Positions 1 through 64,000 of a stretch of 64,000 nt of DNA are shown here, one piece after another. The notes beneath the pieces were generated by a model. The model saw only the letters and a list, made by a program, of their open reading frames with translations. It did not search any database and was not told the origin of the DNA. The stretch covers positions 128,001 to 192,000 of the forward strand of contig CAVQNG010000003.1 in assembly GCA_963713825.1 (NCBI GenBank). Reading direction: 5' to 3'. Both the position numbers and the translations under genes were made by a program. Source of the stretch: an uncultured Acidobacteriota bacterium (GTDB lineage: Bacteria; Acidobacteriota; Thermoanaerobaculia; Multivoradales; JAHEKO01). Position 1 is the stretch's first letter. Each line of letters starts with the position of its first letter.

Positions 1-259
1 GGCCTCTTTGAAGTCGGCCACGACCAGCTCCACGAGGTCTGGTGGCAACTGGGATATTTCTTCATCGAGTCCCGGAATCCCGAGCTCCGAGCCGAGCCTC
101 CGGCGCCCATTTCGCCAGGATGGACAGCAGAATCTGGCTGTTCGCGTTACTACGCTCGACCCAGGAAACCTCTTCCTGCCCAAAGGTAGCAATGGGTACC
201 AGCAATGTCATCATCAGGCAGGCCAGTACGAGCCTGCTCGTTCGGCTATAGATCTTCAC
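1..259 (-). CDS. 5' part of a secreted DUF885-like protein running off the window start, with an apparent +1 frameshift near 97
   Basis: GGAGG SD then GTG at 259. Signal peptide, then WVERSNANSQILLSILAKWAPE. Removing one base at ~97 continues as LGSELGIPGLDEEISQLPPDLVELVVADFKEA, open to the window edge. Confidence 0.55.
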
Positions 260-410
260 GATTGCACCTCCCAAAAGTTCGCTACATCCTTCCACTACGC
301 CTGGCTCGGCAGACTTGTTTCGTCCGTCTTTCGGAGCGCTGGCCAATCTCCCGGTCTCCAGGCCGAACCACGGGGTACAATGCGCCGCTGAATCGAAGCG
401 AGGAGTCGCG

Positions 411-917
411 ATGTCCGAATCGAGTACCGAAGCCACCCGATCCCGCCCCAGCTGGGACGAGTACTTCGTCGACCTGGTCGACGAGATCGCCAGCCGAGCC
501 ACCTGCGACCGAGGCCGCAGTGGTTGCGTCGTCGTCCGCGACAAGCGCATCATCTGCACCGGGTATGTCGGCTCACCTTCGGGCCTTTCCCACTGCGACG
601 AAATCGGCCATCTCATGAAGAAAGCTGTCGACGAGGATGGCACTGTCCGGCAACATTGCGTGCGCACCATTCACGCCGAGCAGAATGCCATCTGCCAAGC
701 GGCTCGCTATGGTCTGCCCCTGGACGGCACGACGCTCTACTGCACCATGGAGCCCTGCCGCGTCTGCGCCATGTTGATCGCCAGCGTTGGCGTCAAGCGA
801 GTCGTAGCAAAGCGCCGCTACCACGCCGCTCAGGACACGAGAGAGATCTTCACCAAGGCCGGAGTCGAGCTCGACATCATCGAGGACGTCGTCGAGAGCT
901 ACGCAGGCCAGGACTGA
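411..917 (+). CDS. dCMP deaminase (cytidine/deoxycytidylate deaminase family)
   Basis: RPSWDEYF N-terminus, HAEQNAI and PCRVC Zn motifs. AGGAG SD precedes ATG 411. Confidence 0.92.
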   Translation: MSESSTEATRSRPSWDEYFVDLVDEIASRATCDRGRSGCVVVRDKRIICTGYVGSPSGLSHCDEIGHLMKKAVDEDGTVRQHCVRTIHAEQNAICQAARYGLPLDGTTLYCTMEPCRVCAMLIASVGVKRVVAKRRYHAAQDTREIFTKAGVELDIIEDVVESYAGQD

Positions 918-947
918 GAACCGACCGAGTCAGGCTCCTCCAAGACC

Positions 948-1625
948 GTGATCATCGCCATCGATGGCCCTGTCGCCGCGGGCAAGACCACCCTCTCCAA
1001 GCATCTTGCGGATCGGTTGGGCTTCTCGCTTCTCGATACAGGAGCCATCTACCGAGCCGTGGCCCTGGCCAGCCGGCGCCAGAACATCGACTGGTCCGAC
1101 GAACCATCCGTCGCTACTGTGGCGAGCCGATTGAGGATCGAGTTTCGGTGGATCGATGGCACCAATCAAGTGCTCATCGAAGGTGAGGACGTCACCGAAG
1201 CGATTCGGACTCCCGAGATGTCGCAGGGCGCTTCGCTGGTGTCCGCGCTGCCCGCGGTCCGCCAGGCCCTGCTCGACCTGCAACGCCAGTTGGGAGAGCA
1301 GGGCAACGTCATCGCCGAAGGACGGGACATCGGTACTGTCGTCTTTCCCCATGCCGACCTCAAGGTCTTTCTCACCGCACGACCTGAGATCCGGGCCAGA
1401 CGTCGCCATCAGGAGTGGCTCCGGAAGGGAATCGGCGACAGCTACGAGGATGTTCTCGAAGCCCTGAAAGAGCGCGACGCGAGGGATGAAAATCGGTCGG
1501 TCGCCCCCCTCGTGCCCGCTCTCGACAGTATTCTCATCGACAGCTCCAAGCTCTCGATAGAGCAGGTTGTTACCCAAGTCCTGGAGCTCGCAGGCCGTGT
1601 CAGGGCAGGAGACGTTTCAGGCTAG
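948..1625 (+). CDS. cmk: Cytidylate kinase
   Basis: IAIDGPVAAGKTT P-loop, LDTGAIYRA, EGRDIGTVVFP, RDARDENR. Confidence 0.95.
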   Translation: MIIAIDGPVAAGKTTLSKHLADRLGFSLLDTGAIYRAVALASRRQNIDWSDEPSVATVASRLRIEFRWIDGTNQVLIEGEDVTEAIRTPEMSQGASLVSALPAVRQALLDLQRQLGEQGNVIAEGRDIGTVVFPHADLKVFLTARPEIRARRRHQEWLRKGIGDSYEDVLEALKERDARDENRSVAPLVPALDSILIDSSKLSIEQVVTQVLELAGRVRAGDVSG

Positions 1626-1700
1626 AATCGTCCCTGTCACCTCGAGCCTGGAGTCGCCTGTAACAGACCAACGACCGACGATCTTCAACGGAGGGGCCCG

Positions 1701-4700
1701 ATGATCCATCGGATCGAGATTGCCATCCGCAAGGGGCTGCCGGATCCGCGTGGCAAGCATGTCGCCGCCAGGGTCCGCGACTTTCTCGACATCCCCGTCG
1801 CCGCCGTTCGCACACGCGACGTCTACCACCTGGAAGCGGACTTGACCGACGACGAGGTCGCCAGGATCGTGATCGAGTTCACCGATCCTGTTCTCAACGT
1901 CGGCGCAGCAGGTCGAGTCGACGACGGGCCCTTCGACTCTTCCATCACGGTGGCCTTCAAGCCCGGCGTGGCCGACCCCGTCGGCAAGAGCGCCCGGGTC
2001 GCTATTCAGGACACTCTCGGCCGGTCCCTCGGCGACGAGGCAGCCGTTTATACCTCCGTGATGTACCTACTGGAGGGTGTCGACAAGTCCGAGGCCGAGC
2101 GCATCGCCTTCGAGTTGCTGGCCAATCCCGTCATCCAGACGGCGAGCGTGGTGACCTTCGATGAGTGGACTGTCGCGGAGCCCGACCTCTCGGTACCCAA
2201 GGTGGCTGGAGGGCAGACTCCGGAAGTGCTCGACATCAACCTGACAGGCACTGATGAGGAGCTCTTGAAGATCAGTCGCGAGGGGATGCTGGCTCTCAGC
2301 CTCCGGGAGATGCAGACGATTCGGGATCACTTCATCGAGTCTGCCGAGAAAGAGCCCAGGCGTCGGCAGCTCGGTCTTGGCAGCGATCCGACCGACGTCG
2401 AGCTCGAGTGTCTGGCTCAGACCTGGAGCGAGCACTGCAAGCACAAGATCTTCAACGCCACGATCGGCTATCGCGAGTTGGAAGGCCCGGTCGAGACCAT
2501 TCGGTCGATTTTCAAGACCTACATTCGCGGCGCTACAGAGGAAGTCGACAACCAGGTAGTGGAACAGGGAGGTCGCTCTTGGTTGGTCTCGGTGTTCCAC
2601 GACAACGCGGGGGTCGTGACCTTCGACGACGAGATTCATCTGGTCTACAAAGTCGAGACCCACAACTCACCGTCGGCGCTCGACCCCTACGGAGGTGCCA
2701 TCACGGGCATCGTAGGAGTCAACCGCGACCCCTTCGGCACCGGGCGGGGTGCGGACCTTCTTTCCAATGTCTGGGGCTACTGCTTCGCCTCACCGTTCTA
2801 TGAGGGCGAGCTACCGAAGGGCCTGTTGCATCCGAAGCGGATCCGCGACGGGGTCCATCTCGGCGTCATCGACGGCGGCAACCAGAGTGGAATCCCCTAC
2901 GCAAGAGGCTGGGAGATCTTCGACAGCCGCTATCTCGGCAAACCTCTCGTCTTCTGCGGCACCGTCGGCTCCTTGCCGGTGACGATCGACGGCAAGCCGG
3001 GCGAAGAGAAGTACCCCCGGCCCGGCGATGCCGTGATCATGGTCGGCGGTCGAATCGGTGCGGACGGAATTCACGGGGCAACCTTCTCCTCGGCGGCCCT
3101 CGACGAATCATCACCAGCCCAGGCCGTGCAGATCGGCGATCCCATCACGCAGAAGATGATGTTCGACTTCCTGCTCGAGGCCCGTCGACTCGGGCTCTAT
3201 TCGGCCATCACCGACAACGGTGCCGGCGGACTGTCCTCGTCAGTGGGCGAGATGGCCCAGACCCCAGGTGGGGCCCGAATCGACCTCGAAAAGGCACCTC
3301 TCAAATACGCCGGTCTGGCACCCTGGGAGATCTTCCTGTCGGAGGCCCAGGAGCGCATGACCCTGGCGGTGCCTCACGATCATGTCGAGGCCTTCTTGGA
3401 TCTGGCGGCACGACGAGAGGTCGAGGCCACCGTTCTGGGAGATTTCACCGATGACGGCTTCCTGCAGGTGACCTATGGCAGCAAGACGGTGGCGCTGCTC
3501 GAGATGGACTTCCTACATGACGGGGCACCTGATCTCGATCTCCAGGCTCACTGGGTTCCGCCTGTCTTCGAGGAGCCCTCGACCCGACCGACGGATCTCG
3601 ACAGCACTCTGCTCGACCTGATGGCACGACTGAATCTCTGCAGCAACGAGAAGAAAGCGCGTCACTACGACCACGAGGTCAAGGGCCTGTCGGTCATCAA
3701 GCCGTGGGTGGGTGTTCACGCCGATGTTCCTGCCGAAGCCACGGTGTCCCTGGCCCGTCACGGATCCCTCCGTGGTTTCGTCCTTTCCGAGGGCATCAAC
3801 CCCTACATCTCCGATCTCGACACCTGGGCGATGGCTTCGACCGTTCTCGACGAGGCGGTTCGTCGGCAGCTCTGCGCCGGGGCCAGGCTCGATCGCATTG
3901 CCGCGCTCGACAACTTCTGCTGGCCCGACCCGGTGCGGTCGGAGACCACTCCCGACGGTGAGTACAAGCTGGCCCAGTTGGTGAGAGCCTGCCGAGGGCT
4001 GCATGAGGTCTGCCTGGCCTACGGTGTGCCGCTCATCTCCGGTAAGGACTCGATGAAGAACGAGTCAACCATGGGTGGGGTCAAGATCTCGGTGCCGCCG
4101 ACGCTGCTGCTGTCCGCCATTGGTCAGATCGACGATGTGCGTGAAGCGTTGACTCTCGATTTCAAACAGCCAGGAGACGTAGTCTACGTTCTCGGTGAAA
4201 CGGGTCCTCACACTGGAGCCAGTGAGTACTTCCGCTACCTCGGTGACCGTAAAGGCCTACGACCCGAGCTCGGTCAACCCGCCCCCTTCGTGGGAAGGCG
4301 CCCGCCGACCGTCGACACCACTCGAACGGTACCCCTCTACACGGCGCTCCACGGGGCGATCCGGGCCGGGCTTCTGAGATCCGCGTCCACTCCGAACAAG
4401 GGTGGACTGGCCGTCTCCCTCGCCCGCTGTGCGCTGGCGGCCGATTTGGGAGTCGAGATCGACCTCGATGACTGCCCAGGCGTGGACTGGCTCGAAGACG
4501 ACATCGCTCTCTTCTCGGAGTCCAACGGGCGCTTCGTCGTCAGCCTGGCAGCCGATCAGGCCGACGACTTCGAGAGACACATGGAAGGCACAGCCTGGTG
4601 TAGAGCGGGGGTCGTTACCGACGAGCCACGCCTCGTCATTCGTCGCGATGGACGGTCGCTGGTCGATAGCGATCTGGGTTCACTCCGCAGCCGCTTCAAG

Positions 4701-4721
4701 GAGGGACTGGAACATGCTTGA
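1701..4721 (+). CDS. purL: Phosphoribosylformylglycinamidine synthase PurL with N-terminal PurS-like repeats
   Basis: QTWSEHCKHKIF, KVETHNSPS, DNGAGGL, SEAQERM, GKDS and LFSES motifs. The N-terminal ~150 aa carry two PurS-like units (PDPRG...FTDPV; ADPVG...LANPV). Confidence 0.95.
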   Translation: MIHRIEIAIRKGLPDPRGKHVAARVRDFLDIPVAAVRTRDVYHLEADLTDDEVARIVIEFTDPVLNVGAAGRVDDGPFDSSITVAFKPGVADPVGKSARVAIQDTLGRSLGDEAAVYTSVMYLLEGVDKSEAERIAFELLANPVIQTASVVTFDEWTVAEPDLSVPKVAGGQTPEVLDINLTGTDEELLKISREGMLALSLREMQTIRDHFIESAEKEPRRRQLGLGSDPTDVELECLAQTWSEHCKHKIFNATIGYRELEGPVETIRSIFKTYIRGATEEVDNQVVEQGGRSWLVSVFHDNAGVVTFDDEIHLVYKVETHNSPSALDPYGGAITGIVGVNRDPFGTGRGADLLSNVWGYCFASPFYEGELPKGLLHPKRIRDGVHLGVIDGGNQSGIPYARGWEIFDSRYLGKPLVFCGTVGSLPVTIDGKPGEEKYPRPGDAVIMVGGRIGADGIHGATFSSAALDESSPAQAVQIGDPITQKMMFDFLLEARRLGLYSAITDNGAGGLSSSVGEMAQTPGGARIDLEKAPLKYAGLAPWEIFLSEAQERMTLAVPHDHVEAFLDLAARREVEATVLGDFTDDGFLQVTYGSKTVALLEMDFLHDGAPDLDLQAHWVPPVFEEPSTRPTDLDSTLLDLMARLNLCSNEKKARHYDHEVKGLSVIKPWVGVHADVPAEATVSLARHGSLRGFVLSEGINPYISDLDTWAMASTVLDEAVRRQLCAGARLDRIAALDNFCWPDPVRSETTPDGEYKLAQLVRACRGLHEVCLAYGVPLISGKDSMKNESTMGGVKISVPPTLLLSAIGQIDDVREALTLDFKQPGDVVYVLGETGPHTGASEYFRYLGDRKGLRPELGQPAPFVGRRPPTVDTTRTVPLYTALHGAIRAGLLRSASTPNKGGLAVSLARCALAADLGVEIDLDDCPGVDWLEDDIALFSESNGRFVVSLAADQADDFERHMEGTAWCRAGVVTDEPRLVIRRDGRSLVDSDLGSLRSRFKEGLEHA

Positions 4722-5583
4722 GGATGCCGTTCAGGAGCTCAGGAGGCTTCCCTCCGACGAGTTGGCGCGGGCCAGATCCGAGGTGCGCGTTCTGGTGATC
4801 TCGGGTTTGGGCCTCAATTGTGAAGTGGAGACAGCGGAGGCCTTTCGACTGGTCGGCGGCGATGCCGAGATGGTTCATTTGCTGGATCTGCTCGACGGCA
4901 AGTCGGGCCACAGCCTGGCCGACTACAGAATCGTGACTTTCGTCGGCGGCTTTGCCTTCGGCGACCACCTGGGAGCTGGCTTCGTCTTCGCGAATCGGAT
5001 TCGCTGGCGGCTCTACGATCAACTCGTCGAGCTCATCGAGAGGGGTGGCCTGGCACTGGGAATCTGCAACGGCTTCCAAACCATGGTTCGACTCGGCATG
5101 GTGCCGGGCTTCGATGGGGACTACCGCACCCCTCGCGCGACTCTGGCCCCCAATGACCGCTTGGGCTACTGGGACAGCTGGGTCCGGCTCAAGGCCGATC
5201 CGGAGTCACCCTGCGTCTGGACCCGAGGCATCGACGCAATCGACCTGCCGACCCGCCACGGAGAGGGCAAGCTCCTGACAGAATCCGCAGAAGTCCTAGA
5301 GAGGCTGGAGAAGGGACACCAGGTCGCCGTGAGATATGTGGGTGCAGATGGCGAGCCCACCCAGGAATGGCCGGCCAATCCCAACGGATCACCGGGCGCG
5401 GTGGCCGGCATCTGCGACCCGACAGGGCGCCTCTTCGGCCTGATGCCCCACCCCGACGCCTACCTCTATCCCTTCCAGCATCCCCAGTGGTCGCGCAGGC
5501 GCTACGAAGGTGATGTCCCCGAGGAGGGCGCCGGCCTGGCGATCTTCCGCAACGGCGTCGACGCTGCAGCAGCGTCAAGGTAG
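4714..5583 (+). CDS. purQ: FGAM synthase glutaminase subunit
   Basis: GLNCEVE, GGFAFGD, GICNGFQ nucleophile, HGEG, NPNGS, MPHPD. Start overlaps the end of purL. Confidence 0.93.
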   Translation: MLEDAVQELRRLPSDELARARSEVRVLVISGLGLNCEVETAEAFRLVGGDAEMVHLLDLLDGKSGHSLADYRIVTFVGGFAFGDHLGAGFVFANRIRWRLYDQLVELIERGGLALGICNGFQTMVRLGMVPGFDGDYRTPRATLAPNDRLGYWDSWVRLKADPESPCVWTRGIDAIDLPTRHGEGKLLTESAEVLERLEKGHQVAVRYVGADGEPTQEWPANPNGSPGAVAGICDPTGRLFGLMPHPDAYLYPFQHPQWSRRRYEGDVPEEGAGLAIFRNGVDAAAASR

Positions 5584-5586
5584 CGC

Positions 5587-5604
5587 AGGCGCTTTCGAGC
5601 GCCT
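5587..5604 (+). terminator. UUCG-capped hairpin just after the purQ stop (terminator or stabiliser candidate)
   Basis: AGGCGCT-TTCG-AGCGCCT perfect 7-bp stem; no U-tract follows. Confidence 0.4.
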
Positions 5605-5725
5605 ACTGACCTGGGTCCTGGGGCTTGGGTCCTCCCAAGAATAGGCTGGCACCTTCTACTACCGGCTCTTCCTGCGACTCACCGAGACTCCCTCATAGTC
5701 CGCCTGATCACCCCGGGACGGGCCT

Positions 5726-6370
5726 CTACAGGCCCGACAAATCGTCGGGCTCGTTTCCCTGGAAAACTCCAGGAACGCGATCGTAGACCCTCTGGAAAGT
5801 GATCTTGGGCATTCGCCCGTTGCCTTCCATCTTGGTCTTGACAAAGAGCTGACTGCCGTCGTCTGAAAGTTCGTACTTCTCTGTGATTGCGCCGCCTTGT
5901 GGCGAGTCGCGCTCGATCTCGATGTGCCTGCCCTTCTTCCAGATCGCCGTGGCCTCGAGAAGCCCCGCCTCCAGGTCCTCCGTCATGCGGCCATCGGTGT
6001 AGAAGGTGTTCTCGTTGTCGTCGGCCAAACGGATTCGAAAGGTGGGATCTTCGTGGTCGATGACGATCTGCTGAATCCTGGCTTCGCGCTCGCCCAGACG
6101 CTCTTGCATGCCTTCCCGTCCTCCGCCACGCCCTCCACCGCCACCCCGCATCCCTCCACCCATTCCGCCGCCTCTTCCACCACTCTCACCTCCACGTCCC
6201 TTCGACATGCTCTCTGACATCTTCTCTCTCGGGTTCTCACTCAGCTCCTGATTCAGCTTCCAGGTGCCCGAAAAATCGGGCTGCTCTGCCGCCAAGGAGG
6301 CTACGGCAAGGAGGACACCAAGCGTAAGGAACGGCAGAGCCAGCCCGAGGATTCCCTTGTTTGCGGTCAT
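5726..6370 (-). CDS. Secreted hypothetical protein with a Gly/Arg-rich insert (possible lipocalin-like beta-barrel)
   Basis: AGGAG SD, signal peptide, PDFSGTWKLN motif, GGRGGGMGG tract, C-terminal RVYDR strand. Confidence 0.75.
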   Translation of the reverse strand: MTANKGILGLALPFLTLGVLLAVASLAAEQPDFSGTWKLNQELSENPREKMSESMSKGRGGESGGRGGGMGGGMRGGGGGRGGGREGMQERLGEREARIQQIVIDHEDPTFRIRLADDNENTFYTDGRMTEDLEAGLLEATAIWKKGRHIEIERDSPQGGAITEKYELSDDGSQLFVKTKMEGNGRMPKITFQRVYDRVPGVFQGNEPDDLSGL

Positions 6371-6468
6371 CTCACTCTCCTGTTGCATCGAATTCGCATC
6401 AGGAGGTGAAACCCCCGGGCCACGAGAATCCTTCGCTTGCCACCGCTACCTGAACCGGTTGTCGACTG

Positions 6469-6631
6469 GAGGTCCGTCCGGGTGGTCCGCAGGCGGACGG
6501 TGGCGGCTACTCTGACTACGATGGGCGGGCCGCCACCTCGTCACGTCTTCACGCCGGGAAAATGCGGTGACAGGCACCTCATTTCACAGCGCCACGGGAG
6601 CGCCCCCTGTCGAACCACCCGAACGAACCTC
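6469..6631. repeat. MITE/REPIN-like element A, copy 1
   Basis: Ends GAGGTCCGTCCGGGTGGTCCGCAGG ... CCCCCTGTCGAACCACCCGAACGAACCTC form imperfect TIRs. Aligns by eye to 8228-8391 and 40763-40925. Confidence 0.8.
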
Positions 6632-6887
6632 TGGCACCGATCTGGGCAATAGGGGCCTAGGCAGCCAAGGGGAGTGTTTGTTCGCCCTTCCTGGCCATTT
6701 GTCACTTTGGCCTTCGAGCTGTACGTTTTGGATGCTAAATGGTGCCTTTTGGACGGTGGTCTGGCGCAGTACCACCAGCGAACCAGAACCTCAGGACTTT
6801 TGCTCCCCTAGGCCCTCTCCTACATACCCAGGAACCAAGCCCCAGGGCCCAAAGATCGGCCGGCAGAGACGCCGGCCGCTTCAATCG

Positions 6888-8057
6888 TCAGCTCAAGAGC
6901 TGACAGAGCTGGGCCGCTGCCACGCCGAGGTAATTGCCAAGGCCGTAGCCGATCAGCGACAGCATGATGGAGACCGGCACGAGCTCTTCGCGGTGAAAAC
7001 CGGCCGCCACCGGCGCCGAGGCTGCCCCACCCACAGAGGCCACGCTTGCGACAGCCGCCATACTCACATCGACCTTGAAGAGGCGCGCTCCGACGATGAT
7101 GAACAGGAAGTGGACGACGATGCAGATCACTCCCGCCAACAGGAACCACTGCGCGCCTGCGAGATTCCTCAGATCGGCCGAGGCGCCGATCATCGTCATG
7201 GAGATGTAGACGAAGGTCATGGCCAGAGGCTCGGTGCCAGGGACTTTCTTGAGCGGCGTGGCCGACAGCAGAATGCCAAAGGTCGTGACAAGGAGCATCG
7301 CCCAGGTCTTTTCGGTGAGTACCGGTGGCAATGCGGGCATTAGCTTGGCCACCATGTTGGCCGCCAGGATGGTCGTGAATCCCCAACCCAGAAGCGTCAG
7401 CAGATCCTTGAAATGCACCTCGTGGCTCTTCTTCTCGACTTCCTGAGTTGCCTCTTCAATGTGCCGTATCTGCTCATCGGAAACATGCGAGAAGCGGTTG
7501 AACTGTTTTGCCCAACGCTTGCAGCTCAGGATGATGGGGAAGTAGAGCACGTAAACGAAGTTGTCGACCAGCACCACCATGCCCACCAGCTCTCCCGGTG
7601 TCTCCAGGCTCTCGGCGACGGCGGCCAGATTGCCCGTTCCTCCGATCCAGCTTCCGGCCAGGGCACCGAAGCCCGACCAGGCGTTCTCCGGCAAGCCACT
7701 CCTGAAGAGGAAGAACGACACCGCGGCGCCAACGACGATGCCGATAGAGCCCAGCACCAGGACGCCGATCCCTCGCCACGCCACCTTGAGGGTCTCCCGA
7801 ATGTTGATGTCCAGGAGCATCAGGACGATGAACATCGGCACCGCCCAGTTCTTGTAGTTGTCGTAGATCGGCGTCGATCGGGGAATGACGTCGAGGTTGC
7901 TCAGGAAGATCGGCGTCAAGAAGATCCAGATGATCGCGGGCAGGTAGTTGAATACCTTCCATTGGGTCTTCTTCTCCAGCCACAGGAAGAACACCGGAAT
8001 CATGGTGATGACTGCCATGACGCCGATGGTGCCTTGAAAAATCGGTTGGCTTTCCAT
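6888..8057 (-). CDS. DUF819 family integral membrane protein
   Basis: About 10-11 hydrophobic helices. GSWIGGTGN and ASVASVGGAASAP motifs are typical of DUF819. Confidence 0.85.
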   Translation of the reverse strand: MESQPIFQGTIGVMAVITMIPVFFLWLEKKTQWKVFNYLPAIIWIFLTPIFLSNLDVIPRSTPIYDNYKNWAVPMFIVLMLLDINIRETLKVAWRGIGVLVLGSIGIVVGAAVSFFLFRSGLPENAWSGFGALAGSWIGGTGNLAAVAESLETPGELVGMVVLVDNFVYVLYFPIILSCKRWAKQFNRFSHVSDEQIRHIEEATQEVEKKSHEVHFKDLLTLLGWGFTTILAANMVAKLMPALPPVLTEKTWAMLLVTTFGILLSATPLKKVPGTEPLAMTFVYISMTMIGASADLRNLAGAQWFLLAGVICIVVHFLFIIVGARLFKVDVSMAAVASVASVGGAASAPVAAGFHREELVPVSIMLSLIGYGLGNYLGVAAAQLCQLLS

Positions 8058-8227
8058 GTCGATCAGACCTCTTCTCGAGTCGAGGTGCTCTCGGGGCTCG
8101 CATCACCTGCGGGCACCGCACCCATCAGAATTCTGTACAGCAATCAGACCGCGCCGAGGCTAGCACGACCGCACTTCGCTGAGAACACCAAAGGGCTTCG
8201 GTTCCAAGAAAGTGACCCTCTTCTTGT

Positions 8228-8391
8228 GAGGGTTCGTCCGGGTGGTTCGCAGGGGGACGGCGTCGGCTACTCAGACTGCAATGGGGGGCCGCCACCTCGT
8301 CTCGTCATCGCGCCCCATCTCCTGTGCCCTATCAAGGGCCTTGCGCCGCGCTCGACTCGGCGCCCCCTGTCGAACCACCCGGACGAACCTC
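8228..8391. repeat. MITE/REPIN-like element A, copy 2
   Basis: GGTTCGTCCGGGTGGTTCGCAGGGGG ... CCCCCTGTCGAACCACCCGGACGAACC near-perfect inverted termini. Followed by (GGGCGTAG)x3. Confidence 0.85.
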
Positions 8392-8497
8392 GGGCACCAG
8401 AGAAGGGCGTAGGGGCGTAGGGGCGTAGGGGGCGAGCCAGTAATCTGATTCTTGCTGCGTCTCGACGGTGGTAGATCGGGCCATGGGTCTCCCTCGG

Positions 8498-8613
8498 CGG
8501 AGGGGCATGGTCGGGTGAGGCCGCAGACGAGGGAGATCCCTGGTCCGGATCGGCTATCTCAATCCCTAAGCCCTCAAGGATCGGCTGGAGCATGCGACAG
8601 CCGCCTCGACCCC
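8498..8613 (+). repeat. Dispersed repeat B
   Basis: Its 5' GGAGGGGCATGGTCGGGTGAGGCCGCAGAC recurs exactly at ~40968. Its 3' part CTCAATCCCTAAGCCCTCAAGGA...CGCCTC recurs inverted at ~40647-40702. Confidence 0.7.
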
Positions 8614-8620
8614 AAGCCCA

Positions 8621-8650
8621 CAAAGAACGCCCGGCGGTGAGCCGGGCGCT
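8621..8650 (-). terminator. Rho-independent terminator of the rrf2-rid-aroF operon
   Basis: CGCCCGGC-N5-GCCGGGCG stem followed by TTCTTTG on the minus strand, ~30 nt after the aroF stop. Confidence 0.75.
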
Positions 8651-8680
8651 TCAACCCTCAGGGTGGGCGGGTGGGTCTTA

Positions 8681-9742
8681 CTAGCAGTTCTTGCCGACCA
8701 GCTGCAAAATGCTCGAAACGTGGTGCTCTACCGGGCTATCCAGGTAGCCACGCCGCTTCAGGTCGGCGAGCAGCTGTTCGAGGGCCTCCGGGCTGAGACT
8801 CTGCGGGCCGTCGCACAGTGCTTCCTCCGCGGCATCGTGAACCTCGACGAGGAGTCCATTGGCACCGGCCGCCATGGCGGATTGCGCCATCGCCGGCACC
8901 CATCGACGGTCTCCTGCCGCATGCGAGGGGTCGGCAATCACCGGCAGATGAGAGGCCTCCCTGACGATCGGGATGGCAGCGATGTCGAAGAGGTAGCGGG
9001 TCTCTGCGCCGCGTGGCGCCACGATGCCCCGTTCGCAGAGCATGACCTGGGAATTGCCTTCCAGCAGGATGTACTCGGCGGCGTTCAACCACTCCTCGAT
9101 CGTGTTGGCTGGGCCCCGTTTCAGCAGGACCGGTCGACCGGATCGCCCAACGCAGCGCAGAATCTCGAAGTTCTGCATGTTCCGCGCACCGACCTGGATG
9201 ACGTCGATCTCGTAGTCGAGGAACAGGTCCAGCGTATTGACGTCCCTGAGCTCGCTGACCACGGCGATCCCGAATCGCTCCCGAGCCTCGGCCAGCAGGG
9301 CCAGCCCTTCCTCTTGCATACCCTGGAACGAGTAGGGACTGCTGCGCGGCTTGAAGGCTCCTCCCCGCATCAGGTTGGCCCCGGCATCCGACACCTTCTC
9401 GGCGATCCTGAGAAGTTGATCCCGGGACTCCACCGCACAGGGCCCGGCCATGATGATGGGCGGATTGGCCCCCCCGATCTTGGCTCCCTGCACTTCGATG
9501 ACCGTGTCTTGCGGTCGGCACTGCCGAGTTACCAACCAATGGCCACCGGTCGGGACTTGCACCGACTCCACCCCCGGCAGGCGCTTGAGCTCTCGCTCGA
9601 GAGACTTTGGGCAACCCGTGAGCACCAGAAAGTTCTGCCCCTGCAGCTTCCGCCATTGGGCTAGGCCACCGGCTGACTCGACCTTGTCGACCACCCTTTT
9701 GGCATCTCGATCGGTATAACCGCTTTTCATCATTACGAGCAT
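8681..9742 (-). CDS. aroF: 3-deoxy-7-phosphoheptulonate (DAHP) synthase type I-beta with N-terminal regulatory domain
   Basis: MLVMMK start, AGPCAVES, GGAFKPRSSPYSFQG, GARNMQNF, LLKRG, CERGI, DPSHA, EVH, CDGPQSL. Confidence 0.92.
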   Translation of the reverse strand: MLVMMKSGYTDRDAKRVVDKVESAGGLAQWRKLQGQNFLVLTGCPKSLERELKRLPGVESVQVPTGGHWLVTRQCRPQDTVIEVQGAKIGGANPPIIMAGPCAVESRDQLLRIAEKVSDAGANLMRGGAFKPRSSPYSFQGMQEEGLALLAEARERFGIAVVSELRDVNTLDLFLDYEIDVIQVGARNMQNFEILRCVGRSGRPVLLKRGPANTIEEWLNAAEYILLEGNSQVMLCERGIVAPRGAETRYLFDIAAIPIVREASHLPVIADPSHAAGDRRWVPAMAQSAMAAGANGLLVEVHDAAEEALCDGPQSLSPEALEQLLADLKRRGYLDSPVEHHVSSILQLVGKNC

Positions 9743-9833
9743 GACAATCACCCCAAACCGTTCCTTGCGATGGTCCTGGCAGACGCCATTGGATCTCTTT
9801 GCTAGTCCTCGCCGAGACATTCTCTCTTCAGGA

Positions 9834-10325
9834 TCACGTAGCCTTCCGGTCCGGTGGCACAATGGCCATCGCCTCGATCTCGACCAGAAGATCCTCCCTG
9901 CACAGCGTGACCTGGATGCCGGTGCTGGCGGGGAACGGGTCCAGCTCCTTCTGCTGGTAGAAAGCCATCCTGACTTCGTTGAACGCGTCATAGTCGCGAG
10001 ACATGTCGCGCAGGTAGCAGGTCGTACGTACGACGTCGTGCCAATCGGCTCCTTCGGCCGCCAACAGCGCTTCGATGTTGCGGAAAGTGCGCCAGGACTG
10101 GGCCTCCAGGTCGCCGATGTGAATCGACTCTCCGGCTTCGTTGACGCTGGCTGTACCACTGATGAGGATCAGTGAGTACCCGGGTAACTCGACCCGCAAG
10201 GCCCGCGTGAAAGGTACCGGATTGTCGTAGTCGTAAGCCTCGTTCAGGACTCTGGGCTCTTGGATTTGTCGCTTTTCGAATCGCACCAGGGTGTCCTGCT
10301 CGAGGGTTGTGTCCTTCACTGTCAT
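9834..10325 (-). CDS. Rid (YjgF/YER057c/UK114) family protein resembling the FkbO/Hyg5/XanB2 chorismatase catalytic domain
   Basis: LNEAYDY..P.F.RA, ISGTASV, HIGDLEAQ and LCREDLLVEIEA motifs. AGGAG SD. Confidence 0.8.
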   Translation of the reverse strand: MTVKDTTLEQDTLVRFEKRQIQEPRVLNEAYDYDNPVPFTRALRVELPGYSLILISGTASVNEAGESIHIGDLEAQSWRTFRNIEALLAAEGADWHDVVRTTCYLRDMSRDYDAFNEVRMAFYQQKELDPFPASTGIQVTLCREDLLVEIEAMAIVPPDRKAT

Positions 10326-10344
10326 GGTCAATTCTCCTGTGGTC

Positions 10345-10848
10345 CTACCCAACCGATGTGTCCAGACTCCGGTTGGCTTGTATTCCAGTCAAAGGCGATG
10401 TCGCTCCGACCGTCAGGGTCGACTCCAACGCCTGTCGCTTCTCCTGATCCGCCTCCACGACATCCATCAACGAGATGCCTTTCATGCTCTCGCGAAAGGA
10501 CTCGCAGATCTCTTTCCATGTGTCGTGGATCGGGCATTTCGTTTCATCCGCGCAAGGGCTCAAACCGAGAAGGCAGTCTCCCTCCGGCCTGGGTCCTTCC
10601 ACCGCTCGGACCAACGTATAGAGACTGGTCTCGGTCGGGGAGCAATTGAGCTCGAACCCACCGTTGGGGCCTTTGGCGGAGGTGAGGAGGCCTTTCTTGG
10701 TCAGGTCCTGGAGGATCTTCGAAAGAAATGCCTGCGGAATGGACAGCTCCTCCGAGATCTCGCGTGCCTGCGCTCGGGCGCCGGGCTCCATATGGGCAAG
10801 ATGGCAGACAGCCCGGATAGCGTATTTCGTTGCTGTGCTCTGAATCAT
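10345..10848 (-). CDS. Rrf2 family transcriptional regulator, probably Fe-S binding
   Basis: YAIRA, FLSKILQDL, SAKGPNGGF wing, C-x6-C-x5-C-x2-H (CLLGLSPCADETKCPIH). Confidence 0.92.
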   Translation of the reverse strand: MIQSTATKYAIRAVCHLAHMEPGARAQAREISEELSIPQAFLSKILQDLTKKGLLTSAKGPNGGFELNCSPTETSLYTLVRAVEGPRPEGDCLLGLSPCADETKCPIHDTWKEICESFRESMKGISLMDVVEADQEKRQALESTLTVGATSPLTGIQANRSLDTSVG

Positions 10849-10952
10849 CGGCCTGCCTTGGTGACGCCCCTGCTCTCCGCCCTCTCCTGTTTCAATTTCT
10901 GACGCTCTCGACTTGGCTTTCCCCCAGACTTGTCGAGGCCCAGACTCAGCTT

Positions 10953-10969
10953 TGCAAAATCGAAGCCAA
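10953..10969 (-). promoter_or_regulatory. Candidate sigma54 (-24/-12) promoter of the rrf2 operon
   Basis: TTGGCTTCGATTTTGCA on the minus strand with exact GG-N10-GC spacing. Confidence 0.55.
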
Positions 10970-11038
10970 GAAAACTACCCTAGGGAGCACCGGTAGTTGT
11001 GGTGATTTCTGGACTCTGGGATCGATTCTCTTCAAAAT

Positions 11039-11066
11039 TTCGGATAAGCCGATCCAAATATCCGAA
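11039..11066. promoter_or_regulatory. Palindromic operator or upstream activating sequence
   Basis: TTCGGATA-N12-TATCCGAA perfect inverted repeat in AT-rich intergenic DNA, 70-100 bp upstream of the sigma54-like site. Confidence 0.5.
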
Positions 11067-11123
11067 TTAGGATACCAGGCTGCCGTTCTCCGACTCAACT
11101 GCCGGCTTCCAGCAGTCGCTGCT

Positions 11124-12398
11124 CTATCGAATCTGTAGGTAGCCGAAAACAAGAAAGAGTCCCAGAGTCCCGAGCAGCGCGATCCTCGCCAAAGGGCCGT
11201 TTCTGAGCGCTCCCATCGACTCACGACGACCGTTGAGAACCAACAGAGCCAAGGCCAGCATCGGTACGAAGAGCGCTCCCAGGACCGCATACACCAGCTG
11301 GATGCGGACGAAGCTGCTGAACAGACCCGCAATCGAGGCGAGTCCCAGCGCGACGAGGAATGCCCGGTAAGGCAACCGACCTGTATCCACCTGCTCCACC
11401 CTGTCTTCCTTCGATGCGGCGAGCAGTCGCCAGAGGTCGGCAAACAGATAGGGAACGGATTGCCAAACCCCCAACAGGCTGCTGGCCACGGCGCACCAGG
11501 CACCGATCAGGAAGAAGGCTCTTCCGAACGGCCCGAGAGCTTCACCCAACCGATTGGCGAGATCGACCAGCAAGGTCGCCCCTCCCCCTTCTACCTGGAC
11601 TGTCGAACCGACGATTACCATGCCGATTCCGAAGACCGCAGTGGCCGCATATCCCGTCGCCAGGTCCCACCGACACAGTCGCAGAGCTTCCGGCCCCTCT
11701 CGACCCACTTCGCGGATCCAATATCCGTAGCATAGGAGCGTGACCGTTCCTCCGACTCCGCCGAGCAGCGCCACAGTCATCAGCAACCCTCCCTCGCCGA
11801 CCAGCGGAATCGACGGAACCAAGGCTCCACGAACCACCGCTGAAAGATCGGGCCGCAGTGCCACCGCTGTGGTGATCACGGTGACGAACAGTAGCCCGAT
11901 CGAGATACCCATGACCCGCTCGAACAAGCGAAATCCCCCGACGAGAACCAGAATCACACCCGCCAGGCTGTGCGCCACACCGAATACGACCTTGCCTGTC
12001 ATGGGGTCCGAAAAAATCGGCGCCAAGGCATGTGCCGTGACTCCGCAGGCACTCACCAGAGCCCGCCCCACGGCGAAGCTCCAGACCAGCAGATAGGCGA
12101 GGAAGAAATAAGAGGCGGGTCGGCCGAGGTACCGAACAGCCCCTTCGAGCAACGTCGTCCCGGTTGCCAGCTGCCATCGGGCGAGGCCTTCGTTCAGGAC
12201 GTACTTGAGAGCCGCCCCCACGAGCACTGCCCACAGAACAACCAGACCAAGGCGACTGCCGACGATACTGGCTGTCGCCAGGTCTCCTGCTCCGACTCCG
12301 GTCGCCGCTACAAGCAGACCAGGGCCCACGAAGGCCAGCGGGTTGAACCGCCGCGATCGCGGCGGTCTTTGTGAAGGGTGTGCCGGCTTCGAGCCCAT
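11124..12398 (-). CDS. Nramp-related (YcsG-like) divalent metal transporter
   Basis: GPGLLVAATGVGAGDL, EGLARWQLATG and GGVGGT motifs; ~11 TM helices. Confidence 0.85.
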   Translation of the reverse strand: MGSKPAHPSQRPPRSRRFNPLAFVGPGLLVAATGVGAGDLATASIVGSRLGLVVLWAVLVGAALKYVLNEGLARWQLATGTTLLEGAVRYLGRPASYFFLAYLLVWSFAVGRALVSACGVTAHALAPIFSDPMTGKVVFGVAHSLAGVILVLVGGFRLFERVMGISIGLLFVTVITTAVALRPDLSAVVRGALVPSIPLVGEGGLLMTVALLGGVGGTVTLLCYGYWIREVGREGPEALRLCRWDLATGYAATAVFGIGMVIVGSTVQVEGGGATLLVDLANRLGEALGPFGRAFFLIGAWCAVASSLLGVWQSVPYLFADLWRLLAASKEDRVEQVDTGRLPYRAFLVALGLASIAGLFSSFVRIQLVYAVLGALFVPMLALALLVLNGRRESMGALRNGPLARIALLGTLGLFLVFGYLQIR

Positions 12399-12444
12399 CC
12401 TTCGGATCTTACTTCTCAGGGTCGGGCGACGAACGACGACAGTG

Positions 12445-12843
12445 CTATCGAATCAGGGACCAGAAGACGCCGAAGATACCGATGAAACCGATCACCACGT
12501 ACACCACAACGGTCCAGGTCCCCGGATCCGGTGACAGCATCTCGGCTGTGAATCCTTGGAGGAAGACGCCCAGGAGGCCCGCTCCCAGAAACTGGAACAG
12601 GACGTTCTTTCGATTTCGGAATTCGGTGTGAAGCCGATGGGCCGCGTATTGAACGTCTTTCTGTAGGACCAGGGCGTGCCTACGGGACCTGGCCGTATCC
12701 ACCGACTCGCGAATCAGCTGGCCGCCATAGTCCCGAATCTGCTTCACCGCGAAGTCGCGAGCGTGCTCGTGGAACTTGAGCTCGGGCTCCTCGCTGGCAG
12801 GCTGAGCAGTGGAATGCAGTTCCTCTTCGACCATGGGGTTCAC
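12445..12843 (-). CDS. Small protein with a histone-fold-like N-terminus and two C-terminal TM helices
   Basis: FHEHARDFAVKQIRDYGGQLIRESVDTARSRRHALVLQKDVQYAAHRL follows the histone alpha2-L2-alpha3 pattern, then two hydrophobic helices. GTGA overlap with the upstream gene. Confidence 0.6.
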   Translation of the reverse strand: MNPMVEEELHSTAQPASEEPELKFHEHARDFAVKQIRDYGGQLIRESVDTARSRRHALVLQKDVQYAAHRLHTEFRNRKNVLFQFLGAGLLGVFLQGFTAEMLSPDPGTWTVVVYVVIGFIGIFGVFWSLIR

Positions 12844-14231
12844 ACCTCGTAGCTACTGGGATAGGTAGACCTGGCCTTCAAATCCTCGGCCAGCTCGCTC
12901 AGGGCCTGTCTGACAATCGACCGCTCATCGGGAGTCAGAGATCTCGGCAGCTTCAAGCCGCCCGCAACCTGCACCAGGGTAAGCCCGAGACCGATCAAGA
13001 GCACCATCGCCAAGCTGAATAGGGTGATGGCGATGACTTCGCTTCGCGCCGTCCACGGGGTCGGCAGCACTCGCACGAACAGCGCTCCGACACTCGAGAC
13101 CAGCAACATCATGATCAGGCTGAAAACGACTGCGGCCCGGTTGGTGGGCGCATGCAAGAAGAGGCTAACCTGCTTGCCGGCGTCCACCAGAGTGTGGCTC
13201 ACCGACTCCACGGAGAGGGTATGGGGTCGCCTGCCGATGATGTTGATCAGCGAGCCGACAAGATCCATGAGTGACAGATCGGCCTCGATGCCCTCGGTCT
13301 CCTCGACCTCCACGCGCCGCTTGGCGATCTCATCCAGGATGATCTTGCTGGGTGGGGGGGGGTCGCCAACGAAATCGGCCATCTGTGAAACACGGCAGCC
13401 AGCCTCGATCAAAGGACGCACATCGACGCCCGTGGTGACCCCGATGCTGTCGAACATCGCCACGAGTTCCTCGGTCGCGACGTTCCCAATGGAGTGCCGG
13501 ACGGTGATGGCTCCTCCAATACCGCCGATCGAGGCGTCGAAGATACGGACACCGGCCTTGTAAGCCACAAACGCGTTGGTCACTCCTAGACCACGGCGGT
13601 CGTGGAGGTGAACACCGATGTGATCGAGACCCAGTTGCTGTGAAACGTGCCCGACGACACGCTCGATGTCGTTGGGTGTCGCCAGGCCATCCGTATCTGA
13701 GAGAGCGACCATCTCGCATCCCATCTCGATCAGACTCTGACTGATCTCGCTCACCTGACCAGCCGGCATCAGGCCATCCCTCTGACTCCTGTCGCGGAAG
13801 GCATAGGACAGATAGCCGCGCAATCGATAGCCGTCGGCCGCGGCCGCAGCCGCCACCTTGGCGGCGGCTTCGAGCGACTCCGCGACGCTCATGTGTGTGT
13901 TCTTCTGCGCATACTCCTCGGACGCCGAGACGAACAGTGCCACGGTGTTGACCCTCTCCGCCTCTCGCAACAGTTCGTAGTACTCGAGAGTTGGAGCCAG
14001 GGCGGCAATCTGGCCGTCATACGGGGGCAAACGTCGGAGTACCTCGGCGGTGTCCTGCATGGCTGGAACCACACGGGGGTTCACGAAGGAGCCCACTTCG
14101 ATGTAGGGCACACCGCTGCGCACCAGTGCTTCCGCCAATTGGAGACGTGCTTCCAAGGGAATCACCGCATGGCGGTTGAGGATCTGCATCCCGTCCCGTA
14201 GTGACACGTCACAGATCTTGACTTCGAACAT
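12840..14231 (-). CDS. HMG-CoA lyase-like DRE-TIM metallolyase with a C-terminal two-TM extension
   Basis: DVSLRDGMQ, IEVGSFV, HLHD, GNVATE. About 150 extra C-terminal residues include two hydrophobic helices. Confidence 0.85.
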   Translation of the reverse strand: MFEVKICDVSLRDGMQILNRHAVIPLEARLQLAEALVRSGVPYIEVGSFVNPRVVPAMQDTAEVLRRLPPYDGQIAALAPTLEYYELLREAERVNTVALFVSASEEYAQKNTHMSVAESLEAAAKVAAAAAADGYRLRGYLSYAFRDRSQRDGLMPAGQVSEISQSLIEMGCEMVALSDTDGLATPNDIERVVGHVSQQLGLDHIGVHLHDRRGLGVTNAFVAYKAGVRIFDASIGGIGGAITVRHSIGNVATEELVAMFDSIGVTTGVDVRPLIEAGCRVSQMADFVGDPPPPSKIILDEIAKRRVEVEETEGIEADLSLMDLVGSLINIIGRRPHTLSVESVSHTLVDAGKQVSLFLHAPTNRAAVVFSLIMMLLVSSVGALFVRVLPTPWTARSEVIAITLFSLAMVLLIGLGLTLVQVAGGLKLPRSLTPDERSIVRQALSELAEDLKARSTYPSSYEV

Positions 14232-14380
14232 GGTCTCTTGGTTTCCGGCCTCGTGGTCCGTGCGTTGCACGTTTATCGTCTCACAATCACGCAGTGGTCG
14301 CTGTGAAGACTTTGGGAGTCGGTCGCCAGAGGAGCTCCACCTGGGAAACGGCCTCAGAAGCTGATAGGAATATCGGCAGC

Positions 14381-15694
14381 ATGCTCAACGCTCGCCGCTC
14401 GTTCCGGGCTTGGAGTCCTTGGCCCTTCCTTGCACTCTGGACGGCCCTGTGCCTGCCGAACCTGGCGCTGGCGGCTGAGGAAGAAACCAAGGTCCTGCCT
14501 TCCAGGGTCGATCTCCAGGCTCTCTACGAGAGTCGAGATTTCTTTTCTCTACGCGATCGACTCACAAGCCGCCCCGAGGGTGAGATACAAGATCCTGAGA
14601 ATCGTTTTTTCGCCGCAGCGGTCGAGCTGGCCTTCAACGACCCGGCCGCCTCGATTCGGATTGCCGAGTCCACAATCGAGGCAGAGGATCTGCCGCCCCT
14701 GGTCGCCCTCAGACTGCATCACCTGAGGGTGACCGCCTATCTGCGCCTCCACAGGTATGGCGAGGCGCTTGCAGCGGCCCGCACTCTCTTGAGCTCACCG
14801 GTCCGGCAAGAGGAACCAGCTATCGAACAGGAGGTCCGCGGCACCCTGCCTCTCCTCGAAGCTCTGAAAGAGGCCCCGCCGCAGGAAGCCCTGATACGCC
14901 GCTCGAGCCGCCTGGCGCTGGGAAAATCCCGCCGCGTACCGCTGAGAATCGGCGACAAGAAACGCCAGTTCTCTCTCGACACCGGCGCCAACTTCTCCGT
15001 CATCATGGCCTCTGAGGCCGAGGCATTGGGTCTGACCATCAGGCCGGCAGGGGTTGAGGTCGCCACCTCGACAGGCGCCAAGGTTCTGGCGGACGTGGCC
15101 GTAGCCAAACAGATGTCCATAGGGAAGATCGACTACACCAACGTCGTGTTCCTCGTTTTCCCGGACGAGCTCCTCACCTTCCCGGACGGCCACCGGATCC
15201 CGGGGCTGATTGGATTCCCGGTCGTCGAGGCCATGGGAGAGATTCGCTTCCGTCGCGATGACGTCATGGAGATCCCCTCGAGGCCGCCCGTTCGCAAGTT
15301 GGGAAACCTGGCCCTCGCCGGCCTGGACCCCCTGGTACAGATTCGTTACAGCGGCGACGACCTGGTCTGTCGCCTCGATACCGGTGCCAACAAGACCGTC
15401 TTCTATGAGCCGTTCTATCAGCGGTACCGCGAGCGCCTGGATGCGCTCGGGAGAAAAGTCACGGTCACCACAGGCGGAGTCGGTGGCTTCCAGGAGATAC
15501 CCGCCCTCCAGCTGCCACGGCTCGCAATGACCATCGCAGCCGGAGGTACAAACCTGCGGGATGTGGATGTATACCTTCGCCCGATTCGGGCACCGGAGGA
15601 GAACTACCTCTATTGCAACATCGGGCTGGACGTGTTGCACCGATTCAGTGCCTACGTCGTCAACTTTCGCGACATGGCACTGGTCCTGGAGTGA
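14381..15694 (+). CDS. Secreted aspartyl protease with two retropepsin-like domains and an N-terminal helical (TPR-like) region
   Basis: Signal peptide, two LDTGAN motifs, GLIG and NIGLD flap-like motifs. Confidence 0.85.
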   Translation: MLNARRSFRAWSPWPFLALWTALCLPNLALAAEEETKVLPSRVDLQALYESRDFFSLRDRLTSRPEGEIQDPENRFFAAAVELAFNDPAASIRIAESTIEAEDLPPLVALRLHHLRVTAYLRLHRYGEALAAARTLLSSPVRQEEPAIEQEVRGTLPLLEALKEAPPQEALIRRSSRLALGKSRRVPLRIGDKKRQFSLDTGANFSVIMASEAEALGLTIRPAGVEVATSTGAKVLADVAVAKQMSIGKIDYTNVVFLVFPDELLTFPDGHRIPGLIGFPVVEAMGEIRFRRDDVMEIPSRPPVRKLGNLALAGLDPLVQIRYSGDDLVCRLDTGANKTVFYEPFYQRYRERLDALGRKVTVTTGGVGGFQEIPALQLPRLAMTIAAGGTNLRDVDVYLRPIRAPEENYLYCNIGLDVLHRFSAYVVNFRDMALVLE

Positions 15695-15706
15695 TTTGGC
15701 CCAGGG

Positions 15707-16126
15707 CTACTCGACTGCCACGATCTTGATATCGAAGTTCAGCGCCTCACCGGCCAGGGGATGGTTGAAGTCGAGGACAATCTTGTCCTCGCCCACCTCG
15801 TGCACGCGGATCGGCTGCTGATTGCCTTCCGGATCGCTGGCGACAAGCATGGTGCCTACCGTCCGGGCGTCCTCCGGCACCAGATCTGGCTCGACATCCT
15901 GGAACCCGTCGGGGTCGACCAGGCCATAGCCCTCTTCTGCCGTCAACACGACCTTCTTCGTGTCCCCGACTTCGAGGCCGATCAGCGCCTCCTCGAGGGC
16001 GGGCAGGATCTCCTGCTGGCCCTGGCTGTAGACAAGCGCCTCACTGCCCACGTTGGTGTCCGCGGTCTCGCCATCGTCCAGAGTGAGCGTGTACTCGATA
16101 GAAACTGTGCTGCCTTCTTCAATCAC
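15707..16126 (-). CDS. slyD: SlyD-like FKBP-type peptidyl-prolyl isomerase (no His-rich tail)
   Basis: VSIEYTL, ILPALEEAL, EEGYG, LDFNHPLAGEALNF. AAGGAG SD before GTG 16126. Confidence 0.9.
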   Translation of the reverse strand: MIEEGSTVSIEYTLTLDDGETADTNVGSEALVYSQGQQEILPALEEALIGLEVGDTKKVVLTAEEGYGLVDPDGFQDVEPDLVPEDARTVGTMLVASDPEGNQQPIRVHEVGEDKIVLDFNHPLAGEALNFDIKIVAVE

Positions 16127-16377
16127 GATTCGTTTCTCCTTTGGAGCGGGGATGGGTTTTCGGTACTGGCGCAACCTGCTCGCCCGAGTCGTTATGACCT
16201 GCCCTGAGGGCTGGAGCGGAGAGGAAGTTTGCGGCCGGATGGTAACACGCTGAGTCGATTCACTCGAACGCTGCCTGCCTCTTGTGCTAACTTTGAGTCG
16301 CTAGCCGACAGCTTCGAGCCGCGCGGTCCCCGACCGCGTCGTTGATAGCGCGTGCAACATGGGAAAGGAGTACAGTC

Positions 16378-16797
16378 ATCAGCAATACAATTTTCGTTGG
16401 TAACCTGAACTACGAAACCACAGAATCGGAACTCGAGGGCCTCTTCTCTGAAATCGGCGAGGTCAAGAACGTTCACGTCCCGGCCGACCGGATGACGGGC
16501 CGTCCCCGAGGGTTCGCTTTTGTAGAGTTCGCCGATGGCAGCTCTGCGCAAGAGGCCGTTTCCCGATTCGACCAACACGAGCTGGGAGGCCGCAAGCTCC
16601 GCATCAACGAGGCGGAGGATCGCGCCAAGCGATCACCAGGATCGGCACCCTACAACTCGGGCGGCCCCTCGTATGGTGGGGGTGGCGGCGGCGGGGGTGG
16701 GGGTGGCGGTGGGGGGGGCGGCGGTGGCGCAAAAGGCAAAGCCGGCCGACCGAAAGGCAGCCGCCGTGGAATGCGCGGCAAGAAGCGCAGCCTCTAG
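16378..16797 (+). CDS. RRM RNA-binding protein with Gly-rich/basic tail; apparent ATC start
   Basis: RNP2 IFVGNL, RNP1 RGFAFVEF, LRINEA. AAGGAG SD lies 7 nt before ATC-AGC-AAT. Confidence 0.88.
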   Translation: MSNTIFVGNLNYETTESELEGLFSEIGEVKNVHVPADRMTGRPRGFAFVEFADGSSAQEAVSRFDQHELGGRKLRINEAEDRAKRSPGSAPYNSGGPSYGGGGGGGGGGGGGGGGGGAKGKAGRPKGSRRGMRGKKRSL

Positions 16798-16853
16798 TCC
16801 CTCTCGATCAAGACCCAAGACCTCAGAGCTCCAGGCCGGAACCCCGGCCTGGG

Positions 16854-19385
16854 CTAGTTTTCGCTCCGCAGCGCCGCAACAGGATCCACTTTAGCGGCCC
16901 GTATCGCTGGCAGGAAGGCGCCCAAGAGGCCAATCAGAAAGACGAATGCCGTGCCACCGACCAAGATGATCGGGTCGGCTGGGTTGACGGCGTAGAGCAG
17001 ACTTTCGATCAGCTTTCCGGAGGCCAGGATAACCGCCAGGCCCACCGCGACTCCGATACCCAACAAGCGCATCGAATAGCCGAACACGAGGCTCAACACT
17101 CTCGGTTGGTCAGCTCCCAGCGCCATGCGGACACCGATTTCATGCTGACGTTGGGTGACGAAAGTCGACATCATTCCGAAGACGCCCATCGCCACCAAAA
17201 CGATACCCACCACACTGAAGATCGAAATCAGCAGGGTGTTGAATCGCCGTCGCACGGTCACCGAGGCGATCACTTCGTCCAGGGTCCGCATCTCCGACAC
17301 CGCCTGCTCCGGAGCCAACCGACGAATCTCACTTTTCAGCGCTCCGCGAAGCCCGTCCAGTGCCACATCGGATCGAAGGATGAGAAACTGCCTCTCGGCC
17401 CAGAATGGCCATCCCGCCCAGTAGGCTGAGTGAGGACCGAACGGTAGAAAGTACTCTGGGATAGCTGGACGCTCCGCTCCCCACTGACGAACATCACCTA
17501 CCACCCCGACAACGGTGATCCACTGGAGGTCGTCGTGAATGGCAAAGCGCTTGCCGATGGGATCGGCATTGGGCCAGGCAAGGTCAGCAAAGGTCTTGTT
17601 GACGACCGCCACCGCCTCCTCCGACCCGAGGTCCTGCTCGTCCAGGCGCCGGCCATGGACCAAGTCGATAGTCATGGCGCGAAAGTACCCAGGAGTCACG
17701 AAAGACTGCTCTGCAAGAGGCCCTAGTTTGTCTTCCCAGTCGCCTTCGCGACCCTCGATGGCGACCGCCCCATTGGTGCCCCCGTCCAGAGGCATCTTGC
17801 TCGTCGTACCGGCCATCTCCACCCCTGGCAACGACCTGATCCGAGGACCCACTTCGCGTAGAAAGGCGAGCACCTTCTCGGCACTGTCGTAGCTCGGCCC
17901 AGCGAGATGTAGGGGAACCGCGGTGACCCCGGCAGGATCGAAGCCGTAACCGGAACCCTGCAGCTTCGAGTAGCTGACGAGCATCAGAGCGGCTCCGTTG
18001 GCCAAGATCAGGGTCAATGCGAGCTGCACGATAATGAGACCTCGATAGACACGGGCTCGGCCTGGACTGGCAAAGAGGCTGCCCCGGCCCTGGTTGAGTG
18101 ACTTGGCAAGCTGGAGGCTGGAAGAGCCCAAGGCCGGCAGGACTCCGAGAAGCACAGCCAAGATCAGTGACAGGAGAGAGACGATCACCAGGGTGCCGGG
18201 CTGGATTCCATAATCGGCACTGCCTGATGGAGCTCTCGGCACCAGGAATCTCAATCCGTCGAGAGCCCACCAGGCAATAGCCGCCCCCAGAGCTCCTCCC
18301 AGAACTGCTAGAGGTAGGTACTCCGCCAGGAGCTGCAGCACCAGCCGTCCACGACCGGCCCCGAGGCTGAAACGGACGGCCAGCTCATTCTCCCTCGAGG
18401 CGGCTTTGGCCAGCATCAGACCACCAACGTTGGCCGAGGCGATCAGCAGTACGCAGATCGCAGCCACCATGAGCATTAGTAGTTGATTGCCGGTCCGACC
18501 CACCATTTCCGAGTGCAGTGCTGCAACTCGAGCACCGCAGTTCTTATTGGTTGTCGTGTAGGTGGCCTCCAGATCCGCAGCAATGCGATCCATCTCAACC
18601 TGGGCGCTCTCCAGGGTAGAACTGTCACCAAGACGCGCGACAGCCATGTAGGAGTGATCGTCGCGGGAGTCGAGCGCAGTACTCAGGGTCAACGGCAGAA
18701 GCATCTCGATGTCATAGTCTCGTGTCCAGGGGGTCATCAGCTTGAAATCGGTGGGCATGACACCGACGACGATATGAGCCAGCCCGTTGACCTGAACTGT
18801 CTTGCCAATGACATCCGGTGTGCCCCCGAAGCTCCCTCGCCATAGACCATGGCTGAGGATCGCGACCGGCTCGGCACCTTCCCTCCCATCTGAAAGCTGA
18901 AATCCTCGACCCAATTCCGGTTTGACCATCAAGACGTCGAAGAGCTCCGATGTGACCCTGGAGCCGCCGAGTCGAGTCGGTTCGTCGCCGCCAGTGAGGC
19001 TGAAATAGGAGGGCTTGACTGCGGCCATGGAGTCGAAGGACCGAGCCCGCTCTTCGAAGTCCAGGAAGTTGGGTCCAGAGAAGGGCATGCGGTCGATGTC
19101 TGGCTCGGTCTCCCAGATCATGACCAAACGGTCCGGCTCCGAATAGGGCATCGGTGTCAGCAGAACCGCGTCGATCAAGCTGAAAACTACGGTCGTGGCC
19201 CCGATTCCCAACGCCAGTAAAATCACCACCCCAAAGGCAAACAGCGGCTGGCGCCCGATAAAGCGCAAACCATGCCGTACGTCGCTCAGCAGGCCCTCCA
19301 CCGAGAGTGTCGACCGAAGCACTGGCTCGGGCGACGTCGCTTGGAACCGATGATCTTGGCTGGAGGCTTGGTCAGGCCCCGTCAT
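16854..19385 (-). CDS. ADOP-type duplicated ABC permease (MacB/FtsX domains)
   Basis: LALGIGATTVVFS, ANVGGLML..A..R..E.AVR.SLGAGR, QR.HEIGVRMALGA, PA.RAAKVDP..ALR. Confidence 0.92.
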   Translation of the reverse strand: MTGPDQASSQDHRFQATSPEPVLRSTLSVEGLLSDVRHGLRFIGRQPLFAFGVVILLALGIGATTVVFSLIDAVLLTPMPYSEPDRLVMIWETEPDIDRMPFSGPNFLDFEERARSFDSMAAVKPSYFSLTGGDEPTRLGGSRVTSELFDVLMVKPELGRGFQLSDGREGAEPVAILSHGLWRGSFGGTPDVIGKTVQVNGLAHIVVGVMPTDFKLMTPWTRDYDIEMLLPLTLSTALDSRDDHSYMAVARLGDSSTLESAQVEMDRIAADLEATYTTTNKNCGARVAALHSEMVGRTGNQLLMLMVAAICVLLIASANVGGLMLAKAASRENELAVRFSLGAGRGRLVLQLLAEYLPLAVLGGALGAAIAWWALDGLRFLVPRAPSGSADYGIQPGTLVIVSLLSLILAVLLGVLPALGSSSLQLAKSLNQGRGSLFASPGRARVYRGLIIVQLALTLILANGAALMLVSYSKLQGSGYGFDPAGVTAVPLHLAGPSYDSAEKVLAFLREVGPRIRSLPGVEMAGTTSKMPLDGGTNGAVAIEGREGDWEDKLGPLAEQSFVTPGYFRAMTIDLVHGRRLDEQDLGSEEAVAVVNKTFADLAWPNADPIGKRFAIHDDLQWITVVGVVGDVRQWGAERPAIPEYFLPFGPHSAYWAGWPFWAERQFLILRSDVALDGLRGALKSEIRRLAPEQAVSEMRTLDEVIASVTVRRRFNTLLISIFSVVGIVLVAMGVFGMMSTFVTQRQHEIGVRMALGADQPRVLSLVFGYSMRLLGIGVAVGLAVILASGKLIESLLYAVNPADPIILVGGTAFVFLIGLLGAFLPAIRAAKVDPVAALRSEN

Positions 19386-19615
19386 GGCTGGCTCCTTTTC
19401 TCAGATACTCTGGGTCTATAAGCAAGAGGCATACCCAGCTCGCATCTCGAAGTACCCGCCTGGATGCACGTCTTTCGCCAGGAATCCTCACCTGCCGTGT
19501 TCGGAGCCGGGAAGCCGACGTCCGGAATCGAACAACCGACCTGGTACTAGAATTGGCCTCTCTCGGCAGATAGGAGCCTCGATGTTCCATCACGGCGAAG
19601 AGGGGAGATCAGAGA

Positions 19616-20941
19616 ATGCAACAGTCCATAGTTCCGATGCACCGCAGAATCCTGATGGCCGGTTGCCTTGGCATTTGCCTGACTGCCTCTGTCAGCGCCC
19701 AATATGGTGCTCCGTCGAGCGGCGTCACTCTCTTTCGAGACCTCAACTTCTCCGGCCGTAGTCAGACCTTCACCGGTGACGTCTCTAATCTGCAGGGCTC
19801 CTACGTCGGTAACGACACGACCACTTCCGTGCGGATTGAACCTGGCTGCCGCGCCCGGCTCTACGCGGATGCGGACTACCGGGGCGGCTATCTCGAGGTG
19901 GATCGCGACGTTTCCGATCTGAGAGGCTCGTCGGTCGGCAACGACACCGTCACCTCTATGCGGGTGCACTGTGAAGAGGGTGGATGGGGTAGTGACAGCG
20001 ACTGGAACAGTGGCGGATCAACCCCTGGTGTGACGCTTTATCGCGACCTCGACTTCTCCGGCCGGAATCAGAAGATCAACGACGACATCTCCGACCTACG
20101 GGGCCACTATGTCGGCAACGACACAGCCACCTCCGTACGGATCGATCCCGGCTGCTCGGCCAGACTCTACGCCGACGCCAACTACCAGGGCAGCTATCTC
20201 GAGGCGGACCGCGACATCTCCGATTTGAGGGGCTCGTCCGTCGGCAACGACGCTGTCACCTCTGTGCGAGTCCGTTGTGACAGGAATGGGGGCGGATGGA
20301 ATAGCGGCAGCGACTGGAACAGTGGCGGGAGTGGATCGACTGGTGGCAGCACCACCAACGGTGTGACGCTCTATCGTGACCTCAATCTCTCCGGCCGAAG
20401 TCAGACTTTCACGGGCGACATCTCCGACCTGCGAGGCTCCTATGTCGGCAACGACGCCGCCACCTCTGTGCGGGTGAGCCGAGGCTGTCGTGCCAGGCTC
20501 TTCGCCGACGCCAACTACCGAGGTGCCTACATCGAAACGGAGCGTGATATCTCGGATCTACGTGGTTCACCAGTGGGCAACGATACGGTCACTTCCATCC
20601 AAGTGCGATGCGAAACCGACGGAGGCGGCTGGAATAGCGGCGGGGAGTGGGGCAGCGGAGATTCGAACTGGGGAACAAGCCACCGTGTCTCTCTGTACCA
20701 GCACACGAATTTTCGCGGCACCGCCTATTCTTTCGACTCGGACACAGGAGATCTGCGCGCCGCGTTCGGTGCCAACGACGAGGCGAGCTCGGTGCGAGTC
20801 GCCCCCGGTTGCACGGTGCGCCTCTATCAGGACCCCCAGTTTCAGGGGGAGTACACCGAGACCAGTCGCGATATCGAGGATCTGAGGGACTCTCGGGTGG
20901 GTAACGACACCACCAGCTCGATTCAGGTTCGTTGCCGATAG
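19616..20941 (+). CDS. Secreted protein with four tandem beta/gamma-crystallin domains
   Basis: Signal peptide. Four repeats of VTL(F/Y)RD.NFSG...GND..TS...C..RLY.D..Y.G...GND..TS...C separated by G/W/S-rich linkers. Confidence 0.88.
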   Translation: MQQSIVPMHRRILMAGCLGICLTASVSAQYGAPSSGVTLFRDLNFSGRSQTFTGDVSNLQGSYVGNDTTTSVRIEPGCRARLYADADYRGGYLEVDRDVSDLRGSSVGNDTVTSMRVHCEEGGWGSDSDWNSGGSTPGVTLYRDLDFSGRNQKINDDISDLRGHYVGNDTATSVRIDPGCSARLYADANYQGSYLEADRDISDLRGSSVGNDAVTSVRVRCDRNGGGWNSGSDWNSGGSGSTGGSTTNGVTLYRDLNLSGRSQTFTGDISDLRGSYVGNDAATSVRVSRGCRARLFADANYRGAYIETERDISDLRGSPVGNDTVTSIQVRCETDGGGWNSGGEWGSGDSNWGTSHRVSLYQHTNFRGTAYSFDSDTGDLRAAFGANDEASSVRVAPGCTVRLYQDPQFQGEYTETSRDIEDLRDSRVGNDTTSSIQVRCR

Positions 20942-20945
20942 GGCT

Positions 20946-23363
20946 CTAGGGTACGAGTACCTCTTCCCGGCGGGCCGCGCTTTCGCCCCGAGCTTCTGCC
21001 TGGCCGAAAGACCCGTGCTCGGTTCGAGCAATGATCTCCTCCTGCAGTTCGGGCGACAGGTCACAGAAGTAATCGCTGTAGCCGGCGACTCTGACGATGA
21101 GATCACGGTGCGACGCCGGATCCGCCTGCGCTCGCCTGAGCAGCTCCGCATTCACGACGTTGAACTGCACGTGATGGCCATCCATCTTGAAGTACGACCG
21201 CACCAGATGGGCCAGGTTGTCGATGCCCGCCTGGCCTTCGAGAAGCGAGGGGCTGAACTTCATATTGAGGAGTGTGCCGCCGGTCTTGACGTGGTCCATC
21301 TTGCCAGCCGACTTGAGGACCGCCGTGGGGCCGCTCCGATCGCTACCCTGGACCGGAGAGATGCCTTCCGAGACCGGTTGCCCATCCAGGCGACCATCAG
21401 GCGTCGCACCGGTGATCGATCCAAAATAGACATGGCAGGTGGTGGGTAACATCTCGAGGCGATAGGTGCCGCCCTTCGCGGTCGGCCGCCCATCGATGGC
21501 CTCGAAGGCCGACTGGAACACCCGCCTCATGATGTCGTCGGCGTAGTCGTCGTCATTGCCATATTTGTGGGTTCTGTGGAGGAGGCGTTGTCGCAAGGGC
21601 TCATCTTCTGAGAAGTCCTGATCCAGAATGGCGACCAACTCATCGAGTCCGTTGCTTGCCTTCTCGTAGACCAACTCCTTGATGGCGGCCAGGCTGTCGG
21701 TGATGGTTCCGATACCCACCGCCTGGATGAAGGTGTTGTTGTAGCGCGCTCCCCCGGCGTTGTAGTCCCGTCCCGCCGCAATGCAGTCGTCGATCAGCAC
21801 CGACAGGAAAGGCGCCGGCATCTCTCTGGCATAGAGACTCTCGATGATCTGGTTGCCGCGGATCTTGAGATCGACGAAGTGCCGCAATTGCCGCTCGAAG
21901 GCATTGAACAGCTCGTCGAAGTCGGCAAAAGAGACGGCTTCTCCGGTTTCGGGGCCGAGCTGTCGCTGCGTCTTCGGATCGAAACCGTTGTGGAGTGTCA
22001 GCTCCAGGACCTTCGGCAGGTTGAAGTAGCCGGTCAGAATGTAGGCCTCCTTGCCGAAGGCCCCCACCTCGACACAGCCGCTGCAGCCGCCGGCCCGGGC
22101 GTCCTCGAGCGATTTGCCTTGCCGAATCTGCTCCTCCACCACTGTGTCGGCGTTGAAAATGGAGGGGAAGCCGTAACCCTTGCGCACCACCCGGAGTGTG
22201 TGGTCCAGCAGAGCGTCGGGAGTCTTGCGTGAGACCTGAACATTGGTGCTGGGCTGCAAAAGGTGCATCTCATCCACGATGTCCAGAAGGATGTGGGAGA
22301 TCTCATTCGAGCCGTCTGAGCCGTCCTGCAGAAGGCCGCCGATGTTGATGTTGGCGAAATCGGTATAGGTCCCACTCTCGGCGGCGGTGACGCCGACCTT
22401 GGGCGGTGCCGGATGGTTGTTGAACTTGACGAAGAAGGCTTCCAATAGCTCGCGAGCCGACTCTCGCGTCAGACTCCCTTCTGCCAGGCCTTTCTCGAAA
22501 AACGGCAGAAGATGCTGATCCAGGTGCCCCGGGTTGAAGGCATCCCAGCCGTTGAGCTCGGTAATGACAGCCAGATGACAGAACCAGTAGTACTGCAGAG
22601 CTTCGTGGAAATCCCTCGGCGCCCCGGCCGGGACCTGCCGGCACACCTCTCCGATCTTCTCGAGCTCGGCCCGCCGTCGCGGATCCTCTTCGACCGCGGC
22701 CCGATTCTCAGCCAGCTCGGCATGCCGCTCGGCAAAGAGAATAACCGCGTCGCAAGCTACGTCCATCGCCCGCAGGGCTTCACGTTTCTCCTGCGCCTGT
22801 GGATCCTCTGCGAAGTCCAGGGAGGCTAGCGACTCGGCGATGTCTCCCTTGAAGTCGAGCATCCCCTTCGTGTAGATCTTGTCGTCGAGAACCGTGTGGC
22901 CTGGAGCCCGCTGCTCCATGAACTCGGTGTACATGCCGGCCTCATAGGCCTCGTGCCATTCCGCGGCAAGGTTGGCGAAGATCCGATCCCGCATCGAGCG
23001 ACCCTGCCAATAGGGAATCACCTTGCTCTCGTAGGCCTCGAGACACCGCTCAGGAACCTGATAGGAGGTCTTGGGCCGCGAGTCGAGAATCTCGAGATCT
23101 TCGAGGCTGTGGCAATTGAGCTCGGGATAGGTGGGAACCGCCTTGGGACGAGGCCCCCGCTCGCCCACGATGAGCTCCTCCTCGCCCAGATATAGGGTCT
23201 TGTTCTGACACAGATGGTAGAAGGACAGGGCGCGCATCACCGGCACCGAGTGCCGGCCGGAATGCTCCTGATAGAAGTCGGTCAGCAGCTCGGCCCGTTC
23301 GCTGGAGATGGAAGGCCGTAGATCCAGGCTCTCTCGTCGCAGTCTTCGCGTCTTCTCATTCAT
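20946..23363 (-). CDS. hypD: Glycyl radical enzyme, trans-4-hydroxy-L-proline dehydratase type
   Basis: RVAGYS glycyl loop, SGCVE Cys loop, and HypD-type segments EFMEQRAPGHT, WDAF, ESGTYTDFAN, LTGYF, MLPTTCH. Confidence 0.88.
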   Translation of the reverse strand: MNEKTRRLRRESLDLRPSISSERAELLTDFYQEHSGRHSVPVMRALSFYHLCQNKTLYLGEEELIVGERGPRPKAVPTYPELNCHSLEDLEILDSRPKTSYQVPERCLEAYESKVIPYWQGRSMRDRIFANLAAEWHEAYEAGMYTEFMEQRAPGHTVLDDKIYTKGMLDFKGDIAESLASLDFAEDPQAQEKREALRAMDVACDAVILFAERHAELAENRAAVEEDPRRRAELEKIGEVCRQVPAGAPRDFHEALQYYWFCHLAVITELNGWDAFNPGHLDQHLLPFFEKGLAEGSLTRESARELLEAFFVKFNNHPAPPKVGVTAAESGTYTDFANINIGGLLQDGSDGSNEISHILLDIVDEMHLLQPSTNVQVSRKTPDALLDHTLRVVRKGYGFPSIFNADTVVEEQIRQGKSLEDARAGGCSGCVEVGAFGKEAYILTGYFNLPKVLELTLHNGFDPKTQRQLGPETGEAVSFADFDELFNAFERQLRHFVDLKIRGNQIIESLYAREMPAPFLSVLIDDCIAAGRDYNAGGARYNNTFIQAVGIGTITDSLAAIKELVYEKASNGLDELVAILDQDFSEDEPLRQRLLHRTHKYGNDDDYADDIMRRVFQSAFEAIDGRPTAKGGTYRLEMLPTTCHVYFGSITGATPDGRLDGQPVSEGISPVQGSDRSGPTAVLKSAGKMDHVKTGGTLLNMKFSPSLLEGQAGIDNLAHLVRSYFKMDGHHVQFNVVNAELLRRAQADPASHRDLIVRVAGYSDYFCDLSPELQEEIIARTEHGSFGQAEARGESAARREEVLVP

Positions 23364-23369
23364 CGCTCT

Positions 23370-24275
23370 CTAGCCTCCAATGCTGGCGGCGATTCCCTCT
23401 GCTTCCACCAGCTCTAGCAGATTCTGCATGTCACCAGGAGTGGGAGATTGCAGTTCGGGCAAGGTCGCATCTCGTTCCAAGCGTCTGGACTTGCTCTCGC
23501 CCAGCGGGTGGTAGGGCAACAGGCACACTCGCTCGACCGAGGGGATAGAGGCCGCCAGCTTGGCGGTGGCGCCGAGATTCTCGGCATCATCGTTGACACC
23601 GGGGATCACCGGTACCCGCAGCCAGATCGGCTGCTCCATTCGACCCAGAGCCTCGAGGTTGGACAGGATCTGACGATTCGAGACACCGGTGTAGCGGCGG
23701 TGCTTCTCGTCGTTCATCATCTTCACGTCGAAGAGAAACAGATCGGTGAGCTCGGCAACAGAGAGTAGGTCCTCTTGCGAAGCCAAGCCGCAGGAGTCCA
23801 CGACTGTATGAAGCCCACTCTGGCGGCAGGCCTCGAGCACTGCCCGCAGGAAGCCCGCTTGGCGCAGAGGTTCGCCGCCCGAGAACGTCACACCGCCTCC
23901 GGAGTCGTCGTAGAAGATCCGGTCCTTCAAGACGACTTCGAGTATTTCCTCGACACTCATCGCCCGGCCCGCCATCTGACGCGCCTCTGTTGGGCAGATG
24001 CCGGCGCAAGCTCCGCAGAGAAGACAGCGCTCGGCATCTTCGGCACTGGGAGAGCTGTATGGCACTGGGAGACTCTCCGGGCAGGCTGCGACGCACTCAC
24101 CACATCCAATGCACCGGCTGGGAGTCATCAGAATCTCGGGGCGCGCAGAGATTCCCTCTGGGTTATGGCACCAGACGCAGTCCAGGGGGCAGCCCTTGAG
24201 AAAGACCGCAGTGCGAATCCCCGGCCCGTCGTGAACCGAGAAGCGCTGAATGTTGAAGACCTGCCCTCGCTTCAC
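23370..24275 (-). CDS. Glycyl-radical enzyme activating enzyme (radical SAM with ferredoxin insert)
   Basis: HDGPGIRT, CPLDCVWCHNPE, two CxxCxxCxxxCP motifs, GGVTFSGGEP. Confidence 0.95.
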   Translation of the reverse strand: MKRGQVFNIQRFSVHDGPGIRTAVFLKGCPLDCVWCHNPEGISARPEILMTPSRCIGCGECVAACPESLPVPYSSPSAEDAERCLLCGACAGICPTEARQMAGRAMSVEEILEVVLKDRIFYDDSGGGVTFSGGEPLRQAGFLRAVLEACRQSGLHTVVDSCGLASQEDLLSVAELTDLFLFDVKMMNDEKHRRYTGVSNRQILSNLEALGRMEQPIWLRVPVIPGVNDDAENLGATAKLAASIPSVERVCLLPYHPLGESKSRRLERDATLPELQSPTPGDMQNLLELVEAEGIAASIGG

Positions 24276-24976
24276 GCCTCAGCCCCCCCGGTCTCCAGAA
24301 GATCCGCCTCCGGGAAGTAGTACTGGAGAATGAAACGCTCCTGCACCTGGAACGACCAGTGGACGTCCCGCAGGTAGTCTGCCGCTCCCCGCATGTCACC
24401 AACCTCGAGGAGATCCAGAAACGCGGCGTGCTCGGTCGTCGAAGCCAACTCCCACTCGGGCAGGAAATCCCTAGGCCGTGGAAAGTCGTACAGGCGATGC
24501 TTGGCGTTCTCCACCATGCGTAGCAAGCTGGCGTTGCGGTTCAGTCCCAGAAAGACCTCGTGGAAGGACAGGTTGCGGGCGTAGTAGCGATTGAAATCAC
24601 CCGCCTCCACGGCGTGCACCATCTCCGTGTTGAGAGAGCGCATCTGTCGAAAGTGGGCCTTCTCCAGTCGATCGCCAACGGACACCACAGCGGCTCCTTC
24701 GAGAGCACCGATGATCTCGTAGAGGTGGCGCACATCCTCCAGGGTGAGTCGATTCACGATGACTCCCCGCCTGGGAAGAATCGAGACAAAGCCCTCGGTC
24801 TCGAGCTGAATCAGCGCATCTCGGAGCGGTGTCTTGCTGATGCCGAGGCTCTCTGACAGCTGTTTCTGATCGAGGAACGACCCGGCGTCGAGCTCGCCGC
24901 GATTGATGGCATCGCGCAGGTACTCGTAAACCTGTTCCCGCAGGGAGCGAAGCTGCAAGATGCCATTCTCGGCCAT
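24272..24976 (-). CDS. GntR (FCD) family transcriptional regulator
   Basis: SLREQVY, LGISKTPLRDAL..LE.EG wHTH, FH and EH motifs of the FCD domain. GTGA-coupled to the activase. Confidence 0.92.
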   Translation of the reverse strand: MAENGILQLRSLREQVYEYLRDAINRGELDAGSFLDQKQLSESLGISKTPLRDALIQLETEGFVSILPRRGVIVNRLTLEDVRHLYEIIGALEGAAVVSVGDRLEKAHFRQMRSLNTEMVHAVEAGDFNRYYARNLSFHEVFLGLNRNASLLRMVENAKHRLYDFPRPRDFLPEWELASTTEHAAFLDLLEVGDMRGAADYLRDVHWSFQVQERFILQYYFPEADLLETGGAEA

Positions 24977-25003
24977 GGGAGTTGTTCTCTCGTTGCGTAT
25001 ACT

Positions 25004-25025
25004 GAGATCTAATATATCAGATTTC
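25004..25025. promoter_or_regulatory. Candidate GntR operator
   Basis: GAGATCTAATA|TATCAGATTTC, 9/11 dyad symmetry, AT-rich, ~30 nt upstream of the gntR start. Confidence 0.6.
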
Positions 25026-25127
25026 ACCAACAAGTTCGAGGATCCATGGAATGCGGCGGCGCTTCTCGCCTGTTACAATTCTCCAGAGCCGGTCGCGTTC
25101 CGCGCCGGAGTCGATGGCATCAGAGAC

Positions 25128-25484
25128 ATGATCTGGGGACGAACCGGCATCCGCCAACTGACGGCCCTCCTGGTCCTGGTCATTCTCATGGCTGCCAGCG
25201 GCCTACCGCATTGGCACCCCGTCCCACTCGAGAAGCCCGACAAGAGCGACATCCTCCTGGATGAAACGCCCAGCGAAGCAGGAATTCTGCTCTCTGCTTC
25301 TAATGCCGATCTCTTCGAGTGCGCGGCTTGCGTCCTGCAGCGCATCCTGACCCATGCCAGGACCCAGGGTGCGCAGGCTGCACCCCAGCCCGTTCTGCAA
25401 GCCGAGGTCGAGGCGACTTCGGAAGTACCGGTCTCAGAACCCCCTCTCCGATACGCCGATCCCCGCGGTCCCCCGCGGTCCTGA
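25128..25484 (+). CDS. DUF2946-like leader protein (TM, HxH, CxxC, C-terminal RGPP)
   Basis: Hydrophobic N-terminus, HWH, CAAC, Pro-rich linker, ends PRGPPRS immediately upstream of metal-uptake genes. Confidence 0.75.
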   Translation: MIWGRTGIRQLTALLVLVILMAASGLPHWHPVPLEKPDKSDILLDETPSEAGILLSASNADLFECAACVLQRILTHARTQGAQAAPQPVLQAEVEATSEVPVSEPPLRYADPRGPPRS

Positions 25485-25591
25485 CGCCACATTCAGCAGG
25501 CCTTGCCAAACTCGCACGAGCGGGCAAGGCCGGGCGGTCGCAATACTCGACTGACCTATCTGCTCACAGCGTCATCGATCAGGAGACTGTT

Positions 25592-27073
25592 TTGGAGAGA
25601 CTAGCAAGACGAAATGGAACTTGCGGGATTCTGACTCTGGCATTTCTTTGCCTACCTCTGGCGGCGGCTCGGCCCGTCGAAGCCCAGACAGCAGGAACCC
25701 AGGAATCCGAGTCGGCAGCCACAGAGCCCACAGACGAGATCGAACGCCTCGAGGAACGACTTCGCCGCCTCGAGGAGACCTACCAACGCCAGATTCTTGA
25801 GCTGCAGGAGGAGCTCGCCGAGCTCAGAGAGCAGGTCTCAGAGTCACAAGAGGATCGGCAGCAAGAGGATTTGGAGGCGCTCCTCGCCGAGGCCGAAGAG
25901 CTCACAGCCGAGGAGAAGCTAAAGGAAGAGGTCGCAGAAGACCAGCGCGATACCTTTGTCGGACGAGAGCGCACCCAGCAAGCCCTGAACCCCGAGATCA
26001 GCTTTATTGGAGACTTCTCCTACGATTGGTCCGAGAGCGATATCAAGGACGGTTTCGTGATGCGGGGCGTGGAGATCGGTCTGCAGGCGCCCCTCGATCC
26101 CTATACCCGCTTCAAGGGATTCCTGGCCGGCCATCAAGATCCCTTCGAGTTTCCGTTTCATGATCACGAAGAAGAGGGCGACCACGACGATGTCACGCAC
26201 GAAGACGAACATGCACATGAGGGAGAGATCGGCGTTAACGTCGAAGAGGCCTATATGGAGTGGGTGGCCTTGCCTTTTCACACGCGGCTCCAAGTCGGCA
26301 AGTTTCGACAGCAGTACGGGACCCTCAATCGATGGCACCGTCACGCTCTGCCCAGTGTCGACTCTCCCTTCGCCCTGCAGCATGTCTTCGGTCACGGACT
26401 CATCGGGCTCGGCATCGGCCTGGACTGGCAACTCGGCAAGCTCTGGGCGACGAACAACGGCTTGACCCTGCAGATCACCAACGCTGACAACTCGGCTGCT
26501 TTCGCAGGAGCGGAGTGGAATGATCCGGCGTTTCTGCTACGCCATACTGGGTTCTTCGAACTCGGGCCGGATTCCTATTTCGATCTCGGCCTGAACTGGA
26601 CTCGTGGACCCAACACGGAAACCGGCGATGAGAAGACCGACATCTACGGATTCGACTTCGCCTATGTCTGGGAGCCAACCAATCGGGCCCGATATCGCAG
26701 CCTGGAGTTTCGCGGCGAGTACATCCATACGAACTACGACACCGGGGACACTGCCTCGATAGCCTCCGATTCGTACTACGCCTATCTCTTTGGCCGCTTC
26801 AGCCGACGCTGGATCGTCGGATTACGCTATGACAATGCGGAGCTTCCTGGCTACGGTCACGGAATTTACGACCCCGCGGAGTTTCGAGAGGGCCTCAAGG
26901 ACACCGGCTGGACTCCGTTCTTGACCTACTGGCAGAGTGAGTTCGTGAGACTACGACTGCAGTATCAGAGAATCGATCGCGACTTCATCTCACCCAAGGG
27001 CCCGGAGAAAGACAATCGGCTCTGGCTACAGGTGACGTTCTCAGCGGGTCCGCACAAGCACGAATCCTATTGA
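25592..27073 (+). CDS. Outer-membrane beta-barrel metal-uptake protein with coiled coil and His/acidic loop
   Basis: AGGAG SD plus TTG, signal peptide, coiled coil, LNPEIS, EEAY, LNRWHRH, HDHEEEGDHDDVTHEDEHAHE, C-terminal GPHKHESY. Confidence 0.78.
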   Translation: MERLARRNGTCGILTLAFLCLPLAAARPVEAQTAGTQESESAATEPTDEIERLEERLRRLEETYQRQILELQEELAELREQVSESQEDRQQEDLEALLAEAEELTAEEKLKEEVAEDQRDTFVGRERTQQALNPEISFIGDFSYDWSESDIKDGFVMRGVEIGLQAPLDPYTRFKGFLAGHQDPFEFPFHDHEEEGDHDDVTHEDEHAHEGEIGVNVEEAYMEWVALPFHTRLQVGKFRQQYGTLNRWHRHALPSVDSPFALQHVFGHGLIGLGIGLDWQLGKLWATNNGLTLQITNADNSAAFAGAEWNDPAFLLRHTGFFELGPDSYFDLGLNWTRGPNTETGDEKTDIYGFDFAYVWEPTNRARYRSLEFRGEYIHTNYDTGDTASIASDSYYAYLFGRFSRRWIVGLRYDNAELPGYGHGIYDPAEFREGLKDTGWTPFLTYWQSEFVRLRLQYQRIDRDFISPKGPEKDNRLWLQVTFSAGPHKHESY

Positions 27074-27089
27074 TGGTCGAGGAGCAATA

Positions 27090-28190
27090 ATGAAACACAC
27101 ACGCAACTCCAGTCCAATTCTGCTGTCTATCGCCATCGCTCTTACGGTTGGCTTCTTGTGCGCGGCGGAGAATCTCTCAGCTCAACCTGAGGCGGCCTCT
27201 CCTGACAACCCCCTCCAGGTCGTGACAACGATCCCCGACTATGCGTGGGTCGCCCAGGAGATCGGTGGAGACCGGGTCACGGCCGAATCCATCAGTCACG
27301 GCGACCAGGACGCACATTTCGTCCGGCCCAAACCTTCGTTCCAGACCAAGTTGCGCAGCGCCGACCTGTTCATCACGACCGGCCTGGATCTAGAGCTGTG
27401 GGCGCCGACACTCCTCGACGCGGCCGGCAATCGCAACGTTCTCGAGGGGGCACCTGGATACGTTGCGGCTTGGACGGGAATCGAGCTGCTGGACAAGCCA
27501 AGGACCCTGAGTCGTTCCGAAGGCGATGTCCATGTCTACGGCAATCCCCACATTCACACCGACCCACTGAACATGGTGATCGTCGCCCGCAATGTCCTGG
27601 CAGGCCTCGAGAAGGTCGATCCTGCCAATTCCGACTACTACCGGGAGCGGGAAGCCGCCCTGGAGGACCGTCTCTACCGACGGCTCTTCGGAGACGAGCT
27701 CGTCGACCTTCTGGGTGGAGACACCCTGGCCCGCCTTGCCCGTTCGGGCAAGCTAGAGGCTTTCTTGGAGGGCAAGGAGTACCCCAGCGGCAGTGGGTCG
27801 ACTCTCGCCGATCGGCTCGGCGGCTGGTTGAAACAGACCGAGCCGATCCGCGGACGCCAACTGATCGGCTACCACAAGAACTGGATCTACTTCACCAACC
27901 GCTTCGGGCTCGACATGGTCGGGTACGTGGAGCCCAAGCCGGGCATACCGCCTACCCCACGCCATGTTGAGACGATCATGGAGTTGATCCGCGATCAGGG
28001 GATCGACGTGATCCTCTCCGCCAATTACTTCAACCCACAGAAGACGAAGGCCATCGGGGACCGCACGGGAGCCACCGTGGTGACCGTGCCTCTCTACTCG
28101 CAGGGCGAGGCAGGGATCGAGGGCTATGAAGACCTCATCGATGCCTGGCTCGAGAGACTAGTGAGCGCCTTCGAGGCAACGGAAGGATAG
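27090..28190 (+). CDS. ZnuA/TroA-like metal ABC transporter substrate-binding protein
   Basis: VVTTIPD, QDAHFV, GLDLELW, GDVHVYGNPH, YHKNW.YF, EPKPGIPP. Confidence 0.92.
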   Translation: MKHTRNSSPILLSIAIALTVGFLCAAENLSAQPEAASPDNPLQVVTTIPDYAWVAQEIGGDRVTAESISHGDQDAHFVRPKPSFQTKLRSADLFITTGLDLELWAPTLLDAAGNRNVLEGAPGYVAAWTGIELLDKPRTLSRSEGDVHVYGNPHIHTDPLNMVIVARNVLAGLEKVDPANSDYYREREAALEDRLYRRLFGDELVDLLGGDTLARLARSGKLEAFLEGKEYPSGSGSTLADRLGGWLKQTEPIRGRQLIGYHKNWIYFTNRFGLDMVGYVEPKPGIPPTPRHVETIMELIRDQGIDVILSANYFNPQKTKAIGDRTGATVVTVPLYSQGEAGIEGYEDLIDAWLERLVSAFEATEG

Positions 28191-28194
28191 CTGT

Positions 28195-29625
28195 ATGCGA
28201 GAGCTGATCGAGTTGATGGCGGCACCCTTCGCGGCTTGCGTGGTCCTGGTTGGTATCCACGCCTACCTTGGTCTCCACGTGATCCAGAGGAAGGTCATCT
28301 TCGTGGATCTGGCGCTGGCGCAGATCGCGGCCCTGGGAGCGACATTCGGTTTTCTGCTCGGCTTGAGCCCTCACAGCCAGACGGCTTATGTCTTCTCCCT
28401 CGCCTTCGCTATCGTCGGCGCCGCCATCTTCGCCCTCACGAGGATGCGACACGAACGGATACCCCAGGAGGCGATCATTGGCATCACCTACGCTGTGGCT
28501 CTGGCACTGGCCATTCTGGTCGCCGATCGCGCCCCCGAAGGTACCGAGCACATCAAAGAGACCCTGACCGGAGCCCTGCTGTGGGTGCGGTGGCCGACCA
28601 TTTTCAAGACGGCCGTGATCTACGCCCTGGTCGGACTTCTTCACGTTGTCCTCCGCAAGCCGTTCTTCGAGATTTCGTTTCATCCCGACCAGGCCTACGC
28701 CCAGGGTCTCAAGGTCCGCTTTTGGGACTTCATCTTCTACGTCACGTTCGCGTTCGTCATCACTTCGTCGGTAGCGATCGCCGGTGTGCTTCTGGTCTTC
28801 TCGTTCCTGGTCATTCCCGCGGTCATCGCCACCCTGTTTGCCGAGAGGATCAGCACGCGGCTCATAATCGGATGGTGCGTTGGTCTTGCGGCCTGTGCAG
28901 TCGGTTTGACCTCGTCGTATCGTTTCGACCTGCCTTCGGGCCCCTCGGTCGTTGCCGCTCTCGGCGGCGCCCTCCTCCTGGCTGGTCTCGTCTACTCGAT
29001 CTGGGGAGCCCCGAGTCGGATCGGAGCGCTGCTGAAGGCAGCCGCTGCGTTGGCCGCCATTGCCCTGGTTGTCGTGGGCCTGAGCATCTTCTTCGCCAGC
29101 AGCACCTTTCTACAGATTGCCCACGAGCACGATTGGGAAGCCGAGAACGAGGAGGAGATTGCCAAAGCCGAGGAACATGCCCATCTTTGGGAGGAGCTCT
29201 CGACGGGGTGTGGAGACGAGGCGCCTTGCATTGCAGACAACCTGCGTGCGGCCCGAGATGGCTGGAATCGACTGAGCCACCACCTTTCCGAAGCCGACAC
29301 CTCGGAGCGTGAGAACTGGCTCGGTGTTCTAGCCGAGATCGATTCGGCGCAGAGCCGGGATCTCGTGGTCGAGCTGGCCGCGACGGAAACGGAGCCCCTG
29401 GTGAGATTGGAGGCCGTGGAGATGCTAGTCGAGCGGGGCGATCCACGAGGTGTCGCTATCGCCCTCGAGCTGCTCGCGCCGACGGTCTCGCCCCTGGTGC
29501 GCGGCGAGGCCTATCAGCTCATCGCAGAGCTGGCCGGCGAGGATTTCGGCTTCGATCCCTTCGGGGCCGAAGAGGCCAACGCCCAAGCCATCGAGCGAAT
29601 CCACGTCTGGGCCGAGGTTCCCTGA
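28195..29625 (+). CDS. ZnuB-like metal ABC permease with C-terminal His-rich and HEAT-repeat extension
   Basis: LGLHVIQRKVIFVDLALAQ.AALG, EAIIG, GVLLVFSFLVIPA, DLPSG, then ~170 extra residues (HEHDW, EP.VR..A...L). Confidence 0.88.
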   Translation: MRELIELMAAPFAACVVLVGIHAYLGLHVIQRKVIFVDLALAQIAALGATFGFLLGLSPHSQTAYVFSLAFAIVGAAIFALTRMRHERIPQEAIIGITYAVALALAILVADRAPEGTEHIKETLTGALLWVRWPTIFKTAVIYALVGLLHVVLRKPFFEISFHPDQAYAQGLKVRFWDFIFYVTFAFVITSSVAIAGVLLVFSFLVIPAVIATLFAERISTRLIIGWCVGLAACAVGLTSSYRFDLPSGPSVVAALGGALLLAGLVYSIWGAPSRIGALLKAAAALAAIALVVVGLSIFFASSTFLQIAHEHDWEAENEEEIAKAEEHAHLWEELSTGCGDEAPCIADNLRAARDGWNRLSHHLSEADTSERENWLGVLAEIDSAQSRDLVVELAATETEPLVRLEAVEMLVERGDPRGVAIALELLAPTVSPLVRGEAYQLIAELAGEDFGFDPFGAEEANAQAIERIHVWAEVP

Positions 29626-29875
29626 CGCGAGGCCGCATCGCCTCACTCGAGAATCTGCATCCGAAACGAAGGGACCGCGTTCTCCTGCCTCCGGGCTCAA
29701 GGAGACAACCGCGGCGGTACACCCTTGCAGACGATCGTCGGAAGGACTTTCTACCGACCAACTCGGCGAGAGGGCGGGTAATTTTTCCCCGTTCGATGAC
29801 CAACCCAGAGAATTACGATCTCCCTGATCCGATCGAGACACAGCAGATGCCAGGTGATTCTGATTCAGGCCCACA

Positions 29876-29891
29876 TGGCATCGGCCTTGCA
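29876..29891 (+). promoter_or_regulatory. Candidate sigma54 promoter
   Basis: TGGCATCGGCCTTGCA, GG-N10-GC, 24 nt upstream of ATG 29915. Confidence 0.65.
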
Positions 29892-29914
29892 TTCTCGAGG
29901 CGACGGATAGGAAT

Positions 29915-30106
29915 ATGCTGAAACTCTTTTGTTGGGTTTGCTTCACCCGCCGCCCTTTTTCGCTTCCCCACCAGTGCCCGATGGCCGTCTGCCGCAAGTG
30001 TGGGAATCCCGAGGGTGCAATGCGTCCACTAGCTCCGTACGAGAGGGCCTGGTATGGGTTGGAGCGGGAGAACCCGACCCAGAACAGCTCCTCGATTGCT
30101 GCTTGA
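29915..30106 (+). CDS. 63-aa zinc-ribbon-like small protein
   Basis: AGGA SD, CWVC...CRKCG motif pair, directly preceded by the sigma54-like promoter. Confidence 0.55.
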   Translation: MLKLFCWVCFTRRPFSLPHQCPMAVCRKCGNPEGAMRPLAPYERAWYGLERENPTQNSSSIAA

Positions 30107-30131
30107 CGTCTTCTTCAAGACGAAGCGTGAG

Positions 30132-30962
30132 CTAGCCCCTCATTCGGGACGCTCCGGCTTCGTGCGCCTGCCGGAGGAAATCGGCAATGAGCTGATGGGG
30201 TTGGTCCACCCGCTCGAGAGCTGCGTAGGGCAGCACAGCCCCCGAAAACCCGACTTCACTCCAGACAGCTCCGTCCGGCAGAGGCGAACCGACGAATCCG
30301 TCGGGCTCCGGATAGGCAGTAGCGTAGAAATAGGGATCCGAGATGATCTCGTCTCCGGTGACGAATCCAAAAGTCATCTGCTCGTCGGACCGCTCCTCGT
30401 CTGCCACGTCCTGATCGGGCACTTGCTGGCCCGAGTACCAAGATGTCGCCAGGTCGAAGTGATGAGGAAACAGCTGCACAGGCGAGGTCTCTTGCCGCTG
30501 CCCACCTTTGAAGGCCTTGAAGACCGTATCGATCTGAACCAGCGCCTGCCGAAAACGATCGATGGCCTGCCGGTCCCATTGGCCCTCCGCAGTGTCCGAG
30601 AACGACTCGGCGTCGACGGTCACCTCGACCTCCAGTCCCTTCAAGGCGGCCATGACCTCGGAGTAGAACCTGGCTTGGGATTGTCCTTCCAGGGGTAGCT
30701 CGAGACTCTGCCCTTCACTCGTCAGGATCCGCAGAGCTTGGTGGACAAGATCGAGCCGAAGGCCAAAGTTGCCATTGCCCGAGGGAATCGGAGTGGTGAT
30801 GAAACCCTCCGGCACGACTCGAAGCGTGACATGGGCCCAATGTCGCTGTCGTGAACTCGAGCTACGACGGATGGCGCCCAGCAGTCGGCAGTACCCCTGC
30901 AGGGTGTCCCTGGTCGGTTTCCAGGTCGAAAGGGTCAGATCTGAAAAGCTGGATTGAGTCAT
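30132..30962 (-). CDS. DUF5996-like hypothetical protein
   Basis: W..TRDTL, HWAHVTL.V...G..T, SPVQLFPHHFDLA, FGF..GD..I..PYFYA.AYP. Confidence 0.75.
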   Translation of the reverse strand: MTQSSFSDLTLSTWKPTRDTLQGYCRLLGAIRRSSSSRQRHWAHVTLRVVPEGFITTPIPSGNGNFGLRLDLVHQALRILTSEGQSLELPLEGQSQARFYSEVMAALKGLEVEVTVDAESFSDTAEGQWDRQAIDRFRQALVQIDTVFKAFKGGQRQETSPVQLFPHHFDLATSWYSGQQVPDQDVADEERSDEQMTFGFVTGDEIISDPYFYATAYPEPDGFVGSPLPDGAVWSEVGFSGAVLPYAALERVDQPHQLIADFLRQAHEAGASRMRG

Positions 30963-31045
30963 CTGGATTCACTCCCTCGAGGTCCTTCGACGGTGCAACC
31001 TTGGTCTTCTTAGCTACGGACCGGATCTAGGCCCGGACTTCTCGA

Positions 31046-34000
31046 TCACCGACACGAAACGAAGCGCACGCTACTCTGATTGTCTCGAATCACCTCGCCC
31101 AGTGCCGCCAGGACGTAGTCGATATCGTCCTCGTCGGTGTCCACTCCCAGCGAGAGACGCACCGCGCAGTGTGCCTCGTCTTCGGTGAGACCGATGGACT
31201 TCAGCACATGAGAGGGAGCCGGGTTCCCCGACTTGCAGGCAGAGCCCGAGGAGAAGTAAACCCCATGGCGGTCGAGGAAGAGAACCAGGGACTCGCCACG
31301 CATTTCAGGCAACGACAGATTGAGGGTATTCGGCAGGCGCTCCCGCGCGTGACCATTGAGCTTCGCATCGGGCACCAGCTCTCGAATCCCAGCTTCCAGC
31401 CGGTCACGCAAGGTGGCAATCCGCTCCGGTTCCCTCTGACTCAACCAACGGGCAGCAAGATCGCAGGCCTTACCAAATCCGACGATTCCCGGCACGTTCT
31501 CGGTGCCTGAACGCAGCTTGCGCTCTTGTCCGCCTCCATCGATCAGGGGAGACAGGGGGATGCCTTTCTTCACGTACAGCGCCCCCACACCTTTGGGACC
31601 GTGCGCCTTGTGCGCCGAGAGTGACAGCAGGTCGACATCGAGCTCCTTCACATCGATGGAGATCTTGCCGAGAGCCTGAACCGCATCGGTATGAAAGAGA
31701 ACGCCCTGCTCGTGGGCGAGCTCGGACGAGCTCGGCGATCGGTTGCAGCGTGCCGATCTCGTTGTTGGCCATCATCACACTGGCCAGAATCGTCTCGGCA
31801 CGTAGGGCTGCAGCAAAACGCTGCCGATCGACCCGGCCTGCGGCATCGACTTCGAGCACCGTGGTCTCGAACCCGAAGGGTTCCAGACCCTTGCAGGCCT
31901 CGAGCACCGCCGGATGCTCGATAGCCGTCGTGATGATGTGGTTCCCCTTCTCCCGGAGCGCGAATGCGAGCCCTTTGATCGCCAGGTTGTCTGCTTCGCT
32001 ACCACCGCTGGTGAAAACGACTCGGCGTGCGGTGCAGTTGAGGACCCGCGCCACCTTCCGTCGGGCGCCTTCGACGGCATCACGTCCCGCCGTTCCCCTG
32101 CCATGAATGCTGGAAGGGTTGCCCCCCTGCTCCTGCAGGAACGGCAGCATGGCTGCCAACACTTCCGGATGCACATTCGAGGTCGCGTTGTTGTCCAAAT
32201 AGACCTGCCTGGTAGGGCGGCTCTGTTTGGCGGCGCCCGAACTGGCGTCGGCCTCGCTCTCCTCGAAGACCGGCTCGATCCTCGGCCCACCGTCATCATC
32301 GGCCCGCACCACCTCGCATAGCAGGGCTTTGTAGACCGGAAACCCACTGATCGGATCGTAGTTGGTCAGATCCGTCAGGTCGTTCACGTTGCAGTTTCTC
32401 CAGGCCTCTGTCCCCAGAGGACCGCCGCCCCCCATGTTGGCCTCGATCGCCCCGGGCACAATGTCATCCGTCACCTGGGCCCGGTACTTCAAGCGACCAC
32501 GGGAGGTCTCCAGATAGACCCAATCTCCAGAGGAGATGCTTCGGGACTTGGCATCGGCCGTGTTCAGCGTCACGACAGGCTCGGGCGCCTTGCGCTGGAG
32601 TCCAGGCACTCCATGATGCTGGGATCGGAAGTCGGAAAAAATCCGCGCCCCGGAGTTGAACACGAGCGGATAGCGCTGCGCCAGGTCGGGTCGCGACAGC
32701 GGGCCCTCCTTCGGCTCGGTGTAGACCGGCAGCGGATCGTAGCCATGCTCTTCGAGGATGCTCGAGGCGATCTCGAACTTGCCCGACGGCGTATCGAACC
32801 CAGGCTGGCCGTCCTGGCGCAGTAGCCCTCGCTCCCACTTCTTGTACTGCGTCATCACGGTCGGACAACGCACTTCGCCATCATTGGCGCGGACCTCTTC
32901 GAGAGTGAAACCAGAGCCTTCGAGGGCATACCGCAACCGCTCCTCGTCCCCTTGCGGGTACTTGTCACCGTAGCCGAGACGCGCTGCCAGGTCCGAGAGA
33001 ATATGGAAGTCGTCGCGGGCCTCCCCGACCGGTTCAACGAGCCTCTCGCGGATCTTGAACAGCGGCCCGTAAGTCATGTAGGAGCTGATCTCGTATCCCG
33101 TGGTGGCCGGCAGGACGATGTCGGCCCAGGCCGCATCAGCGGTGAAGTGTCGATCGATGGTGACCAGGAAGTCCAGGGCTCCCAGGGCTTCGCGCCAAAC
33201 AGAAGGATTGGGCCAGGCCGTAATGATCGAGCCGCCCAGGATCATCAGGGCGCGGATCTTGTACGGCTCACCATGCAGAATCGAGTCGGGCAGAGCGATG
33301 GCATGGGATTCGCCCCGATACATGCTGTAGACGGGAAAGCGATCCCGACCCAGGGCCTGACGGACGTCCGGGTTGGCGACCAGCCCCTGGCGGTTGATTG
33401 GGAATCGGTTCTCCTTCATGCGAAACAACAGCCCGCCGGGCACGTCGAGTTGTCCCGCTACACCCCAGAGAGTGAACACTGCCCGGATGGCCTGTACGCC
33501 GCTGTCCGCATACTCGAGTCCCGTGTACATGACCGGGGAGGCACCTCTCGCCTCGGCGATGCGCCTCGCTAGCTCCTCGATCTTGGCCGCGGGAATGCCG
33601 GTAATCTCTTCGACGGCTTCCGGCCGGAAGTGTTGAATGTAATCGACGAGGGGCTCCCAACCGACGGTCCAGTTCTGGACGAACTCCTCGTCGTAAAGCT
33701 CTTCCTCCACCAGGACATTGATCAAACCCAGCGCCAGGGCGCCGTCGGTGCCGGGACGGATGGGAATCCACTCGGCTCCAGCCTCGCGAGCCGTCTCGGT
33801 TCGACGGGGATCGATAACCACGACCTCGGCGCCACGCTGCCGCGCCCGTTGGATCTGCTCGTGGGCCAACGGCGGTGAGTCGGTAGCCGGGTTGGCTCCC
33901 CAGACCACAATGAGCTGGGCCTGGTCGATGTCGAAGTCCATCGTGTGGTACATCTCGCCCATGGTGGTGTGGGGCGCGATCATCGCGAAGGAGACGTAGC

Positions 34001-34439
34001 ACAAGGCGCCAACACCGAGGGTGTTTGGCGAGCCAAACGGGAAGAGGACGCTGGAGGCCGACGATATAGCCACTCCGGCGGGTTGGAAGATGTCGCAGAG
34101 GGAGAGCTCGAAACTGCCGCGCCCGGTATAGATCGCAGTCGCCTCCGCGCCCGACTCGGTCTTGATCGTCTGCAGACGCTCGGCGATGGTCTCCATCGCC
34201 TCGTCCCAGGAGATGCGCTCGAACTCGTAGGTCCCCTTGGGACCGACTCGCTTCAGTGGATGCTGCAGGCGCTGCGGATCATGCACGATCTCCGGTGAGT
34301 GAACGCCGTTCGTACAGATCATGCCCAACGGATGGTCGGGCAGGGGCTCGACCTGCCGCAGCTGGCCATTCTCGAGGGTGGCCCGGACCCAGCAACCGGC
34401 CGGGCAGATGCCGCAAAGGCCATCTTTCTCTTCGATCAA
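31046..34439 (-). pseudogene. Molybdopterin oxidoreductase / cysteine desulfurase fusion (metallopterin-dependent ergothioneine synthase type) with a single +1 frameshift at ~31725, possibly a sequencing error
   Basis: N-terminal CGICPAGC...C Fe-S motif and bis-PGD motifs (WGANP, ADIVLP), then YLDNNAT, GNPSS.H, SGGSEADN, ANNEIGT. Removing one base joins these to FHTDAVQ..SAHKAHGPKG..SSGSAC. TTGA-coupled to egtD. Confidence 0.85.
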
Positions 34440-35443
34440 CTTGCCGTGCCCCTCTTCTCCAGAAGGGCTAGAGCAAAGGCCTCTTCCGCGTCGGTGTACC
34501 ACTCCGCGATGTGCAGCCCCGCCGAGCGCACCATGGCCTCGGCACTGACGCGGTCGAACTTGCGACAGATCTCGGTGCGGATGGTCTCTCCTTGGTCCAT
34601 CGTGAATCTCAGCCCGAGGTCTTCGATGACGACTTCCATGGCGCTCCCTGCCGCCAGGTGCATCTCGATTTGCGCCTCGTCAGGATTGAAGAAGGCCCGA
34701 TGCTCGAACGCGTCAGCGTCGAAATTGGCACCCATCGAGGCGTTCAACGCCGACAGGATGTTCCTGTTGAAAGCCGCCGTTACACCGGCAGCATCGTTGT
34801 AGGCACTCTCCAGAGTGGTTATGTCCTTCAGGGTATCCAATCCGAGAAGAAACCGGTCGTCGTCGTCCATCAGCAACGCGACGCTCGACAGAAACTCCGA
34901 CGCCTCGGCGTCATCGAGGTTGCCAATGGTGCTTCCCAGAAAGAGGAAAAGCTTTCTACGTGAATGGTCCAGGCGATCGAGCGGGTGGTGGAAGTCGGTC
35001 ACCAGCCCCATGATGGTGAGATTCGGATAGAGCTCCAGTAGGTGCTCCGCCGCCTCGATCAGCGCGGTCTCGCTGATATCCACGGGGACATAGCGGATTT
35101 GCGGCCGCTGCTCCTCATCGACGGCATCCAGAAGGGCTCGGATCTTCTGATTGGCACCCGAGCCGAGCTCGATCAGATCCCCGCCGGCGAAGCCGGCCAT
35201 GATCTGGGGACCGAATCGCTCCAACAGGGCGAGCTCGGTGCGGGTCTGGTAGTACTCCGGTAGCTCACAGATCTGCTCGAAGAGCTTCGAGCCCTGGGCG
35301 TCGTAGAAGAACTTGCTGGGCAGGGTCCTGGGGGGTGCGGTGAGCCCAGACTCCACCTCCTGGGCCGCACCGTCCCCCTCGTGGCCTGTCAGGGCCGAGA
35401 AGACCCTCAGCCGATTGCAGTCGCTCTCGAATATGACCGTCAT
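34436..35443 (-). CDS. egtD: L-histidine N-alpha-trimethyltransferase
   Basis: LPSKFFYDAQGSKLFEQICELPEYYQTRTE, ELGSG, FLGSTIGN, AYNDAAGVTAAFN, TEICRKF. Confidence 0.93.
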   Translation of the reverse strand: MTVIFESDCNRLRVFSALTGHEGDGAAQEVESGLTAPPRTLPSKFFYDAQGSKLFEQICELPEYYQTRTELALLERFGPQIMAGFAGGDLIELGSGANQKIRALLDAVDEEQRPQIRYVPVDISETALIEAAEHLLELYPNLTIMGLVTDFHHPLDRLDHSRRKLFLFLGSTIGNLDDAEASEFLSSVALLMDDDDRFLLGLDTLKDITTLESAYNDAAGVTAAFNRNILSALNASMGANFDADAFEHRAFFNPDEAQIEMHLAAGSAMEVVIEDLGLRFTMDQGETIRTEICRKFDRVSAEAMVRSAGLHIAEWYTDAEEAFALALLEKRGTAS

Positions 35444-35506
35444 CTACAGCTGCCAACGGTACCAGACGATGGTGAAAGCAACGTGAGCTCCTGTCGACAG
35501 CTGCGC

Positions 35507-38113
35507 TCAGGCTGGCGCTTCGGTAGCCACTTCTGTCCGTACCGCTGAGAAGGTGAGCTCGCCGTCGGCGACATCGACCTGGATCGTGTCCCCTGGCCCG
35601 AAGGTCCCATCCAGGATCTTCTGCGCCAGCGGATTCTCCAGGTATTGCTGCAAGGCGCGCTTCAAGGGCCTGGCGCCATAGACAGGGTCGTAGCCCACGT
35701 TGCCCAGGAAATCCAGCGCCTCGGTCGTCACCTCCAGACCCAAACCGACGGCCTCGAGCCGCTCCCCGATGATGCCTACCTGAAGCTCCGCGATCTTGCG
35801 GATCTGGTCCCTCTGCAACGGATGGAAGACGATGATGTCATCGACCCGATTGAGAAACTCGGGCCGGAAGTGCTCACCCAGAATCTCCATCACCGCAGCC
35901 TTCATCTCGTCGTAGTTCTCCTCGCCCGCCATCTCCTGGATGACGTGCGAACCGAGATTCGAGGTCATGACGATGATCGTGTTGCGGAAGTCCACCGTGC
36001 GGCCCTGGCCATCCGTCAGGCGTCCGTCATCGAGCACCTGCAACAGCACGTTGAAGACCTCCGGATGGGCCTTCTCGATCTCGTCGAGCAGGATCACCGA
36101 GTAGGGTCTGCGGCGCACCGCTTCCGTCAGGTACCCACCCTCTTCATAGCCCACGTAGCCTGGCGGGGCACCGATCAGACGGGCCACCGAGTGCTTCTCC
36201 ATGAACTCCGACATGTCGATGCGGATCAGGGCGTCCTCGGTATCGAAGAGGGAGACCGCCAGCGCTTTGCAGAGCTCCGTCTTGCCGACTCCGGTCGGAC
36301 CGAGGAAGAGGAACGATCCGTTCGGGCGGTTGGGATCCGACAGTCCGGCTCGAGAACGTCGAATGGCGTTGCTGACGGCCTTGACCGCTTCTTCCTGCCC
36401 GATCACCCTCTCGCCGAGCTCGTCCTCGAGATGCAAGAGTCGCTCTCGCTCCCCTTCCAGCATCTTGGAGACCGGAATTCCGGTCCACCGGGAGACGACT
36501 TCGGCCACCTCTTCCTCGGTGACCTTGTTGCGGACCAGCGTCATCTCTTCCTGCTCGGCCTGTGAGGCCGCCGCCAGTTGCTGTTCGAGCTCCGGGATCC
36601 GGCCATACTGCAGCTCTGAGGCGCGGGCGAGATCTCCCGCTCTCTCTGCCGTCTCCAGCTCGTAACGTGCCCGCTCGAGCTCTTCCTTGACCTGAGCTGT
36701 CCCTTCCAGCGTCGCCTTCTCCGCCTTCCACACCTCCTCCAGGTCGGCGAACTGCCTCTCGAGGATCTTGATCTCCTCCTCCAGGTCCTTCAGGCGCTGC
36801 TTCGAGGCCTTGTCCTTTTCCTTCTTCAGCGCCTCACGCTGAATCTTGAGCTGAATCAGTCGCCGCTCGAGTTGGTCCAACTCTTCTGGCTTGGAGTCGA
36901 TTTCCATACGGATGCGCGACGCCGACTCATCGATGAGATCGATGGCCTTGTCCGGCAGCTGTCGATCTGAGATATACCGCTGCGACAGGGTCGCGGCCGC
37001 CACGATCGCCGGATCTGTGATCTCGACTCCGTGGTGGACTTCGTAGCGCTCCTTCAAGCCCCGCAGGATGGCAATCGTGTCCTCGACCGACGGCTCCTCG
37101 ACGAGGACCTTCTGCAGGCGCCGCTCGAGAGCCGCATCCTTCTCGATGTTCTTGCGGTACTCGTCCAGCGTCGTGGCACCGATGGCGTGGAGCTCGCCCC
37201 GCGCCAGGGCCGGTTTCAGCATATTGCTGGCGTCCATCGCTCCCTCGGCCTTGCCGGCGCCCACCATGGTGTGAATCTCGTCGATGAACAGAATCACCTG
37301 GCCCTCCTGCTTCGCCAGGTCGTTGAGCACCGCCTTCAGCCGCTCCTCGAACTCGCCGCGGAACTTGGCACCCGCGATCAGCGCTCCCATGTCCAGCGAC
37401 AGGACGCGCTTGCCTTTCAGGCCTTCGGGCACCTCGTCGTTGACGATCCTCTGGGCCAGGCCCTCGACGATTGCCGTCTTGCCGACCCCAGCCTCACCGA
37501 TGAGCACGGGATTGTTCTTCGTGCGCCGCTGCAGGACCTGGATCGCTCGGCGGATCTCGTTGTCACGCCCGATGACCGGATCGAGCTTGCCCTGCTCGGC
37601 TCGCTCGGTCAGATCGACGGTGAAGCGCTCGAGCGCCTGCCGTTGCTCCTCGGCATCGGCATTGTCGACCTGCTGCCCACCCCGCACTCGATCGATCGTC
37701 TGTTCCAGAGCCGCCTCGGTGCCACCCGCTTTGCGCAGCATCTCACCCAGCGGCCCCTTGTCCTGAGCGGCCGCCAGCAGAAACAACTCGCTCGAGATGA
37801 ACTGGTCGCTGCGCTGCTGAGCCAGCTTGTCCGTTACATTGAGTAGCCGGGTCAGATCGGGTGATATCAGCACGTCGCCTGCTGTACCCTCGACTCGCGG
37901 CAATCGGTCGAGTGCTTCCATCAGGCTGACGCGTAGCTGGTCGACGTTGACACCAGCCTGCGCCAGAATCGGCAAAGCCGTGCTCCCGTCCTGATCCAGC
38001 AACGCCCCCATCACATGCGCCGGCTCGACATACTGATGATCCCTGCCCACAGCGAGGCTCTGGGCATCCGCCAGCGCCTGCTGGAATTTCGTTGTCAGCT
38101 TGTCCATTCGCAT
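35507..38113 (-). CDS. clpB: ATP-dependent chaperone ClpB
   Basis: MRMDKLT, two AAA+ modules ([16 protein letters not shown]), coiled-coil M domain, GARPLKR. Confidence 0.97.
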
Positions 38114-38168
38114 AGCTATTCCCCCTTCGCTTCGCGAAGTCTACGCCTGCCGAATTATCAGGGCCACT

Positions 38169-38606
38169 TCAAGCCGCGTGAGCCCGAACCCACTGCTCGA
38201 TCTGGGGCTGACTCATGGCGCCAGGCTGGCGAGCGACTTCCCGACCCTGCTTGAACACCACGAGGGTCGGAATGCTCTGAATGCCGAAGCGGGAAGCCAC
38301 CTGTGGTGCCTCCTCGGTATTCAACTTGGCCAGGACCACCGCGGGCTCGAGCTGCCCTGCAGCCTCCTCATAGGCGGGTGCCATCATTTTGCACGGACCG
38401 CACCATGAGGCCCAGAAATCCACGACAACGGGCACGTCGCTGCGCCCGATGAAGCGGTCGAATGTCGACTCATCCAGGCGAATCGGGCTGCCGGAGAAAA
38501 GCGGTTGCTTGCAACTTCCACAGCGGGGCCCGTCGCCGAGTCGCTCTGCAGCGATTCGGTTCACCTTCGCACAGTTCGGACAGACCAGATGTTTCGATTC
38601 AGTCAT
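38169..38606 (-). CDS. trxC: Thioredoxin 2 with N-terminal Zn-binding domain
   Basis: CPNC...CGSC plus WCGPC. Confidence 0.93.
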   Translation of the reverse strand: MTESKHLVCPNCAKVNRIAAERLGDGPRCGSCKQPLFSGSPIRLDESTFDRFIGRSDVPVVVDFWASWCGPCKMMAPAYEEAAGQLEPAVVLAKLNTEEAPQVASRFGIQSIPTLVVFKQGREVARQPGAMSQPQIEQWVRAHAA

Positions 38607-38834
38607 GATTCTCACTTATCGTTGTCATTTCGTCTCAAAATCTGCCAATGCGGTACTCACCCTTGATATTCAACATTTTGAATCGCCAATTTAATCCCCG
38701 ATCGGGCTGCTTGACCAACTTTTCTCGACAGCCTGTGCTAGTCTTCGCCTCCCTTGAAGCCGGTACTGCTCGCCGGACCTTCATTACAGGTACTATTTCG
38801 ATCAAAGACCGCGCTCCAGGCGCAAGGGTGAACC

Positions 38835-40640
38835 ATGTCCATGCAGGAAAGAGAGAACCTTCGAAACCTAGCCATTATTGCCCACGTTGATCACGGCAAG
38901 ACGACCCTGGTCGACGCCATGCTCTGGCAGAGCGGCATCTTCGGGGCCCATCATGAGGTACTCGATCGGGTGATGGACTCCATCGACCTGGAACGGGAGA
39001 AGGGCATCACCATCATGGCCAAGAACACGGCCATCGAGTACCAGGGTATCCGCATCAACATTGTCGATACGCCGGGGCACGCCGATTTCGGAGGCGAGGT
39101 CGAACGAACCTTGAAGCTCGTCGATGGAGTGTTGCTGCTCGTAGACGCCTCGGAAGGTCCGCTGCCACAGACCCGCTTCGTGCTCCGCAAGGCTCTCGAC
39201 TCCAAACTGAAGCCGATCGTCGTCATCAACAAGATCGACCGGCCGGATGCTCGCTCCCAGGAAGTCTTGAACGAGATCTACGACCTCTTCATCGACCTCG
39301 ATGCGACCGAAGAGCAACTCGACTTCCCGGTTCTTTACTGCATCGCCAAAGACGGCATCGCCAGCCTCGAGTCCGAGTTCGACGATGGCGACTTACGGCC
39401 GCTCTTCGAGCAGATCCTCGAGACCATTCCCGCGCCCCGATACGATCCCGATACAGCGCTCCAGTTCCTGATCACCTCGCTAGACCACGACGACTACGTC
39501 GGTCGCCTCGCGATCGGTCGAGTCTTCAACGGTCGGGTGAGGAAGGCCCAGGACGTGACCCGCTGCCTGTTGGACGGCTCGACACAGACAGTGAAGGTGA
39601 CGCAACTCTACGGCTACAACGGTCTCGACCGCGTGCCGATCGAAGAGGCGGGTCCGGGGGACATTGTGGCCATCGCTGGCCTGGATGAACTGGCCATCGG
39701 AGAGACTCTTGCAGACCTGGAGAAGCCGCAAGCCCTGCCGCCGATTCTGGTCGATGAGCCGACGCTCGAGATGGTCTTCTCGACCAACACCTCACCCATG
39801 GCCGGCAAAGAGGGGACCCACGTCACCTCGAACAAGCTGCGCGAGCGACTAGTCAAGGAGACCTTGACCAATGTCGCCATCCGACTTGAAGAGACTCCGG
39901 GCAGTGACGCCTTGAAGATCGCCGGTAGAGGTGAGCTCCAGCTCGCAATCCTCATCGAGATGATGCGGCGCGAAGGGTACGAGTTCTCAGTCGGCAAGCC
40001 TCAGGTCATCGTCCACCAGGGTCCCGAAGGCCCCGAAGAGCCCATGGAGCTTCTGACCGTCGACTGTCCCGAAGAGTTCGTCGGTGCGGTCACCCAGAAG
40101 CTGGGCCCCCGCAAAGGTCGAATGCTGCAGATGATCAATCACGGCACCGGCCGAGTGCGGATGGAGTTTCGGATTCCAGCCCGTGGCTTGATCGGCTTCC
40201 GCACGGAGTTTTTGACCGAGACCCGCGGTACCGGAATCATGAACCACATCTTCGACTCGTTTGGACCTTGGCAGGGGGAGATCCCGCACCGCATCACCGG
40301 CGCGCTGGTCGCCGATCGGGAAGGCAGAGTCACGGCATTCGCCATCGACCACCTGCAGCCGAGGGGGATCTTCTTCGTGGCCCCGGGCGACAGGGTGTAC
40401 GAGGGCATGATCATCGGCGAGAACTCCCGCCCTGGAGATCTCGACCTCAACATCACCAAGGAAAAGAAGCTCACCAACATGCGCGCCGCCTCGGCCGATG
40501 AGCTGGTCCGACTGGTACCGCCGATGATCTTGAGTCTGGAGCAGGCTCTCGAGTTTCTAGCCGAGGACGAACAGCTCGAGGTTACGCCCGTGTCCTTCCG
40601 CCTGCGCAAGCGCGCGCTCAAGGCCAATCAACGCAAGTAG
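38835..40640 (+). CDS. typA: Translational GTPase TypA/BipA
   Basis: [49 protein letters not shown]. Confidence 0.97.
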
Positions 40641-40646
40641 CAGAGA

Positions 40647-41205
40647 GGGGTGAGGCGTCCGGTCGTACCTCCCGGCTGGTCTTTGAGGGCTTGGGGGTTG
40701 AGGAGTCCGTCGTCCCTCCGGCCTATCTTTGCGGTCCTGGACCGATGGTCATCCTCTTTTTAGAGGCCCGTCCGAGTGGTCCGCAGGGGGGCGGCGTCGA
40801 CTACTCAGACTGCGACGGGGGGCCGCCGCCTTGTCTCGTCATCGCGCCCCATCTGTCTTGCTCATTGATGGTCCTTGCGCTGCGCTCGACTCGGCACCCC
40901 CTGTCGAACCACCCGAACGAACCTCTGGCACCGACGGTGCCAGATCGGCTAAGGGGTCTTCTGAGGCGGAGGGGCATGGTCGGGTGAGGCCGCAGACTCA
41001 GGAGACCCCTTGGTCGGTCCTCGTCTTGGAACGGTGCAAGGCCTCGTCAATGCCTCTCCACTTGATGAGGGTTCAGCGTGGGGACACCTCCAGGGGGTTG
41101 GTTGCTGTGGAAGGGAGGAGAACCTCCTGGGGGCGCTGCGTCGGACCCCTAGACAACGGCCAGGTGTCCTTGGACCAGCGCCTGCGCACCACCCGGGCGG
41201 ACCTC
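40647..41205. repeat. Cluster of dispersed repeats: inverted B part (40647-40702), element A copy 3 (40763-40925), B 5' part (40967-41010), decayed inverted A end (41178-41205)
   Basis: By-eye alignment to 6469-6631, 8228-8391 and 8498-8613. Lies between convergent genes. Confidence 0.75.
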
Positions 41206-41219
41206 AATACGACAGCGGC

Positions 41220-42305
41220 TCAACGATCTTCAGTGGAATCAACAGAGCCTTCTAGCAGGACCCGCTCGTGCAGTGCGTCGAGGAGCACGACCGTCGCGTC
41301 GAAGTTCTGCTGGATCTCTCCGTGGGTCTCCTGAGAGATCCCCCTGTAGGGCCTGGCGATCAGGGACACCTTTTGATTCAGCACTCGCAGAGTCATGTCG
41401 GTGTAGCTCGGTGCCCAGAGATTCTTGGGGAAGCGGGTCGGGGCGTACTCAGCCAACTTCCAAGCAAGCTCTGCCACTTCACCGCCAGTCAACTCCAACT
41501 CGATCGGCTTCGAGTAGCCATCGACCGAGTCGCGAAGTCTGGTACTGGCCATGACTCCCTCCACATCCAGGATGAACTCGGACGCGGCTTGCCCACCCGC
41601 ACCATCATTCATCCTCTGAAAGTGGATCCCGAGCGTCACGGGGTCGAGCTCACCCGAAGCGACCTTCTCCAACCCCTCCTCCAGGCTCTCAGCGCCAATC
41701 CCTGTCGCTGCCGGTTCCTCGCAGGAATCGAGCAGGCTGTTCACCAGTTGCGCAAACGACTCGGACTGCACCCCTCGGTTGATCTGAAGCACCTCTTTCT
41801 CGGCACCTGCCACCGAGACTCTCAGAGAGCAGACCACGGAGCGGGCACTGTCCGCCTGCATCCGATCCGGCTCCGGAGAGCCACCGTAGCGGCCGGGTAG
41901 CGAAGCGTAGTCTGCAACCAGGAGTTGCTGCAGCAGACCCGCAATCTCTGACTCGGTCAACTGGAACTGCAGCTCGCCGCCCCAAATGGCCACCCCGGGC
42001 TCGAAGATCTCCACCGACCTGTACTCCGAGCCACCTCGGCAGCCAGCCTGCAGATAGAAGCCGCCGCGCGCTCCGGGATCGGCCGCGGCTCTCTCCAAGC
42101 CGGCACCGAATCGAGCTGTGGTCTCGGAGTCCACGGCGCCGTCTGCCGACGCACCGCTCTGGCTGGAGGTGGGGTCTTCCTGCCTGATGTTGGGGCTTTC
42201 ACCACACGCGATCTGCAGCAGTACTGCAAGGAGAGCGAGAACCCAACCAACCTCGAGGCTCTTCGCCTTGTTCTGGAGTCGAGCCACAGTCTCGGTTTCG
42301 ATCAT
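41220..42305 (-). CDS. Hypothetical lipoprotein with two similar domains
   Basis: Hydrophobic stretch ending LQIAC (lipobox-like). Two repeats of the pattern LT..E.A.L...L......P..Y/W. Confidence 0.7.
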   Translation of the reverse strand: MIETETVARLQNKAKSLEVGWVLALLAVLLQIACGESPNIRQEDPTSSQSGASADGAVDSETTARFGAGLERAAADPGARGGFYLQAGCRGGSEYRSVEIFEPGVAIWGGELQFQLTESEIAGLLQQLLVADYASLPGRYGGSPEPDRMQADSARSVVCSLRVSVAGAEKEVLQINRGVQSESFAQLVNSLLDSCEEPAATGIGAESLEEGLEKVASGELDPVTLGIHFQRMNDGAGGQAASEFILDVEGVMASTRLRDSVDGYSKPIELELTGGEVAELAWKLAEYAPTRFPKNLWAPSYTDMTLRVLNQKVSLIARPYRGISQETHGEIQQNFDATVVLLDALHERVLLEGSVDSTEDR

Positions 42306-42543
42306 AGGGCCAGGAATATAGCAGCGCGGCATGTGCGGGGCGCAGCGCGAGGCATCATTGACGGCCCTGTTGCGTTTTCATTTGCTCAGATCCGGCCTGG
42401 TTCTGTAGGATGACACCAACTTGTCTCCCTAGACCTGCCGGGGGTTTGCCTGGTTGTCTCGATGCAACGGGAGACCCCCCGGCGAGTGGCTCACGGGTAC
42501 CACTGCGCCACGTGGCAGTCCGACGTTCGAACAGGAGGTACTC

Positions 42544-44286
42544 ATGAGCAAGACCCTGACCCTTTTCGTGATCCTGTTGGTGACTCTGCTGGGCCTGGCT
42601 TTCGTTTCGTCCAGATCGCTGCAAGATCGAGCCGAATCAGGAGCAGTCCTCAAGCCCTCACCGGCCTCTCCAGCTGGCATTCGCGGCTCAGGTCCGAGTG
42701 GTGGCCCTTCCAGCGACGCGGGCGTTTTTCAGGCTAACGGGCCCTATCGGGTCCGACTGAGTGAAGTCCAGACCGGTTTCGTTCCGGACCTGAATGTTGT
42801 TGCACCGCCGGCTGACATGCCCATTTCCGATGCCGAGGCAGAGCTCCTGCGCCAGAGGGCCATGCTCATGCCGCCGGATAGTGACGTCCAGATCGCGACT
42901 TCGGCACCCGCTAGCCTGGCACCTAAGCTCGGTGTCAGCTTCCAGGGCCTGGACGCCGAGGACTCCAATTCTTCTGGGGTCAGCACTCCGCCCGATCCCG
43001 AGCTAGGGGTCGGTAAGGACTACGTCATTCCAGTGGTCAACGTCTCGTTCAAGATCTACGACAAGACCGGTGCCGTGGTTCAGAACACGACCACTTTCGC
43101 TTCCTTCATGTCGGCCAATTCAGACTGCGTCGGGGTCTTCGACCCGAACGTCGCCTACGACGAGGCCGAGGATCGTTACATCCTGGGTATCGACGCCAAC
43201 GGCACGGACTACTGTGTGGCGGTGAGCGCGAATCCAGGCGATGTCGACAATTGGAACCTCTACAGCATTCCAACGCTGCAGGGCTGTGGGACCTTTCACG
43301 ACTACCCGCACATCGGAGTCGGTCCCGACCTGATCGTCATGGGAGCGAACCAATTCGCCGGCGGTTTCTGCGAGGGGAGGGTCTGGGCGATGGACAAGGC
43401 GGCCATGTATGCCGGCAACGCCATGAGCTTCGCTACAAAGAGCACGAGCGGCGACGGCACGCCAATGCCGGCCAACTATCACGGTGACGACATCACCAAT
43501 GCCTCACCCGAGGCGACTCCGTCTCACTGGTTCATGACCGAGACCTTCGATGGCTGCACCCACAACGTCTGGACCTGGGACGATCCGCTCAGTGGTGCCA
43601 GCCCGACCAGGGGCTCCAACCTGAATCTGTGCACTGCGTCCGGAGTCAGCGCCGGGTTCCCGGTCAGCTGGCCGCAGCAGGGAGGCAACAACCTGCAAGG
43701 CAACGACTGGCGGGGACAGTCCAGCGAATTGATGAACGGCATCATCACCATGACGAACCAGACGATTTCTTGTAATCCTGGTAGTGGCACGGTGGACTGC
43801 GTCCGTTGGGCGCAGATCAACCCCACCACCAATACGATCGTGGACGCGGGCGTTCTCGGGTCCAATGGTGACTACAGAACCTTTGCCAACGGCGTCTCGA
43901 ACTCATGCGGGGACATGGCGGTCGGCTACTCGAAGGGAAGCAGCTCGACCTTTCCCTCGACCTATGTCACCGGCCGTCTGAGCACCGATCCGGCAGGCAC
44001 CCTGCAGGCCGAGACCCTCCTCAAAGCGGGCGAGGGGACATTCACCTGCTTTGACGGCTCGCCTCACAGGTGGGGTGACTACACCGGCATGACGATCGAC
44101 CCGGATGGGGCCACCTTCTGGTACCTGGGTCAGTACTCGAAGCCGGGAGCTCACGCCGTTTGCGACTGGAGCACCTACATCGGCTCCTTCACTTTCGATG
44201 GCTGCTCGCCGGCAGACGTCATCTTTTCGGACGGTTTCAAGTCCGGAGATACTACGCGTTGGAGTAGCACGGTCGGTGGACCGTAG
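42544..44286 (+). CDS. Secreted protein of unknown function with C-terminal IFxDGFxSGD motif
   Basis: AGGAGG SD, signal peptide, PPDP..GVG, FDP...YD, DYP, RWGDY..M.IDP motifs; ends DVIFSDGFKSGDTTRWS. Confidence 0.8.
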   Translation: MSKTLTLFVILLVTLLGLAFVSSRSLQDRAESGAVLKPSPASPAGIRGSGPSGGPSSDAGVFQANGPYRVRLSEVQTGFVPDLNVVAPPADMPISDAEAELLRQRAMLMPPDSDVQIATSAPASLAPKLGVSFQGLDAEDSNSSGVSTPPDPELGVGKDYVIPVVNVSFKIYDKTGAVVQNTTTFASFMSANSDCVGVFDPNVAYDEAEDRYILGIDANGTDYCVAVSANPGDVDNWNLYSIPTLQGCGTFHDYPHIGVGPDLIVMGANQFAGGFCEGRVWAMDKAAMYAGNAMSFATKSTSGDGTPMPANYHGDDITNASPEATPSHWFMTETFDGCTHNVWTWDDPLSGASPTRGSNLNLCTASGVSAGFPVSWPQQGGNNLQGNDWRGQSSELMNGIITMTNQTISCNPGSGTVDCVRWAQINPTTNTIVDAGVLGSNGDYRTFANGVSNSCGDMAVGYSKGSSSTFPSTYVTGRLSTDPAGTLQAETLLKAGEGTFTCFDGSPHRWGDYTGMTIDPDGATFWYLGQYSKPGAHAVCDWSTYIGSFTFDGCSPADVIFSDGFKSGDTTRWSSTVGGP

Positions 44287-44363
44287 GAGGATCCGAGCTG
44301 ACACGCTCCTCGGGCTCGATTGCAAGCTCCGACGAGGCGAAGACAAATATGGGCCGGGCAGTT

Positions 44364-44837
44364 CTACTGCCTGGCCCTTTTGCCGTCTTCTGCAACTCGC
44401 ATGAGCTGGAGGACCTTGGCGACAGCCGGTACGGCTCCGACCATGGAGAGAGGAACTCCCTTGTCGGCGAGAATCCGTTTTGCCTTGAGTAGGATCTCGA
44501 GGGCGGGAACGTTGACCAACGGGCTACCGGCCAGGTCCAACTCGATCTGATTGGCCCCCTTCATCGCCAACCGCTGGGCCAATTTGCTGATCTCGATGCC
44601 ACCCTCACGGTTGATGTAGCCCTGTGTGCGGATTCTCGCCGAGGTCCCATCCCGCTTCACCGTCAGTTCCAGGGACACGCTCCACCCGGTACCAGAGTGC
44701 TTCGCAGTGGCTCTCTCTCGGCCCGATCCCATTTCACCTGCTCCCATTTCGCCCGGCTGGTAGGAGTGGCGCCCCCCGGCACTCATCATCGAACGAAGGA
44801 ACTCCCTACCTCCCGCTCGCTGATCTCCGCCGTTCAT
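44364..44837 (-). CDS. STAS-domain protein (anti-sigma antagonist-like)
   Basis: GYIN...IELDLAGSPLVNVPALEILL...V.KVLQLM is a STAS pattern. Start position uncertain. Confidence 0.6.
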   Translation of the reverse strand: MNGGDQRAGGREFLRSMMSAGGRHSYQPGEMGAGEMGSGRERATAKHSGTGWSVSLELTVKRDGTSARIRTQGYINREGGIEISKLAQRLAMKGANQIELDLAGSPLVNVPALEILLKAKRILADKGVPLSMVGAVPAVAKVLQLMRVAEDGKRARQ

Positions 44838-44928
44838 GGATCGTCCCCCGTTCTGATACGCGACAGTGGCTTCGGCTCGCCGCAGCGCAGATCCGTTGGT
44901 CAGATACCAATCAATGAATCGAAATGCC

Positions 44929-44944
44929 TGCATACCCTGTGCCA
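44929..44944 (-). promoter_or_regulatory. Candidate sigma54 promoter for the STAS gene
   Basis: TGGCACAGGGTATGCA on the minus strand, GG-N10-GC. Confidence 0.55.
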
Positions 44945-44983
44945 TACTGCTCGAGGCAGCCGAACCTGGGAGACCCGGAAATC

Positions 44984-46930
44984 ATGAGCGTCCCGTCGAT
45001 CACCCCCTATGTGGTTGGACAGTGGGTCCGTGGTGAGCGTTTCTACGGCCGCCAGAACCATCTCCAGGAAATCCTCGCAGGTCCCAGAGAAAGCCTGTGG
45101 TTGTTGGGAACTCGCCGTATCGGCAAGACTTCCCTGTTGCGACAGCTGGAGTGGATGGCGTCGCAGAGACCCGAGCTGGGGTATCTACCTCTGTTCTGGG
45201 ATCTGCAAGGCACCGACGATCCCGCTGAGCTGCATCTGAGCTTTCACGATGCGCTCCTGGACTCTGAAGAGCGCTGGTCCGAGCTGGGAATCGAGGTCGC
45301 AACGCTCGATCCCGACGATCTTTTTGCCAGTCTGACGCACCTGCGGCGCCAGATTCGCACGACCGGCCGCCGTTTGCTGCTGCTCTGCGACGAGGTCGAG
45401 GAGTTGATCCAACTTCAACTCCGAGACGCATCGCTCTTGAGCAAGATGCGGCGTGCCCTACAGGCGGGTGAAGAGATAAGGGTCGTACTGGCTTCGACGA
45501 TTCGCTTGTGGGCTCTCGCCGGGCAGCGCGTTGACACCTCCCCATTCCTTCTTGGCTTCTCGCCGCCCCTGTTCCTGTCCTCCTTAGAGGACGAGGAAGC
45601 GCGATCACTGGTCGTTCAGGATCATCTGGATGATGCGCTTCGACCTGTTCTGAGCGCTCAGGATGTACAGCAAATCTGCGATCACTGTTCCAATCATCCC
45701 TACCTGCTGCAGCTCGTTTCCAAGCGCTTTCTCGAGGCGGGAGATCTGGCGTCGGCCGTCGAGGAAGTCATGGCCGACGACATGGTCGCTCACTTCTTCG
45801 CTGTCGACTTTCGGATGCTAGGCGCCGAGGAGAAGAGAGTTCTGCGTGCTTTGCGCCACCAGGACGAGTTACCACTGGAGACCTTGACCAAGGACCCGGC
45901 CGACACCCACTCGCTCGAGAGCAGTCTGTTACGGCTCGAAGAGCTCGGCTTCCTCCGAAGACCCAGTCCGAGAACCTACTCCCTCGCCAACCCGTTCTTC
46001 CAGCATTGGCTGAAGGAGCTGCCCGAGGCCACGTTGCCGGGTACCTCGCCAGACTCGGCCGGGGACGACTTGCAGGATCTCGCGAAGGGGGAAGGCGGTG
46101 CCGTCCTGGTGGACAACCGCTATCTGCTGCTCGAGCAGATCGGAGAGGGCGGCATGGGCAGGGTCTTTCTGGCCACGGACCGCCTTCTTCGAACACGGGT
46201 GGCGATCAAGATCCTGCGCCCGGAGTTCTCGGAAGAGCCACAGATCCTGGAGCGTTTTCGCCGGGAGATCATGCTTTCCCGTGACCTGGGTCACCCGAAC
46301 GTGCTTCGTGTCTACCACCTCGGCCAGGACGAAAGCCGGCGGTACCTGACCATGCAGTGGGTCGAAGGTCCAGATCTAGGTCAACTACTCGCTGACACAG
46401 GCCCCCTCGAGGAGTCCAGGACCGTCCAGATTGCAGTCAAGCTGGCCTCGGCACTGGAGGCGGCGCACCAACGGGGTGTGATCCATCGCGACATCAAGCC
46501 CCAGAACATCCTCCTCGACCAGGAATCAGAACCTCTGCTGACCGACTTCGGACTGGCGCGCGAGCTCGAGGACGACGGAATCACCAGTTCGGGGATGTTC
46601 CTGGGAACTCCCAACTATGCGTCTCCCGAACAAGCCTCGGCTCTGCCGCTGGACGCAAGATCCGATCTCTACTCCTTCGGGGTCGTTCTGTTCGAAATGT
46701 CCACCGGCAAGCGACCCTTCGCAGCGGATAGCGCCGCCGAAGTGCTGCAAGAGCACCGTGCGACTCCGCCGCCGGATCCGAGGTCTTTGGCGCCCGATCT
46801 CTCCACCGGATTCTCGTCAATTATCCTCCGCTGCCTGGAAAAGAGCCCCGATCGGCGGTTCGAATCGGCCGCCGAACTGCGCCAGGCTCTCGAGACTCTG
46901 GACTACATTCCCAATCGCTCGCTGTCCTGA
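44984..46930 (+). CDS. STAND-like P-loop ATPase fused to a C-terminal Hanks-type Ser/Thr kinase (cytoplasmic)
   Basis: PYVVG..V....FYGR, GTRRIGKTS, LLLCDEVE, HPYLLQ, then IGEGGMG, VAIK, HRDIKPQN, DFG, SPEQ. No TM segment. Confidence 0.9.
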   Translation: MSVPSITPYVVGQWVRGERFYGRQNHLQEILAGPRESLWLLGTRRIGKTSLLRQLEWMASQRPELGYLPLFWDLQGTDDPAELHLSFHDALLDSEERWSELGIEVATLDPDDLFASLTHLRRQIRTTGRRLLLLCDEVEELIQLQLRDASLLSKMRRALQAGEEIRVVLASTIRLWALAGQRVDTSPFLLGFSPPLFLSSLEDEEARSLVVQDHLDDALRPVLSAQDVQQICDHCSNHPYLLQLVSKRFLEAGDLASAVEEVMADDMVAHFFAVDFRMLGAEEKRVLRALRHQDELPLETLTKDPADTHSLESSLLRLEELGFLRRPSPRTYSLANPFFQHWLKELPEATLPGTSPDSAGDDLQDLAKGEGGAVLVDNRYLLLEQIGEGGMGRVFLATDRLLRTRVAIKILRPEFSEEPQILERFRREIMLSRDLGHPNVLRVYHLGQDESRRYLTMQWVEGPDLGQLLADTGPLEESRTVQIAVKLASALEAAHQRGVIHRDIKPQNILLDQESEPLLTDFGLARELEDDGITSSGMFLGTPNYASPEQASALPLDARSDLYSFGVVLFEMSTGKRPFAADSAAEVLQEHRATPPPDPRSLAPDLSTGFSSIILRCLEKSPDRRFESAAELRQALETLDYIPNRSLS

Positions 46931-47085
46931 TCTCCCAACTGCGGACCCTCGTCGGCTCCGTCGCGTCTTCGAGTGGAGGTGACCGAAATGCGCGACCGGA
47001 CGAAAGACAGCCGCCTGGGGTTCCACCTCCCCCTTTTTAATAGGGTGGCTGCTCGGAAGTCTCGTCACTTTGCAAGGAGACGACG

Positions 47086-47787
47086 ATGCTTCGACACCAT
47101 TCGCACCGTGTTCTATTGATTGGCTTGGCTTGCCTCGCGGCCGCGTTGCTCGCAATGCCCGCGACAGCCGGCGATGGACAATGGCACCTGCGTGTCCAGG
47201 CCGTCTGGGTCCAGCCCGACCTCGATTGGCGAATGTCCCCCGCGCCAGGCGATGTCGTCAGCGTGGATGCCGACGATGCCTGGGGCCTGGGAGTCAGTGG
47301 CGAATACCAGGTTTCGGATCTTCTCGGCGTTGAGCTGGGGATCATGCGAGCAGTTCCAGACGTCAATATCCTCCTCGAGGACACGCTCCTCGGAGTCTCC
47401 CTCAAGGCAACCGATGACCTGACCATGACACCCCTGAGTATCGGATTGAACTTCCATCTGACCCCCGGACAGCGCTTCGATCTCTATCTCGGACCGTTCC
47501 TGGCCTACGTGCTCTACAGCGACCTCGAGTGGAGAGTGAACGAGACGATCGACGTAGGTGGTGTGCCGATTGTCATCGACGAAACACTGCGCATGTCCGT
47601 CGCCAACGATCTGGCCTACGGAGCCGTTGCCGGTGTCGACATCCCGGTTGGCTCCAGGGGCTGGTACTTGAGCGGCACCTTGAAGTACATGGCTACCGAA
47701 TTGGACATCACCGACCCCGATGGAGACAGTGAGAACCTGAGCCTCGACCCCATCATCGTGGCAATCGGAGTGCGGTACTCCTTCTAG
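47086..47787 (+). CDS. OmpW-like 8-stranded outer-membrane beta-barrel
   Basis: AAGGAG SD, signal peptide, TPLSIGLNFH, YLGP, LDP....GVRYSF terminal Phe. Confidence 0.85.
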   Translation: MLRHHSHRVLLIGLACLAAALLAMPATAGDGQWHLRVQAVWVQPDLDWRMSPAPGDVVSVDADDAWGLGVSGEYQVSDLLGVELGIMRAVPDVNILLEDTLLGVSLKATDDLTMTPLSIGLNFHLTPGQRFDLYLGPFLAYVLYSDLEWRVNETIDVGGVPIVIDETLRMSVANDLAYGAVAGVDIPVGSRGWYLSGTLKYMATELDITDPDGDSENLSLDPIIVAIGVRYSF

Positions 47788-47870
47788 ACGGCTTCCTTGT
47801 CGAGGATCGCACGACTTTCTAGGGCCGATCGGGAACACCCTGGTCGGCCCTGATTCGCTGCGCATAGAGA

Positions 47871-49256
47871 TCAAAAGCTGAATATCGCGGACAGAGAGAT
47901 GGTGTCGACGAGCTCCGAGAAATCAATCGCTCCGTCGAGCTGGAAGCGTTCGAAGGCCATCCCGAACCCAACCGCATAGTGCATCTCGTCTCCGACTGGA
48001 CGAAGAAGGGCCTGCGTATATGGATTGTCGCTCGTTGCCCGCAGGACATGGTCCGGATCGAGCCAGGCACCTGCCCGCAGTGCAAGCAGCGGCCTGGATC
48101 CCAGGAACACGTATTCGCAACCGATGTGAACTTCATCGCCATCATCGACAGTTTGATCTTCGAGCTCCATGCTCTTCGCCATATCCGAGTAGGTGATTCG
48201 ATCCCACTCGAGCGCAGCGGTCCAGCGACCGCCAGGCGACCGGAAGGCAACACCTAGGCCGTAGGTATCCGGGTACTTTGCCGTCGGAAAGGCCTCGGAC
48301 TCGATCACGAATCCCGGCGGAAACCCCAGAGAGTTGGCCGGACCGAAGAGAGCGGCGCCCGTGATGTGGATCTCGGGGCCCTCGCGGAACTTGCCCCCCA
48401 GAGTCCAGGCCTGTGAAAATCTCCAAAGAAAACCACCGGTAAACCCCATGTCCTTGTCGTCCTGCGTCAGAGTGGTTGTGGTGACCAAGTTCTCGGGGCC
48501 AAAGGACGTGGGAGTTCCGAGCAGGTCGTAGGGGGCGTCCCACCGGTGAACCGAGCCGATCATCGTCACCTCGGCGTCGTAGAGCACCAGGCCGATACCC
48601 AGGCTCAAGCTGTCCGTGATCCTGACCGCCGATGAAAATCCATAAGAGGTGATCAGGGCATCGGCACTCGCCACCTGATCGAGGTAGCGATCCCGGGTGA
48701 GTCGGCCATCTTTGAAGAGTCCCTGGGTGAAGGCAGTGGATTCGAACTTCAGGTACAGATGGCGATAGAGAGCGAACGACCAACGTCCCCTTGGATAGAC
48801 GAATGAAAGAAAGGAAACACCCGTTGAGTCGTCTGATGAGATCCCGGTCCTCAAGCCGATCTCCGTGTCGAGACCGATGCCGGTCGGAGAACCCTGAACG
48901 TTGCCGCTGATTGTGAAGGGTGTCGAGTAGCTCCAGTGCCGGCCTTCGACAGAGACTTCGGGTTCAGCCAGCTGCACCAGGCCAGCGGGATTCGCGAAAG
49001 CTGCCGTGGCATCGTCGGCCAGCGCCAAGAAGGCTCCGCCGAGACCCAAACTCCGGGCTCCGGGATTGGCCAGGCTGAAGTGTGGCGTGAAGATGAGCTG
49101 GGCGAATTCGTTGGCTCTGACCGCCGGGGCAGAGCAAATCACCAACGCCACCAAGAGCAGGTCCTTCAGCCCTCGAGGGGTCCTCAGCGATCTGGGATAG
49201 TCGACTGGGGCTCGGCTTCCCGCGGCAGGTCTCAACCCTTCCGATAGCTCTGTCAT
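47871..49256 (-). CDS. FadL/OMPP1-like outer-membrane beta-barrel
   Basis: GARSLGLGGAFLALADDATAAFANPAGL N-terminal hatch motif, terminal SAIFSF. ATGA-coupled to the sigma fusion gene. Confidence 0.85.
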   Translation of the reverse strand: MTELSEGLRPAAGSRAPVDYPRSLRTPRGLKDLLLVALVICSAPAVRANEFAQLIFTPHFSLANPGARSLGLGGAFLALADDATAAFANPAGLVQLAEPEVSVEGRHWSYSTPFTISGNVQGSPTGIGLDTEIGLRTGISSDDSTGVSFLSFVYPRGRWSFALYRHLYLKFESTAFTQGLFKDGRLTRDRYLDQVASADALITSYGFSSAVRITDSLSLGIGLVLYDAEVTMIGSVHRWDAPYDLLGTPTSFGPENLVTTTTLTQDDKDMGFTGGFLWRFSQAWTLGGKFREGPEIHITGAALFGPANSLGFPPGFVIESEAFPTAKYPDTYGLGVAFRSPGGRWTAALEWDRITYSDMAKSMELEDQTVDDGDEVHIGCEYVFLGSRPLLALRAGAWLDPDHVLRATSDNPYTQALLRPVGDEMHYAVGFGMAFERFQLDGAIDFSELVDTISLSAIFSF

Positions 49257-50920
49257 GGCTGCACCCTCAGTCTTTCTTTCAGCCACTCGCGTGCCGCGGC
49301 CCAGTCGCTCTCAACGGTCCGTTTCGAGACTCCCAGGAACTGCGCGACCTCCTCGACGGTCATGCCAGCGAAGTACCGCAGCTCGACGACCCTGGCCTGC
49401 CTCTCGTCGAGCGCCGTCAGCTCCTCGATCGCTCGGTCGAGATCGATCATCTGTTCGCTGGACAGCAGCCCTTTGGGGTTGGCGAAAAGCTCTTCTGCCC
49501 ACGAAATCTGGAGCCACTCACCGCCCCGCTTGGCTCGCCCCCGTCCCCGCGCATGATCGATCAGGACCCGCCGCATCATCTTGGCTCCCATGGCGAAGAA
49601 ATGCGTGCGGCCCTGCCACTCCACCCGCGATTGGTCGACCAGCCGCAAGTAAGCCTCGTGGACCAGAGCCGTCGGTTGCAGGGTGTGATTGACCCGCTCC
49701 CGCCCCATGTACCGATGGGCCAGGCCCCGCAGCTCATCGTAGACCCTGGCCAGCAGCGCTTCCGGCGAGGCCCCTGCTCCTTCTGGCTGCCGTTCCATCT
49801 CAATCATGATCTCAGTGAGCTTCTGCGTGAAAGCCGTGGACTCGAGCTTCGACGACTGGGACCTTGGTTCGCTAGAGCTCGAGCCCTCCAGCCAGTGCCG
49901 GATGAAATCATTCCCCAGCCTGACGCGGTGATCCTCCGTTCGGATGACGAATCCCAGGTTCTCCAATCTCAGCAGGCTGCCGTTCAGGCCACCCTCTTCC
50001 GTTCGGAGGCGACTCTCGAGGGTTTCGCGACCCGCTGCCCCTGTCTCACCGAGGGCGCGCAGGACCTCCTGCTCCGTCCTGCTCAACATGCGGAAGTCCA
50101 CTGCGAAGAAATGGCTCACCATCTGGTCGGCCCGAACCCGGTCGAGGACCTCTTCCAGGTCGCCGATCTCCAGATACTTCTTGGCCACGATCTGCAGGAG
50201 GTAGGGGTGATTGCCGCAGGCCTGACAGATCTTCAGAGCCACCTCCGGCAGGAAAGTCGGCCTCGCTGCGCTCGGCAGGTGCTCCTGGAGAACCAGCGCC
50301 AGGGCCTCCTCCTCGGTCAGACCTGCCAGATACAGGGCCGGCGTGAAGCCGTGCAAGAAAGGAGAGGTATCTGCGGACTGCTCCGCCAGCCGCCAGAGCC
50401 GAATCGTCGAGGCCAGTACGAATCGAATGTCTGCCGTCGATTGCACCGCCCTTCGGAGCTTGGACAGCAGAGACCGATCCTTGCTCTGCAAATCGATCAA
50501 CTCCTCGGCCTCGTCGCACAGCAACAGCATCCTTCTGCCAGTGCCGCGAACTTGCCTACGCAGCCGAGCCAGGGAATCGAAGAGATCCTCTGCATCCAGG
50601 GATGACACCGAGACGCCGACTTCTGCCCAGCGCTCTTCCGAGTCCAGTAGGGCATCGTGGAAGCTCAGGTGCAGTTCCCTCGGCTCGGTGGCCCCCTGCA
50701 GATCCCAGAACAACGGCAGGTAGTCCAGATCCGGCGACGCGGTAGCGAGCTGCTCCAGTTGCTTCAAGACAGAGGTCTTGCCAACACGCCTAGTCCCCAG
50801 CAACCAGAGGCTGTCCCGTTGCCCATCCAGGATCTCTGCCAGCTGGGCACGACGCCCATAGAAGCGATCACCTCGCACCCATTGGCCCACAACGTAGGGC
50901 AGCAGGGGCGGACGAATCAC
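49253..50920 (-). CDS. STAND-like ATPase fused to a C-terminal ECF sigma factor (ECF43-like)
   Basis: GTRRVGKTS, LLLCDEAE, GNHPYLLQ, then VYDELR.LA, HTLQPTALVHEAYLRL, MRRVLIDHAR, VVELRYFAGM, TVESDW. GTGA-coupled to the upstream gene. Confidence 0.9.
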   Translation of the reverse strand: MIRPPLLPYVVGQWVRGDRFYGRRAQLAEILDGQRDSLWLLGTRRVGKTSVLKQLEQLATASPDLDYLPLFWDLQGATEPRELHLSFHDALLDSEERWAEVGVSVSSLDAEDLFDSLARLRRQVRGTGRRMLLLCDEAEELIDLQSKDRSLLSKLRRAVQSTADIRFVLASTIRLWRLAEQSADTSPFLHGFTPALYLAGLTEEEALALVLQEHLPSAARPTFLPEVALKICQACGNHPYLLQIVAKKYLEIGDLEEVLDRVRADQMVSHFFAVDFRMLSRTEQEVLRALGETGAAGRETLESRLRTEEGGLNGSLLRLENLGFVIRTEDHRVRLGNDFIRHWLEGSSSSEPRSQSSKLESTAFTQKLTEIMIEMERQPEGAGASPEALLARVYDELRGLAHRYMGRERVNHTLQPTALVHEAYLRLVDQSRVEWQGRTHFFAMGAKMMRRVLIDHARGRGRAKRGGEWLQISWAEELFANPKGLLSSEQMIDLDRAIEELTALDERQARVVELRYFAGMTVEEVAQFLGVSKRTVESDWAAAREWLKERLRVQP

Positions 50921-53349
50921 GCCACCTCCGGACGACCGATCGCTTCCACATCGTCTACGGTGATCGTCTCTGCACCGTTCTCGTAGGCCCGATTCACGAG
51001 GGCAATGCAGAGCTTCTGGATCAGATAAGGCCGCAGGCCCGTGAGCTCGATGATCCGTGACACGACGCCCTCCTCGAGCTTCAGCAGGTTGGCGATCGGC
51101 CGCTCGATCAAGGCTCGAGCATCTTCGACCCGGAAGGGCAGAACCTGGATCTCTTCGAAGAAGTTGTACCAGGGGCTGCCTTCTCGCTCCCATTGCTTCT
51201 TGATCTCCACACCGGAGACCACGGCGACGAGATTCTCAGCGAAGCTCTTCATGAATAGGCTCCGCAACCGCTGGTTGATCCTCGGGTCGTAGTCGTTCAG
51301 CTCATCGACCTCGTCGATCAACAGCACGAGCTTGACCTGCTTGCCGCTGCCCTCCGCCAAGCGCTGGATCACGGCGCGCAGATCGCGAACAAAGTCGCGG
51401 TGGGAGTACTCGACTTCGACGTTCAGGGAGCGCGATGGCGACAAGTCACCTAGATGAATTTCCAGGTCACTGAAGACATCGTCAGCCAGGGTTGCAAAGA
51501 ACCTGGTTTCCGGAGTGCCCTGCAAGTCGACGTATACGGGAAAGAAATCGTAGGTTGGATCGTCCAGCTCCCGCAATCGCTTCTTGAGATGGTGTTGGAT
51601 CGAAGTCTTGCCGATCCGCCGCTCACCGTAGAGCAGCAGGCTGTTGTTGTGGACGGTCTGGAGTATGCGATCGATGAGCCGGTCCCGTCCGAAGAAGAGG
51701 CCCTCGTCCAGCACCGGGGCACCTGCCACATAGGGATTGAGTCGACGGTGCCGGCGTCGAGCACGGCGATTTCGCCGAGCCACGACGAACCCGAGCGCCA
51801 GTGCTGCGACAACCGTGGCCATCGCTGCCGCGAGACGCGGAGACCGGAACCAGGGGCGGACAAGAGCCACGGCGTACTCACTGCTGGACGCGAGATCCTC
51901 CGCATCGGTAGCCACGACCCGGAACGTCTCGGGCCCGCCCCCGAGCACCGTGTCGACCCGGAATTCCGTGACGTAGGAGTCGCCAACTTGCTGATGGCTC
52001 GTGACTGCCTCCAGGTTCGAGCCCTTGCCATCGAAGCACTCGATGTCGACTGGCGAGTTGTCGATGATGACGCCACTGAGGCGAAACCCCGCATCGCGAA
52101 CCACTTGCACCTGGGAACCATCCTCCTGCGTCTGCCGAAAGTCGGCAAAACGGATAGCCGGAGGGATGTTGCCGGCGGCCCTGCCGAGCAGCACTCGGCT
52201 GAGCTGCTGGTAAGAGCGCGCAACGATCTCCATAGCCTGACTGTTGCCGGGCTCCAGAGCCAGCGCTCGATTCGCGGCGGACAGGGCACTCTCGAACCGG
52301 CGAGCCACGAGCTCGCTTTCGGCAGTCGCCAGTTCGGCCGCCAGGATCTGCCGGCTGGCCAGCTCTTCCTCCGCCAATGCTCGCGCTCCGACTAGACGAG
52401 ACTCGATGGCCTTGGCCTCCTCACCTCCGGCCTGCATGGCAATGACGGTCTGCAGTCTGTTCAGGGCCGCATCCAGTTGCCCGGCAGCCTCGAGTCCACG
52501 AACCGCCTCGAGCTCCTGCACGACGAACTCGGCCTGGGTCTTCTGCTGCCGCTGGGACTCGAGCTCGGTACGAAGGCGCTGCTGAGTGTCCTCCAACAGC
52601 CCCGAGATCTCCGGGTCGCCCGGCATCAGCTCCGCAGCTTCTCGAAAGCGGCCCGCCGCTGCCGCGTAGGACCCGGCGCTCAGAAGGGCTCGGCCTTCCG
52701 TCACCAGGAGCGCGGCACGAGTTTCTGCTCGAGCCTCCTGCTCCCGTTGTCTGGCTTCACCCAGCAGGGTCGCCATGAGGCTGGTCGCCTCGGGATCCTC
52801 GGGTGCCACCGCAAGCCCTCGACCCAGGGCTGTCATTGCCTGATCGGTTCTTCCTGCCGACCGCAGGTCCCGAGCTTCCCGAAGACTCTCCGCCAGAATC
52901 TGCCGGATTCGATCCTGATCCTCTGCCCAGCGGCTTTCGAGCCCCTGGACTGCTCTGGCACGGAGCGCTTCGAGCTCTTGGAACGAGCTCTGCGAACCCT
53001 CGATCGCACCCAGCCTCTCCTCGGTATCGAATGCCCGGAGCGCCGCCTCGTGCTGGCCGAGCGCAAGATAGGCCGTACCGAGCTTGAGATACGGCAGATA
53101 GTCGGTCGTGCGCATCCCATAGGTGCGCACCCTCACTCCCGAGTCACCCCGCCGCTGAATCGCCTGATTCAGCTCTTCGACCGCTTCTTCCCAGCGCTCG
53201 GCGCTGAGAGCCTCTTCGGCCCTTTGATAGTGCTGATACCAGAGGTCCGCCAGCAGGGGGCTGACTGCCACGAGGTTGGCGAGAAGGTAGATGCGAAGCG
53301 CCGGGGCGATTCGCACTCCAAGGATGCTGCGATGGGAGGATCCTGACAT
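50917..53349 (-). CDS. Single-pass membrane receptor-like protein: periplasmic TPR and beta domain, TM helix, cytoplasmic STAND-like ATPase
   Basis: Signal peptide, YLPYLKLG TPRs, beta-rich segment, TM at ~51781-51835 followed by RRNRRARRRHRR, then NPYVAG..FFGR, GERRIGKTS, LLIDEVD, PYLIQ. Start approximate. Confidence 0.87.
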   Translation of the reverse strand: MSGSSHRSILGVRIAPALRIYLLANLVAVSPLLADLWYQHYQRAEEALSAERWEEAVEELNQAIQRRGDSGVRVRTYGMRTTDYLPYLKLGTAYLALGQHEAALRAFDTEERLGAIEGSQSSFQELEALRARAVQGLESRWAEDQDRIRQILAESLREARDLRSAGRTDQAMTALGRGLAVAPEDPEATSLMATLLGEARQREQEARAETRAALLVTEGRALLSAGSYAAAAGRFREAAELMPGDPEISGLLEDTQQRLRTELESQRQQKTQAEFVVQELEAVRGLEAAGQLDAALNRLQTVIAMQAGGEEAKAIESRLVGARALAEEELASRQILAAELATAESELVARRFESALSAANRALALEPGNSQAMEIVARSYQQLSRVLLGRAAGNIPPAIRFADFRQTQEDGSQVQVVRDAGFRLSGVIIDNSPVDIECFDGKGSNLEAVTSHQQVGDSYVTEFRVDTVLGGGPETFRVVATDAEDLASSSEYAVALVRPWFRSPRLAAAMATVVAALALGFVVARRNRRARRRHRRLNPYVAGAPVLDEGLFFGRDRLIDRILQTVHNNSLLLYGERRIGKTSIQHHLKKRLRELDDPTYDFFPVYVDLQGTPETRFFATLADDVFSDLEIHLGDLSPSRSLNVEVEYSHRDFVRDLRAVIQRLAEGSGKQVKLVLLIDEVDELNDYDPRINQRLRSLFMKSFAENLVAVVSGVEIKKQWEREGSPWYNFFEEIQVLPFRVEDARALIERPIANLLKLEEGVVSRIIELTGLRPYLIQKLCIALVNRAYENGAETITVDDVEAIGRPEVA

Positions 53350-53613
53350 CGACTTTAACGTCCAGGCCCCATGCCGAAACGATCCTACTCCCAAAATCGA
53401 CTCCGAGATCTTCGTCTTCCCACTTCGTGGCCAGATCCGACCGAAGCATCGCACCGACGGCTCTCCACTTCGGTCTCTTTGCCTTCGAGACTCTAACGCG
53501 ATGGAAACGGCAAGACTCCGCAGCCTGCCCTAGCTTTTCAGCCCTGGGATTTCAGACCAGATAGACTCATTTGCCTGTTGCCCCATTCATTACTTGCCCT
53601 ACCGAGGCCAATC

Positions 53614-54510
53614 ATGAATCGACTCCCCTGCGCTCTCTTCCTGCTTCTACTGCTCAGCCCGATCGCAGGTGAGGCCGCCGATTCGGTGAAAATCTACATC
53701 TCCGCTGACATGGAGGGATTGGCGGGCGCCGTCACCAGTGAGCAACTCGGCCCCTCGGGTTTCGAATACGGCCAGTTCAGGGAGTTCATGACCGCGGAGG
53801 TCAATGCCGCCATCGAGGCGGCTCGCGACGCCGGCGCCACCGAGATCCTGGTCAGCGATTCCCACGGCAACGGCCAGAATCTGCTACTCGACAAGCTTCC
53901 CGCCGATGTCCAGGTGGTGCGGTCCTGGCCACGACCACTGGGCATGATGGAGGGAATCGACGAGAGCTTTGATGGCGCGATCTTCATCGGGTACCACACC
54001 AGTACGACGAATCCGGATGGCGTGCGAGCCCATACCCTCTCGAGTGCCAACCTGACCGCTCTCAGGCTCAACGGCATTCCGCTGCCGGAAGCGGGACTCA
54101 ACGCCGCGATTGCCGGCCATTTCGGAGTTCCGGTCCTGATGATCTCCGGTGACAATGCGATTGTCGAAGAGGCTCGAGAACTCCTCGGCGACATCGAAGG
54201 GGCCGAAGTCAAGGAGGCTTTGAGCTTCCACTCGGCAAAGACTCTGGTACCCGAGGCGGCCTGCGACCTGATTCGCCAGAGGGTTGGAACCGCCATGGAG
54301 CGCCTCGACAGCTTCACTGCGTACACCCTGGACACTCCTGTGGAGCTGGAAGTCAGCTTCAAGCACTACCAGCCAGCCCAACTCCTCGCCTATCTCTCTA
54401 TTGTCGAGCAGGTCGACTCTCACACCATCCGGTTTATCGGCGAGGACATGGTGGAGGTCTCCAAATTCCTCCAGTTCATCCTCGACTATCAGGTCCCGCT
54501 GGCCCCTTAG
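53614..54510 (+). CDS. M55 family D-aminopeptidase (DppA-like) with signal peptide
   Basis: IYISADMEG, DSHG, IGYH, AHT, ISGD motifs. Confidence 0.92.
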   Translation: MNRLPCALFLLLLLSPIAGEAADSVKIYISADMEGLAGAVTSEQLGPSGFEYGQFREFMTAEVNAAIEAARDAGATEILVSDSHGNGQNLLLDKLPADVQVVRSWPRPLGMMEGIDESFDGAIFIGYHTSTTNPDGVRAHTLSSANLTALRLNGIPLPEAGLNAAIAGHFGVPVLMISGDNAIVEEARELLGDIEGAEVKEALSFHSAKTLVPEAACDLIRQRVGTAMERLDSFTAYTLDTPVELEVSFKHYQPAQLLAYLSIVEQVDSHTIRFIGEDMVEVSKFLQFILDYQVPLAP

Positions 54511-54731
54511 ACCTCGACCCGAGAAGCCACCCGAAAACCCTCGGCGTCCTCCGCGTGAGTCGTCGCCCCGTCGTCCTGCAATACCACCCTTCAGGGTGGC
54601 GTCGAATTGCAGCCCCTTTTGGTAAGCTTTTGGGAGTCCGTATCGGCGAGCTCCTCGCGAGTCGGTACGGGCAGCTTCATCGGAGTTCCGACTTGCTCCA
54701 GCGCGGCCTATCGACGTGCATCTGGGAGAAG

Positions 54732-56654
54732 GTGATCTTGACTGGATCTCATCCGTCACGGGTTTGTATCCGGCGCCTGCTGCAGAGTCTCGCCGGGTCG
54801 CTACCCGTCTTTCTTCTGGCTGTCTTTGCTCCCGGGACATCAGCCGCCTCCCTTTCCCAGCCTGTGGTCTTCTGCAGCCTTCCCGCTGACAAGGCACCGG
54901 CTAGCGGTGTTGCAGATGGAATGCTGCCATCCGATTACGGCCAGGGTGCTTCGCTGATGGTTCTACAGCCCGACGGCAGCACAGTGCGCTTGGCAGGTGA
55001 CTTCGCGAGTGCCTGCGACCCTGACGTTTCCTTCGATGGAGAGCACATCCTGTTCGCGGGCCAGAAGAACCCGGGAGATTCCTGGAACATCTGGGAGATG
55101 AGCAACGACGGCACCGGGGTGCGGCAGATCACGCATGAAGCGCTCGACTGCCGTCGGCCCATCTACCTCTCGACGTTCTACACCATCACATCGTCCGAGC
55201 CCTGGTACACGATCCTGTTCGAGCGGCAGGACGGCGTCTTGAACGAAGCGGGCACAGCCCCCGGAACCAGCCTCTACACGGTTCGCCTCGACGGCTCCGA
55301 GTTGCGGCGCATCACGTTTCACCCTGGCAACGACCGCACGCCCTTCCTGATGCAAGACGGTCTTCTGCTCTTCTCCGGATGGAGGATGCTATCGGATCCT
55401 CGCTTTCCCACCGGAAGGATCGGGCTCTACGGAGTCCAGACCGACGGTATCGACTATGCCTCTTTCGGCGGTCTGCAGGGATCGAGAATCCAGCACATGC
55501 CGACCCTGACGACAGACGGGCTCGTGGTCTTTGTCGAGGCTGACCAGGTGGACTGGGACGGCGCAGGCCGTCTGGCCGCCGTCCGAGCGCAGCGCCCCCA
55601 CCTCTCCTACTCCTCTCTGACCGACGAAGACCAGGGTCTGTTCCATTCTCCATCGCCATTGGCGGATGGCAGCGTGCTCGTGTCCCATCGTTCCGCAACA
55701 GCCGACAGCATTTTCGGACTCAGCAGGTTCTGGCCTGACAGCGGACGGAGGGAGGAGGTCGTCTACCTGCCCGGAGCCCACATCCTTCACGCCAGGCTGA
55801 TGGCTCCGCGGCCGGAGCCAGACGGCCGCTCCAGCACGGTGCGACCCGAGTCACCGACGGGCAAGCTCTACTGTCTGGACGTCTACGAGAGCGACACCGA
55901 CATTGCATCGCTCGAGCGAGGCACGATCGAGCGAGTACGGGTCATCGAAGGGGTGGCGACCGGGCAGAGTACGACCCCGGTCGCCAGACGGCTCCTGGGC
56001 GAAGCACCGGTAGAGGACGACGGATCGTTCCACATCGACCTGCCTGCCGATCTACCCGTCGAGCTACAACTCCTCGACGAAAGCGGCCAGGCCCTGGCGA
56101 GCTGCGATTGGATCTGGGTCAAGAACCGCGAGTACCGTGGTTGCATCGGCTGTCATGAGGATCCCGAGTTGACCCCAGAGAACCGCTTCGTACAAGCTGC
56201 GGCCCGACCAGCCAATCAGCTGACGCTGCCACCCGACAGGCGCCGCAGCGTGACCTTTCGACAGCATGTCCTGCCTCTCCTCCAGGCTTACTGCAGCGAC
56301 TGCCACGGTGAAGCTGGTGGAGTTCTGCCCTTTGGTTCACTGGCCGATGAGGCCGGTGCAATGGGGGCCTACGATGCGCTGACCGCCGGACGCGATGGCG
56401 AAGGGTCGGCCCGTCGCCCCCTGGTCACTCCTGGCAGCGCGACCACGAGTCCTTTGATCTGGCAACTCTTCGGTCGGGACACCTCGCAGACGCCGGACGC
56501 TGGAACGAACACGATGACTCTGATCGCGCCTGGACACCTCGATCTGCTGAGCGACGAAGAGCGCCGGGTCTTCACGGAGTGGATCGACCTCGGGGCCCAG
56601 TGGGACCTGCCGCCGGAGAGCTCTGTAGACCAACAAGGAGATGCCAGGCCATGA
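54732..56654 (+). CDS. Hydrazine synthase alpha-subunit-like diheme protein
   Basis: Signal peptide, PD40-like propeller (DFASACDPDVSFDG, IWEM..DG..RQIT), middle domain (VEDDGSF...PADLP..LQLLD...W......RGCIGCH), C-terminal CSDCH and EWIDLGAQWD. Start approximate. Confidence 0.82.
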   Translation: MILTGSHPSRVCIRRLLQSLAGSLPVFLLAVFAPGTSAASLSQPVVFCSLPADKAPASGVADGMLPSDYGQGASLMVLQPDGSTVRLAGDFASACDPDVSFDGEHILFAGQKNPGDSWNIWEMSNDGTGVRQITHEALDCRRPIYLSTFYTITSSEPWYTILFERQDGVLNEAGTAPGTSLYTVRLDGSELRRITFHPGNDRTPFLMQDGLLLFSGWRMLSDPRFPTGRIGLYGVQTDGIDYASFGGLQGSRIQHMPTLTTDGLVVFVEADQVDWDGAGRLAAVRAQRPHLSYSSLTDEDQGLFHSPSPLADGSVLVSHRSATADSIFGLSRFWPDSGRREEVVYLPGAHILHARLMAPRPEPDGRSSTVRPESPTGKLYCLDVYESDTDIASLERGTIERVRVIEGVATGQSTTPVARRLLGEAPVEDDGSFHIDLPADLPVELQLLDESGQALASCDWIWVKNREYRGCIGCHEDPELTPENRFVQAAARPANQLTLPPDRRRSVTFRQHVLPLLQAYCSDCHGEAGGVLPFGSLADEAGAMGAYDALTAGRDGEGSARRPLVTPGSATTSPLIWQLFGRDTSQTPDAGTNTMTLIAPGHLDLLSDEERRVFTEWIDLGAQWDLPPESSVDQQGDARP

Positions 56655-58276
56655 GAGCGCCTGAATCGTGTTTCTTGCTCCTGATCTTTCTGGCAAGTCC
56701 GCTTGTAAGCCAGTCGACCACGCCGTACTTCACCGACATCACGGAGATGGCTGGGCTCCGGTTCCAGCACAGCTTCGGTGACAGCGAGCTCAGTAATATC
56801 GTGGAGGGTACCGGTCCGGGCGCCGTCTTCTTCGACTACGACAACGACGACTACCCCGACATCTATCTCCTCAACGGCACATGGACACCGGAAGTCAACG
56901 ACAACCGCAGCCGCAATCTGCGCGGCCAGCTCAGTAACGCCCTCTACCGCAACAACCGCGACGGCACCTTCACCGATGTCACCGCTGCTGCCGGAGTCGG
57001 AGATCAAGGGTTTGGTATGGGCGGCTCGGCAGCGGACTTCGATCTCGACGGAGATCTCGATCTCTACGTGCTGAACTACGGTGCCAACGTCTTCTATCGC
57101 AACGATGGAGATGGCACCTTCACCGACGTCACCGAACAGGCCGGACTGTCTGATCCGCTTTGGAGCGTCTCGGCACCCTGGCTCGACTACGACGGTGACG
57201 GAGACCTGGACCTCTACGTCGCCAACTATCTAGAGTACGACGAAGGGGCTTTTCGGAGCTTCTACGCCGCGCAGGGCTATCCCGGGCCCCTGGCTTACAA
57301 GGGACAACCCGATCATCTCTATCGCAACGATGGAGATGGCACCTTCACCGATGTCACCGAAGAGGCTGGCGTGCTCGATCCCGACGGTCGTGCCATGAGC
57401 GCCATTGCGGTGGATCTCGACCAGGATGGCGACCAGGACATCTATGTGGCCAACGACGCCATGCCTAGCGCCTTCTGGGTCAACGACGGTCACGGGAACT
57501 TCCAGGACAGAGCCCTGCTCCAGGGAATCGCCTTTGGAGAGGGAGGGCAAGGGGCCTCGTCCATGGGGCCCGTGGTCGGCGATATCGATCGCAACGGACT
57601 GATGGACATCTGGATACCCGACATGGCCTATGGCTGCCTGCTGAGCCAGAGGGAGGAGGGGCTGTTCGCTGACGTCACTGCGGAGACCAACCTGGCGGTG
57701 ATCTGCGGTCAGTACACGGGATGGGGCAGCGGCTTGATCGATTTCGACAACGACGGCTACCTGGACGTCTTCGTGGCCAACGGCAATGCCCATCATCTCT
57801 ACACCGAAGAGGATGTCCTGGCTCACAACGACGGCACCGGTCACTACGTGGATGTGGCCAAGGATGGCGGCGCCTACTTCGAGAGCAAATCCGTCGGCCG
57901 AGGAGCGGCATTCGCCGACTTCGACAACGATGGTGATCTGGACATCCTGGTCGCCAACCTCGGCGAGTCTCCGAAGTTGTTGAGGAACGACACGGAGAGC
58001 GGCAACCACTGGCTGACAGTGGTACCGCTGCTCTCCGACAGCGAGACGGTGGCTATCGGATCCACCGTGACGGTGACAGTCGGGCAGAGGCGCTCCATCC
58101 ACCCGGTGCACGGTGTCTTCGGCTATCTCTCTACCAGCGATCCCCGCCCCCATTTCGGTCTCGGAACCGCTGAAGTGGCCGACAGAGTAGAGATCGTCTG
58201 GCCCGACGGAGAGCAGCAAGTCCTCGAGTCCGTTCCTGCCAATCAGATACTGGAGGTGGTGCAAGGTGCGAAATAG
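56651..58276 (+). CDS. CRTAC1-like FG-GAP repeat / ASPIC-UnbV protein
   Basis: Repeated D.D.DG..D.YV.N and LYRN.GDGTFTDVT motifs, GRGAAFAD, HFGLG....RVEIVWPDG. ATGA overlap. Confidence 0.92.
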   Translation: MRAPESCFLLLIFLASPLVSQSTTPYFTDITEMAGLRFQHSFGDSELSNIVEGTGPGAVFFDYDNDDYPDIYLLNGTWTPEVNDNRSRNLRGQLSNALYRNNRDGTFTDVTAAAGVGDQGFGMGGSAADFDLDGDLDLYVLNYGANVFYRNDGDGTFTDVTEQAGLSDPLWSVSAPWLDYDGDGDLDLYVANYLEYDEGAFRSFYAAQGYPGPLAYKGQPDHLYRNDGDGTFTDVTEEAGVLDPDGRAMSAIAVDLDQDGDQDIYVANDAMPSAFWVNDGHGNFQDRALLQGIAFGEGGQGASSMGPVVGDIDRNGLMDIWIPDMAYGCLLSQREEGLFADVTAETNLAVICGQYTGWGSGLIDFDNDGYLDVFVANGNAHHLYTEEDVLAHNDGTGHYVDVAKDGGAYFESKSVGRGAAFADFDNDGDLDILVANLGESPKLLRNDTESGNHWLTVVPLLSDSETVAIGSTVTVTVGQRRSIHPVHGVFGYLSTSDPRPHFGLGTAEVADRVEIVWPDGEQQVLESVPANQILEVVQGAK

Positions 58277-61148
58277 ATGGCGTCGACCCGTCCTTCTCGT
58301 GGGTCTGGCCTGTCTGGTGGCCATGGCATGGGGAGTTTCCTTGCCCGCTCAACCCAGGGAGCCTGTGTATGTGGGCGTGAAGGCCTGCGCTGAGTGTCAT
58401 TCGGGGCCCGAAGCGGGGCACCAGTTCAGCATCTGGAGACTGTCGCCTCACGCCAAGGCCTACGCCACGCTGTCCATGCCGGAGTCCAAGGAGATCGCTC
58501 GACTCAGCGGTATTCCCGAGGCTCCACACACAGCCAGGGTCTGTCTCGGCTGTCACACTACCGGTGCCGACGCAGAAGAATGGGAGAAAGACGACAAGTT
58601 CCTTCTCGAAGACGGAGTCCAGTGCGAAACCTGCCATGGCCCCGGCAGCGAGTACATGGATGAAGCCGTGATGCGAAATCGGCAGCTGGCCATGGAACGG
58701 GGTCTGAAGATGCCCTCTGGCCGCACCTGCATGATCTGCCACGGACCCAAAGGTTCACACGAGGCCGTACTCTCTGGCGAGCCCTACGATCTCGAGAAGG
58801 CTCTCGAGACCATTGCCCACCCCCGGCCCGACAGCCCGCCGATCGAAGCGCCAAGCACGAGTAGCGAGACCGAAGCCCTTCTCGGTTCCAGCGAGCACCG
58901 CTTCGCCGGCGTGATGAGCTGTGCGAAGTGTCACTCCGGCCCGATGATGGGCTTCCAGTTCAGCAGATGGCGCATGGGGCCTCATGCTCGGGCCTACGCG
59001 GTGCTCGGCACCCCGGCCGCCAAGGAAATGGCTAGACGCTCCGGAGTAAATGGCGAGCCCCAACAGAGCTATGCCTGCTTGCGATGCCACGCCACCGGCG
59101 CAGGCCATGATGCTGCCAGCTTCGAGCCGAGGTTCAACCAGGCGGACGGCGTTCAGTGCGAGAGCTGCCACGGACCGGGAGCGGACTACTCTCCCGAGGC
59201 CATCATGCTCGATCGGCCGGCAGCCAAAGCCGCCGGTCTTCGCGAGCAAGGGCCCGAGGTCTGTGCGGACTGCCACGAGCAGGGTCACGCCGGTGGCCCC
59301 TTCGACTACGAGGCGGCGCTTGCGGCCATCGCGCATCCCAGAGCACCAGCGAAGGTCGTCGACCAAGAGCCGGTCTACAAGACTCCGATCAATCTTGCCC
59401 TGACACCGGACGGCTCCGAGCTCTGGGTAGCCTGCGAGGCTTCCTCTTCGACGGTCATCATCGATACCACCTCACACGAGGTCTTGGAAGAGATCGCGGT
59501 AGGAGGCCAACCACACGACGTGGCATTCCACCCGGATGGCACGACGGCCTACATCACGAATCGCCTCGACGACACTCTTTCTGTAGTCGATGTGGCGACC
59601 CGCGAGATCGTGGCTACCGTCGAAGTCGGAGACGAACCCCACGGCGTGCTGACGGACGCTTCAGGCGGACGGATCTACGTTCTCAACAGCTCGCAGGACA
59701 GTGTCTCGGTGATCGATGCCGAGACCCTAGAGGAGACCAGACGCCTCACCACGTCGAGAGTCCCCTGGTCCCTGGCCCTCTCGCCGGACGGCGAAAAAAT
59801 CTTCGTCACGAATACCCTGTCCGGCTTTGTGCCACCGCGCACACCACCGATGTCCGAAGTCACGGTCATCGACGCCCGGCGTGGAGCGGTCGAGGATCGA
59901 TTCACCGTCCCGGCCGCCAATCTCCTGCAGGGAGTCGCCTGGCACCCGAGCGGCGAGTTCGCGATGGTGACGCTCAACCGCACCAAGAACCTGGTTCCCA
60001 TGACCCGATTGCTCCAGGGATGGACGATCACCAACGGTGTGGGCATCGTGTGGAGAGACGGACGGATCGACCAGGTCCTCTTGGATCAGCCCGACATCGC
60101 CTTCCCAGACGCCGCCGATGTGACCATGACCTCCGACGGACGACTGGCCCTGGTCACCAGCAGCGGCTCGGATCGCGTGGCGATCGTAGACCTCGAAAAG
60201 CTCTTGTCGGTGTTGGAGGCAGCGTCTCCCGAAGAGCGAGAGAAGGTCATCCCGAATCATCTGGCCAAATCCACTGAGTTTGTCGAGACCTTCATAAAGA
60301 CTGGCTTGAGTCCAAGGGGAATCACGTTATCGGCCGACGACAAAACCGCCTATGTCGCCAACACACTCGATGACACGGTAACGGTGATCGACCTGGAGCG
60401 CTTCGAAGCCGTGAAAGAGATCGATCTCGGTGGCCCTGAGGTGATCTCACAGACGAGGTGGGGCGAGCAGCTCTTCCACAGCGCCGACATCACCTTCCGG
60501 CGCCAGTTCTCCTGTCATTCCTGTCACCCGGATGGCCACGTCGACGGCATCACCTACGACATCGAGCCGGATGGAATCGGCACCGATCCGGTCGACAACC
60601 GAACCCTACGAGGCATTTTCGATACCGCTCCATTCAAATGGTCGGGGCTCAACCCCAGCCTGCAGCGACAGTGTGGGCCACGGTTGGCGGTGTTCTTCAC
60701 GCGGATCGCGCCCTTCACGCCCGAGGAGCTCGAGGCCTTGGAACTCTATATCACCACCATTCCTCGTCCTCCCAATCGTTATCGGGCCCTTGGGGCACCC
60801 TTGACCGAGGCGCAGCGTCTCGGCAAGGCCGTCTACGAACGCACCCACACCAACGGCGGCCGGCTGATTTCGCCCGATGGACGTTGCATCAATTGCCACC
60901 CGGGGCCGCTCTATACCGATCGTGGCAAACACGACGTCGGGACCCAATCTCCGCTCGACCGCGAGGACACCTTCGACACTCCGCACCTGACCAACATCTA
61001 CGACTCGGCACCCTATCTCCACGACGGCACGGCCTTCAGCCTCGAGGAGATCTGGACGCGATTCAACACCTATGATCAACACGGTGTCACCAACGATTTG
61101 ACGAAGGACCAACTCAACCATCTGATCGAGTATTTGAAGACCCTCTGA
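58266..61148 (+). CDS. Decaheme fusion: two c554-like tetraheme domains, YVTN beta-propeller (HZS-beta-like) and CcP/MauG-like diheme domain (HZS-gamma-like)
   Basis: Ten CxxCH motifs (8 N-terminal; CHSCH and CINCH C-terminal), GVQCE.CHGPG twice, YITN/YVAN blades, FDTP.L......PYLHDG, LIEYLKTL. Confidence 0.87.
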   Translation: MRNRWRRPVLLVGLACLVAMAWGVSLPAQPREPVYVGVKACAECHSGPEAGHQFSIWRLSPHAKAYATLSMPESKEIARLSGIPEAPHTARVCLGCHTTGADAEEWEKDDKFLLEDGVQCETCHGPGSEYMDEAVMRNRQLAMERGLKMPSGRTCMICHGPKGSHEAVLSGEPYDLEKALETIAHPRPDSPPIEAPSTSSETEALLGSSEHRFAGVMSCAKCHSGPMMGFQFSRWRMGPHARAYAVLGTPAAKEMARRSGVNGEPQQSYACLRCHATGAGHDAASFEPRFNQADGVQCESCHGPGADYSPEAIMLDRPAAKAAGLREQGPEVCADCHEQGHAGGPFDYEAALAAIAHPRAPAKVVDQEPVYKTPINLALTPDGSELWVACEASSSTVIIDTTSHEVLEEIAVGGQPHDVAFHPDGTTAYITNRLDDTLSVVDVATREIVATVEVGDEPHGVLTDASGGRIYVLNSSQDSVSVIDAETLEETRRLTTSRVPWSLALSPDGEKIFVTNTLSGFVPPRTPPMSEVTVIDARRGAVEDRFTVPAANLLQGVAWHPSGEFAMVTLNRTKNLVPMTRLLQGWTITNGVGIVWRDGRIDQVLLDQPDIAFPDAADVTMTSDGRLALVTSSGSDRVAIVDLEKLLSVLEAASPEEREKVIPNHLAKSTEFVETFIKTGLSPRGITLSADDKTAYVANTLDDTVTVIDLERFEAVKEIDLGGPEVISQTRWGEQLFHSADITFRRQFSCHSCHPDGHVDGITYDIEPDGIGTDPVDNRTLRGIFDTAPFKWSGLNPSLQRQCGPRLAVFFTRIAPFTPEELEALELYITTIPRPPNRYRALGAPLTEAQRLGKAVYERTHTNGGRLISPDGRCINCHPGPLYTDRGKHDVGTQSPLDREDTFDTPHLTNIYDSAPYLHDGTAFSLEEIWTRFNTYDQHGVTNDLTKDQLNHLIEYLKTL

Positions 61149-61160
61149 GGAGGGGAAGAG

Positions 61161-62375
61161 ATGAACCGGTTCCCAGCAACGCTACTCACCATCGTCATCG
61201 CAGTACTACCGCAGGCTGGATTGGCGGCCGCTAGCGAAGCATCCGCCACTGAGCAGTCGACGGTTACAGATCTCGACCTACCTTTCGTCTACACCGATTG
61301 GCAGCAGTACTCGGTCGAGGACGGGCTTCCCAACGATCACATCTTCACCGTCGAAGTCGACGGCCCCTGGGTCTGGATCGGGACCGAGGACGGTCTGGCT
61401 CGACTCGACAAACGCACTGGAGCGATTCGTTCCTGGAAGGAAGAAGACGGCCTACCGTGGCGGGTCGTATCCGCGCTGGCCGTTCAGCCGGAAACTGGTG
61501 AGCTGTGGTTGGGTATGTTCGGAGGCGGCCTGGCCCGTTTCAGCGGTGGCCGCTTCGACCACTACCACCAACTCAACAGTGGTTTGGTCAATGATGTGGT
61601 CTATGGAGTCTGCATCGAGAACGAGAATATCTGGGCTGCCACCACCGCTGGTGCCAGTCGCTACAACACCCGCACTGGCGAGTGGACCATCTACACAGAG
61701 AAGAACGCCCCCATGGAGGAGATCTGGAACTACGGCTGCAGCTACGCCGACGGCAAGGTCTACCTGGGAGTCTGGGGCAGTGGAGTCCTCGAGTTCGACA
61801 TCGAGACCGAGCAATGGAAAGACTACCTCGACCCGGACGGCGAGATGGAGATCGATCTTTACCGCGACGACGGCATCGTGCACGTCATCACGACCGGCGT
61901 GAGCTATGTCGAGAAGACCCTTTGGGTGACGACCTACTTCGGCGCCTCCCGCTACGACGGTCGTCACTGGCGAGGCTATTTCAAAAAGGACAGCGGTACG
62001 CCGAGTGATTTCCACAACGCCGTCAAGGCGAGAAGTGCCAACGAAGCCTGGTTCTCCACCGACAAGGGACTCGCGCAGGTAGCCGATTTCCCCACAGATA
62101 CCTGGGTGGTCTACACAACCGACCACGCCTCGGGCACCGGCCAGGCGGTCATCACTCGAGGCGAGCGGGTCCTCGAAACCCGCACTATCCCTCCGAACAT
62201 CCCTCACAACTACGTCCTGTGGACCGCGATCGACGGCAACGATCTGTGGATCGGTACTTCGAAAGGACTGGCTCACGCCAGGGGCGAGGACTACTTCCCC
62301 GGCCTGCGCCGAGCTGCGGGACAAGCTGCGACCAGCGATCCCGAGGGACTACCAACGAATCGAGGCGGATCATGA
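61161..62375 (+). CDS. Secreted beta-propeller of two-component-regulator-propeller type
   Basis: Signal peptide; repeated GLP/VND.(I/V)...WIGT..GL blades. Confidence 0.82.
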   Translation: MNRFPATLLTIVIAVLPQAGLAAASEASATEQSTVTDLDLPFVYTDWQQYSVEDGLPNDHIFTVEVDGPWVWIGTEDGLARLDKRTGAIRSWKEEDGLPWRVVSALAVQPETGELWLGMFGGGLARFSGGRFDHYHQLNSGLVNDVVYGVCIENENIWAATTAGASRYNTRTGEWTIYTEKNAPMEEIWNYGCSYADGKVYLGVWGSGVLEFDIETEQWKDYLDPDGEMEIDLYRDDGIVHVITTGVSYVEKTLWVTTYFGASRYDGRHWRGYFKKDSGTPSDFHNAVKARSANEAWFSTDKGLAQVADFPTDTWVVYTTDHASGTGQAVITRGERVLETRTIPPNIPHNYVLWTAIDGNDLWIGTSKGLAHARGEDYFPGLRRAAGQAATSDPEGLPTNRGGS

Positions 62376-63862
62376 AGAGCATCCTCAAGGACAAGTTGCT
62401 GATCACCTGTCTGAGCTCGGCTCTGATCATCGTGCCCTCCTTGGCCTGGACCGAGGAAGCGGCCGCAACCGACGATGCCGAGCCCCTGGACACCGAGACC
62501 ATACTCGAGGCCATCGATGTCGATCCCTACGAAGTGCCTGACCTGCCTCTGAAGAAGAATACGAACTACGGCGCCTCGGCCGTCGACGTCGAGCCTTTCG
62601 GTCACGTGGAGCCCTACTTCGAGCACTTCCTCGAGCAGATGGAGTACACGGGGCCGGGTAGGGCCAAGCCCGAACCCGAGGACATCGATACCGTCAAGAT
62701 CGGTTTCCTTGGACCGATAGTGCCGACCGTCTCGGTGGCCACGGGCGGTATGAGTCACGAGGAGCCACTGGGCATCGCCATGCTCCGCGGCACGAGGATG
62801 GCCATCGAAGAGGCGAATGCCGCCGGGGGTTACCAGCCTCGAGACATCCCCTTCGAGCTGGTGGTGCACAACGACAACGGCCTGTGGGGGGCCTCGGGCA
62901 ACGAGATCATCGATCTGGCCTATAAGGAGAACGTCTGGGCCATCCTGGGAACCATCGATGGCGCCAACTCGCATATCGCGATCCGGGTGGCCCTGAAAGC
63001 CGAGATCCCGATGATCAACACAGGGGATACGGATCCCACCTTCATCGAGACGAACATCCCCTGGGTCATCAGGACCATCGGGGACGATCGGCAGCAGAAC
63101 TACATGCTGCTCGACTATCTCTATCGCAAACAGGGATACGAGCGGGTGGCCATCATTCGAGCCAGTAATCGGTACGGTCGCTTCGGAGTCCGGGAGATCA
63201 AGGACGGCAGCCGGCGTCTCGGCTACCCGGTCGTCATCGAGATGGCCTACCCGGTGGGTGACGATGACTTCTCCCTGCAGATCGATCGGATCGCCGAGGC
63301 CGAGCCCCAGGCGATCGTCCATTGGGGCGATGCCGTGGACGGTGCCCGGATCCTGACTCAGATTCGCGAACGGGGCATGGACCAGCCCTTCTTCTGCTCG
63401 GACCGCTGTGCTTCCGACGAGTTCGTGAATCTGGCCGGCGAGCTCGCGCAGGAGGTCTACTCCACGTATCCGTGGAACCCCCACCGCGAGGATCCCAACC
63501 TGGCACGCTTTCGTCAGGAATTCGAAAAGCGCTATGGCGTCGAGCCCGACACCTACGCCGCACACGCCTATGACGGGGCGAACCTCCTGATCTGGGCCAT
63601 CCAGAACGCCGGCCTCAACCGTGCCAAGATCCGCGATCTCCTGGCCTATCGTAGCGAGCCCTGGCCGGGTGTCACCGGGGACATTCCGCTCAACGCCGCT
63701 CTGGATGACGGCGGAGAGGTCTTCATGACGCGTTGGGACGGCGAGGGATGGAGCTACTACTCCCGCGAGGACCTGGGCGTTCCGAGCGGCCTCATCGCAC
63801 CCGAGACGCGGCAGGAGCGCGAGCCTCTCTCCGCCTCGAGCGTCGGAGGAGGTACGCAATAG
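62372..63862 (+). CDS. Periplasmic LIV/ANF-type ligand-binding protein
   Basis: VKIGFLGP, G..MAIEEANAAGG, NVWAILG, DFS.QI, YAAHAYDG, GVTG. ATGA overlap. Confidence 0.88.
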   Translation: MKSILKDKLLITCLSSALIIVPSLAWTEEAAATDDAEPLDTETILEAIDVDPYEVPDLPLKKNTNYGASAVDVEPFGHVEPYFEHFLEQMEYTGPGRAKPEPEDIDTVKIGFLGPIVPTVSVATGGMSHEEPLGIAMLRGTRMAIEEANAAGGYQPRDIPFELVVHNDNGLWGASGNEIIDLAYKENVWAILGTIDGANSHIAIRVALKAEIPMINTGDTDPTFIETNIPWVIRTIGDDRQQNYMLLDYLYRKQGYERVAIIRASNRYGRFGVREIKDGSRRLGYPVVIEMAYPVGDDDFSLQIDRIAEAEPQAIVHWGDAVDGARILTQIRERGMDQPFFCSDRCASDEFVNLAGELAQEVYSTYPWNPHREDPNLARFRQEFEKRYGVEPDTYAAHAYDGANLLIWAIQNAGLNRAKIRDLLAYRSEPWPGVTGDIPLNAALDDGGEVFMTRWDGEGWSYYSREDLGVPSGLIAPETRQEREPLSASSVGGGTQ

Positions 63863-64000
63863 CCCACCAGATCTTTTCCACGGGAATCCTGGTGCTGGTC
63901 CTCCTTGCACGCGCTCTCCACGGTCAGGCTCCACCTCCAGAGGAACGTCCGGACGACGAGCCGTACCACGATTTCCGACTTCAGCCGCTGGAGTATCTCG
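63859..64000 (+). CDS. 5' end of a second LIV-type binding-protein paralog with apparent ATA start, truncated by the window
   Basis: GGAGGAGG SD, then an open frame (M)AHQIFSTGILVLVLLARALHG...EPYHDFRLQPLEYL resembling EPYFEHFLEQMEYTG of the upstream gene. Confidence 0.6.
   Translation, partial: MAHQIFSTGILVLVLLARALHGQAPPPEERPDDEPYHDFRLQPLEYL

Follow-up and report, generated by a model that had tools for sequence, protein, structure and literature searches.

The described systems closest to the locus reported here are two pairs of an ECF43 sigma factor and a kinase, EcfP-PknT of Vibrio parahaemolyticus and EcfK-PknS of Xanthomonas citri, whose kinases are built alike. In both pairs, as at our locus, the sigma factor is of the PF07638/TIGR02999 type, lacks DxxD and has a threonine at the phosphorylation site; a Hanks kinase is encoded in the locus and there is no anti-sigma factor. 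Excerpts of the published work describe ECF43 factors as having no DxxD, a QTTA consensus with a phospho-threonine and activation by a neighbouring Hanks kinase (PMC8999054, PMC13147305), and PknS as a Hanks-type receptor kinase that spans the membrane and has an extracellular sensor module of its own (PMC13147305).

Several NTPase switches and one envelope signalling system also resemble the locus. PF01637 ATPases, NB-ARC proteins and ORC-Cdc6 share with its ATPase module a three-part fold and a G-x-(H/R)-P motif in the helical domain. Sensor/helper NLR pairs and two-gene nSTAND systems likewise place paralogous NOD-like NTPases side by side, one as sensor and one as effector or output; plant NLR pairs act through activation-induced oligomerisation. 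MalT and the AfsR/SARP-LAL regulators, each a single cytoplasmic protein that has TPR or sensor repeats of its own, join an NTPase switch to a DNA-binding or transcriptional output, as do relatives of our module that carry Trans_reg_C. FecA-FecR-FecI likewise has one operon for an outer-membrane barrel, a protein that crosses the inner membrane once and an ECF sigma factor.

We analysed a window (the whole 64,000-nucleotide stretch, from an uncultured Acidobacteriota bacterium) in which a sequence-only reading had singled out a candidate trans-envelope signalling system. Positions 44984-53349 encode three paralogous P-loop ATPase modules on three proteins: a membrane receptor, an ATPase-kinase (AK) and an ATPase-sigma protein (AE). 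A genome search found exactly three copies of the module in the 5.4-Mb genome, all within this cassette, which rules out chance. Unlike in the ECF43 pairs, the kinase is soluble, kinase and sigma factor each have an N-terminal NTPase-winged-helix module, sensing would lie on a separate transmembrane receptor with a paralogous NTPase, and relatives carry kinase and sigma factor as one polypeptide. The module is 11-19% identical to PF01637, NB-ARC and ORC-Cdc6 proteins, and differs from them in an additional conserved N-terminal PYVVGQWVRG and in having a membrane-anchored paralogue as partner. Whereas NLR pairs and nSTAND systems end in cell death, the output here would be transcription or a kinase, and the presumed sensor NTPase forms the tail of a transmembrane receptor that faces the periplasm. 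The sensor is on a second, membrane protein, in contrast to MalT and AfsR, and the outputs are a sigma factor and a kinase. The barrel is of the FadL type and not a TonB-dependent transducer, in contrast to the Fec system; Pfam gave no FecR, TonB-receptor or anti-sigma domain in the cassette proteins, and the sigma factor appears to be of the phosphorylation-dependent type. As the earlier reading had suspected, we found no published description of this architecture in the literature; supplementary ECF listings may include N-terminally extended or kinase-fused members.

Organization of the cassette

Domains were called from Pfam and NCBIfam profile scores against each model's own cut-off. The cassette and its immediate partners comprise six genes:

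44364..44945, minus strand: STAS-like gene (193 aa); STAS_2 28.9 bits (E 1.3e-6), just below the 29.2 cut-off (Pfam)
44984..46930, plus strand: AK, ATPase-winged-helix module and Hanks Ser/Thr kinase; Pkinase E 1.7e-51 (Pfam)
47086..47787, plus strand: OmpW-like barrel; OMP_b-brl 40.4 bits vs 28.7, OmpW 37 vs 24 (Pfam)
47871..49256, minus strand: FadL/TodX-like barrel; Toluene_X E 2.8e-13, 49.6 bits vs 29.7 (Pfam)
49253..50920, minus strand: AE, ATPase-winged-helix module and ECF43-like sigma; Sigma70_ECF 183 bits vs 21.1, E 7e-54 (Pfam); TIGR02999 (NCBIfam)
50917..53349, minus strand: receptor (810 aa); TPR families; AAA_16 33.4 bits vs 32.6 (Pfam)

All six had been proposed with these orientations, the STAS gene divergent from the kinase, and the kinase and OmpW genes converging on receptor, AE and FadL. 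The proposed translational coupling of the latter three was confirmed: the receptor stop and AE start overlap in GTGA, with GGAGG just before, and the AE stop overlaps the FadL ATG in ATGA. AK and AE lie ~2.3 kb apart. The genes that flank the cassette in the window look like housekeeping genes (ClpB, TypA, M55 peptidase, cytochromes), and for window genes outside 44364-53349 no conservation alongside the cassette was found.

Neither an alignment of 4 loci nor a bipartite k-mer search of 6 regions revealed a shared ECF-type -35/-10 pair in receptor-upstream regions, and the sequence ahead of the operon yielded no autoregulatory promoter motif. The sole common element of these regions was a short GTAGGAT-like block. 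A consensus scan of 44000-53800 returned one promoter-like site (shuffles mean 1.5) and three terminator-like sites (shuffles mean 5.6), neither above chance. One metatranscriptome library (X1) contained 13% of the sampled words; for the remainder of the cassette that run gave no coverage, from which no conclusion follows.

Three paralogous ATPase modules

Pairwise identities and common motifs show that the three modules, first recognized by eye as copies of one another, are true paralogues. Those of AK and AE share 60% identity over 342 aa (E 8e-139); the receptor module is 29% identical to that of AE over 251 aligned columns (E 3e-14) and 32% identical to that of AK over 155 (E 3e-9). Walker A (G.RR.GKTS), Walker B (hhhhDE.(E/D)EL) and an (H/R)PYL.Q motif occur in all three proteins, the Walker A reading G(T/E)RR(I/V)GKTS and the Walker B core LLL(C/I)DE, in agreement with the STAND forms GxxxxGK[ST] and hhhhD[DE]. 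The motif PYV.G..V....F(Y/F)GR is likewise present, although in the receptor the spacing within V....F(Y/F)GR is one residue longer. A C-terminal winged helix of ~100 aa is found in the AE and AK modules and is absent from the receptor module.

A structural model of the effector module (pLDDT 90, pTM 0.90) has the order nucleotide-binding domain, helical domain, winged helix that defines the STAND NOD architecture. Foldseek aligned it with 2qen (PABY2304; TMq 0.70) and 2fna (SSO1545; 0.59), both PF01637, with NLR resistosome (NB-ARC) chains at 0.52-0.59 and with ORC/Cdc6 chains at 0.41-0.49. By these scores the PF01637 archaeal ATPases come nearest to the modelled fold, followed by NB-ARC and ORC/Cdc6. 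Pfam scores for PF01637 (ATPase_2) did not reach the gathering score of 33.2 (AK 27.4, AE 21.7, receptor 28.5 bits), and no STAND family model passed its threshold for AK (nSTAND1 22.4 vs 27.1), AE (no nSTAND1 match) or the receptor (nSTAND6 17.4 vs 27.7). Some relatives do pass a STAND threshold (P0057, 44.5 bits; P0063, 38.6 bits). The description "STAND-like" therefore holds for the Walker motifs and the architecture of the effector modules but, with nSTAND1 under its cut-off and PF01637 as the closest fold, is approximate.

In a tree of the modules, the clades that hold the window's AE (9 rows) and AK (10 rows) are sisters (SH-aLRT 97). In another lineage AE and AK are 89% identical across the module and diverge right past its end. 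In the tentative signalosome reading given in the Discussion, duplication or gene conversion would keep the kinase- and sigma-borne modules alike and thereby enable co-assembly.

An intact kinase and an ECF43-like sigma factor

The main features of AK and AE are as follows:

AK aa 1-344, plus strand: ATPase-winged-helix module; Walker A 45107-45133, Walker B 45377-45406
AK kinase motifs, plus strand: GEGGMG 46142-46159; VAIK 46199-46210; HRDIKPQN 46484-46507; DFG 46544-46552; SPE 46622-46630
49883-50920, minus strand: AE ATPase-winged-helix module; Walker A 50771-50797, Walker B 50498-50527
about 49265-49786, minus strand: AE sigma domain
49667..49678, minus strand: QPTA of sigma region 2.2 (aa 415-418), Thr417 being the predicted phospho-acceptor

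These coordinates and the profile scores above bear out the fusion of one module to the N-terminus of a soluble Ser/Thr kinase and of another to that of an ECF sigma factor. The AK start at 44984 agrees with a 99%-identical database protein of 648 aa, and AE is 100% identical to one of 555 aa. In AK, all Hanks catalytic motifs are intact (GxGxxG, VAIK, HRDxKxxN, DFG, SPE).

The sigma part of AE has the two-domain (sigma2 + sigma4) PF07638/TIGR02999 form and scores 197.1 bits against 126.15 for TIGR02999 (NCBIfam), a family that may be equivalent to ECF43. In region 2.2, QPTA occupies the canonical DxxD position, aligned to TAED of the ECF sigma 6dxo, so that uncharged residues replace DxxD with a threonine in third place. 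All 85 related ECF domains keep this threonine, and 84 of the 85 keep the glutamine. A Hanks-type kinase gene lies nearby, and Pfam found no anti-sigma domain in any of the six proteins, as had been claimed. On its sequence, AE appears to carry an ECF43-like sigma factor with a phospho-switch signature. The lack of an acidic DxxD together with the ECF43 phospho-threonine predicts a sigma factor that is intrinsically inactive, and not one that is sequestered.

The receptor and its predicted contact with AE

The receptor has the following parts:

aa 1-34, minus strand: signal peptide; the cleavage-like site, A-x-A followed by D(L/F)WY, is conserved among relatives
aa 35-505, 51835-53247, minus strand: periplasmic TPR/long-helix array and beta-sandwich
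aa 506-524, 51778-51834, minus strand: transmembrane segment
51742-51777, minus strand: Arg-rich stop-transfer segment
aa 537-810, 50920-51741, minus strand: cytoplasmic ATPase; Walker A 51601-51627, Walker B 51298-51324; no winged helix

With its signal peptide, TPR array, single transmembrane segment and P-loop tail, the protein fits the earlier description of an ATPase that forms the cytoplasmic end of a TPR receptor. Mean column identity in the tail is 72% across 21 species. The periplasmic domain was modelled with pLDDT 88 but pTM 0.46, and Foldseek matched it to generic TPR proteins only (TM <0.2); no ligand can therefore be named.

Receptor ATPase and AE module, the one pair modelled as a complex, scored 0.74, against 0.42 for the best of three controls. 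Among solved complexes 58 of 80 reached that mark, and among mismatched pairs 2 of 110; these counts are rough because our own alignments were used. At least 89% of contacts agreed between runs, and partner pLDDT was at least 84. In the model, the receptor helix PRINQRLRSLFMKSF contacts the PYVVGQWVRG motif, P-loop and Walker B of the effector. The result supports, but does not show, a contact between receptor and effector ATPases, and the score may reflect resemblance to solved AAA+/ORC-type oligomers.

Relatives pair the receptor with varied outputs

We compared 73 loci from 73 species-level genomes; all sequences came from uncultured MAGs. The system has a wide distribution across Acidobacteriota of marine and soil origin and across Woeseiaceae-like Gammaproteobacteria. 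A receptor-type ATPase was present in 65 of the 73 loci; in 54 its gene immediately preceded that of an effector ATPase on the same strand. The full trio of receptor, AE and AK was the minority layout (4/73, including the contig of genome G004). Receptor plus AK was the common form; AE, not AK, directly follows the receptor in the window and in loci L022, L023 and L025. An ECF gene lay inside only 9 of the 73 fetched loci, and so most receptor-AK systems do not encode the kinase substrate close by; genomes of this form hold 1-9 unlinked PF07638 sigma factors.

A search for ATPase-ECF and ATPase-kinase fusions, which the sequence-only reading had proposed as a check, found both: the best 120 protein clusters at 90% identity comprised 55 ATPase-ECF, 29 ATPase-kinase, 31 ATPase-kinase-sigma and 5 Trans_reg_C-ATPase proteins. 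ATPase, Pkinase and Sigma70_ECF occupy a single ORF at L013:1897-4449 (850 aa) and L015:146-2659 (837 aa). The effector ATPase can instead bear an OmpR-type DNA-binding domain (Trans_reg_C); the sources name these relatives SARP family regulators. In 81 representatives 400 aa or longer, the outputs were Pkinase (19), Trans_reg_C (13), Sigma70_ECF (3), FHA (3), SpoIIE (1) and HTH_18 (1), and conflict-type domains were SIR2_2 (2), HEPN_Swt1 (1), CHAT (1) and EAD2 (1). One distant protein of 1874 aa (P0063) joins in one chain a Reg_prop/Y_Y_Y sensor, a transmembrane segment, a receptor-type ATPase at 1031-1292 and, at 1318-1649, an effector-type ATPase-wHTH. The single-ORF fusions, the adjacency in 54 of 73 loci and the P0063 chain argue that kinase, sigma factor and ATPase are functionally tied. 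Another apparent receptor-effector ATPase fusion, P0057 (478 aa), has a low-complexity, out-of-frame-looking tail, probably a frameshift artefact, and was set aside.

A FadL-like gene was found in 52 of the 73 loci; it lay no more than 400 nt from a core gene in 42 and directly upstream of the receptor on the same strand in 15. The OmpW-like protein, which has a signal peptide and is predicted to form an 8-stranded outer-membrane barrel, occurred in 13 loci. The STAS-like gene was found in four (L022-L025), as well as in G003, G004 and G005, and only beside a split-type kinase gene. Judged by gene content, receptor, ATPase-effector and FadL-like barrel form the core, and OmpW and STAS are accessory. 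Clustering of the 3761 remaining ORFs of the 73 loci gave no universal further partner gene, only clade-specific neighbours. These were a protein with a beta-lactamase fold (14 loci) and a DUF5666/DUF2807 protein (9 loci).

Discussion

We consider it probable that the cassette is a self-contained route from envelope to transcription, in which the receptor NTPase relays to a paralogous NTPase-kinase and NTPase-sigma factor and the kinase activates the sigma factor. A type-I membrane receptor would pair with soluble NTPase-winged-helix partners fused to outputs, here AK and AE. Its periplasmic domain would sense a ligand or envelope status, possibly with the co-transcribed FadL-like barrel; we infer this trans-envelope role from the layout, and FadL could instead be a regulated target and not a signalling part. 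Sensing would change the receptor NTPase in its nucleotide or assembly state, and this NTPase would dock on the effector modules at the face that bears the nucleotide site. AK and AE, which carry near-copies of one module, would then be brought together, AK would phosphorylate Thr417 of the intrinsically inactive sigma factor, and the phosphorylated factor would bind core RNA polymerase and switch on its putative regulon. More tentatively, and with rather less than even confidence, we suggest a signalosome: the NLR-like receptor NTPase would template an NTPase-kinase/NTPase-sigma assembly, much as sensor and helper NLRs do, with proximity phosphorylation of the ECF43-type sigma factor as the output and the same pair re-used with kinase, sigma, kinase-sigma or OmpR-type outputs.

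Other readings account for part of the evidence. The AE module might itself be a built-in, anti-sigma-like tether, with the receptor NTPase holding AE at the membrane until a signal frees it and the kinase serving as a separate second input. The missing anti-sigma gene, the position of AE directly after the receptor in the window, L022, L023 and L025, and the receptor-AE contact favoured by the complex model all fit such a switch. We nevertheless think it unlikely: a sigma factor without DxxD and with the ECF43 phospho-threonine is predicted to be inactive by itself, the commoner forms have AK or a triple fusion after the receptor, and in a triple fusion kinase and sigma factor share one chain and are not separable by release. 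Alternatively, an ordinary ECF43 kinase-sigma pair may have a loose neighbour, a receptor ATPase that serves, for example, FadL or OmpW biogenesis or gating, the module being shared through domain shuffling and without physical coupling. That most loci have no ECF gene, and that FadL so often accompanies the receptor (52/73, with the 15 same-strand cases), would be expected on this account. Yet, regardless of the output domain, receptor- and effector-type ATPases stand next to each other in 54 of 73 loci; they are fused in P0063 and overlap at GTGA in the window, and the complex model beats its controls (0.74 vs 0.42), which together make mere neighbourhood improbable.

A role in conflict or defence, with an nSTAND-type sensor pair, the kinase as anti-invader effector and the sigma factor driving a defence regulon, would accord with the weak nSTAND1 matches and with relatives fused to SIR2_2, HEPN_Swt1, CHAT and EAD2; two-gene nSTAND2 systems are also on record in the excerpted source (PMC8195603). 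PADLOC, however, returned only generic kinase-domain matches (PD-T4-6, mad6) and no family for AE, receptor, FadL, OmpW or STAS. Housekeeping genes surround the cassette, its sensor lies in the periplasm and is paired with outer-membrane barrels, and the outputs of close relatives are transcription factors. We rejected this reading on the PADLOC result and the gene context, and regard it as very improbable.

The cassette thus points to an undescribed signal route from envelope to transcription. In PknS-EcfK, sensing takes place within the transmembrane kinase; here sensing, switching and phosphorylation would be divided among modules with a common NTPase domain, which nature has joined as ATPase-kinase, ATPase-sigma, ATPase-kinase-sigma and receptor-ATPase-ATPase. 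The excerpted text of the ECF reclassification discusses only short N-terminal extensions (PMC7826278), and the cassette offers a testable model for such extensions as large regulatory domains. It offers equally testable models for the coupling of a soluble Hanks kinase to a membrane receptor and for an NLR-like NTPase pair that drives bacterial transcription. To our knowledge, signalling in these abundant uncultured groups, the Acidobacteriota and Woeseiaceae-like Gammaproteobacteria, is essentially unstudied. If the signalosome is true, it would join one-component, two-component and anti-sigma/ECF systems as a separate class of signalling from envelope to genes.

Three paralogous ATPase modules in one cassette

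ORF calling combined with Pfam and NCBIfam family scans delineated six genes in the cassette.

Genes of the cassette (window coordinates, strand, best family evidence)
44945..44364, minus strand: STAS-like gene (STAS_2 28.9 bits, cut-off 29.2)
44984..46930, plus strand: AK, ATPase-winged helix-Hanks kinase (Pkinase E 1.7e-51)
47086..47787, plus strand: OmpW-like barrel (OmpW 37 bits, cut-off 24)
49256..47871, minus strand: FadL/TodX-like barrel (Toluene_X 49.6 bits, cut-off 29.7)
50920..49253, minus strand: AE, ATPase-winged helix-ECF sigma (Sigma70_ECF 183 bits, cut-off 21.1; TIGR02999 197, cut-off 126)
53349..50917, minus strand: receptor (TPR families; AAA_16 33.4 bits, cut-off 32.6)

The Walker A sequence G.RR.GKTS, the Walker B sequence hhhhDE and a (H/R)PYL.Q motif were found in all three modules, those of the receptor, AE and AK. 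AK and AE share 60% identity across 342 residues of the module (E 8e-139), and the receptor tail aligns to AE with 29% identity (251 columns, E 3e-14) and to AK with 32% identity (155 columns, E 3e-9). These are the only copies in the entire 5.4-Mb genome (96% complete). Stop and start codons overlap as GTGA, with GGAGG in front, between receptor and AE, and as ATGA between AE and FadL. The sequence-only reading, which had described three STAND-like ATPases in a receptor, a kinase and an ECF sigma factor, was thus confirmed in its genes, shared motifs, paralogy and overlapping start and stop codons.

The kinase domain of AK has GEGGMG, VAIK, HRDIKPQN, DFG and SPE. The receptor begins with a signal peptide, whose A-x-A|DLWY junction is conserved, followed by a periplasmic part, a single TM helix at aa 506-524, a stretch of twelve residues, most of them Arg, and the ATPase, which ends past the helical domain without a winged helix. 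By the positive-inside rule, the Arg-rich stretch after the TM helix predicts that this ATPase is cytoplasmic.

The cassette is flanked by housekeeping genes, and PADLOC assigned its proteins to no defence family except generic kinase models. None of the three ORFs upstream of the STAS-like gene (201, 370 and 610 aa; window 40729-44286) had a Pfam match with an E-value of 1e-5 or better, and only 3 of the 73 related loci that we mapped share the 610-aa ORF. Downstream of the cassette (window 54555-61148), genes for an HZS_alpha-domain protein, an FG-GAP/ASPIC protein and a 960-aa multihaem cytochrome-beta-propeller fusion have no relation to the finding.

The sigma factor is ECF43-like

A phmmer alignment placed the window sigma sequence HTLQPTALVHEAY opposite ...KATAEDLTSETF of the ECF sigma 6dxo, so that QPTA occupies the site of the acidic (D/T)AED of canonical ECFs. 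The Thr of QPTA is present in 85/85 related ECF domains and the Q in 84/85. In the sections consulted of a review (PMC8999054) and of the 2026 EcfK/PknS paper (PMC13147305), ECF43 members are described as lacking DxxD and having the consensus QTTA, with the phospho-Thr conserved in 88%; the sigma is intrinsically inactive in the EcfP case, activation is by a neighbouring Hanks kinase, and kinase co-occurrence is the hallmark of the group. The window's sigma shares each of these ECF43 features of sequence and context, its membership of the group and its phosphorylation at Thr417 being predictions. For EcfP/PknT, PMC13147305 reports the use of an E. coli reporter. Four genomes with receptor and AK systems lacking a nearby ECF gene, or with related systems, carry 1-9 PF07638 sigmas elsewhere; the window's own genome has 5.

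Architecture of the module and a modelled contact with the receptor

A confident structure model of the AE module, based on 19 aligned relatives (pLDDT 90, pTM 0.90), is made up of P-loop, helical and winged-helix domains. The closest solved structures were the PF01637 ATPases PABY2304 (2qen, TMq 0.70) and SSO1545 (2fna, 0.59), followed by plant NLR NB-ARC chains (0.52-0.59) and, lower, ORC/Cdc6 chains (0.41-0.49). The earlier term 'STAND-like' is fair for this architecture but does not extend to curated family membership, since the module scores below the cut-offs of Pfam ATPase_2 and nSTAND1.

The contact among ATPase domains envisaged in the sequence-only reading was modelled for one pair, the receptor tail (21-row alignment) and the AE module (19 rows). 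This complex scored 0.74 against 0.42 for the top of 3 controls, a score to which resemblance to solved ORC-type oligomers may contribute. The mark for this score is attained by 58/80 solved complexes and 2/110 mismatched pairs, counts that are only approximate here because our analysis used its own alignments. Runs agreed in at least 89% of contacts, with partner pLDDT of at least 84. In the model, an invariant receptor helix, PRINQRLRSLFMKSF, and a GSPWYNFF loop pack against the N-terminal PYVVGQWVRG motif of AE and also meet its P-loop (R44-T49), D73-G76 and the Walker B D136, in a geometry that resembles adjacent protomers of AAA+/STAND rings. For this pair, the model lends support to, but is no proof of, binding of the AE module by the receptor ATPase. 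The receptor tail is far more conserved than the periplasmic domain (mean column identity 72% across 21 species vs 49%), which fits a constrained interaction surface.

Distribution and gene order

The module is present in 11 of 41 related genomes (G000 included): within the same family in 8 of the 24 others, and within the same genus in 3 of 5. In those 11 genomes a receptor-type copy always adjoins it. A pattern scan with one genome per species yielded 73 loci, which were picked by the N-terminal motif of the effector module (the type fused to an output domain) and therefore cover only its near relatives. They include 53 from Acidobacteriota, 14 from Pseudomonadota (13 Gammaproteobacteria, several named Woeseiaceae) and 1 from Myxococcota.

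Features of the 73 loci, counted from HMM-based maps
Receptor-type ATPase present: 65/73
Receptor-type ATPase with periplasmic domain: 63/73
Effector ATPase directly downstream of receptor ATPase, same strand: 54/73
FadL present: 52/73
FadL at most 400 nt from a core gene: 42/73
FadL directly upstream of receptor, same strand: 15/73
OmpW present: 13/73
PF07638-like ECF present: 9/73
STAS present: 4/73

Loci without a receptor are mostly short contigs. The expectation that the genes co-occur elsewhere held for receptor and effector, which adjoin in most loci; the window-like split pair of separate ATPase-ECF and ATPase-kinase genes was found in only 4/73, one of them (L022) on the contig of genome G004. 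ATPase-kinase proteins occur in 42/73 loci (on their own in 29, beside another ATPase in 9 and beside an ATPase-ECF protein in 4), and the ATPase-kinase-ECF form in 2/73. An ATPase without kinase or ECF occurs in 29/73, with an N-terminal OmpR-type Trans_reg_C in those checked; some Trans_reg_C forms are preceded by a short, sensor-less receptor-type ATPase.

With an E limit of 1e-3 the whole module family numbers 1904 representative clusters; tightening the limit to 1e-30 leaves 177. In the 81 top representatives with a length of 400 aa or more, the module was fused to Pkinase (19), Trans_reg_C (13), Sigma70_ECF (3), FHA (3) and SIR2_2 (2), and to SpoIIE, HTH_18, EAD2, HEPN_Swt1 and CHAT once each.

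A second, smaller system consists of a short receptor-type ATPase without periplasmic domain, then a Trans_reg_C-ATPase-wHTH protein (L029:17606-19815, L031:18245-20570, L034, L044, L046, L070, L072, L089). It adjoins FadL-like and OmpW-like barrels and a ~1100-aa beta-lactamase-fold protein, and often shares a locus with the receptor and ATPase-kinase system. A gammaproteobacterial version in Gammaproteobacteria/Woeseiaceae MAGs (L026, L028, L032, L035, L040, L047, L048, L056-L058) has the receptor divergent from the Trans_reg_C-ATPase-wHTH gene, a DUF5666/DUF2807 protein gene in between, and 1-3 FadL-like genes after the Trans_reg_C-ATPase-wHTH gene. Its receptor ATPase tail is 65-71% identical to that of the window across phyla, which suggests horizontal transfer. 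One MAG (L023:7165-15450) has its receptor, FadL and ATPase-kinase genes split over several frames, which could reflect assembly frameshifts or cassette decay.

Natural fusions and a possible history of the split form

ATPase, Pkinase and Sigma70_ECF occur together in single ORFs at L013:1897-4449 (850 aa) and L015:146-2659 (837 aa). The best 120 90%-identity clusters retrieved with full-length AE comprised 55 ATPase-ECF, 31 ATPase-kinase-ECF, 29 ATPase-kinase and 5 Trans_reg_C-ATPase proteins; with 31 such clusters, the triple fusion is, on sequence grounds, no assembly accident. Database names of AE relatives are generic only ('ECF-type sigma factor', 'TIGR02999 family', 'protein kinase', 'SARP family'). 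P0063 (1874 aa) unites both ATPase types in one chain: a Reg_prop/Y_Y_Y/Ig sensor and a TM segment come with a receptor-type ATPase at 1031-1292, which is immediately followed by an effector-type ATPase-winged helix at 1318-1649; Pfam matched nothing in its ~225 C-terminal residues. Because these proteins naturally join the parts, Rosetta-stone logic argues for coupling of receptor ATPase to effector ATPase and of kinase to sigma.

In a quick maximum-likelihood tree with 113 modules and the Trans_reg_C forms as root, ATPase-kinase forms are basal and triple-fusion clades come next. In a 57-row clade (SH-aLRT 97), ATPase-ECF and ATPase-kinase modules are interleaved; the window's AE clade (9 rows) is sister to its AK clade (10 rows) with support 97, and the tree implies twelve label changes each for AE and AK. 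An ATPase-ECF and an ATPase-kinase protein from another lineage (P0172/P0238) share 89% identity across the 345-residue module, and the likeness breaks off sharply just past ...FFRRWL, its end, a pattern that suggests a recent event, duplication or gene conversion, confined to the module. The interleaved clades and this near-identical pair fit a triple fusion that was split by duplication, with repeated duplication or gene conversion then keeping both modules alike, although the order of events depends on the chosen root.

Periplasmic domain, barrel and expression

The periplasmic domain of the receptor was modelled as a TPR/long-helix array followed by a beta-sandwich, and its fold matches were to generic TPR only. 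FadL is more constant across the 73 loci than any other companion gene of the cassette, and in many cases it is co-transcribed with the receptor. The barrel may feed or touch the receptor sensor, and could equally be a target gene of the system. A search for an ECF-type promoter of the cassette operon found none. The window (53390-53410), L022, L090 and L094 share a short (G)GTAGGAT(C) block, ~40-60 nt ahead of the receptor start, which may be a -10-like element; the receptor upstream regions examined revealed no -35 to match it. In the metatranscriptome library X1, contigs of 378, 334 and 361 nt, with 1, 16 and 1 differing letters, matched the coding region of the periplasmic domain (window 51693-52946), a weak hint of receptor expression in situ, with DNA carry-over possible in this library.

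Relation to known ECF43 systems

A full-text search of the literature, covering main texts, returned no description of a soluble kinase in such an ECF43 system, of large NTPase-winged-helix extensions carried by kinase and sigma alike, of a separate receptor with a paralogous NTPase, or of natural single-chain kinase-sigma forms. According to the portion consulted of PMC7826278, which names only ECF121, ECF36s4 and ECF12s1, N-terminal extensions of ECFs are rarer and generally shorter. The functional link among the cassette parts is well supported, and the proposed signalling mechanism draws on inference and one model. The kinase-to-sigma logic is already known from ECF43 sigma/kinase pairs; to it the window adds NTPase modules and a separate NTPase receptor.

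What the first reader, a model, noticed from the sequence alone, without database searches (positions are those of the whole stretch)
54732..64000. Hydrazine-synthase-like alpha and beta-gamma operon in an apparently non-anammox bacterium
Seen: a tightly coupled operon (ATGA overlaps) of exported proteins, namely a propeller/diheme protein, an FG-GAP/ASPIC protein, a decaheme propeller fusion, a sensor-type propeller and two LIV-type binding proteins. Known: anammox hydrazine synthase is alpha (6-blade propeller plus two hemes), beta (7-blade propeller) and gamma (CcP/MauG-like diheme), and beta-gamma is fused in some anammox lineages. Compared with the Kuenenia subunits as I recall them, 54732-56654 is collinear with alpha over its whole length (DF..A.DP, IWEM..DG..RQ.T, V.F...(I/V).P.L...C..CH, EWIDLGAQWD). 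The rear two thirds of 58266-61148 follow beta (KN..P...G...TN, RV.I.D..K.L) and then gamma (SL.R.CG, LTEAQ..G, HDVGT, FDTP.L, D.HG, L.EYLK.L). Inference: a periplasmic heme complex with HZS architecture and unknown chemistry, perhaps N-N or N-O related, which could inform the origin of HZS.
Basis: partly seen in the sequence, partly recalled or inferred. Interest (0 to 1): 0.92.

Follow-up and report, generated by a model that had tools for sequence, protein, structure and literature searches.

The report
Known hydrazine-synthase-like heme operon
This acidobacterial operon encodes a twelve-heme exported enzyme complex that is truly related to the anammox hydrazine synthase but lacks its key catalytic residues, and this type of gene cluster has already been described in print, though what it does is still unknown.

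Summary
Window 54732-64000 holds an operon of exported proteins: an HzsA-like diheme propeller protein, an FG-GAP/CRTAC1-like protein, a decaheme fusion (two c554-like tetraheme modules, an HzsB-like propeller and an HzsC-like diheme unit), a Reg_prop-type propeller and two LivK-type binding proteins. The second binding protein runs past the window end.

Homology to Kuenenia HZS is specific and end to end: 5c2v_A E 2e-40, 5c2v_B 6e-38, 5c2v_C 1.9e-19.

It is not a hydrazine synthase:
- Scores are 4-7 fold below NCBIfam's equivalog cut-offs.
- The Tyr591 region, Cys303, gamma-His144, gamma-Asp168 and the beta-loop Glu are not kept.
- The genome (Acidobacteriota, Thermoanaerobaculia) has no hydrazine dehydrogenase.

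The cluster matches the "clade I" HZS homologues of Hagglund et al. 2025 (GBE). Similar genes were reported in FEMS Microbiol Lett 2023 and Nat Commun 2025.

I add that:
- the conserved unit is exactly six genes (47 of 80 loci complete, 31 cut by contig ends);
- the propeller and the binding proteins occur fused elsewhere;
- the gamma part keeps the Trp/Gln pattern of di-heme peroxidases;
- a model docks alpha on beta-gamma (0.72, controls 0.00).

Function remains unknown. Interest is moderate to low.

The parts
54732..56654 (+). alpha' : HzsA-like exported protein with a TolB-like six-blade propeller, a middle domain with heme motif CIGCH, and a C-terminal domain with heme motif CSDCH. The start codon is uncertain (frame open from 54555).
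   Evidence: Sequence and family matches:
- 5c2v_A E 2e-40 in four collinear stretches.
- Pfam HZS_alpha 1.5e-19.
- NF052339 166.5 bits against a cut-off of 800.
- 25.4% identity over 708 columns to a true HzsA.

Structure:
- Foldseek top hit 5c2v_A, E 5.8e-32 over 765 columns; next best is TolB at 2.8e-11.
56651..58276 (+). FG-GAP / ASPIC-UnbV (CRTAC1-like) exported propeller protein. Its start overlaps the alpha' stop (ATGA).
   Evidence: - FG-GAP_3 6.4e-45 and UnbV_ASPIC 1.6e-21.
- Human CRTAC1 9etn_A 1.8e-23.
- Junction.
- Present in this position in 78 of 80 related loci; in the other two the contig ends first.
58266..59360 (+). N-terminal part of the decaheme fusion: signal peptide plus eight CxxCH motifs in two cytochrome c554-like tetraheme modules (residues 1-365).
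   Evidence: - Cytochrome_C554 5.6e-32 in two stretches.
- 1bvb c554 4.2e-7.
- 10 CxxCH in the whole protein here and in all 37 full-length relatives.
59379..60389 (+). beta' : HzsB-like seven-blade YVTN propeller of the fusion (residues 372-708). It includes the loop RTKNLVPMTRLLQGWTITN, which aligns with the HZS beta tunnel loop.
   Evidence: - 5c2v_B E 6e-38 in one end-to-end stretch.
- NF052340 163.9 bits against a cut-off of 560.
- Foldseek top hit 5c2v_B, E 3.7e-28, TM 0.89 on the target.
- The loop lies in the predicted alpha' interface.
60438..61148 (+). gamma' : HzsC-like / CcP-MauG-like diheme domain of the fusion (residues 725-960), with heme motifs CHSCH and CINCH, Trp792, Gln802 and Cys803.
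   Evidence: - 5c2v_C 2.3e-21, then di-heme peroxidases from 3.3e-6.
- 29.3% identity to a true HzsC.
- W792, Q802, C803 and R806 are invariant in 28 sequences.
61161..62375 (+). Exported propeller protein of the Reg_prop type, like the periplasmic sensor propellers of Bacteroides hybrid two-component systems. It has no signalling output domain.
   Evidence: - Reg_prop 3.4e-5.
- 4a2l_A and 3v9f_A 1.4e-20.
- Present after gamma' in 51 of 53 loci with DNA there.
- Fused to binding-protein domains in L082 and in 10 of 10 long relatives scanned.
62372..63862 (+). PBP1: exported type-I (LivJ/K-like) periplasmic binding protein with an N-terminal extension of about 80 residues. Its start overlaps the previous stop (ATGA).
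   Evidence: - Peripla_BP_6 4.8e-42.
- 4gnr_A 2.2e-21, 3hut_A 2.2e-19, LivJ/LivK 1e-13.
- Junction.
63733..64000 (+). 5' part of PBP2, a second LivJ/K-like binding protein. The gene continues to window-coordinate 65100 outside the window, and its start codon is uncertain.
   Evidence: - L005:1733-3100 Peripla_BP_6 6.5e-38.
- 3hut_A 3e-26.
- A homologue follows PBP1 in 35 of 38 other long loci; none was found in L036, L042 or L083, and L028's match lay elsewhere on the opposite strand.

Best explanation
This is a new member, in a Thermoanaerobaculia (Acidobacteriota) genome, of the already published 'clade I' family of hydrazine-synthase homologues. It is a self-contained six-gene cassette for an exported complex with twelve hemes per alpha'/beta'gamma' pair. 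It is not a hydrazine synthase.

Shown here:
- alpha', beta' and gamma' are true, full-length homologues of HzsA, HzsB and HzsC.
- The residues that define HZS chemistry are missing.
- The cassette is conserved in gene content and order across at least four phyla.

Inferred mechanism:
- alpha' docks on beta'gamma' as in HZS. The invariant loop after its first heme motif (CHEDPELTPENRF) would sit against the beta' loop that corresponds to the HZS tunnel loop.
- Electrons run along the built-in octaheme c554-like chain to the CcP/MauG-type di-heme unit.
- The gamma-I' heme keeps the HZS-type third cysteine. It also has the Trp and Gln of di-heme peroxidases, and an Arg where HZS has its proton-donating Asp. 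I infer that this heme reduces a small N-O or O-O compound (NO, hydroxylamine, nitrite or peroxide).
- A second step would take place at the normally His-ligated, hence redox-active, alpha' heme.
- The Reg_prop propeller and the two LivK-type binding proteins would form one substrate-capturing or regulating module, possibly for an amino acid or amine. The CRTAC1-like propeller would be a structural subunit.

The identification part I hold at about 0.9. The specific chemistry I hold at about 0.3.
For: Homology:
- 5c2v_A 2e-40 in four collinear stretches.
- 5c2v_B 6e-38 and 5c2v_C 1.9e-19.
- 25-29% identity to the HZS subunits of an anammox genome.
- Foldseek top hits are HZS alpha and HZS beta.

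Clade I features are all present, as described in PMC12758564 sections 7-8.

Not HZS:
- NCBIfam scores against cut-offs: 166.5 vs 800, 213 vs 1250, 163.9 vs 560, 85.7 vs 625.
- True HzsA reads CSGCHDGSY, whereas this family reads CIGCHEDPE followed by a deletion.
- alpha-Cys303 aligns with Phe.
- gamma-His144 aligns with Trp and gamma-Asp168 with Arg/Leu.
- Neither Glu of the beta loop is kept.
- HDH model scores are only 64-88 bits against a cut-off of 900.

Cassette:
- 47 of 80 loci are complete and in the same order, 31 are cut by contig ends, 2 are odd.
- No conserved flanking genes.

Complex model:
- Score 0.72, best of 3 controls 0.00.
- This mark was reached by 58 of 80 solved complexes and by 2 of 110 mismatched pairs.
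- Runs agree in at least 69% of contacts; partner pLDDT is at least 72.
- The interface falls on the invariant residues of both partners.

CcP-like pocket: Trp792 and Gln802 align with the FWDGR...Q pattern in 4 of 4 peroxidase alignments shown.

Module: Reg_prop, PBP1 and PBP2 form one 1332-aa frame in L082. 10 of 10 long relatives scanned are propeller-PBP fusions.
Against: - No experiment on any member of this clade was found in my searches.
- The chemistry is inferred from residue patterns only. The roles I assign to Trp, Gln and Arg rest on recalled CcP/MauG literature.
- The N-terminal CcP alignments are individually weak (domain E-values 0.46 to 950).
- The complex model may pass from memory of the solved HZS structure. 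I cut alpha' to its two heme domains, and my own alignments were used.
- The AlphaFold model of gamma' was below pLDDT 50, so no pocket geometry could be read.
- A reductase for small inorganic molecules does not explain why two amino-acid-type binding proteins, a glycan-sensor-like propeller and a CRTAC1-like protein are always present.
- It also does not explain the RidA-family gene directly upstream in 13 of 39 loci.
- The best PDB sequence hit of beta' is a generic archaeal YVTN protein (1l0q, 2.9e-63), through repeated blades.
Confidence: 0.55

Rival explanations
1. It is a genuine, divergent hydrazine synthase, and the host is a cryptic anammox bacterium outside Planctomycetota. This is the reading given to such genes in the cold-seep study.
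For: PMC11828985 (passages read) reports 'HzsA' in 94 MAGs of 10 phyla, including 10 Acidobacteriota. It describes fused beta-gamma, AlphaFold-Multimer heterotrimers and transcription, and calls these organisms potential anammox bacteria. The three-subunit architecture and gamma-Cys165 are kept here, and alpha' docks on beta'gamma' in a model.
Against: - All four NCBIfam HZS models score 4-7 fold below their cut-offs.
- The Tyr591 ligand region is deleted and Cys303 is absent.
- gamma-His144 is Trp and gamma-Asp168 is not kept.
- No hydrazine dehydrogenase: three distant HAO-family proteins score 64-88 bits against 900.
- The window carries a pyruvate formate-lyase.
- PMC12758564 reaches the same rejection from the same residues (section 8 read).
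Confidence: 0.04
2. It is an oxidative enzyme. The MauG/CcP-like di-heme unit is charged by peroxide or oxygen. It would then oxidise an organic nitrogen compound (amino acid, amine or peptide) brought by the binding proteins, or install a protein-derived cofactor in a partner subunit. Electrons would leave through the octaheme chain.
For: - gamma' keeps the Trp and Gln pattern of CcP/MauG rather than the HZS His.
- Two LivJ/K-type binding proteins are always present without any ABC permease or ATPase genes.
- A cytoplasmic RidA/YjgF-family gene lies directly upstream on the same strand in 13 of 39 long loci from three phyla.
- A C-N hydrolase lies downstream in 6 of 39 loci.
- A DppA-type D-aminopeptidase is the upstream neighbour here.
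- The beta' propeller weakly resembles the quinohemoprotein amine dehydrogenase beta subunit (TIGR03907 2e-11; 1jju_B at rank 34).
Against: - The neighbour genes are not universal; this window's cassette has no RidA gene.
- Five of the six C-N hydrolase genes are on the opposite strand.
- The RidA-like proteins have no signal peptide while the complex is exported.
- No candidate cofactor-bearing small subunit is encoded.
- Strict anaerobes are said to carry the cluster (PMC12758564), which fits peroxide or oxygen use less well.
- The similarity to amine dehydrogenase is generic YVTN propeller likeness.
Confidence: 0.2
3. It is mainly an electron conduit or metal/extracellular redox module, a decaheme wire with propeller scaffolds. 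The HZS-like parts would be structural only.
For: - The N-terminal octaheme part gives weak hits to DmsE-family and GSU2203-family decahemes and to MtrC/MtrF domains.
- Carriers include sediment Planctomycetota and Acidobacteriota.
- PMC10732223 notes metal-cycling genes in genomes with hzs-like genes.
Against: - Conservation is highest in gamma' (about 74% identity across phyla), not in the heme wire (about 51%).
- The pocket residues W792, Q802, C803 and R806 are invariant, as expected of a catalytic site.
- No outer-membrane porin or other conduit partner is conserved next to the cassette.
Confidence: 0.08

Closest known systems
'Clade I' hydrazine-synthase homologue clusters (Hagglund et al. 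2025, Genome Biol Evol, PMC12758564), reported in Aquisphaera giovannonii, Thermogutta terrifontis, Novipirellula artificiosorum, Syntrophobacter fumaroxidans, Paludibaculum fermentans and Opitutus terrae
   Same: - alpha-like gene upstream, FG-GAP/CRTAC1 gene in between.
- Fused beta-gamma with eight extra heme motifs in two c554 domains.
- Two substrate-binding protein genes downstream.
- Both heme motifs in alpha.
- Cys at gamma-165 and Trp at gamma-144.
- Tyr591 region, Cys303 and beta-loop Glu missing.
   Different: - The host class (Thermoanaerobaculia) is not among the named species I read; the supplements were closed.
- This alpha' has a His aligned with alpha-His772, which the paper says is absent in clade I. 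It is not conserved in the family.
- In the sections I read, the paper does not mention the Reg_prop-type gene between beta-gamma and the binding proteins.
Anammox hydrazine synthase HzsABC (Kuenenia stuttgartiensis, PDB 5c2v; EC number recalled as 1.7.2.7)
   Same: - Three homologous modules with the same domain order within each.
- 25-29% identity.
- Third cysteine at heme gamma-I.
- Insertion loop in the sixth beta blade.
- Predicted alpha to beta-gamma docking near hemes alpha-I and gamma-I.
   Different: - Gene order is alpha first.
- beta-gamma is fused to an octaheme.
- The alpha-I heme is canonically His-ligated, with no Tyr/Zn site.
- Trp replaces gamma-His144 and Arg lies where gamma-Asp168 is.
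- No hydrazine dehydrogenase partner.
- Extra FG-GAP, Reg_prop and binding-protein genes.
- The complex is exported to a normal periplasm rather than an anammoxosome.
Bacterial di-heme cytochrome c peroxidases and MauG (for example 1iqc, 1zzh, 3o5c, 1nml)
   Same: - Two-heme fold (PF03150 at 26.8 bits against a cut-off of 25.6).
- C-terminal FDTPxLxN...PYxHDG region.
- Trp and Gln aligned with the FWDGR...Q pattern in 4 of 4 alignments shown.
   Different: - Only E 3e-6 or weaker.
- Fused to a propeller and an octaheme.
- Extra cysteine next to the Gln.
- By spacing, the recalled distal Glu position is a Thr.
- Always paired with an HzsA-like partner.
hzsABC-like genes of Phycisphaerae UBA1845 MAGs (PMC10732223) and 'previously undescribed HzsA' of cold-seep MAGs in ten phyla (PMC11828985)
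   Same: - hzsA-like gene next to a fused hzsBC-like gene.
- Bit scores of 89-163 against Kuenenia, comparable to 142, 133 and 72 here.
- Acidobacteriota are among the carriers.
   Different: Those papers lean towards possible new anammox bacteria. The residues and the missing HDH here speak against that reading. I could not see their supplementary gene tables, so identity of cluster type is not verified.
Nitrosomonas cytochrome c554 and DmsE/MtrA-type multiheme wires
   Same: Two tetraheme c554-like modules (Pfam 5.6e-32; 1bvb 4.2e-7).
   Different: Here the modules are an N-terminal extension of an enzyme subunit, not a free electron carrier.

Membership tests
Hydrazine synthase proper (HzsA, HzsB, HzsC / HzsBC) | Scores above NCBIfam equivalog cut-offs | tested here: not met
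   Scores against cut-offs:
- alpha 166.5 vs 800.
- BC fusion 213 vs 1250.
- beta 163.9 vs 560.
- gamma 85.7 vs 625.

For comparison, true HzsA genes score 1518-1606 bits.
Hydrazine synthase proper (HzsA, HzsB, HzsC / HzsBC) | Heme alpha-I with Tyr591 as proximal ligand and a His587/Cys303 zinc site | tested here: not met
   True HzsA reads CSGCHDGSY. The window protein and the nine relatives printed in that alignment (27 rows) read C-I-G-C-H-E, then a gap. Cys303 (chain residue 276) aligns with Phe.
Hydrazine synthase proper (HzsA, HzsB, HzsC / HzsBC) | Heme gamma-I pocket: third covalent bond from Cys165, with His144 and the proton donor Asp168 | tested here: not met
   Cys165 is kept (C803, invariant in 28 sequences). 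His144 is Trp, and Asp168 aligns with Arg or Leu. Residue numbers come from PMC12758564 and PMC12607021. The chain offset of 39 was derived from the CxxCH motif.
Hydrazine synthase proper (HzsA, HzsB, HzsC / HzsBC) | Conserved Glu in the beta 245-260 tunnel loop | tested here: not met
   The loop aligns (KNWLPVCEAENGQVFTN with KNLVPMTRLLQGWTITN), but both Glu of the Kuenenia loop face Arg and Leu. Which Glu is Glu253 was inferred, not read from the entry.
Hydrazine synthase proper (HzsA, HzsB, HzsC / HzsBC) | Hydrazine dehydrogenase in the same genome | tested here: not met
   There are three HAO-superfamily frames. NF052343 scores are 73.2, 87.9 and 64.1 bits against a cut-off of 900. The genome is 96.36% complete.
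Hydrazine synthase proper (HzsA, HzsB, HzsC / HzsBC) | Makes hydrazine from NO (or NH2OH) and ammonium | not testable with these tools
   This needs an enzyme assay.
Clade I HZS-homologue cluster (PMC12758564) | alpha-like gene upstream of a fused beta-gamma gene, with an FG-GAP/CRTAC1 gene between them | tested here: met
   Gene order and overlaps. Domains. CRTAC1 hit.
Clade I HZS-homologue cluster (PMC12758564) | Eight additional heme motifs in two c554 domains at the N-terminus of beta-gamma | tested here: met
   10 CxxCH in total. Cytochrome_C554 matches in two stretches.
Clade I HZS-homologue cluster (PMC12758564) | Both heme motifs (alpha-I and alpha-II) in the alpha-like protein | tested here: met
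   CIGCH and CSDCH are present. Both are invariant in the family.
Clade I HZS-homologue cluster (PMC12758564) | Two ABC-type substrate-binding protein genes downstream | tested here: met
   Peripla_BP_6 4.8e-42 and 6.5e-38.
Clade I HZS-homologue cluster (PMC12758564) | Placement inside clade I in a tree with the paper's reference sequences | not tested
My tree holds only relatives fetched here.
Bacterial di-heme cytochrome c peroxidase / MauG family | Di-heme CcP fold with a Trp between the hemes and a distal Gln | tested here: inconclusive
   - PF03150 is just over its cut-off (26.8 vs 25.6).
- CcP chains match at E 3.3e-6 to 0.04.
- Trp792 and Gln802 align with W and Q in 4 of 4 CcP alignments shown, but those N-terminal stretches have domain E-values of 0.46-950.
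- The roles of the residues are recalled.
Bacterial di-heme cytochrome c peroxidase / MauG family | Free-standing periplasmic enzyme of about 330 residues that reduces H2O2 | tested here: not met
   The domain is the C-terminal quarter of a 960-residue fusion. Activity is not testable here.

The most novel reading that the evidence does not exclude
The six-gene cassette could encode a so far unknown periplasmic nitrogen-cycle enzyme. It occurs in hundreds of non-anammox species of Acidobacteriota, Planctomycetota, Verrucomicrobiota and Chloroflexota.

In this reading, a peroxidase/MauG-like, cysteine-cross-linked heme and a second heme on the HzsA-like partner act in sequence through an HZS-type internal channel. 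The co-substrate would be an amino acid or amine handed over by a fused-in-some-genomes propeller plus binding-protein module. The reaction could be N-O or N-N bond chemistry on organic nitrogen, or heme-based amine oxidation feeding electrons into a built-in octaheme wire.

This would be the ancestral chemistry from which hydrazine synthesis was derived.
Probability: 0.12. Interest if true: 0.85.

Novelty: new member of a known kind. Interest (0 to 1): 0.35.

Why it matters
Hydrazine synthase was long held to have no relatives. The homologues bear on how anammox arose, and on whether 'hzsA' hits in metagenomes may be read as anammox potential.

This window gives an independent, residue-level case in Acidobacteriota that such hits are not hydrazine synthases. 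That supports the 2025 GBE reading against the 2025 cold-seep reading.

The cassette itself is strongly conserved: gamma' is about 74% identical between phyla. It has no known function, so it is a sizeable blank in periplasmic redox biochemistry. Cultured carriers are named in the literature, which makes it directly testable.

As a finding of this scan it is not new.

Tried and rejected

- Literature. Seven full-text searches found no experimental work on any non-anammox HZS homologue. They found only the three genomic reports and HZS biochemistry. The gene tables of PMC12758564, PMC10732223 and PMC11828985 may already list Thermoanaerobaculia carriers, the Reg_prop gene or the RidA neighbour.

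- The AlphaFold2 model of the whole fusion had mean pLDDT 67 and was below 50 over most of gamma'. I used it only for the propeller. The Foldseek ranking says nothing about gamma' or the octaheme.

- The alpha' model gave a global TM of only 0.42 to 5c2v_A with rmsd 14 A. I read this as loose domain placement in a heme-free model. It may also mean a different domain arrangement.

- Rfam found nothing in the window at gathering thresholds.

- Conserved flanking genes: none shared with this window beyond the six genes. The upstream D-aminopeptidase and the downstream DEAD-box helicase are not conserved neighbours.

- RNA evidence. One metatranscriptome run held 8% of the sampled words. It gave short, near-identical contigs in alpha' (56118-56439, 3 differences), the fusion (58478-58794, 3 differences) and the Reg_prop gene (61459-61708, 1 difference). 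These are contigs in an RNA library, DNA carry-over is possible, and stretches without cover prove nothing. I treat this as a weak hint only. The other listed runs are of unrecorded kind, or hold next to none of the words.

- I considered reading the ligand of the binding proteins from LivJ pocket residues. I dropped it because the residue numbers would have come from memory only.

- I considered a transfer story from the tree. The window clade sits with a Verrucomicrobiota row and Phycisphaerales rows at 93% SH-aLRT, apart from other Acidobacteriota. The supports are unstarred, the tree is unrooted and MAG labels are fallible, so no direction of transfer is claimed.

Full report
WHAT IS THERE. 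On the + strand from 54732 to the window end lie six tightly packed genes. Two junctions are ATGA overlaps (56651-56654 and 62372-62375). One is an 11-nt overlap at 58266-58276, and one is a 12-nt gap with a GGAGG. The products are:

- an HzsA-like protein with two CxxCH motifs (Pfam HZS_alpha 1.5e-19);
- an FG-GAP/ASPIC protein (FG-GAP_3 6.4e-45, UnbV_ASPIC 1.6e-21; human CRTAC1 9etn 1.8e-23);
- a 960-residue protein with ten CxxCH motifs, made of two cytochrome c554-like modules, a YVTN propeller and a CcP/MauG-like end;
- a Reg_prop-type propeller (4a2l and 3v9f, 1.4e-20);
- two LivJ/K-type binding proteins (Peripla_BP_6 4.8e-42 and 6.5e-38). The second runs 1.1 kb past the window end.

All six begin with what look by eye like signal peptides.

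IS THE LIKENESS TO HYDRAZINE SYNTHASE REAL? Yes.

- Against all PDB sequences, the only hit of the first protein is Kuenenia HZS alpha (5c2v_A, E 2e-40). It matches in four stretches in the same order along both proteins.
- The fusion matches HZS beta in one end-to-end stretch (E 6e-38) and HZS gamma over its whole length (1.9e-19).
- I also compared with the three HZS genes of an unnamed anammox genome that I fetched (HzsA model score about 1599 bits). Identities are 25.4% over 708 columns, 28.4% over 341 and 29.3% over 283.
- An AlphaFold2 model of the alpha-like protein (mean pLDDT 76.3) finds HZS alpha first (E 5.8e-32, 765 columns). TolB propellers follow far behind (2.8e-11) and cover only the N-terminal third. 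The global TM-score is only 0.42.
- The propeller of the fusion finds HZS beta first (E 3.7e-28, TM 0.89 on the target).
- One point against specificity: the best PDB sequence hit of the propeller is a generic archaeal YVTN protein (1l0q, 2.9e-63), through repeated blades.

IT IS NOT A HYDRAZINE SYNTHASE.

- NCBIfam's four HZS models are hit at 166.5, 213, 163.9 and 85.7 bits. Their cut-offs are 800, 1250, 560 and 625.
- The true HzsA reads CSGCHDGSY, with the tyrosine that ligates heme alpha-I four residues after the histidine. The window protein and the nine relatives printed in the alignment (27 rows) read CIGCHE followed by a long gap.
- alpha-Cys303 aligns with Phe.
- In gamma, Cys165 is kept (C803, invariant in 28 sequences). 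His144 is Trp, and the proposed proton donor Asp168 faces Arg or Leu. The role of Asp168 comes from passages of PMC12607021.
- Neither Glu of the beta tunnel loop is kept.

The genome is 5.42 Mb and 96.36% complete. It has one such cassette. It has three distant HAO-superfamily cytochromes that score 64-88 bits against the hydrazine dehydrogenase cut-off of 900. A housekeeping GTPase in the window (TypA) is 90% identical to proteins named from Thermoanaerobaculia MAGs. The nearest cassettes are also in Thermoanaerobaculia and Acidobacteriota MAGs. The window also carries a pyruvate formate-lyase.

ALREADY IN PRINT. Three papers report such genes.

- Hagglund et al. 2025 (PMC12758564; I read the abstract, sections 7 and 8, and the first part of the discussion) sort co-located HZS homologues into four clades. 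Their clade I has the alpha-like gene first, an FG-GAP/CRTAC1 gene in between, a fused beta-gamma with eight extra hemes in two c554 domains, and two substrate-binding protein genes downstream. It keeps Cys165, has Trp for His144, and lacks Tyr591/Ser590, Cys303 and the loop Glu. That is this operon. They conclude that these are not hydrazine synthases and propose no function.
- PMC10732223 (passages read) had reported hzsA-like genes next to fused hzsBC-like genes in Phycisphaerae MAGs. It suggested a wider enzyme family with other substrates.
- PMC11828985 (passages read) reported such genes in ten phyla, Acidobacteriota included, as potential anammox bacteria.

My residue checks and the missing dehydrogenase side with the first paper. 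One small difference: this alpha' has a His aligned with alpha-His772, which the paper says clade I lacks. The His is not conserved in the family.

WHAT I CAN ADD ON THE CASSETTE.

- The HzsA-like family is large. 584 of 8000 scored candidates had E <= 1e-5.
- Of the best 80 loci, 47 hold all parts in the same order. 31 are cut by a contig end, with what is present in the same order. 2 are odd: L050 stops after a four-heme remnant, and L065 has 1.2 kb after gamma' without a propeller match.
- All 37 full-length fusions have exactly ten CxxCH motifs.
- In 39 long loci, the conserved unit is exactly the six genes; no flanking gene of this window is shared.
- Identity to the window across phyla is lowest for alpha' (about 45%) and highest for gamma' (about 74%).
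- Within the host's own class, the alpha' homologue was found in 10 of 201 sampled genomes, the host included. So it is patchy.
- The Reg_prop-type gene is not mentioned in the sections I read. It belongs to the unit: 51 of 53 loci with DNA after gamma' have it.
- In one Thermoguttaceae MAG, the Reg_prop gene and both binding-protein genes form a single 1332-residue frame.
- Among the best 150 representatives of its relatives, the 10 long ones I scanned all carry an N-terminal propeller of this kind fused to a Peripla_BP_6 domain.
- I infer that the propeller and the binding proteins work as one physical module. No ABC permease or ATPase gene accompanies them.
- A cytoplasmic RidA/YjgF-family gene lies directly upstream on the same strand in 13 of 39 loci from three phyla, though not here.

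DO ALPHA' AND BETA'GAMMA' BIND? I sent beta'gamma' (residues 365-960) and the two heme domains of alpha' (residues 340-640, counted from 54732), each with a 28-row alignment from the same genomes.

- The score was 0.72 (runs 0.75, 0.71, 0.72), and the best of 3 controls was 0.00.
- That mark was reached by 58 of 80 solved complexes and by 2 of 110 mismatched pairs.
- The runs agree in at least 69% of contacts, and the partner's pLDDT is at least 72.
- The confident contacts join the alpha' segment 468-491 (the first heme motif and the invariant EDPELTPENRF after it) to beta' 572-589 (RTKNLVPMTRLLQGWTITN), to 660-667 and to gamma' 769-773.
- The beta' 572-589 loop aligns with the HZS tunnel loop.
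- These are the most conserved residues of both partners.
- A like complex (HZS) is solved, so the pass may reflect likeness rather than binding of this copy. My own alignments were used, so the calibration holds only roughly.

HOW IT MOST LIKELY WORKS. Shown: the homology, the heme count, the missing HZS residues and the conserved six-gene unit. The rest is inferred.

- gamma' looks like an intermediate between di-heme peroxidases and HZS gamma. Trp792 and Gln802 align with the FWDGR...Q pattern in all 4 peroxidase alignments printed. Those stretches are individually weak. Next to the Gln sits the HZS-type cysteine.
- From recalled CcP/MauG work, the Trp carries electrons between the two hemes and the Gln lines the reactive heme pocket.
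- The alpha' heme has an ordinary histidine motif, so unlike the irreducible Tyr-ligated HZS heme (PMC12607021 abstract) it should be redox-active.
- I therefore favour a two-site periplasmic reductase. It would be fed by its own octaheme chain and would act on a small N-O or O-O compound at gamma-I', with a follow-up step at alpha'.
- The propeller plus binding-protein module would deliver or sense a nitrogenous co-substrate.
- This does not explain well why amino-acid-type binding proteins are obligatory. So an oxidative, MauG-like action on organic nitrogen remains a serious rival.

EXPRESSION. One metatranscriptome run holds short, near-identical contigs in three of the genes. This is a weak hint. 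PMC11828985 reports transcripts of acidobacterial homologues in sediments (passage).

VERDICT. This is a further member in another class. The function is an open and testable question, and the residue evidence argues against counting such genes as anammox markers.

Noticed in passing
L082:16083-20081 (+), Thermoguttaceae MAG contig: The Reg_prop-type propeller, PBP1 and PBP2 of the cassette are one open frame of 1332 residues (Reg_prop plus two Peripla_BP_6 stretches). This is a natural fusion of three genes that are separate in the window.
   Followed up: partly
L050:13573-14274 (+), Phycisphaerales MAG chromosome: The cassette breaks off after a 233-residue remnant with four CxxCH motifs. 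The beta'gamma', propeller and binding-protein genes are missing although the DNA continues, and opposite-strand genes follow. This looks like a decayed copy.
   Followed up: partly
L071:13581-14381 and 14216-16432 (+), Acidobacteriaceae MAG: The decaheme fusion is split into two overlapping frames with 4 and 6 CxxCH motifs. This may be a frameshift, a sequencing error or a real split.
   Followed up: no
Upstream of alpha' in L015, L024, L029, L030, L032, L045, L052, L062, L063, L066, L069, L076, L085: A RidA/YjgF-family gene (single domain of about 165-195 aa, or double domain of about 370-400 aa with weak likeness to FkbO/Hyg5 chorismatases) lies on the same strand 3-560 nt before alpha'. 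It has no signal peptide and is absent from the window.
   Followed up: partly
window 53578-54510 (+): A DppA-type D-aminopeptidase gene (Peptidase_M55 1.4e-92) lies directly upstream of the operon on the same strand. It is not a conserved neighbour in other loci.
   Followed up: partly
window 44924-46930 (+), 49253-51193 (-), 50917-53454 (-): Three large signalling-type genes lie just upstream: an ATPase domain fused to a Ser/Thr kinase, an AAA ATPase fused to a Planctomycete-type ECF sigma factor domain (PF07638 7e-54), and a TPR plus AAA_16 protein.
   Followed up: no
window 31470-34502 (-): One 1010-residue frame carries a molybdopterin oxidoreductase (PF00384, PF01568) followed by the first half of a class-V aminotransferase domain. 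This is either an unusual fusion or two genes read through by the ORF listing.
   Followed up: no
G000:C5:179874-180350, C3:1778236-1778739, C3:104146-104385: There are three HAO-superfamily multiheme cytochromes in the genome (PF13447 over cut-off). Each is far from hydrazine dehydrogenase (64-88 bits against 900). Their function was not examined.
   Followed up: partly
Genomes G473, G477, G505, G513, G561 (same class, family f15): Their alpha' homologues match only up to about residue 500 of 640, so they lack the C-terminal heme domain. This resembles clades II/III of the GBE paper.
   Followed up: no
L074 (labelled Sedimentisphaerales) and L052 (labelled Pirellulales): Their decaheme fusions are near-identical in the tree (end branches 0.07 and 0.09) although the records name different classes. 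This may be a recent transfer or a mislabelled bin.
   Followed up: no

Follow-up and report, generated by a model that had tools for sequence, protein, structure and literature searches.

In hydrazine synthase (HZS), Tyr591 is the iron ligand of haem alpha-I, and His587 and Cys303 hold a zinc ion (PMC12758564, PMC12607021). Asp168 of the gamma subunit lies beside the iron of haem gamma-I and is the proposed proton donor for NO reduction (PMC12607021). A group of HZS homologues termed 'clade I', with the same gene order as the locus described here, eight extra haems and lost residues, was presented by Hagglund et al. (Genome Biol Evol 2025, PMC12758564). The carriers named there include Syntrophobacter fumaroxidans, Paludibaculum fermentans, Aquisphaera giovannonii, Thermogutta terrifontis, Novipirellula artificiosorum and Opitutus terrae, and that paper rejects an anammox reading of the clade I homologues. 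Such genes occur in Planctomycetota, Acidobacteriota and Verrucomicrobiota (PMC10732223, PMC11828985). Both of the latter papers weigh their anammox potential, and PMC11828985, published in 2025, extends anammox to ten phyla on such genes. Genes of the clade I kind are now counted as anammox markers. A literature search for a tested function of clade I-type homologues found none.

We analysed a 64,000-nucleotide stretch of DNA from an uncultured Acidobacteriota bacterium (the window), probably a sediment member of the Thermoanaerobaculia; it carries a further, new clade I cassette. The cassette type itself, including its non-hydrazine reading, has already been described (2025, PMC12758564). 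Added here are the propeller encoded by the fourth gene, the replacement of gamma-Asp168 by Leu or Arg, the restriction of alpha-His772 to a subclade, and the presence of oxidases in a genome in which hydrazine dehydrogenase was not found. In the passages of PMC12758564 consulted, we found no mention of the fourth-gene propeller or of the fate of gamma-Asp168. Our preferred explanation, to which we assign a probability of roughly 0.65, is that the cassette encodes an enzyme for multi-electron redox chemistry on a small nitrogenous compound and not a hydrazine synthase. Our best guess is that this enzyme is periplasmic.

Layout and conservation of the cassette

The cassette consists of six co-directional genes:

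54738..56654, + strand: alpha-like gene, HzsA-like two-haem protein of 638 amino acids (enclosing ORF 54555..56654)
56651..58276, + strand: CRTAC1-like gene, FG-GAP / ASPIC-UnbV propeller protein
58266..61148, + strand: beta-gamma fusion gene, ten-haem protein, HzsB-like plus HzsC-like
61161..62375, + strand: fourth cassette gene, exported propeller of 404 amino acids
62372..63862, + strand: gene for binding protein 1, orphan periplasmic Peripla_BP_6 protein of the amino-acid/amide type
63892..64000, + strand: start of the gene for binding protein 2 (Peripla_BP_6), which continues past the window end to about 65100; start codon uncertain

Four of the five junctions are overlapping or 12 bases apart, and the six genes are translationally coupled. 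The ATG of the CRTAC1-like gene overlaps the stop codon of the alpha-like gene (ATGA), the ATG of the binding protein 1 gene overlaps that of the propeller gene in the same way (ATGA), and one junction has a 12-nt spacer. We take all six products to be exported: signal-like N-termini were found in five of them, and the sixth is binding protein 2, with its uncertain start. When the cassette was scanned for promoters and terminators, nothing scored above shuffled sequences. A sigma-54-like string upstream was dismissed, as its spacing seems wrong.

The arrangement agrees with that of clade I (PMC12758564): the alpha-like gene comes first, a CRTAC1 FG-GAP gene separates it from a fused beta-gamma gene whose product bears, at its N-terminal side, eight extra haem motifs arranged as two c554 domains, and two binding-protein genes follow downstream. 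The hzsABC-like genes of Phycisphaerae UBA1845 (Dalcin Martins et al. 2023, PMC10732223) are of the same kind, a fused hzsBC-like gene following immediately after the hzsA-like gene, as are the cold-seep genes reported as 'HzsA beyond Planctomycetota' (PMC11828985). In contrast to anammox HZS, the gene order is reversed (anammox order: PMC12758564), the beta-gamma protein is a fusion with eight additional haems, and four extra conserved genes are present.

At least 635 cassette loci were counted among the species genomes scanned. Considering only loci with room for the gene in question, the alpha-like gene was present in 63/63, the CRTAC1-like gene in 67/67, the fourth-gene propeller in 71/71, binding protein 1 in 60/60 and binding protein 2 in 49/52. 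The gene order was identical in every related locus with room, apart from the three of 52 that lack binding protein 2. A second cluster type, 39% identical, carries the same six components, and in one 39%-identical cluster a gene of its own, placed upstream, encodes the eight-haem module. Around the cassette loci, no other flanking gene proved to be universally conserved. Since the cassette is common and very strongly conserved, its chemistry is a real gap in periplasmic redox biology, and this gap has already been recognised in print.

The CRTAC1-like protein matched Pfam FG-GAP_3 (6.4e-45) and UnbV_ASPIC (1.6e-21). The fourth-gene propeller has relatives among the sensor propellers of hybrid two-component systems (4a2l and 3v9f at 1.4e-20) and has a mean column identity of 60% over 26 sequences. 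Binding protein 1 matched Peripla_BP_6 at 4.7e-42, and its PDB relatives are branched-chain amino-acid binders; binding protein 2 (L017:2734-4101) matched the same family at 6.5e-38.

Homology to hydrazine synthase and the fate of its key residues

The comparison with anammox HZS was made with a single reference, the enzyme of Kuenenia stuttgartiensis (PDB 5C2V). The relatives listed among the representatives are the closer ones (at least 263 bits), and no anammox sequences are among them. Judged by their alignments, the alpha-like and beta-gamma proteins are true but distant homologues of all three HZS subunits. Motif positions were calculated from the starts of the + strand ORFs 54555..56654 and 58266..61148; residue numbers are codons of the first ORF for alpha-like motifs and of the second for beta-gamma. 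The relevant features are:

56142..56168, + strand: haem alpha-I-like motif CIGCHEDPE (codons 530-538 of ORF 54555..56654)
56292..56306, + strand: haem alpha-II-like motif CSDCH, as read in the sequence
56529..56549, + strand: PGHLDLL, with His661 aligned to Kuenenia alpha-His772, the distal ligand of haem alpha-II
58362..59345, + strand: eight-haem region, two c554-like modules (Pfam Cytochrome_C554, 5.6e-32 in two stretches)
59382..60392, + strand: HzsB-like YVTN propeller (5c2v_B residues 14-347)
59985..60020, + strand: loop KNLVPMTRLLQG (codons 574-585), counterpart of the HZS beta tunnel loop
60453..61145, + strand: HzsC-like dihaem domain of the CCP/MauG superfamily (5c2v_C)
60513..60527, + strand: haem gamma-I-like motif CHSCH, aligned to Kuenenia SCASCH (80/80)
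60639..60641, + strand: Trp792 at the HZS gamma-His144 position (PFKWSG aligned to PFRHEG)
60657..60683, + strand: SLQRQCGPR, with Cys803 (TGT at 60672-60674) as the gamma-Cys165 counterpart
60885..60899, + strand: haem gamma-II-like motif CINCH (80/80)
61074..61085, + strand: DQHG with His939, aligned to Kuenenia DMHG

A sequence-only reading of this DNA had quoted five motifs and placed them within 56140..60690. All five strings, including the Cys codon at 60672, are present in the two + strand ORFs, and four of them lie inside that span; DQHG (61074-61085) is part of the gene but lies beyond 60690. The Kuenenia strings that this reading had given for comparison could be confirmed in part, as CSGCHY, SLDRVCGRD and KNWLPVCEAENG were seen in the 5c2v alignments. 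Ser590/Tyr591, the zinc-binding His587, Cys303, Cys165 and Asp168 are named in PMC12758564 and PMC12607021.

The alpha-like protein is composed of a TolB-like propeller, an HZS_alpha middle domain (Pfam HZS_alpha, 1.5e-19) and a C-terminal cytochrome c. Its likely start is the TTG at 54738, with GGGAGAAGG upstream, and its signal-like N-terminus contains a hydrophobic stretch. The protein aligned with 5c2v chain A at 2e-40 pairwise and 8.3e-83 by profile, and the top Foldseek match of its structure model (mean pLDDT 70.9; residues 470-479 below 50) was 5c2v_D at 1.1e-31. No Tyr occurs in the 14 residues after the His of the alpha-I-like motif, and Glu538 stands four residues past this His. In a sample of 61 alpha-like ORFs of at least 500 amino acids, C530, G532, C533, H534 and D536 were conserved in 61/61, E535 in 60/61 and E538 in 59/61. 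The Kuenenia alpha-Cys303 position is occupied by Phe304 in the pairwise alignment or by Leu307 in the profile alignment. In the CSDCH motif, C580 and C583 were found in 59/61 and H584 in 58/61, the remainder being gaps, and the motif is invariant in the displayed alpha-like alignment.

The distal His of haem alpha-II had also been regarded as retained in PGHLDLL. This His does align with alpha-His772, but it is kept in only one of the 61 alpha-like ORFs. It is present in 9 of the 21 displayed rows (the window and eight relatives), all of which share at least 56% identity with the window. According to these alignments, a counterpart of alpha-His772 is left only in the window's subclade; for clade I the residue is reported as absent (PMC12758564).

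The beta-gamma fusion contains ten CxxCH motifs and comprises two cytochrome c554-like tetrahaem modules, a seven-blade HzsB-like propeller and an HzsC-like dihaem domain. The eight-haem region, which also matched the cytochrome c554 structure 1bvb (4.2e-7), may act as a built-in electron wire. The propeller, modelled with pLDDT above 90, aligned with 5c2v_B at 6e-38 pairwise and 4.3e-78 by profile. In the loop inserted into it, Kuenenia CEAEN is aligned to TRLLQ by both methods, and both loop Glu residues are replaced, by Arg581 and Leu583. Among orthologues from 80 loci of named genomes, P578-M579-T580 were conserved in 80/80, R581 in 79/80 and Q584 in 78/80.

The gamma-like domain aligned with 5c2v_C at 1.9e-19 pairwise and 1.3e-49 by profile. 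Cys803 is aligned with gamma-Cys165 by both methods, and C803, G804, R806 and L807 were each found in 80/80 orthologues, so that the third Cys, a candidate for the third haem thioether, is kept as the sequence-only reading had proposed; its counterpart is kept in 11 of 20 shorter relatives. The position of gamma-Asp168 is taken by Arg806 (pairwise) or Leu807 (profile). The loss of Asp168 argues against a simple retention of HZS gamma-I chemistry and in this respect weighs against our preferred explanation. W792 and H939 were likewise found in 80/80 orthologues. His939 of DQHG, earlier named as a candidate for a retained distal His, is aligned with DMHG and could serve the gamma-II-like haem as its distal ligand. 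In CCP and MauG, the distal ligand of the second haem is Met or Tyr; in the gamma-like domain it is likely His939. The beta-gamma model (mean pLDDT 62.5) drops below 50 over residues 740-816 and 877-942 and in the loop 574-588. The models are poor at the haem sites, and pocket geometry and the Cys-haem distance are therefore judged from the sequence alignments.

Taken across homologues, the motif positions are mostly conserved in 59-61 of 61 sequences (alpha-I) and in 80/80 (gamma-like), so these motifs did not arise by chance. Anammox HZS and the cassette proteins have in common four core haem motifs, the third Cys at haem gamma-I and the loop inserted into the beta propeller. Unlike HZS, the cassette lacks the alpha-I Tyr ligand, the zinc site, Asp168 and the loop Glu, and has Trp in place of gamma-His144. 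None of the pairwise or profile alignments to 5C2V restores the Tyr, the zinc-binding Cys, the Asp or the Glu, all of which had been listed as replaced. The losses of Tyr591, Cys303 and the loop Glu, the retention of Cys165 and the Trp at His144 are as in clade I (PMC12758564).

CCP and MauG also carry Trp at the gamma-His144 position (PMC12758564). With the CCP/MauG/MbnH superfamily the gamma-like domain has in common a two-haem fold, a Trp between the haems and weak but significant matches: CCP 1iqc at 2.2e-13 and MbnH 6e1c at 8e-14 by profile. Its Pfam CCP_MauG score is 26.8 bits against a cut-off of 25.6, although no single stretch passes. These similarities, together with an aerobic host, would suit a CCP with its own electron wire, serving periplasmic peroxide detoxification or respiration. 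We consider such a peroxide-reducing complex improbable, and less likely than N-oxide reduction. The domain resembles HZS gamma (1.3e-49) far more than any peroxidase, and known peroxidases offer no role for a third thioether Cys, an alpha-like subunit, a tunnel loop or two binding proteins. The same superfamily membership and the Trp between the haems could also point to a MauG/MbnH-like maturase, which would modify a residue of the co-encoded CRTAC1-like protein, propeller or binding protein; the strict co-inheritance with very conserved exported partner proteins would fit. A maturase, however, would need neither ten further haems nor an HZS-type scaffold of two subunits, and MauG-type enzymes are not known to have a fused electron wire, whereas the gamma-like domain is fused to a propeller and eight haems. 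We therefore rate a maturase as highly improbable.

The host genome and the anammox reading

The NCBIfam hydrazine-synthase cut-offs (NF052339-NF052342) were all missed, with 166.5 against 800 bits for alpha, 213 against 1250 for beta-gamma, and 163.9 against 560 and 85.7 against 625 for its beta and gamma parts. In the phylum sample, no genome scored over the HZS cut-off. The genome of the window is 96% complete; the best match to the hydrazine dehydrogenase model reached 71 bits against a cut-off of 900. It encodes two haem-copper oxidases and three HAO-family octahaem proteins, and a search for NirK found none. A search for NirS gave no match either, although its control did not register anywhere. 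The best solved relative of the 528-residue HAO-family protein (L020), the one searched against the PDB, was 4qo5 (4e-108). Unlike anammox hosts, the host of the window is aerobic and lacks a detectable hydrazine dehydrogenase.

These data bear on the proposal that the cassette is a working hydrazine synthase and the host a cryptic anammox bacterium outside the Brocadiia. Homologues of all three subunits do lie within one operon, the third Cys and four core haem motifs are kept, and PMC11828985 argues this case for HzsA-like genes of ten phyla, Acidobacteriota included. However, Tyr591, Cys303, Asp168 and the loop Glu are absent in every alignment, the bit scores fall far short (166 against 800 and 213 against 1250), hydrazine dehydrogenase was not found (71 against 900 bits), two haem-copper oxidases are present, the gene order is the reverse of that in anammox, and the proposal is dismissed in PMC12758564. 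We regard it as extremely improbable; the cassette almost certainly does not make hydrazine. The earlier conclusion of a shared scaffold, probably without hydrazine synthesis, is thus supported by homology, missing residues and the genome, and from these we infer the 'different reaction' that it had suggested.

The residue and genome evidence argues against anammox potential for this cassette. The locus is a clean case for the view of PMC12758564 and against that of PMC11828985, as a nearly complete aerobic genome combines three HZS homologues with the absence of the hydrazine-making residues and with no hydrazine dehydrogenase found. It should be noted that the Nature Communications paper PMC11828985 treats such genes as anammox potential, contrary to our preferred explanation.

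Possible chemistry of the cassette

Under our preferred explanation, the alpha-like and beta-gamma proteins would form an HZS-like periplasmic complex with catalysis at the thioether-tethered gamma-I-like haem. Trp792 and the gamma-II-like haem would connect this haem with the fused c554-like wire of eight haems, which may replace the separate cytochrome that donates electrons to HZS. For the alpha-I-like haem we predict ordinary His ligation next to an invariant acidic cluster (HEDxE). As to the substrate, we tentatively suggest reduction of an N-oxide such as NO, nitrite or hydroxylamine, the most likely of the options though far from established.

The cassette binding proteins probably serve to deliver, or to sense, a second ligand of the amine type. 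A plain NO or peroxide reductase would not be expected to come with two conserved amino-acid-type binding proteins, an observation that does not favour our preferred explanation. A speculative and very improbable extension is that the cassette couples an N-oxide, reduced at the tethered haem, with an amine or amino acid from the binding proteins to an N-N or N-C bonded compound other than hydrazine. It would then keep the two-site tunnel logic of HZS, and we would be dealing, with equally slight probability, with a widespread unrecognised nitrogen-cycle enzyme of soil and sediment bacteria.

Electrons might instead be withdrawn from the substrate: a small molecule or amine would be oxidised at the modified haem, and the c554-like modules would carry its electrons to the respiratory chain. 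Hydroxylamine oxidoreductase systems are typified by extra covalent haem links and c554 partners; the host has terminal oxidases, and the conserved binding proteins are of the amino-acid type. The genes found next to the cassette, RidA-like in 10 loci and for C-N hydrolases in 3, would also fit, but these flanks are found in a minority of loci and their products are cytoplasmic. CCP, one of the nearest characterised relatives of the catalytic domain, is a reductive enzyme. The other, HZS gamma, is reductive as well (PMC12607021). On balance, we consider an oxidising enzyme unlikely.

The direction of electron flow through the eight-haem wire is a point that speaks against our preferred explanation, as it could run the other way. 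A precedent is Nitrosomonas c554, which takes electrons from an oxidising enzyme.

A six-gene cassette with homology to hydrazine synthase

The cassette consists of six genes, flanked by an M55 aminopeptidase upstream and an unrelated DEAD-box helicase downstream. ORF translation placed its first three genes as follows:

54555..56654, + strand, alpha-like ORF
56579..58276, + strand, ORF of an FG-GAP protein (CRTAC1-like)
58266..61148, + strand, beta-gamma ORF, 960 aa

The genes are arranged as an operon. The CRTAC1-like and binding protein 1 genes start at ATGA overlaps, the beta-gamma and CRTAC1-like genes overlap by 11 bases, and 12 bases containing GGAGG separate the beta-gamma gene from the propeller gene. 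The alpha-like gene probably starts at TTG 54738, behind GGGAGAAGG, which yields a signal-like N-terminus; the ATG start of the database copy would leave the protein without one. A simple calculation rather than a signal-peptide predictor gave a hydrophobic stretch at the N-terminus of five of the six proteins; the start of binding protein 2 is uncertain. Two large genes were observed upstream on the opposite (-) strand, at 50917-53454 and 49253-51193, encoding a TPR and AAA-ATPase protein and a protein in which an AAA domain is joined to an ECF sigma factor domain.

All motif strings quoted in the sequence-only reading were found in translations of the window's ORFs, and the Cys codon of SLQRQCGPR is indeed TGT at 60672-60674. 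DQHG lies at 61074-61085, slightly past the end assigned to the region in that reading. Domain searches identified an HZS_alpha domain in the alpha-like protein (1.5e-19), FG-GAP and ASPIC/UnbV repeats in the CRTAC1-like protein, and two cytochrome c554-like stretches, a YVTN propeller and a weak CCP_MauG match in the beta-gamma protein. The cassette contains 12 CxxCH motifs in total. NCBIfam hydrazine synthase (HZS) models matched every part with scores far under their cut-offs (166 vs 800, 213 vs 1250, 164 vs 560 and 86 vs 625 bits).

When compared with all PDB sequences, the alpha-like protein matched only chain A of the solved Kuenenia HZS (5c2v, 2e-40), and the beta-gamma protein matched chains B (6e-38) and C (1.9e-19). 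Profiles built from 42 relatives each gave stronger matches to 5c2v (8.3e-83 for A, 4.3e-78 for B and 1.3e-49 for C), demonstrating homology to HZS.

Remodelled and retained residues

The 5c2v positions as printed are offset from the published numbering (PMC12758564, section 8, and PMC12607021, as far as covered) by 27 in alpha and 39 in gamma. Once this is corrected for, the Cys and His residues of the haem motifs fall on His587, Cys102, Cys105 and His106.

Table. Kuenenia HZS positions and their counterparts in the window
alpha-I motif: CSGCH(Y) vs CIGCH(E); the alignments end at or just past the His
alpha-Tyr591, four residues past the His: none of the 14 window residues after the His is Tyr; Glu538 at the same offset
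alpha-Cys303: Phe304 (pairwise alignment) or Leu307 (profile alignment)
alpha-His772: His661 in PGHLDLL (pairwise alignment)
beta loop: KNWLPVCEAENG vs KNLVPMTRLLQG; the two Glu become Arg581 and Leu583
gamma-His144: PFRHEG vs PFKWSG, Trp792
gamma-Cys165: SLDRVCGRD vs SLQRQCGPR, Cys803 in both alignments
gamma-Asp168: Arg806 (pairwise) or Leu807 (profile)
gamma-II distal His: DMHG vs DQHG, His939

For Asp168, we prefer the placement at Leu807, since it lets an Arg align with Arg and a Phe with Phe. In the part of PMC12758564 covered, Ser590 and Tyr591 fall in a gap of two residues in the published alignment. The proposed replacement of the Tyr, the Zn-binding Cys, the Asp and the Glu was borne out, as the 5c2v alignments put none of them at those positions. 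No proper alignment restored Tyr, Asp or Glu, and the sequence-only reading therefore stands on this point.

The beta-gamma part matched more than 3000 proteins, with about 70% identity across phyla, and the alpha-like part matched 1500. A scan of species genomes gave at least 635 encoding loci, of which the best 80, and hence only the closest relatives, were kept (by record title, 50 Planctomycetota, 24 Acidobacteriota, 3 Verrucomicrobiota and 1 Anaerolineales). Among these best 80 of at least 635 loci, C803, G804, R806, L807, W792, H939, both gamma haem motifs and P578-M579-T580 were present in 80/80 beta-gamma ORFs, R581 in 79 and Q584 in 78. Two residues that had been proposed as retained, the third Cys (Cys803, aligned to Cys165) and the gamma-II distal His candidate (H939), are thus invariant in this set. 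Of 20 shorter relatives with 32-43% identity, 11 have Cys in the Cys803 column, four have Asp, three Val, and one each Glu and Ala.

Alpha-like counts refer to 61 of 67 ORFs, after six of less than 500 aa were dropped. C530, G532, C533, H534 and D536 occur in 61/61, E535 in 60 and E538 in 59. The alpha-II distal His was also thought to be retained. It does align (His661 with His772), but it is matched in only 1/61 orthologues, 56 of which have a gap. His661 is common to 9 of 21 displayed rows, those with at least 56% identity (the window and eight relatives). Judged from the sequences, it is a subclade trait, limited to the window's Thermoanaerobaculia subclade (window 56529-56549; related locus L021). 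The covered part of PMC12758564 reports that clade I lacks alpha-His772, and most of the remaining clade I alpha-like proteins have a gap in this column. Cys occupies the column of window Thr317 (HMPTL) in 47/61 alpha-like orthologues and that of Gly305 in 16/61.

Possible chemistry of the cassette

According to the part of PMC12758564 covered, HZS homologues fall into four clades, and those of clade I were judged not to be anammox enzymes and were given no function. The window's cassette has the exact clade I architecture described there, with identical lost and kept residues. Novelty is low because this family-level result is already in print. We found no mention of the propeller gene or gamma-Asp168 in the main text covered. 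As far as the covered text goes, PMC10732223 describes Phycisphaerae with hzsA-like and fused hzsBC-like genes and raises two readings, either that they represent novel anammox or that they belong to a broader family of enzymes. PMC11828985, likewise as far as covered, takes HzsA-like genes of this kind in ten phyla as anammox potential. Literature searches returned no experimentally tested function for these HZS homologues.

The homology to 5c2v and the remodelled residues support the earlier proposal of the same scaffold with, probably, a reaction other than hydrazine synthesis. The alpha-like and beta-gamma proteins would form an HZS-like complex, in which the gamma-I-like haem tethered by Cys803 may be the catalytic site. 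The eight c554-like haems could exchange electrons with it via Trp792 and the gamma-II-like haem; for HZS gamma-II, the covered part of PMC12607021 has electrons come from a separate cytochrome. The alpha-I-like haem would be an ordinary His-ligated haem by an invariant acidic cluster. Our preferred reaction is a multi-electron reduction with a small N-oxide as substrate; peroxide reduction, oxidative chemistry and a MauG-like modification of proteins are the alternatives. The chief facts not explained by a simple NO reductase are that Asp168 is lost and that both binding proteins are conserved.

Synteny, host genome and occurrence

The six proteins are strictly co-inherited. Among related loci with enough flank, within the best 80 of at least 635, the expected order was found as follows:

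alpha-like, 63/63 loci
CRTAC1-like, 67/67 loci
propeller, 71/71 loci
binding protein 1, 60/60 loci
binding protein 2, 49/52 loci (absent from L034, L037 and L042)

The fourth gene (61161-62375) encodes a 404-aa propeller, predicted to be exported and akin to sensor propellers of Bacteroides hybrid two-component systems (4a2l, 3v9f, 1.4e-20). It is among the best conserved parts of the cassette (60% mean column identity), with invariant stretches such as EKNxPMEEIWNY. A convergent TPR protein and a second FG-GAP/ASPIC protein lie downstream in 24/45 loci with room (L021-L100). RidA/YjgF-like cytoplasmic genes neighbour the cassette in 10 loci, and three of them (373-376 aa) look chorismatase-like. 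Other minority neighbours are a DAHP synthase (L043, L071, L077 and L105) and a C-N hydrolase (3 loci).

A second cluster type, at about 39% identity, has the order CRTAC1-like, one-haem alpha-like, three-motif beta-gamma, propeller and two binding proteins. It was found in L101, from a genome of the window's family, and in L104. L105 has the same order, but the ORF pick gave no + strand propeller ORF between its beta-gamma and binding-protein genes. In this single instance (L105 3079-5003, genome G054), a separate eight-haem cytochrome gene lies just upstream of the cluster. Immediately before the CRTAC1-like gene, again in L105 only, is a regulator of the Rrf2 family, to which NsrR and IscR belong.

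The window's genome (5.42 Mb, 38 contigs, 96% complete) carries one alpha-like copy. In the species-genome scan, the closest named relatives for the gene were two Thermoanaerobaculia MAGs (86% and 74% identity), with which the window groups at 100 SH-aLRT in a quick tree that comprised the window and the 72/80 loci with an ORF of 900 aa or longer. At 1e-10, the beta-gamma model matched 104 of 301 sampled genomes of the phylum, mostly through plain propellers, in a tally that counts the unpublished G049 and G024. Eighteen genomes of this sample, one of them the genome of the window, gave matches of 3.4e-30 or better, and none of the 301 exceeded the HZS cut-off.

Hydrazine dehydrogenase is absent from the 96% complete genome (best 71 bits vs 900). 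Its three octahaem HAO-family cytochromes (C3:103391-104977, C3:1777643-1778881 and one on C5) are all far under that enzyme's cut-off. The first (528 aa), about 23 kb upstream of the window's start and the only one searched against the PDB, has Ignicoccus 4qo5 as its best solved relative (4e-108). The genome also encodes two haem-copper oxidases. NirK was not found in the genome search, nor was NirS, for which the control of the same search was silent.

In 19 runs, at least half of the sampled words were matched by near-identical DNA. If the RNA run is counted too, the matching rows represent 10 studies; the samples are salt-marsh, marine and freshwater sediment. One metatranscriptome contained short near-identical contigs on three of the genes: 322 nt with 3 differences on the alpha-like gene, 317 nt with 3 on the beta-gamma gene and 250 nt with 1 on the propeller gene. 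This is no more than a weak hint that the cassette is transcribed.
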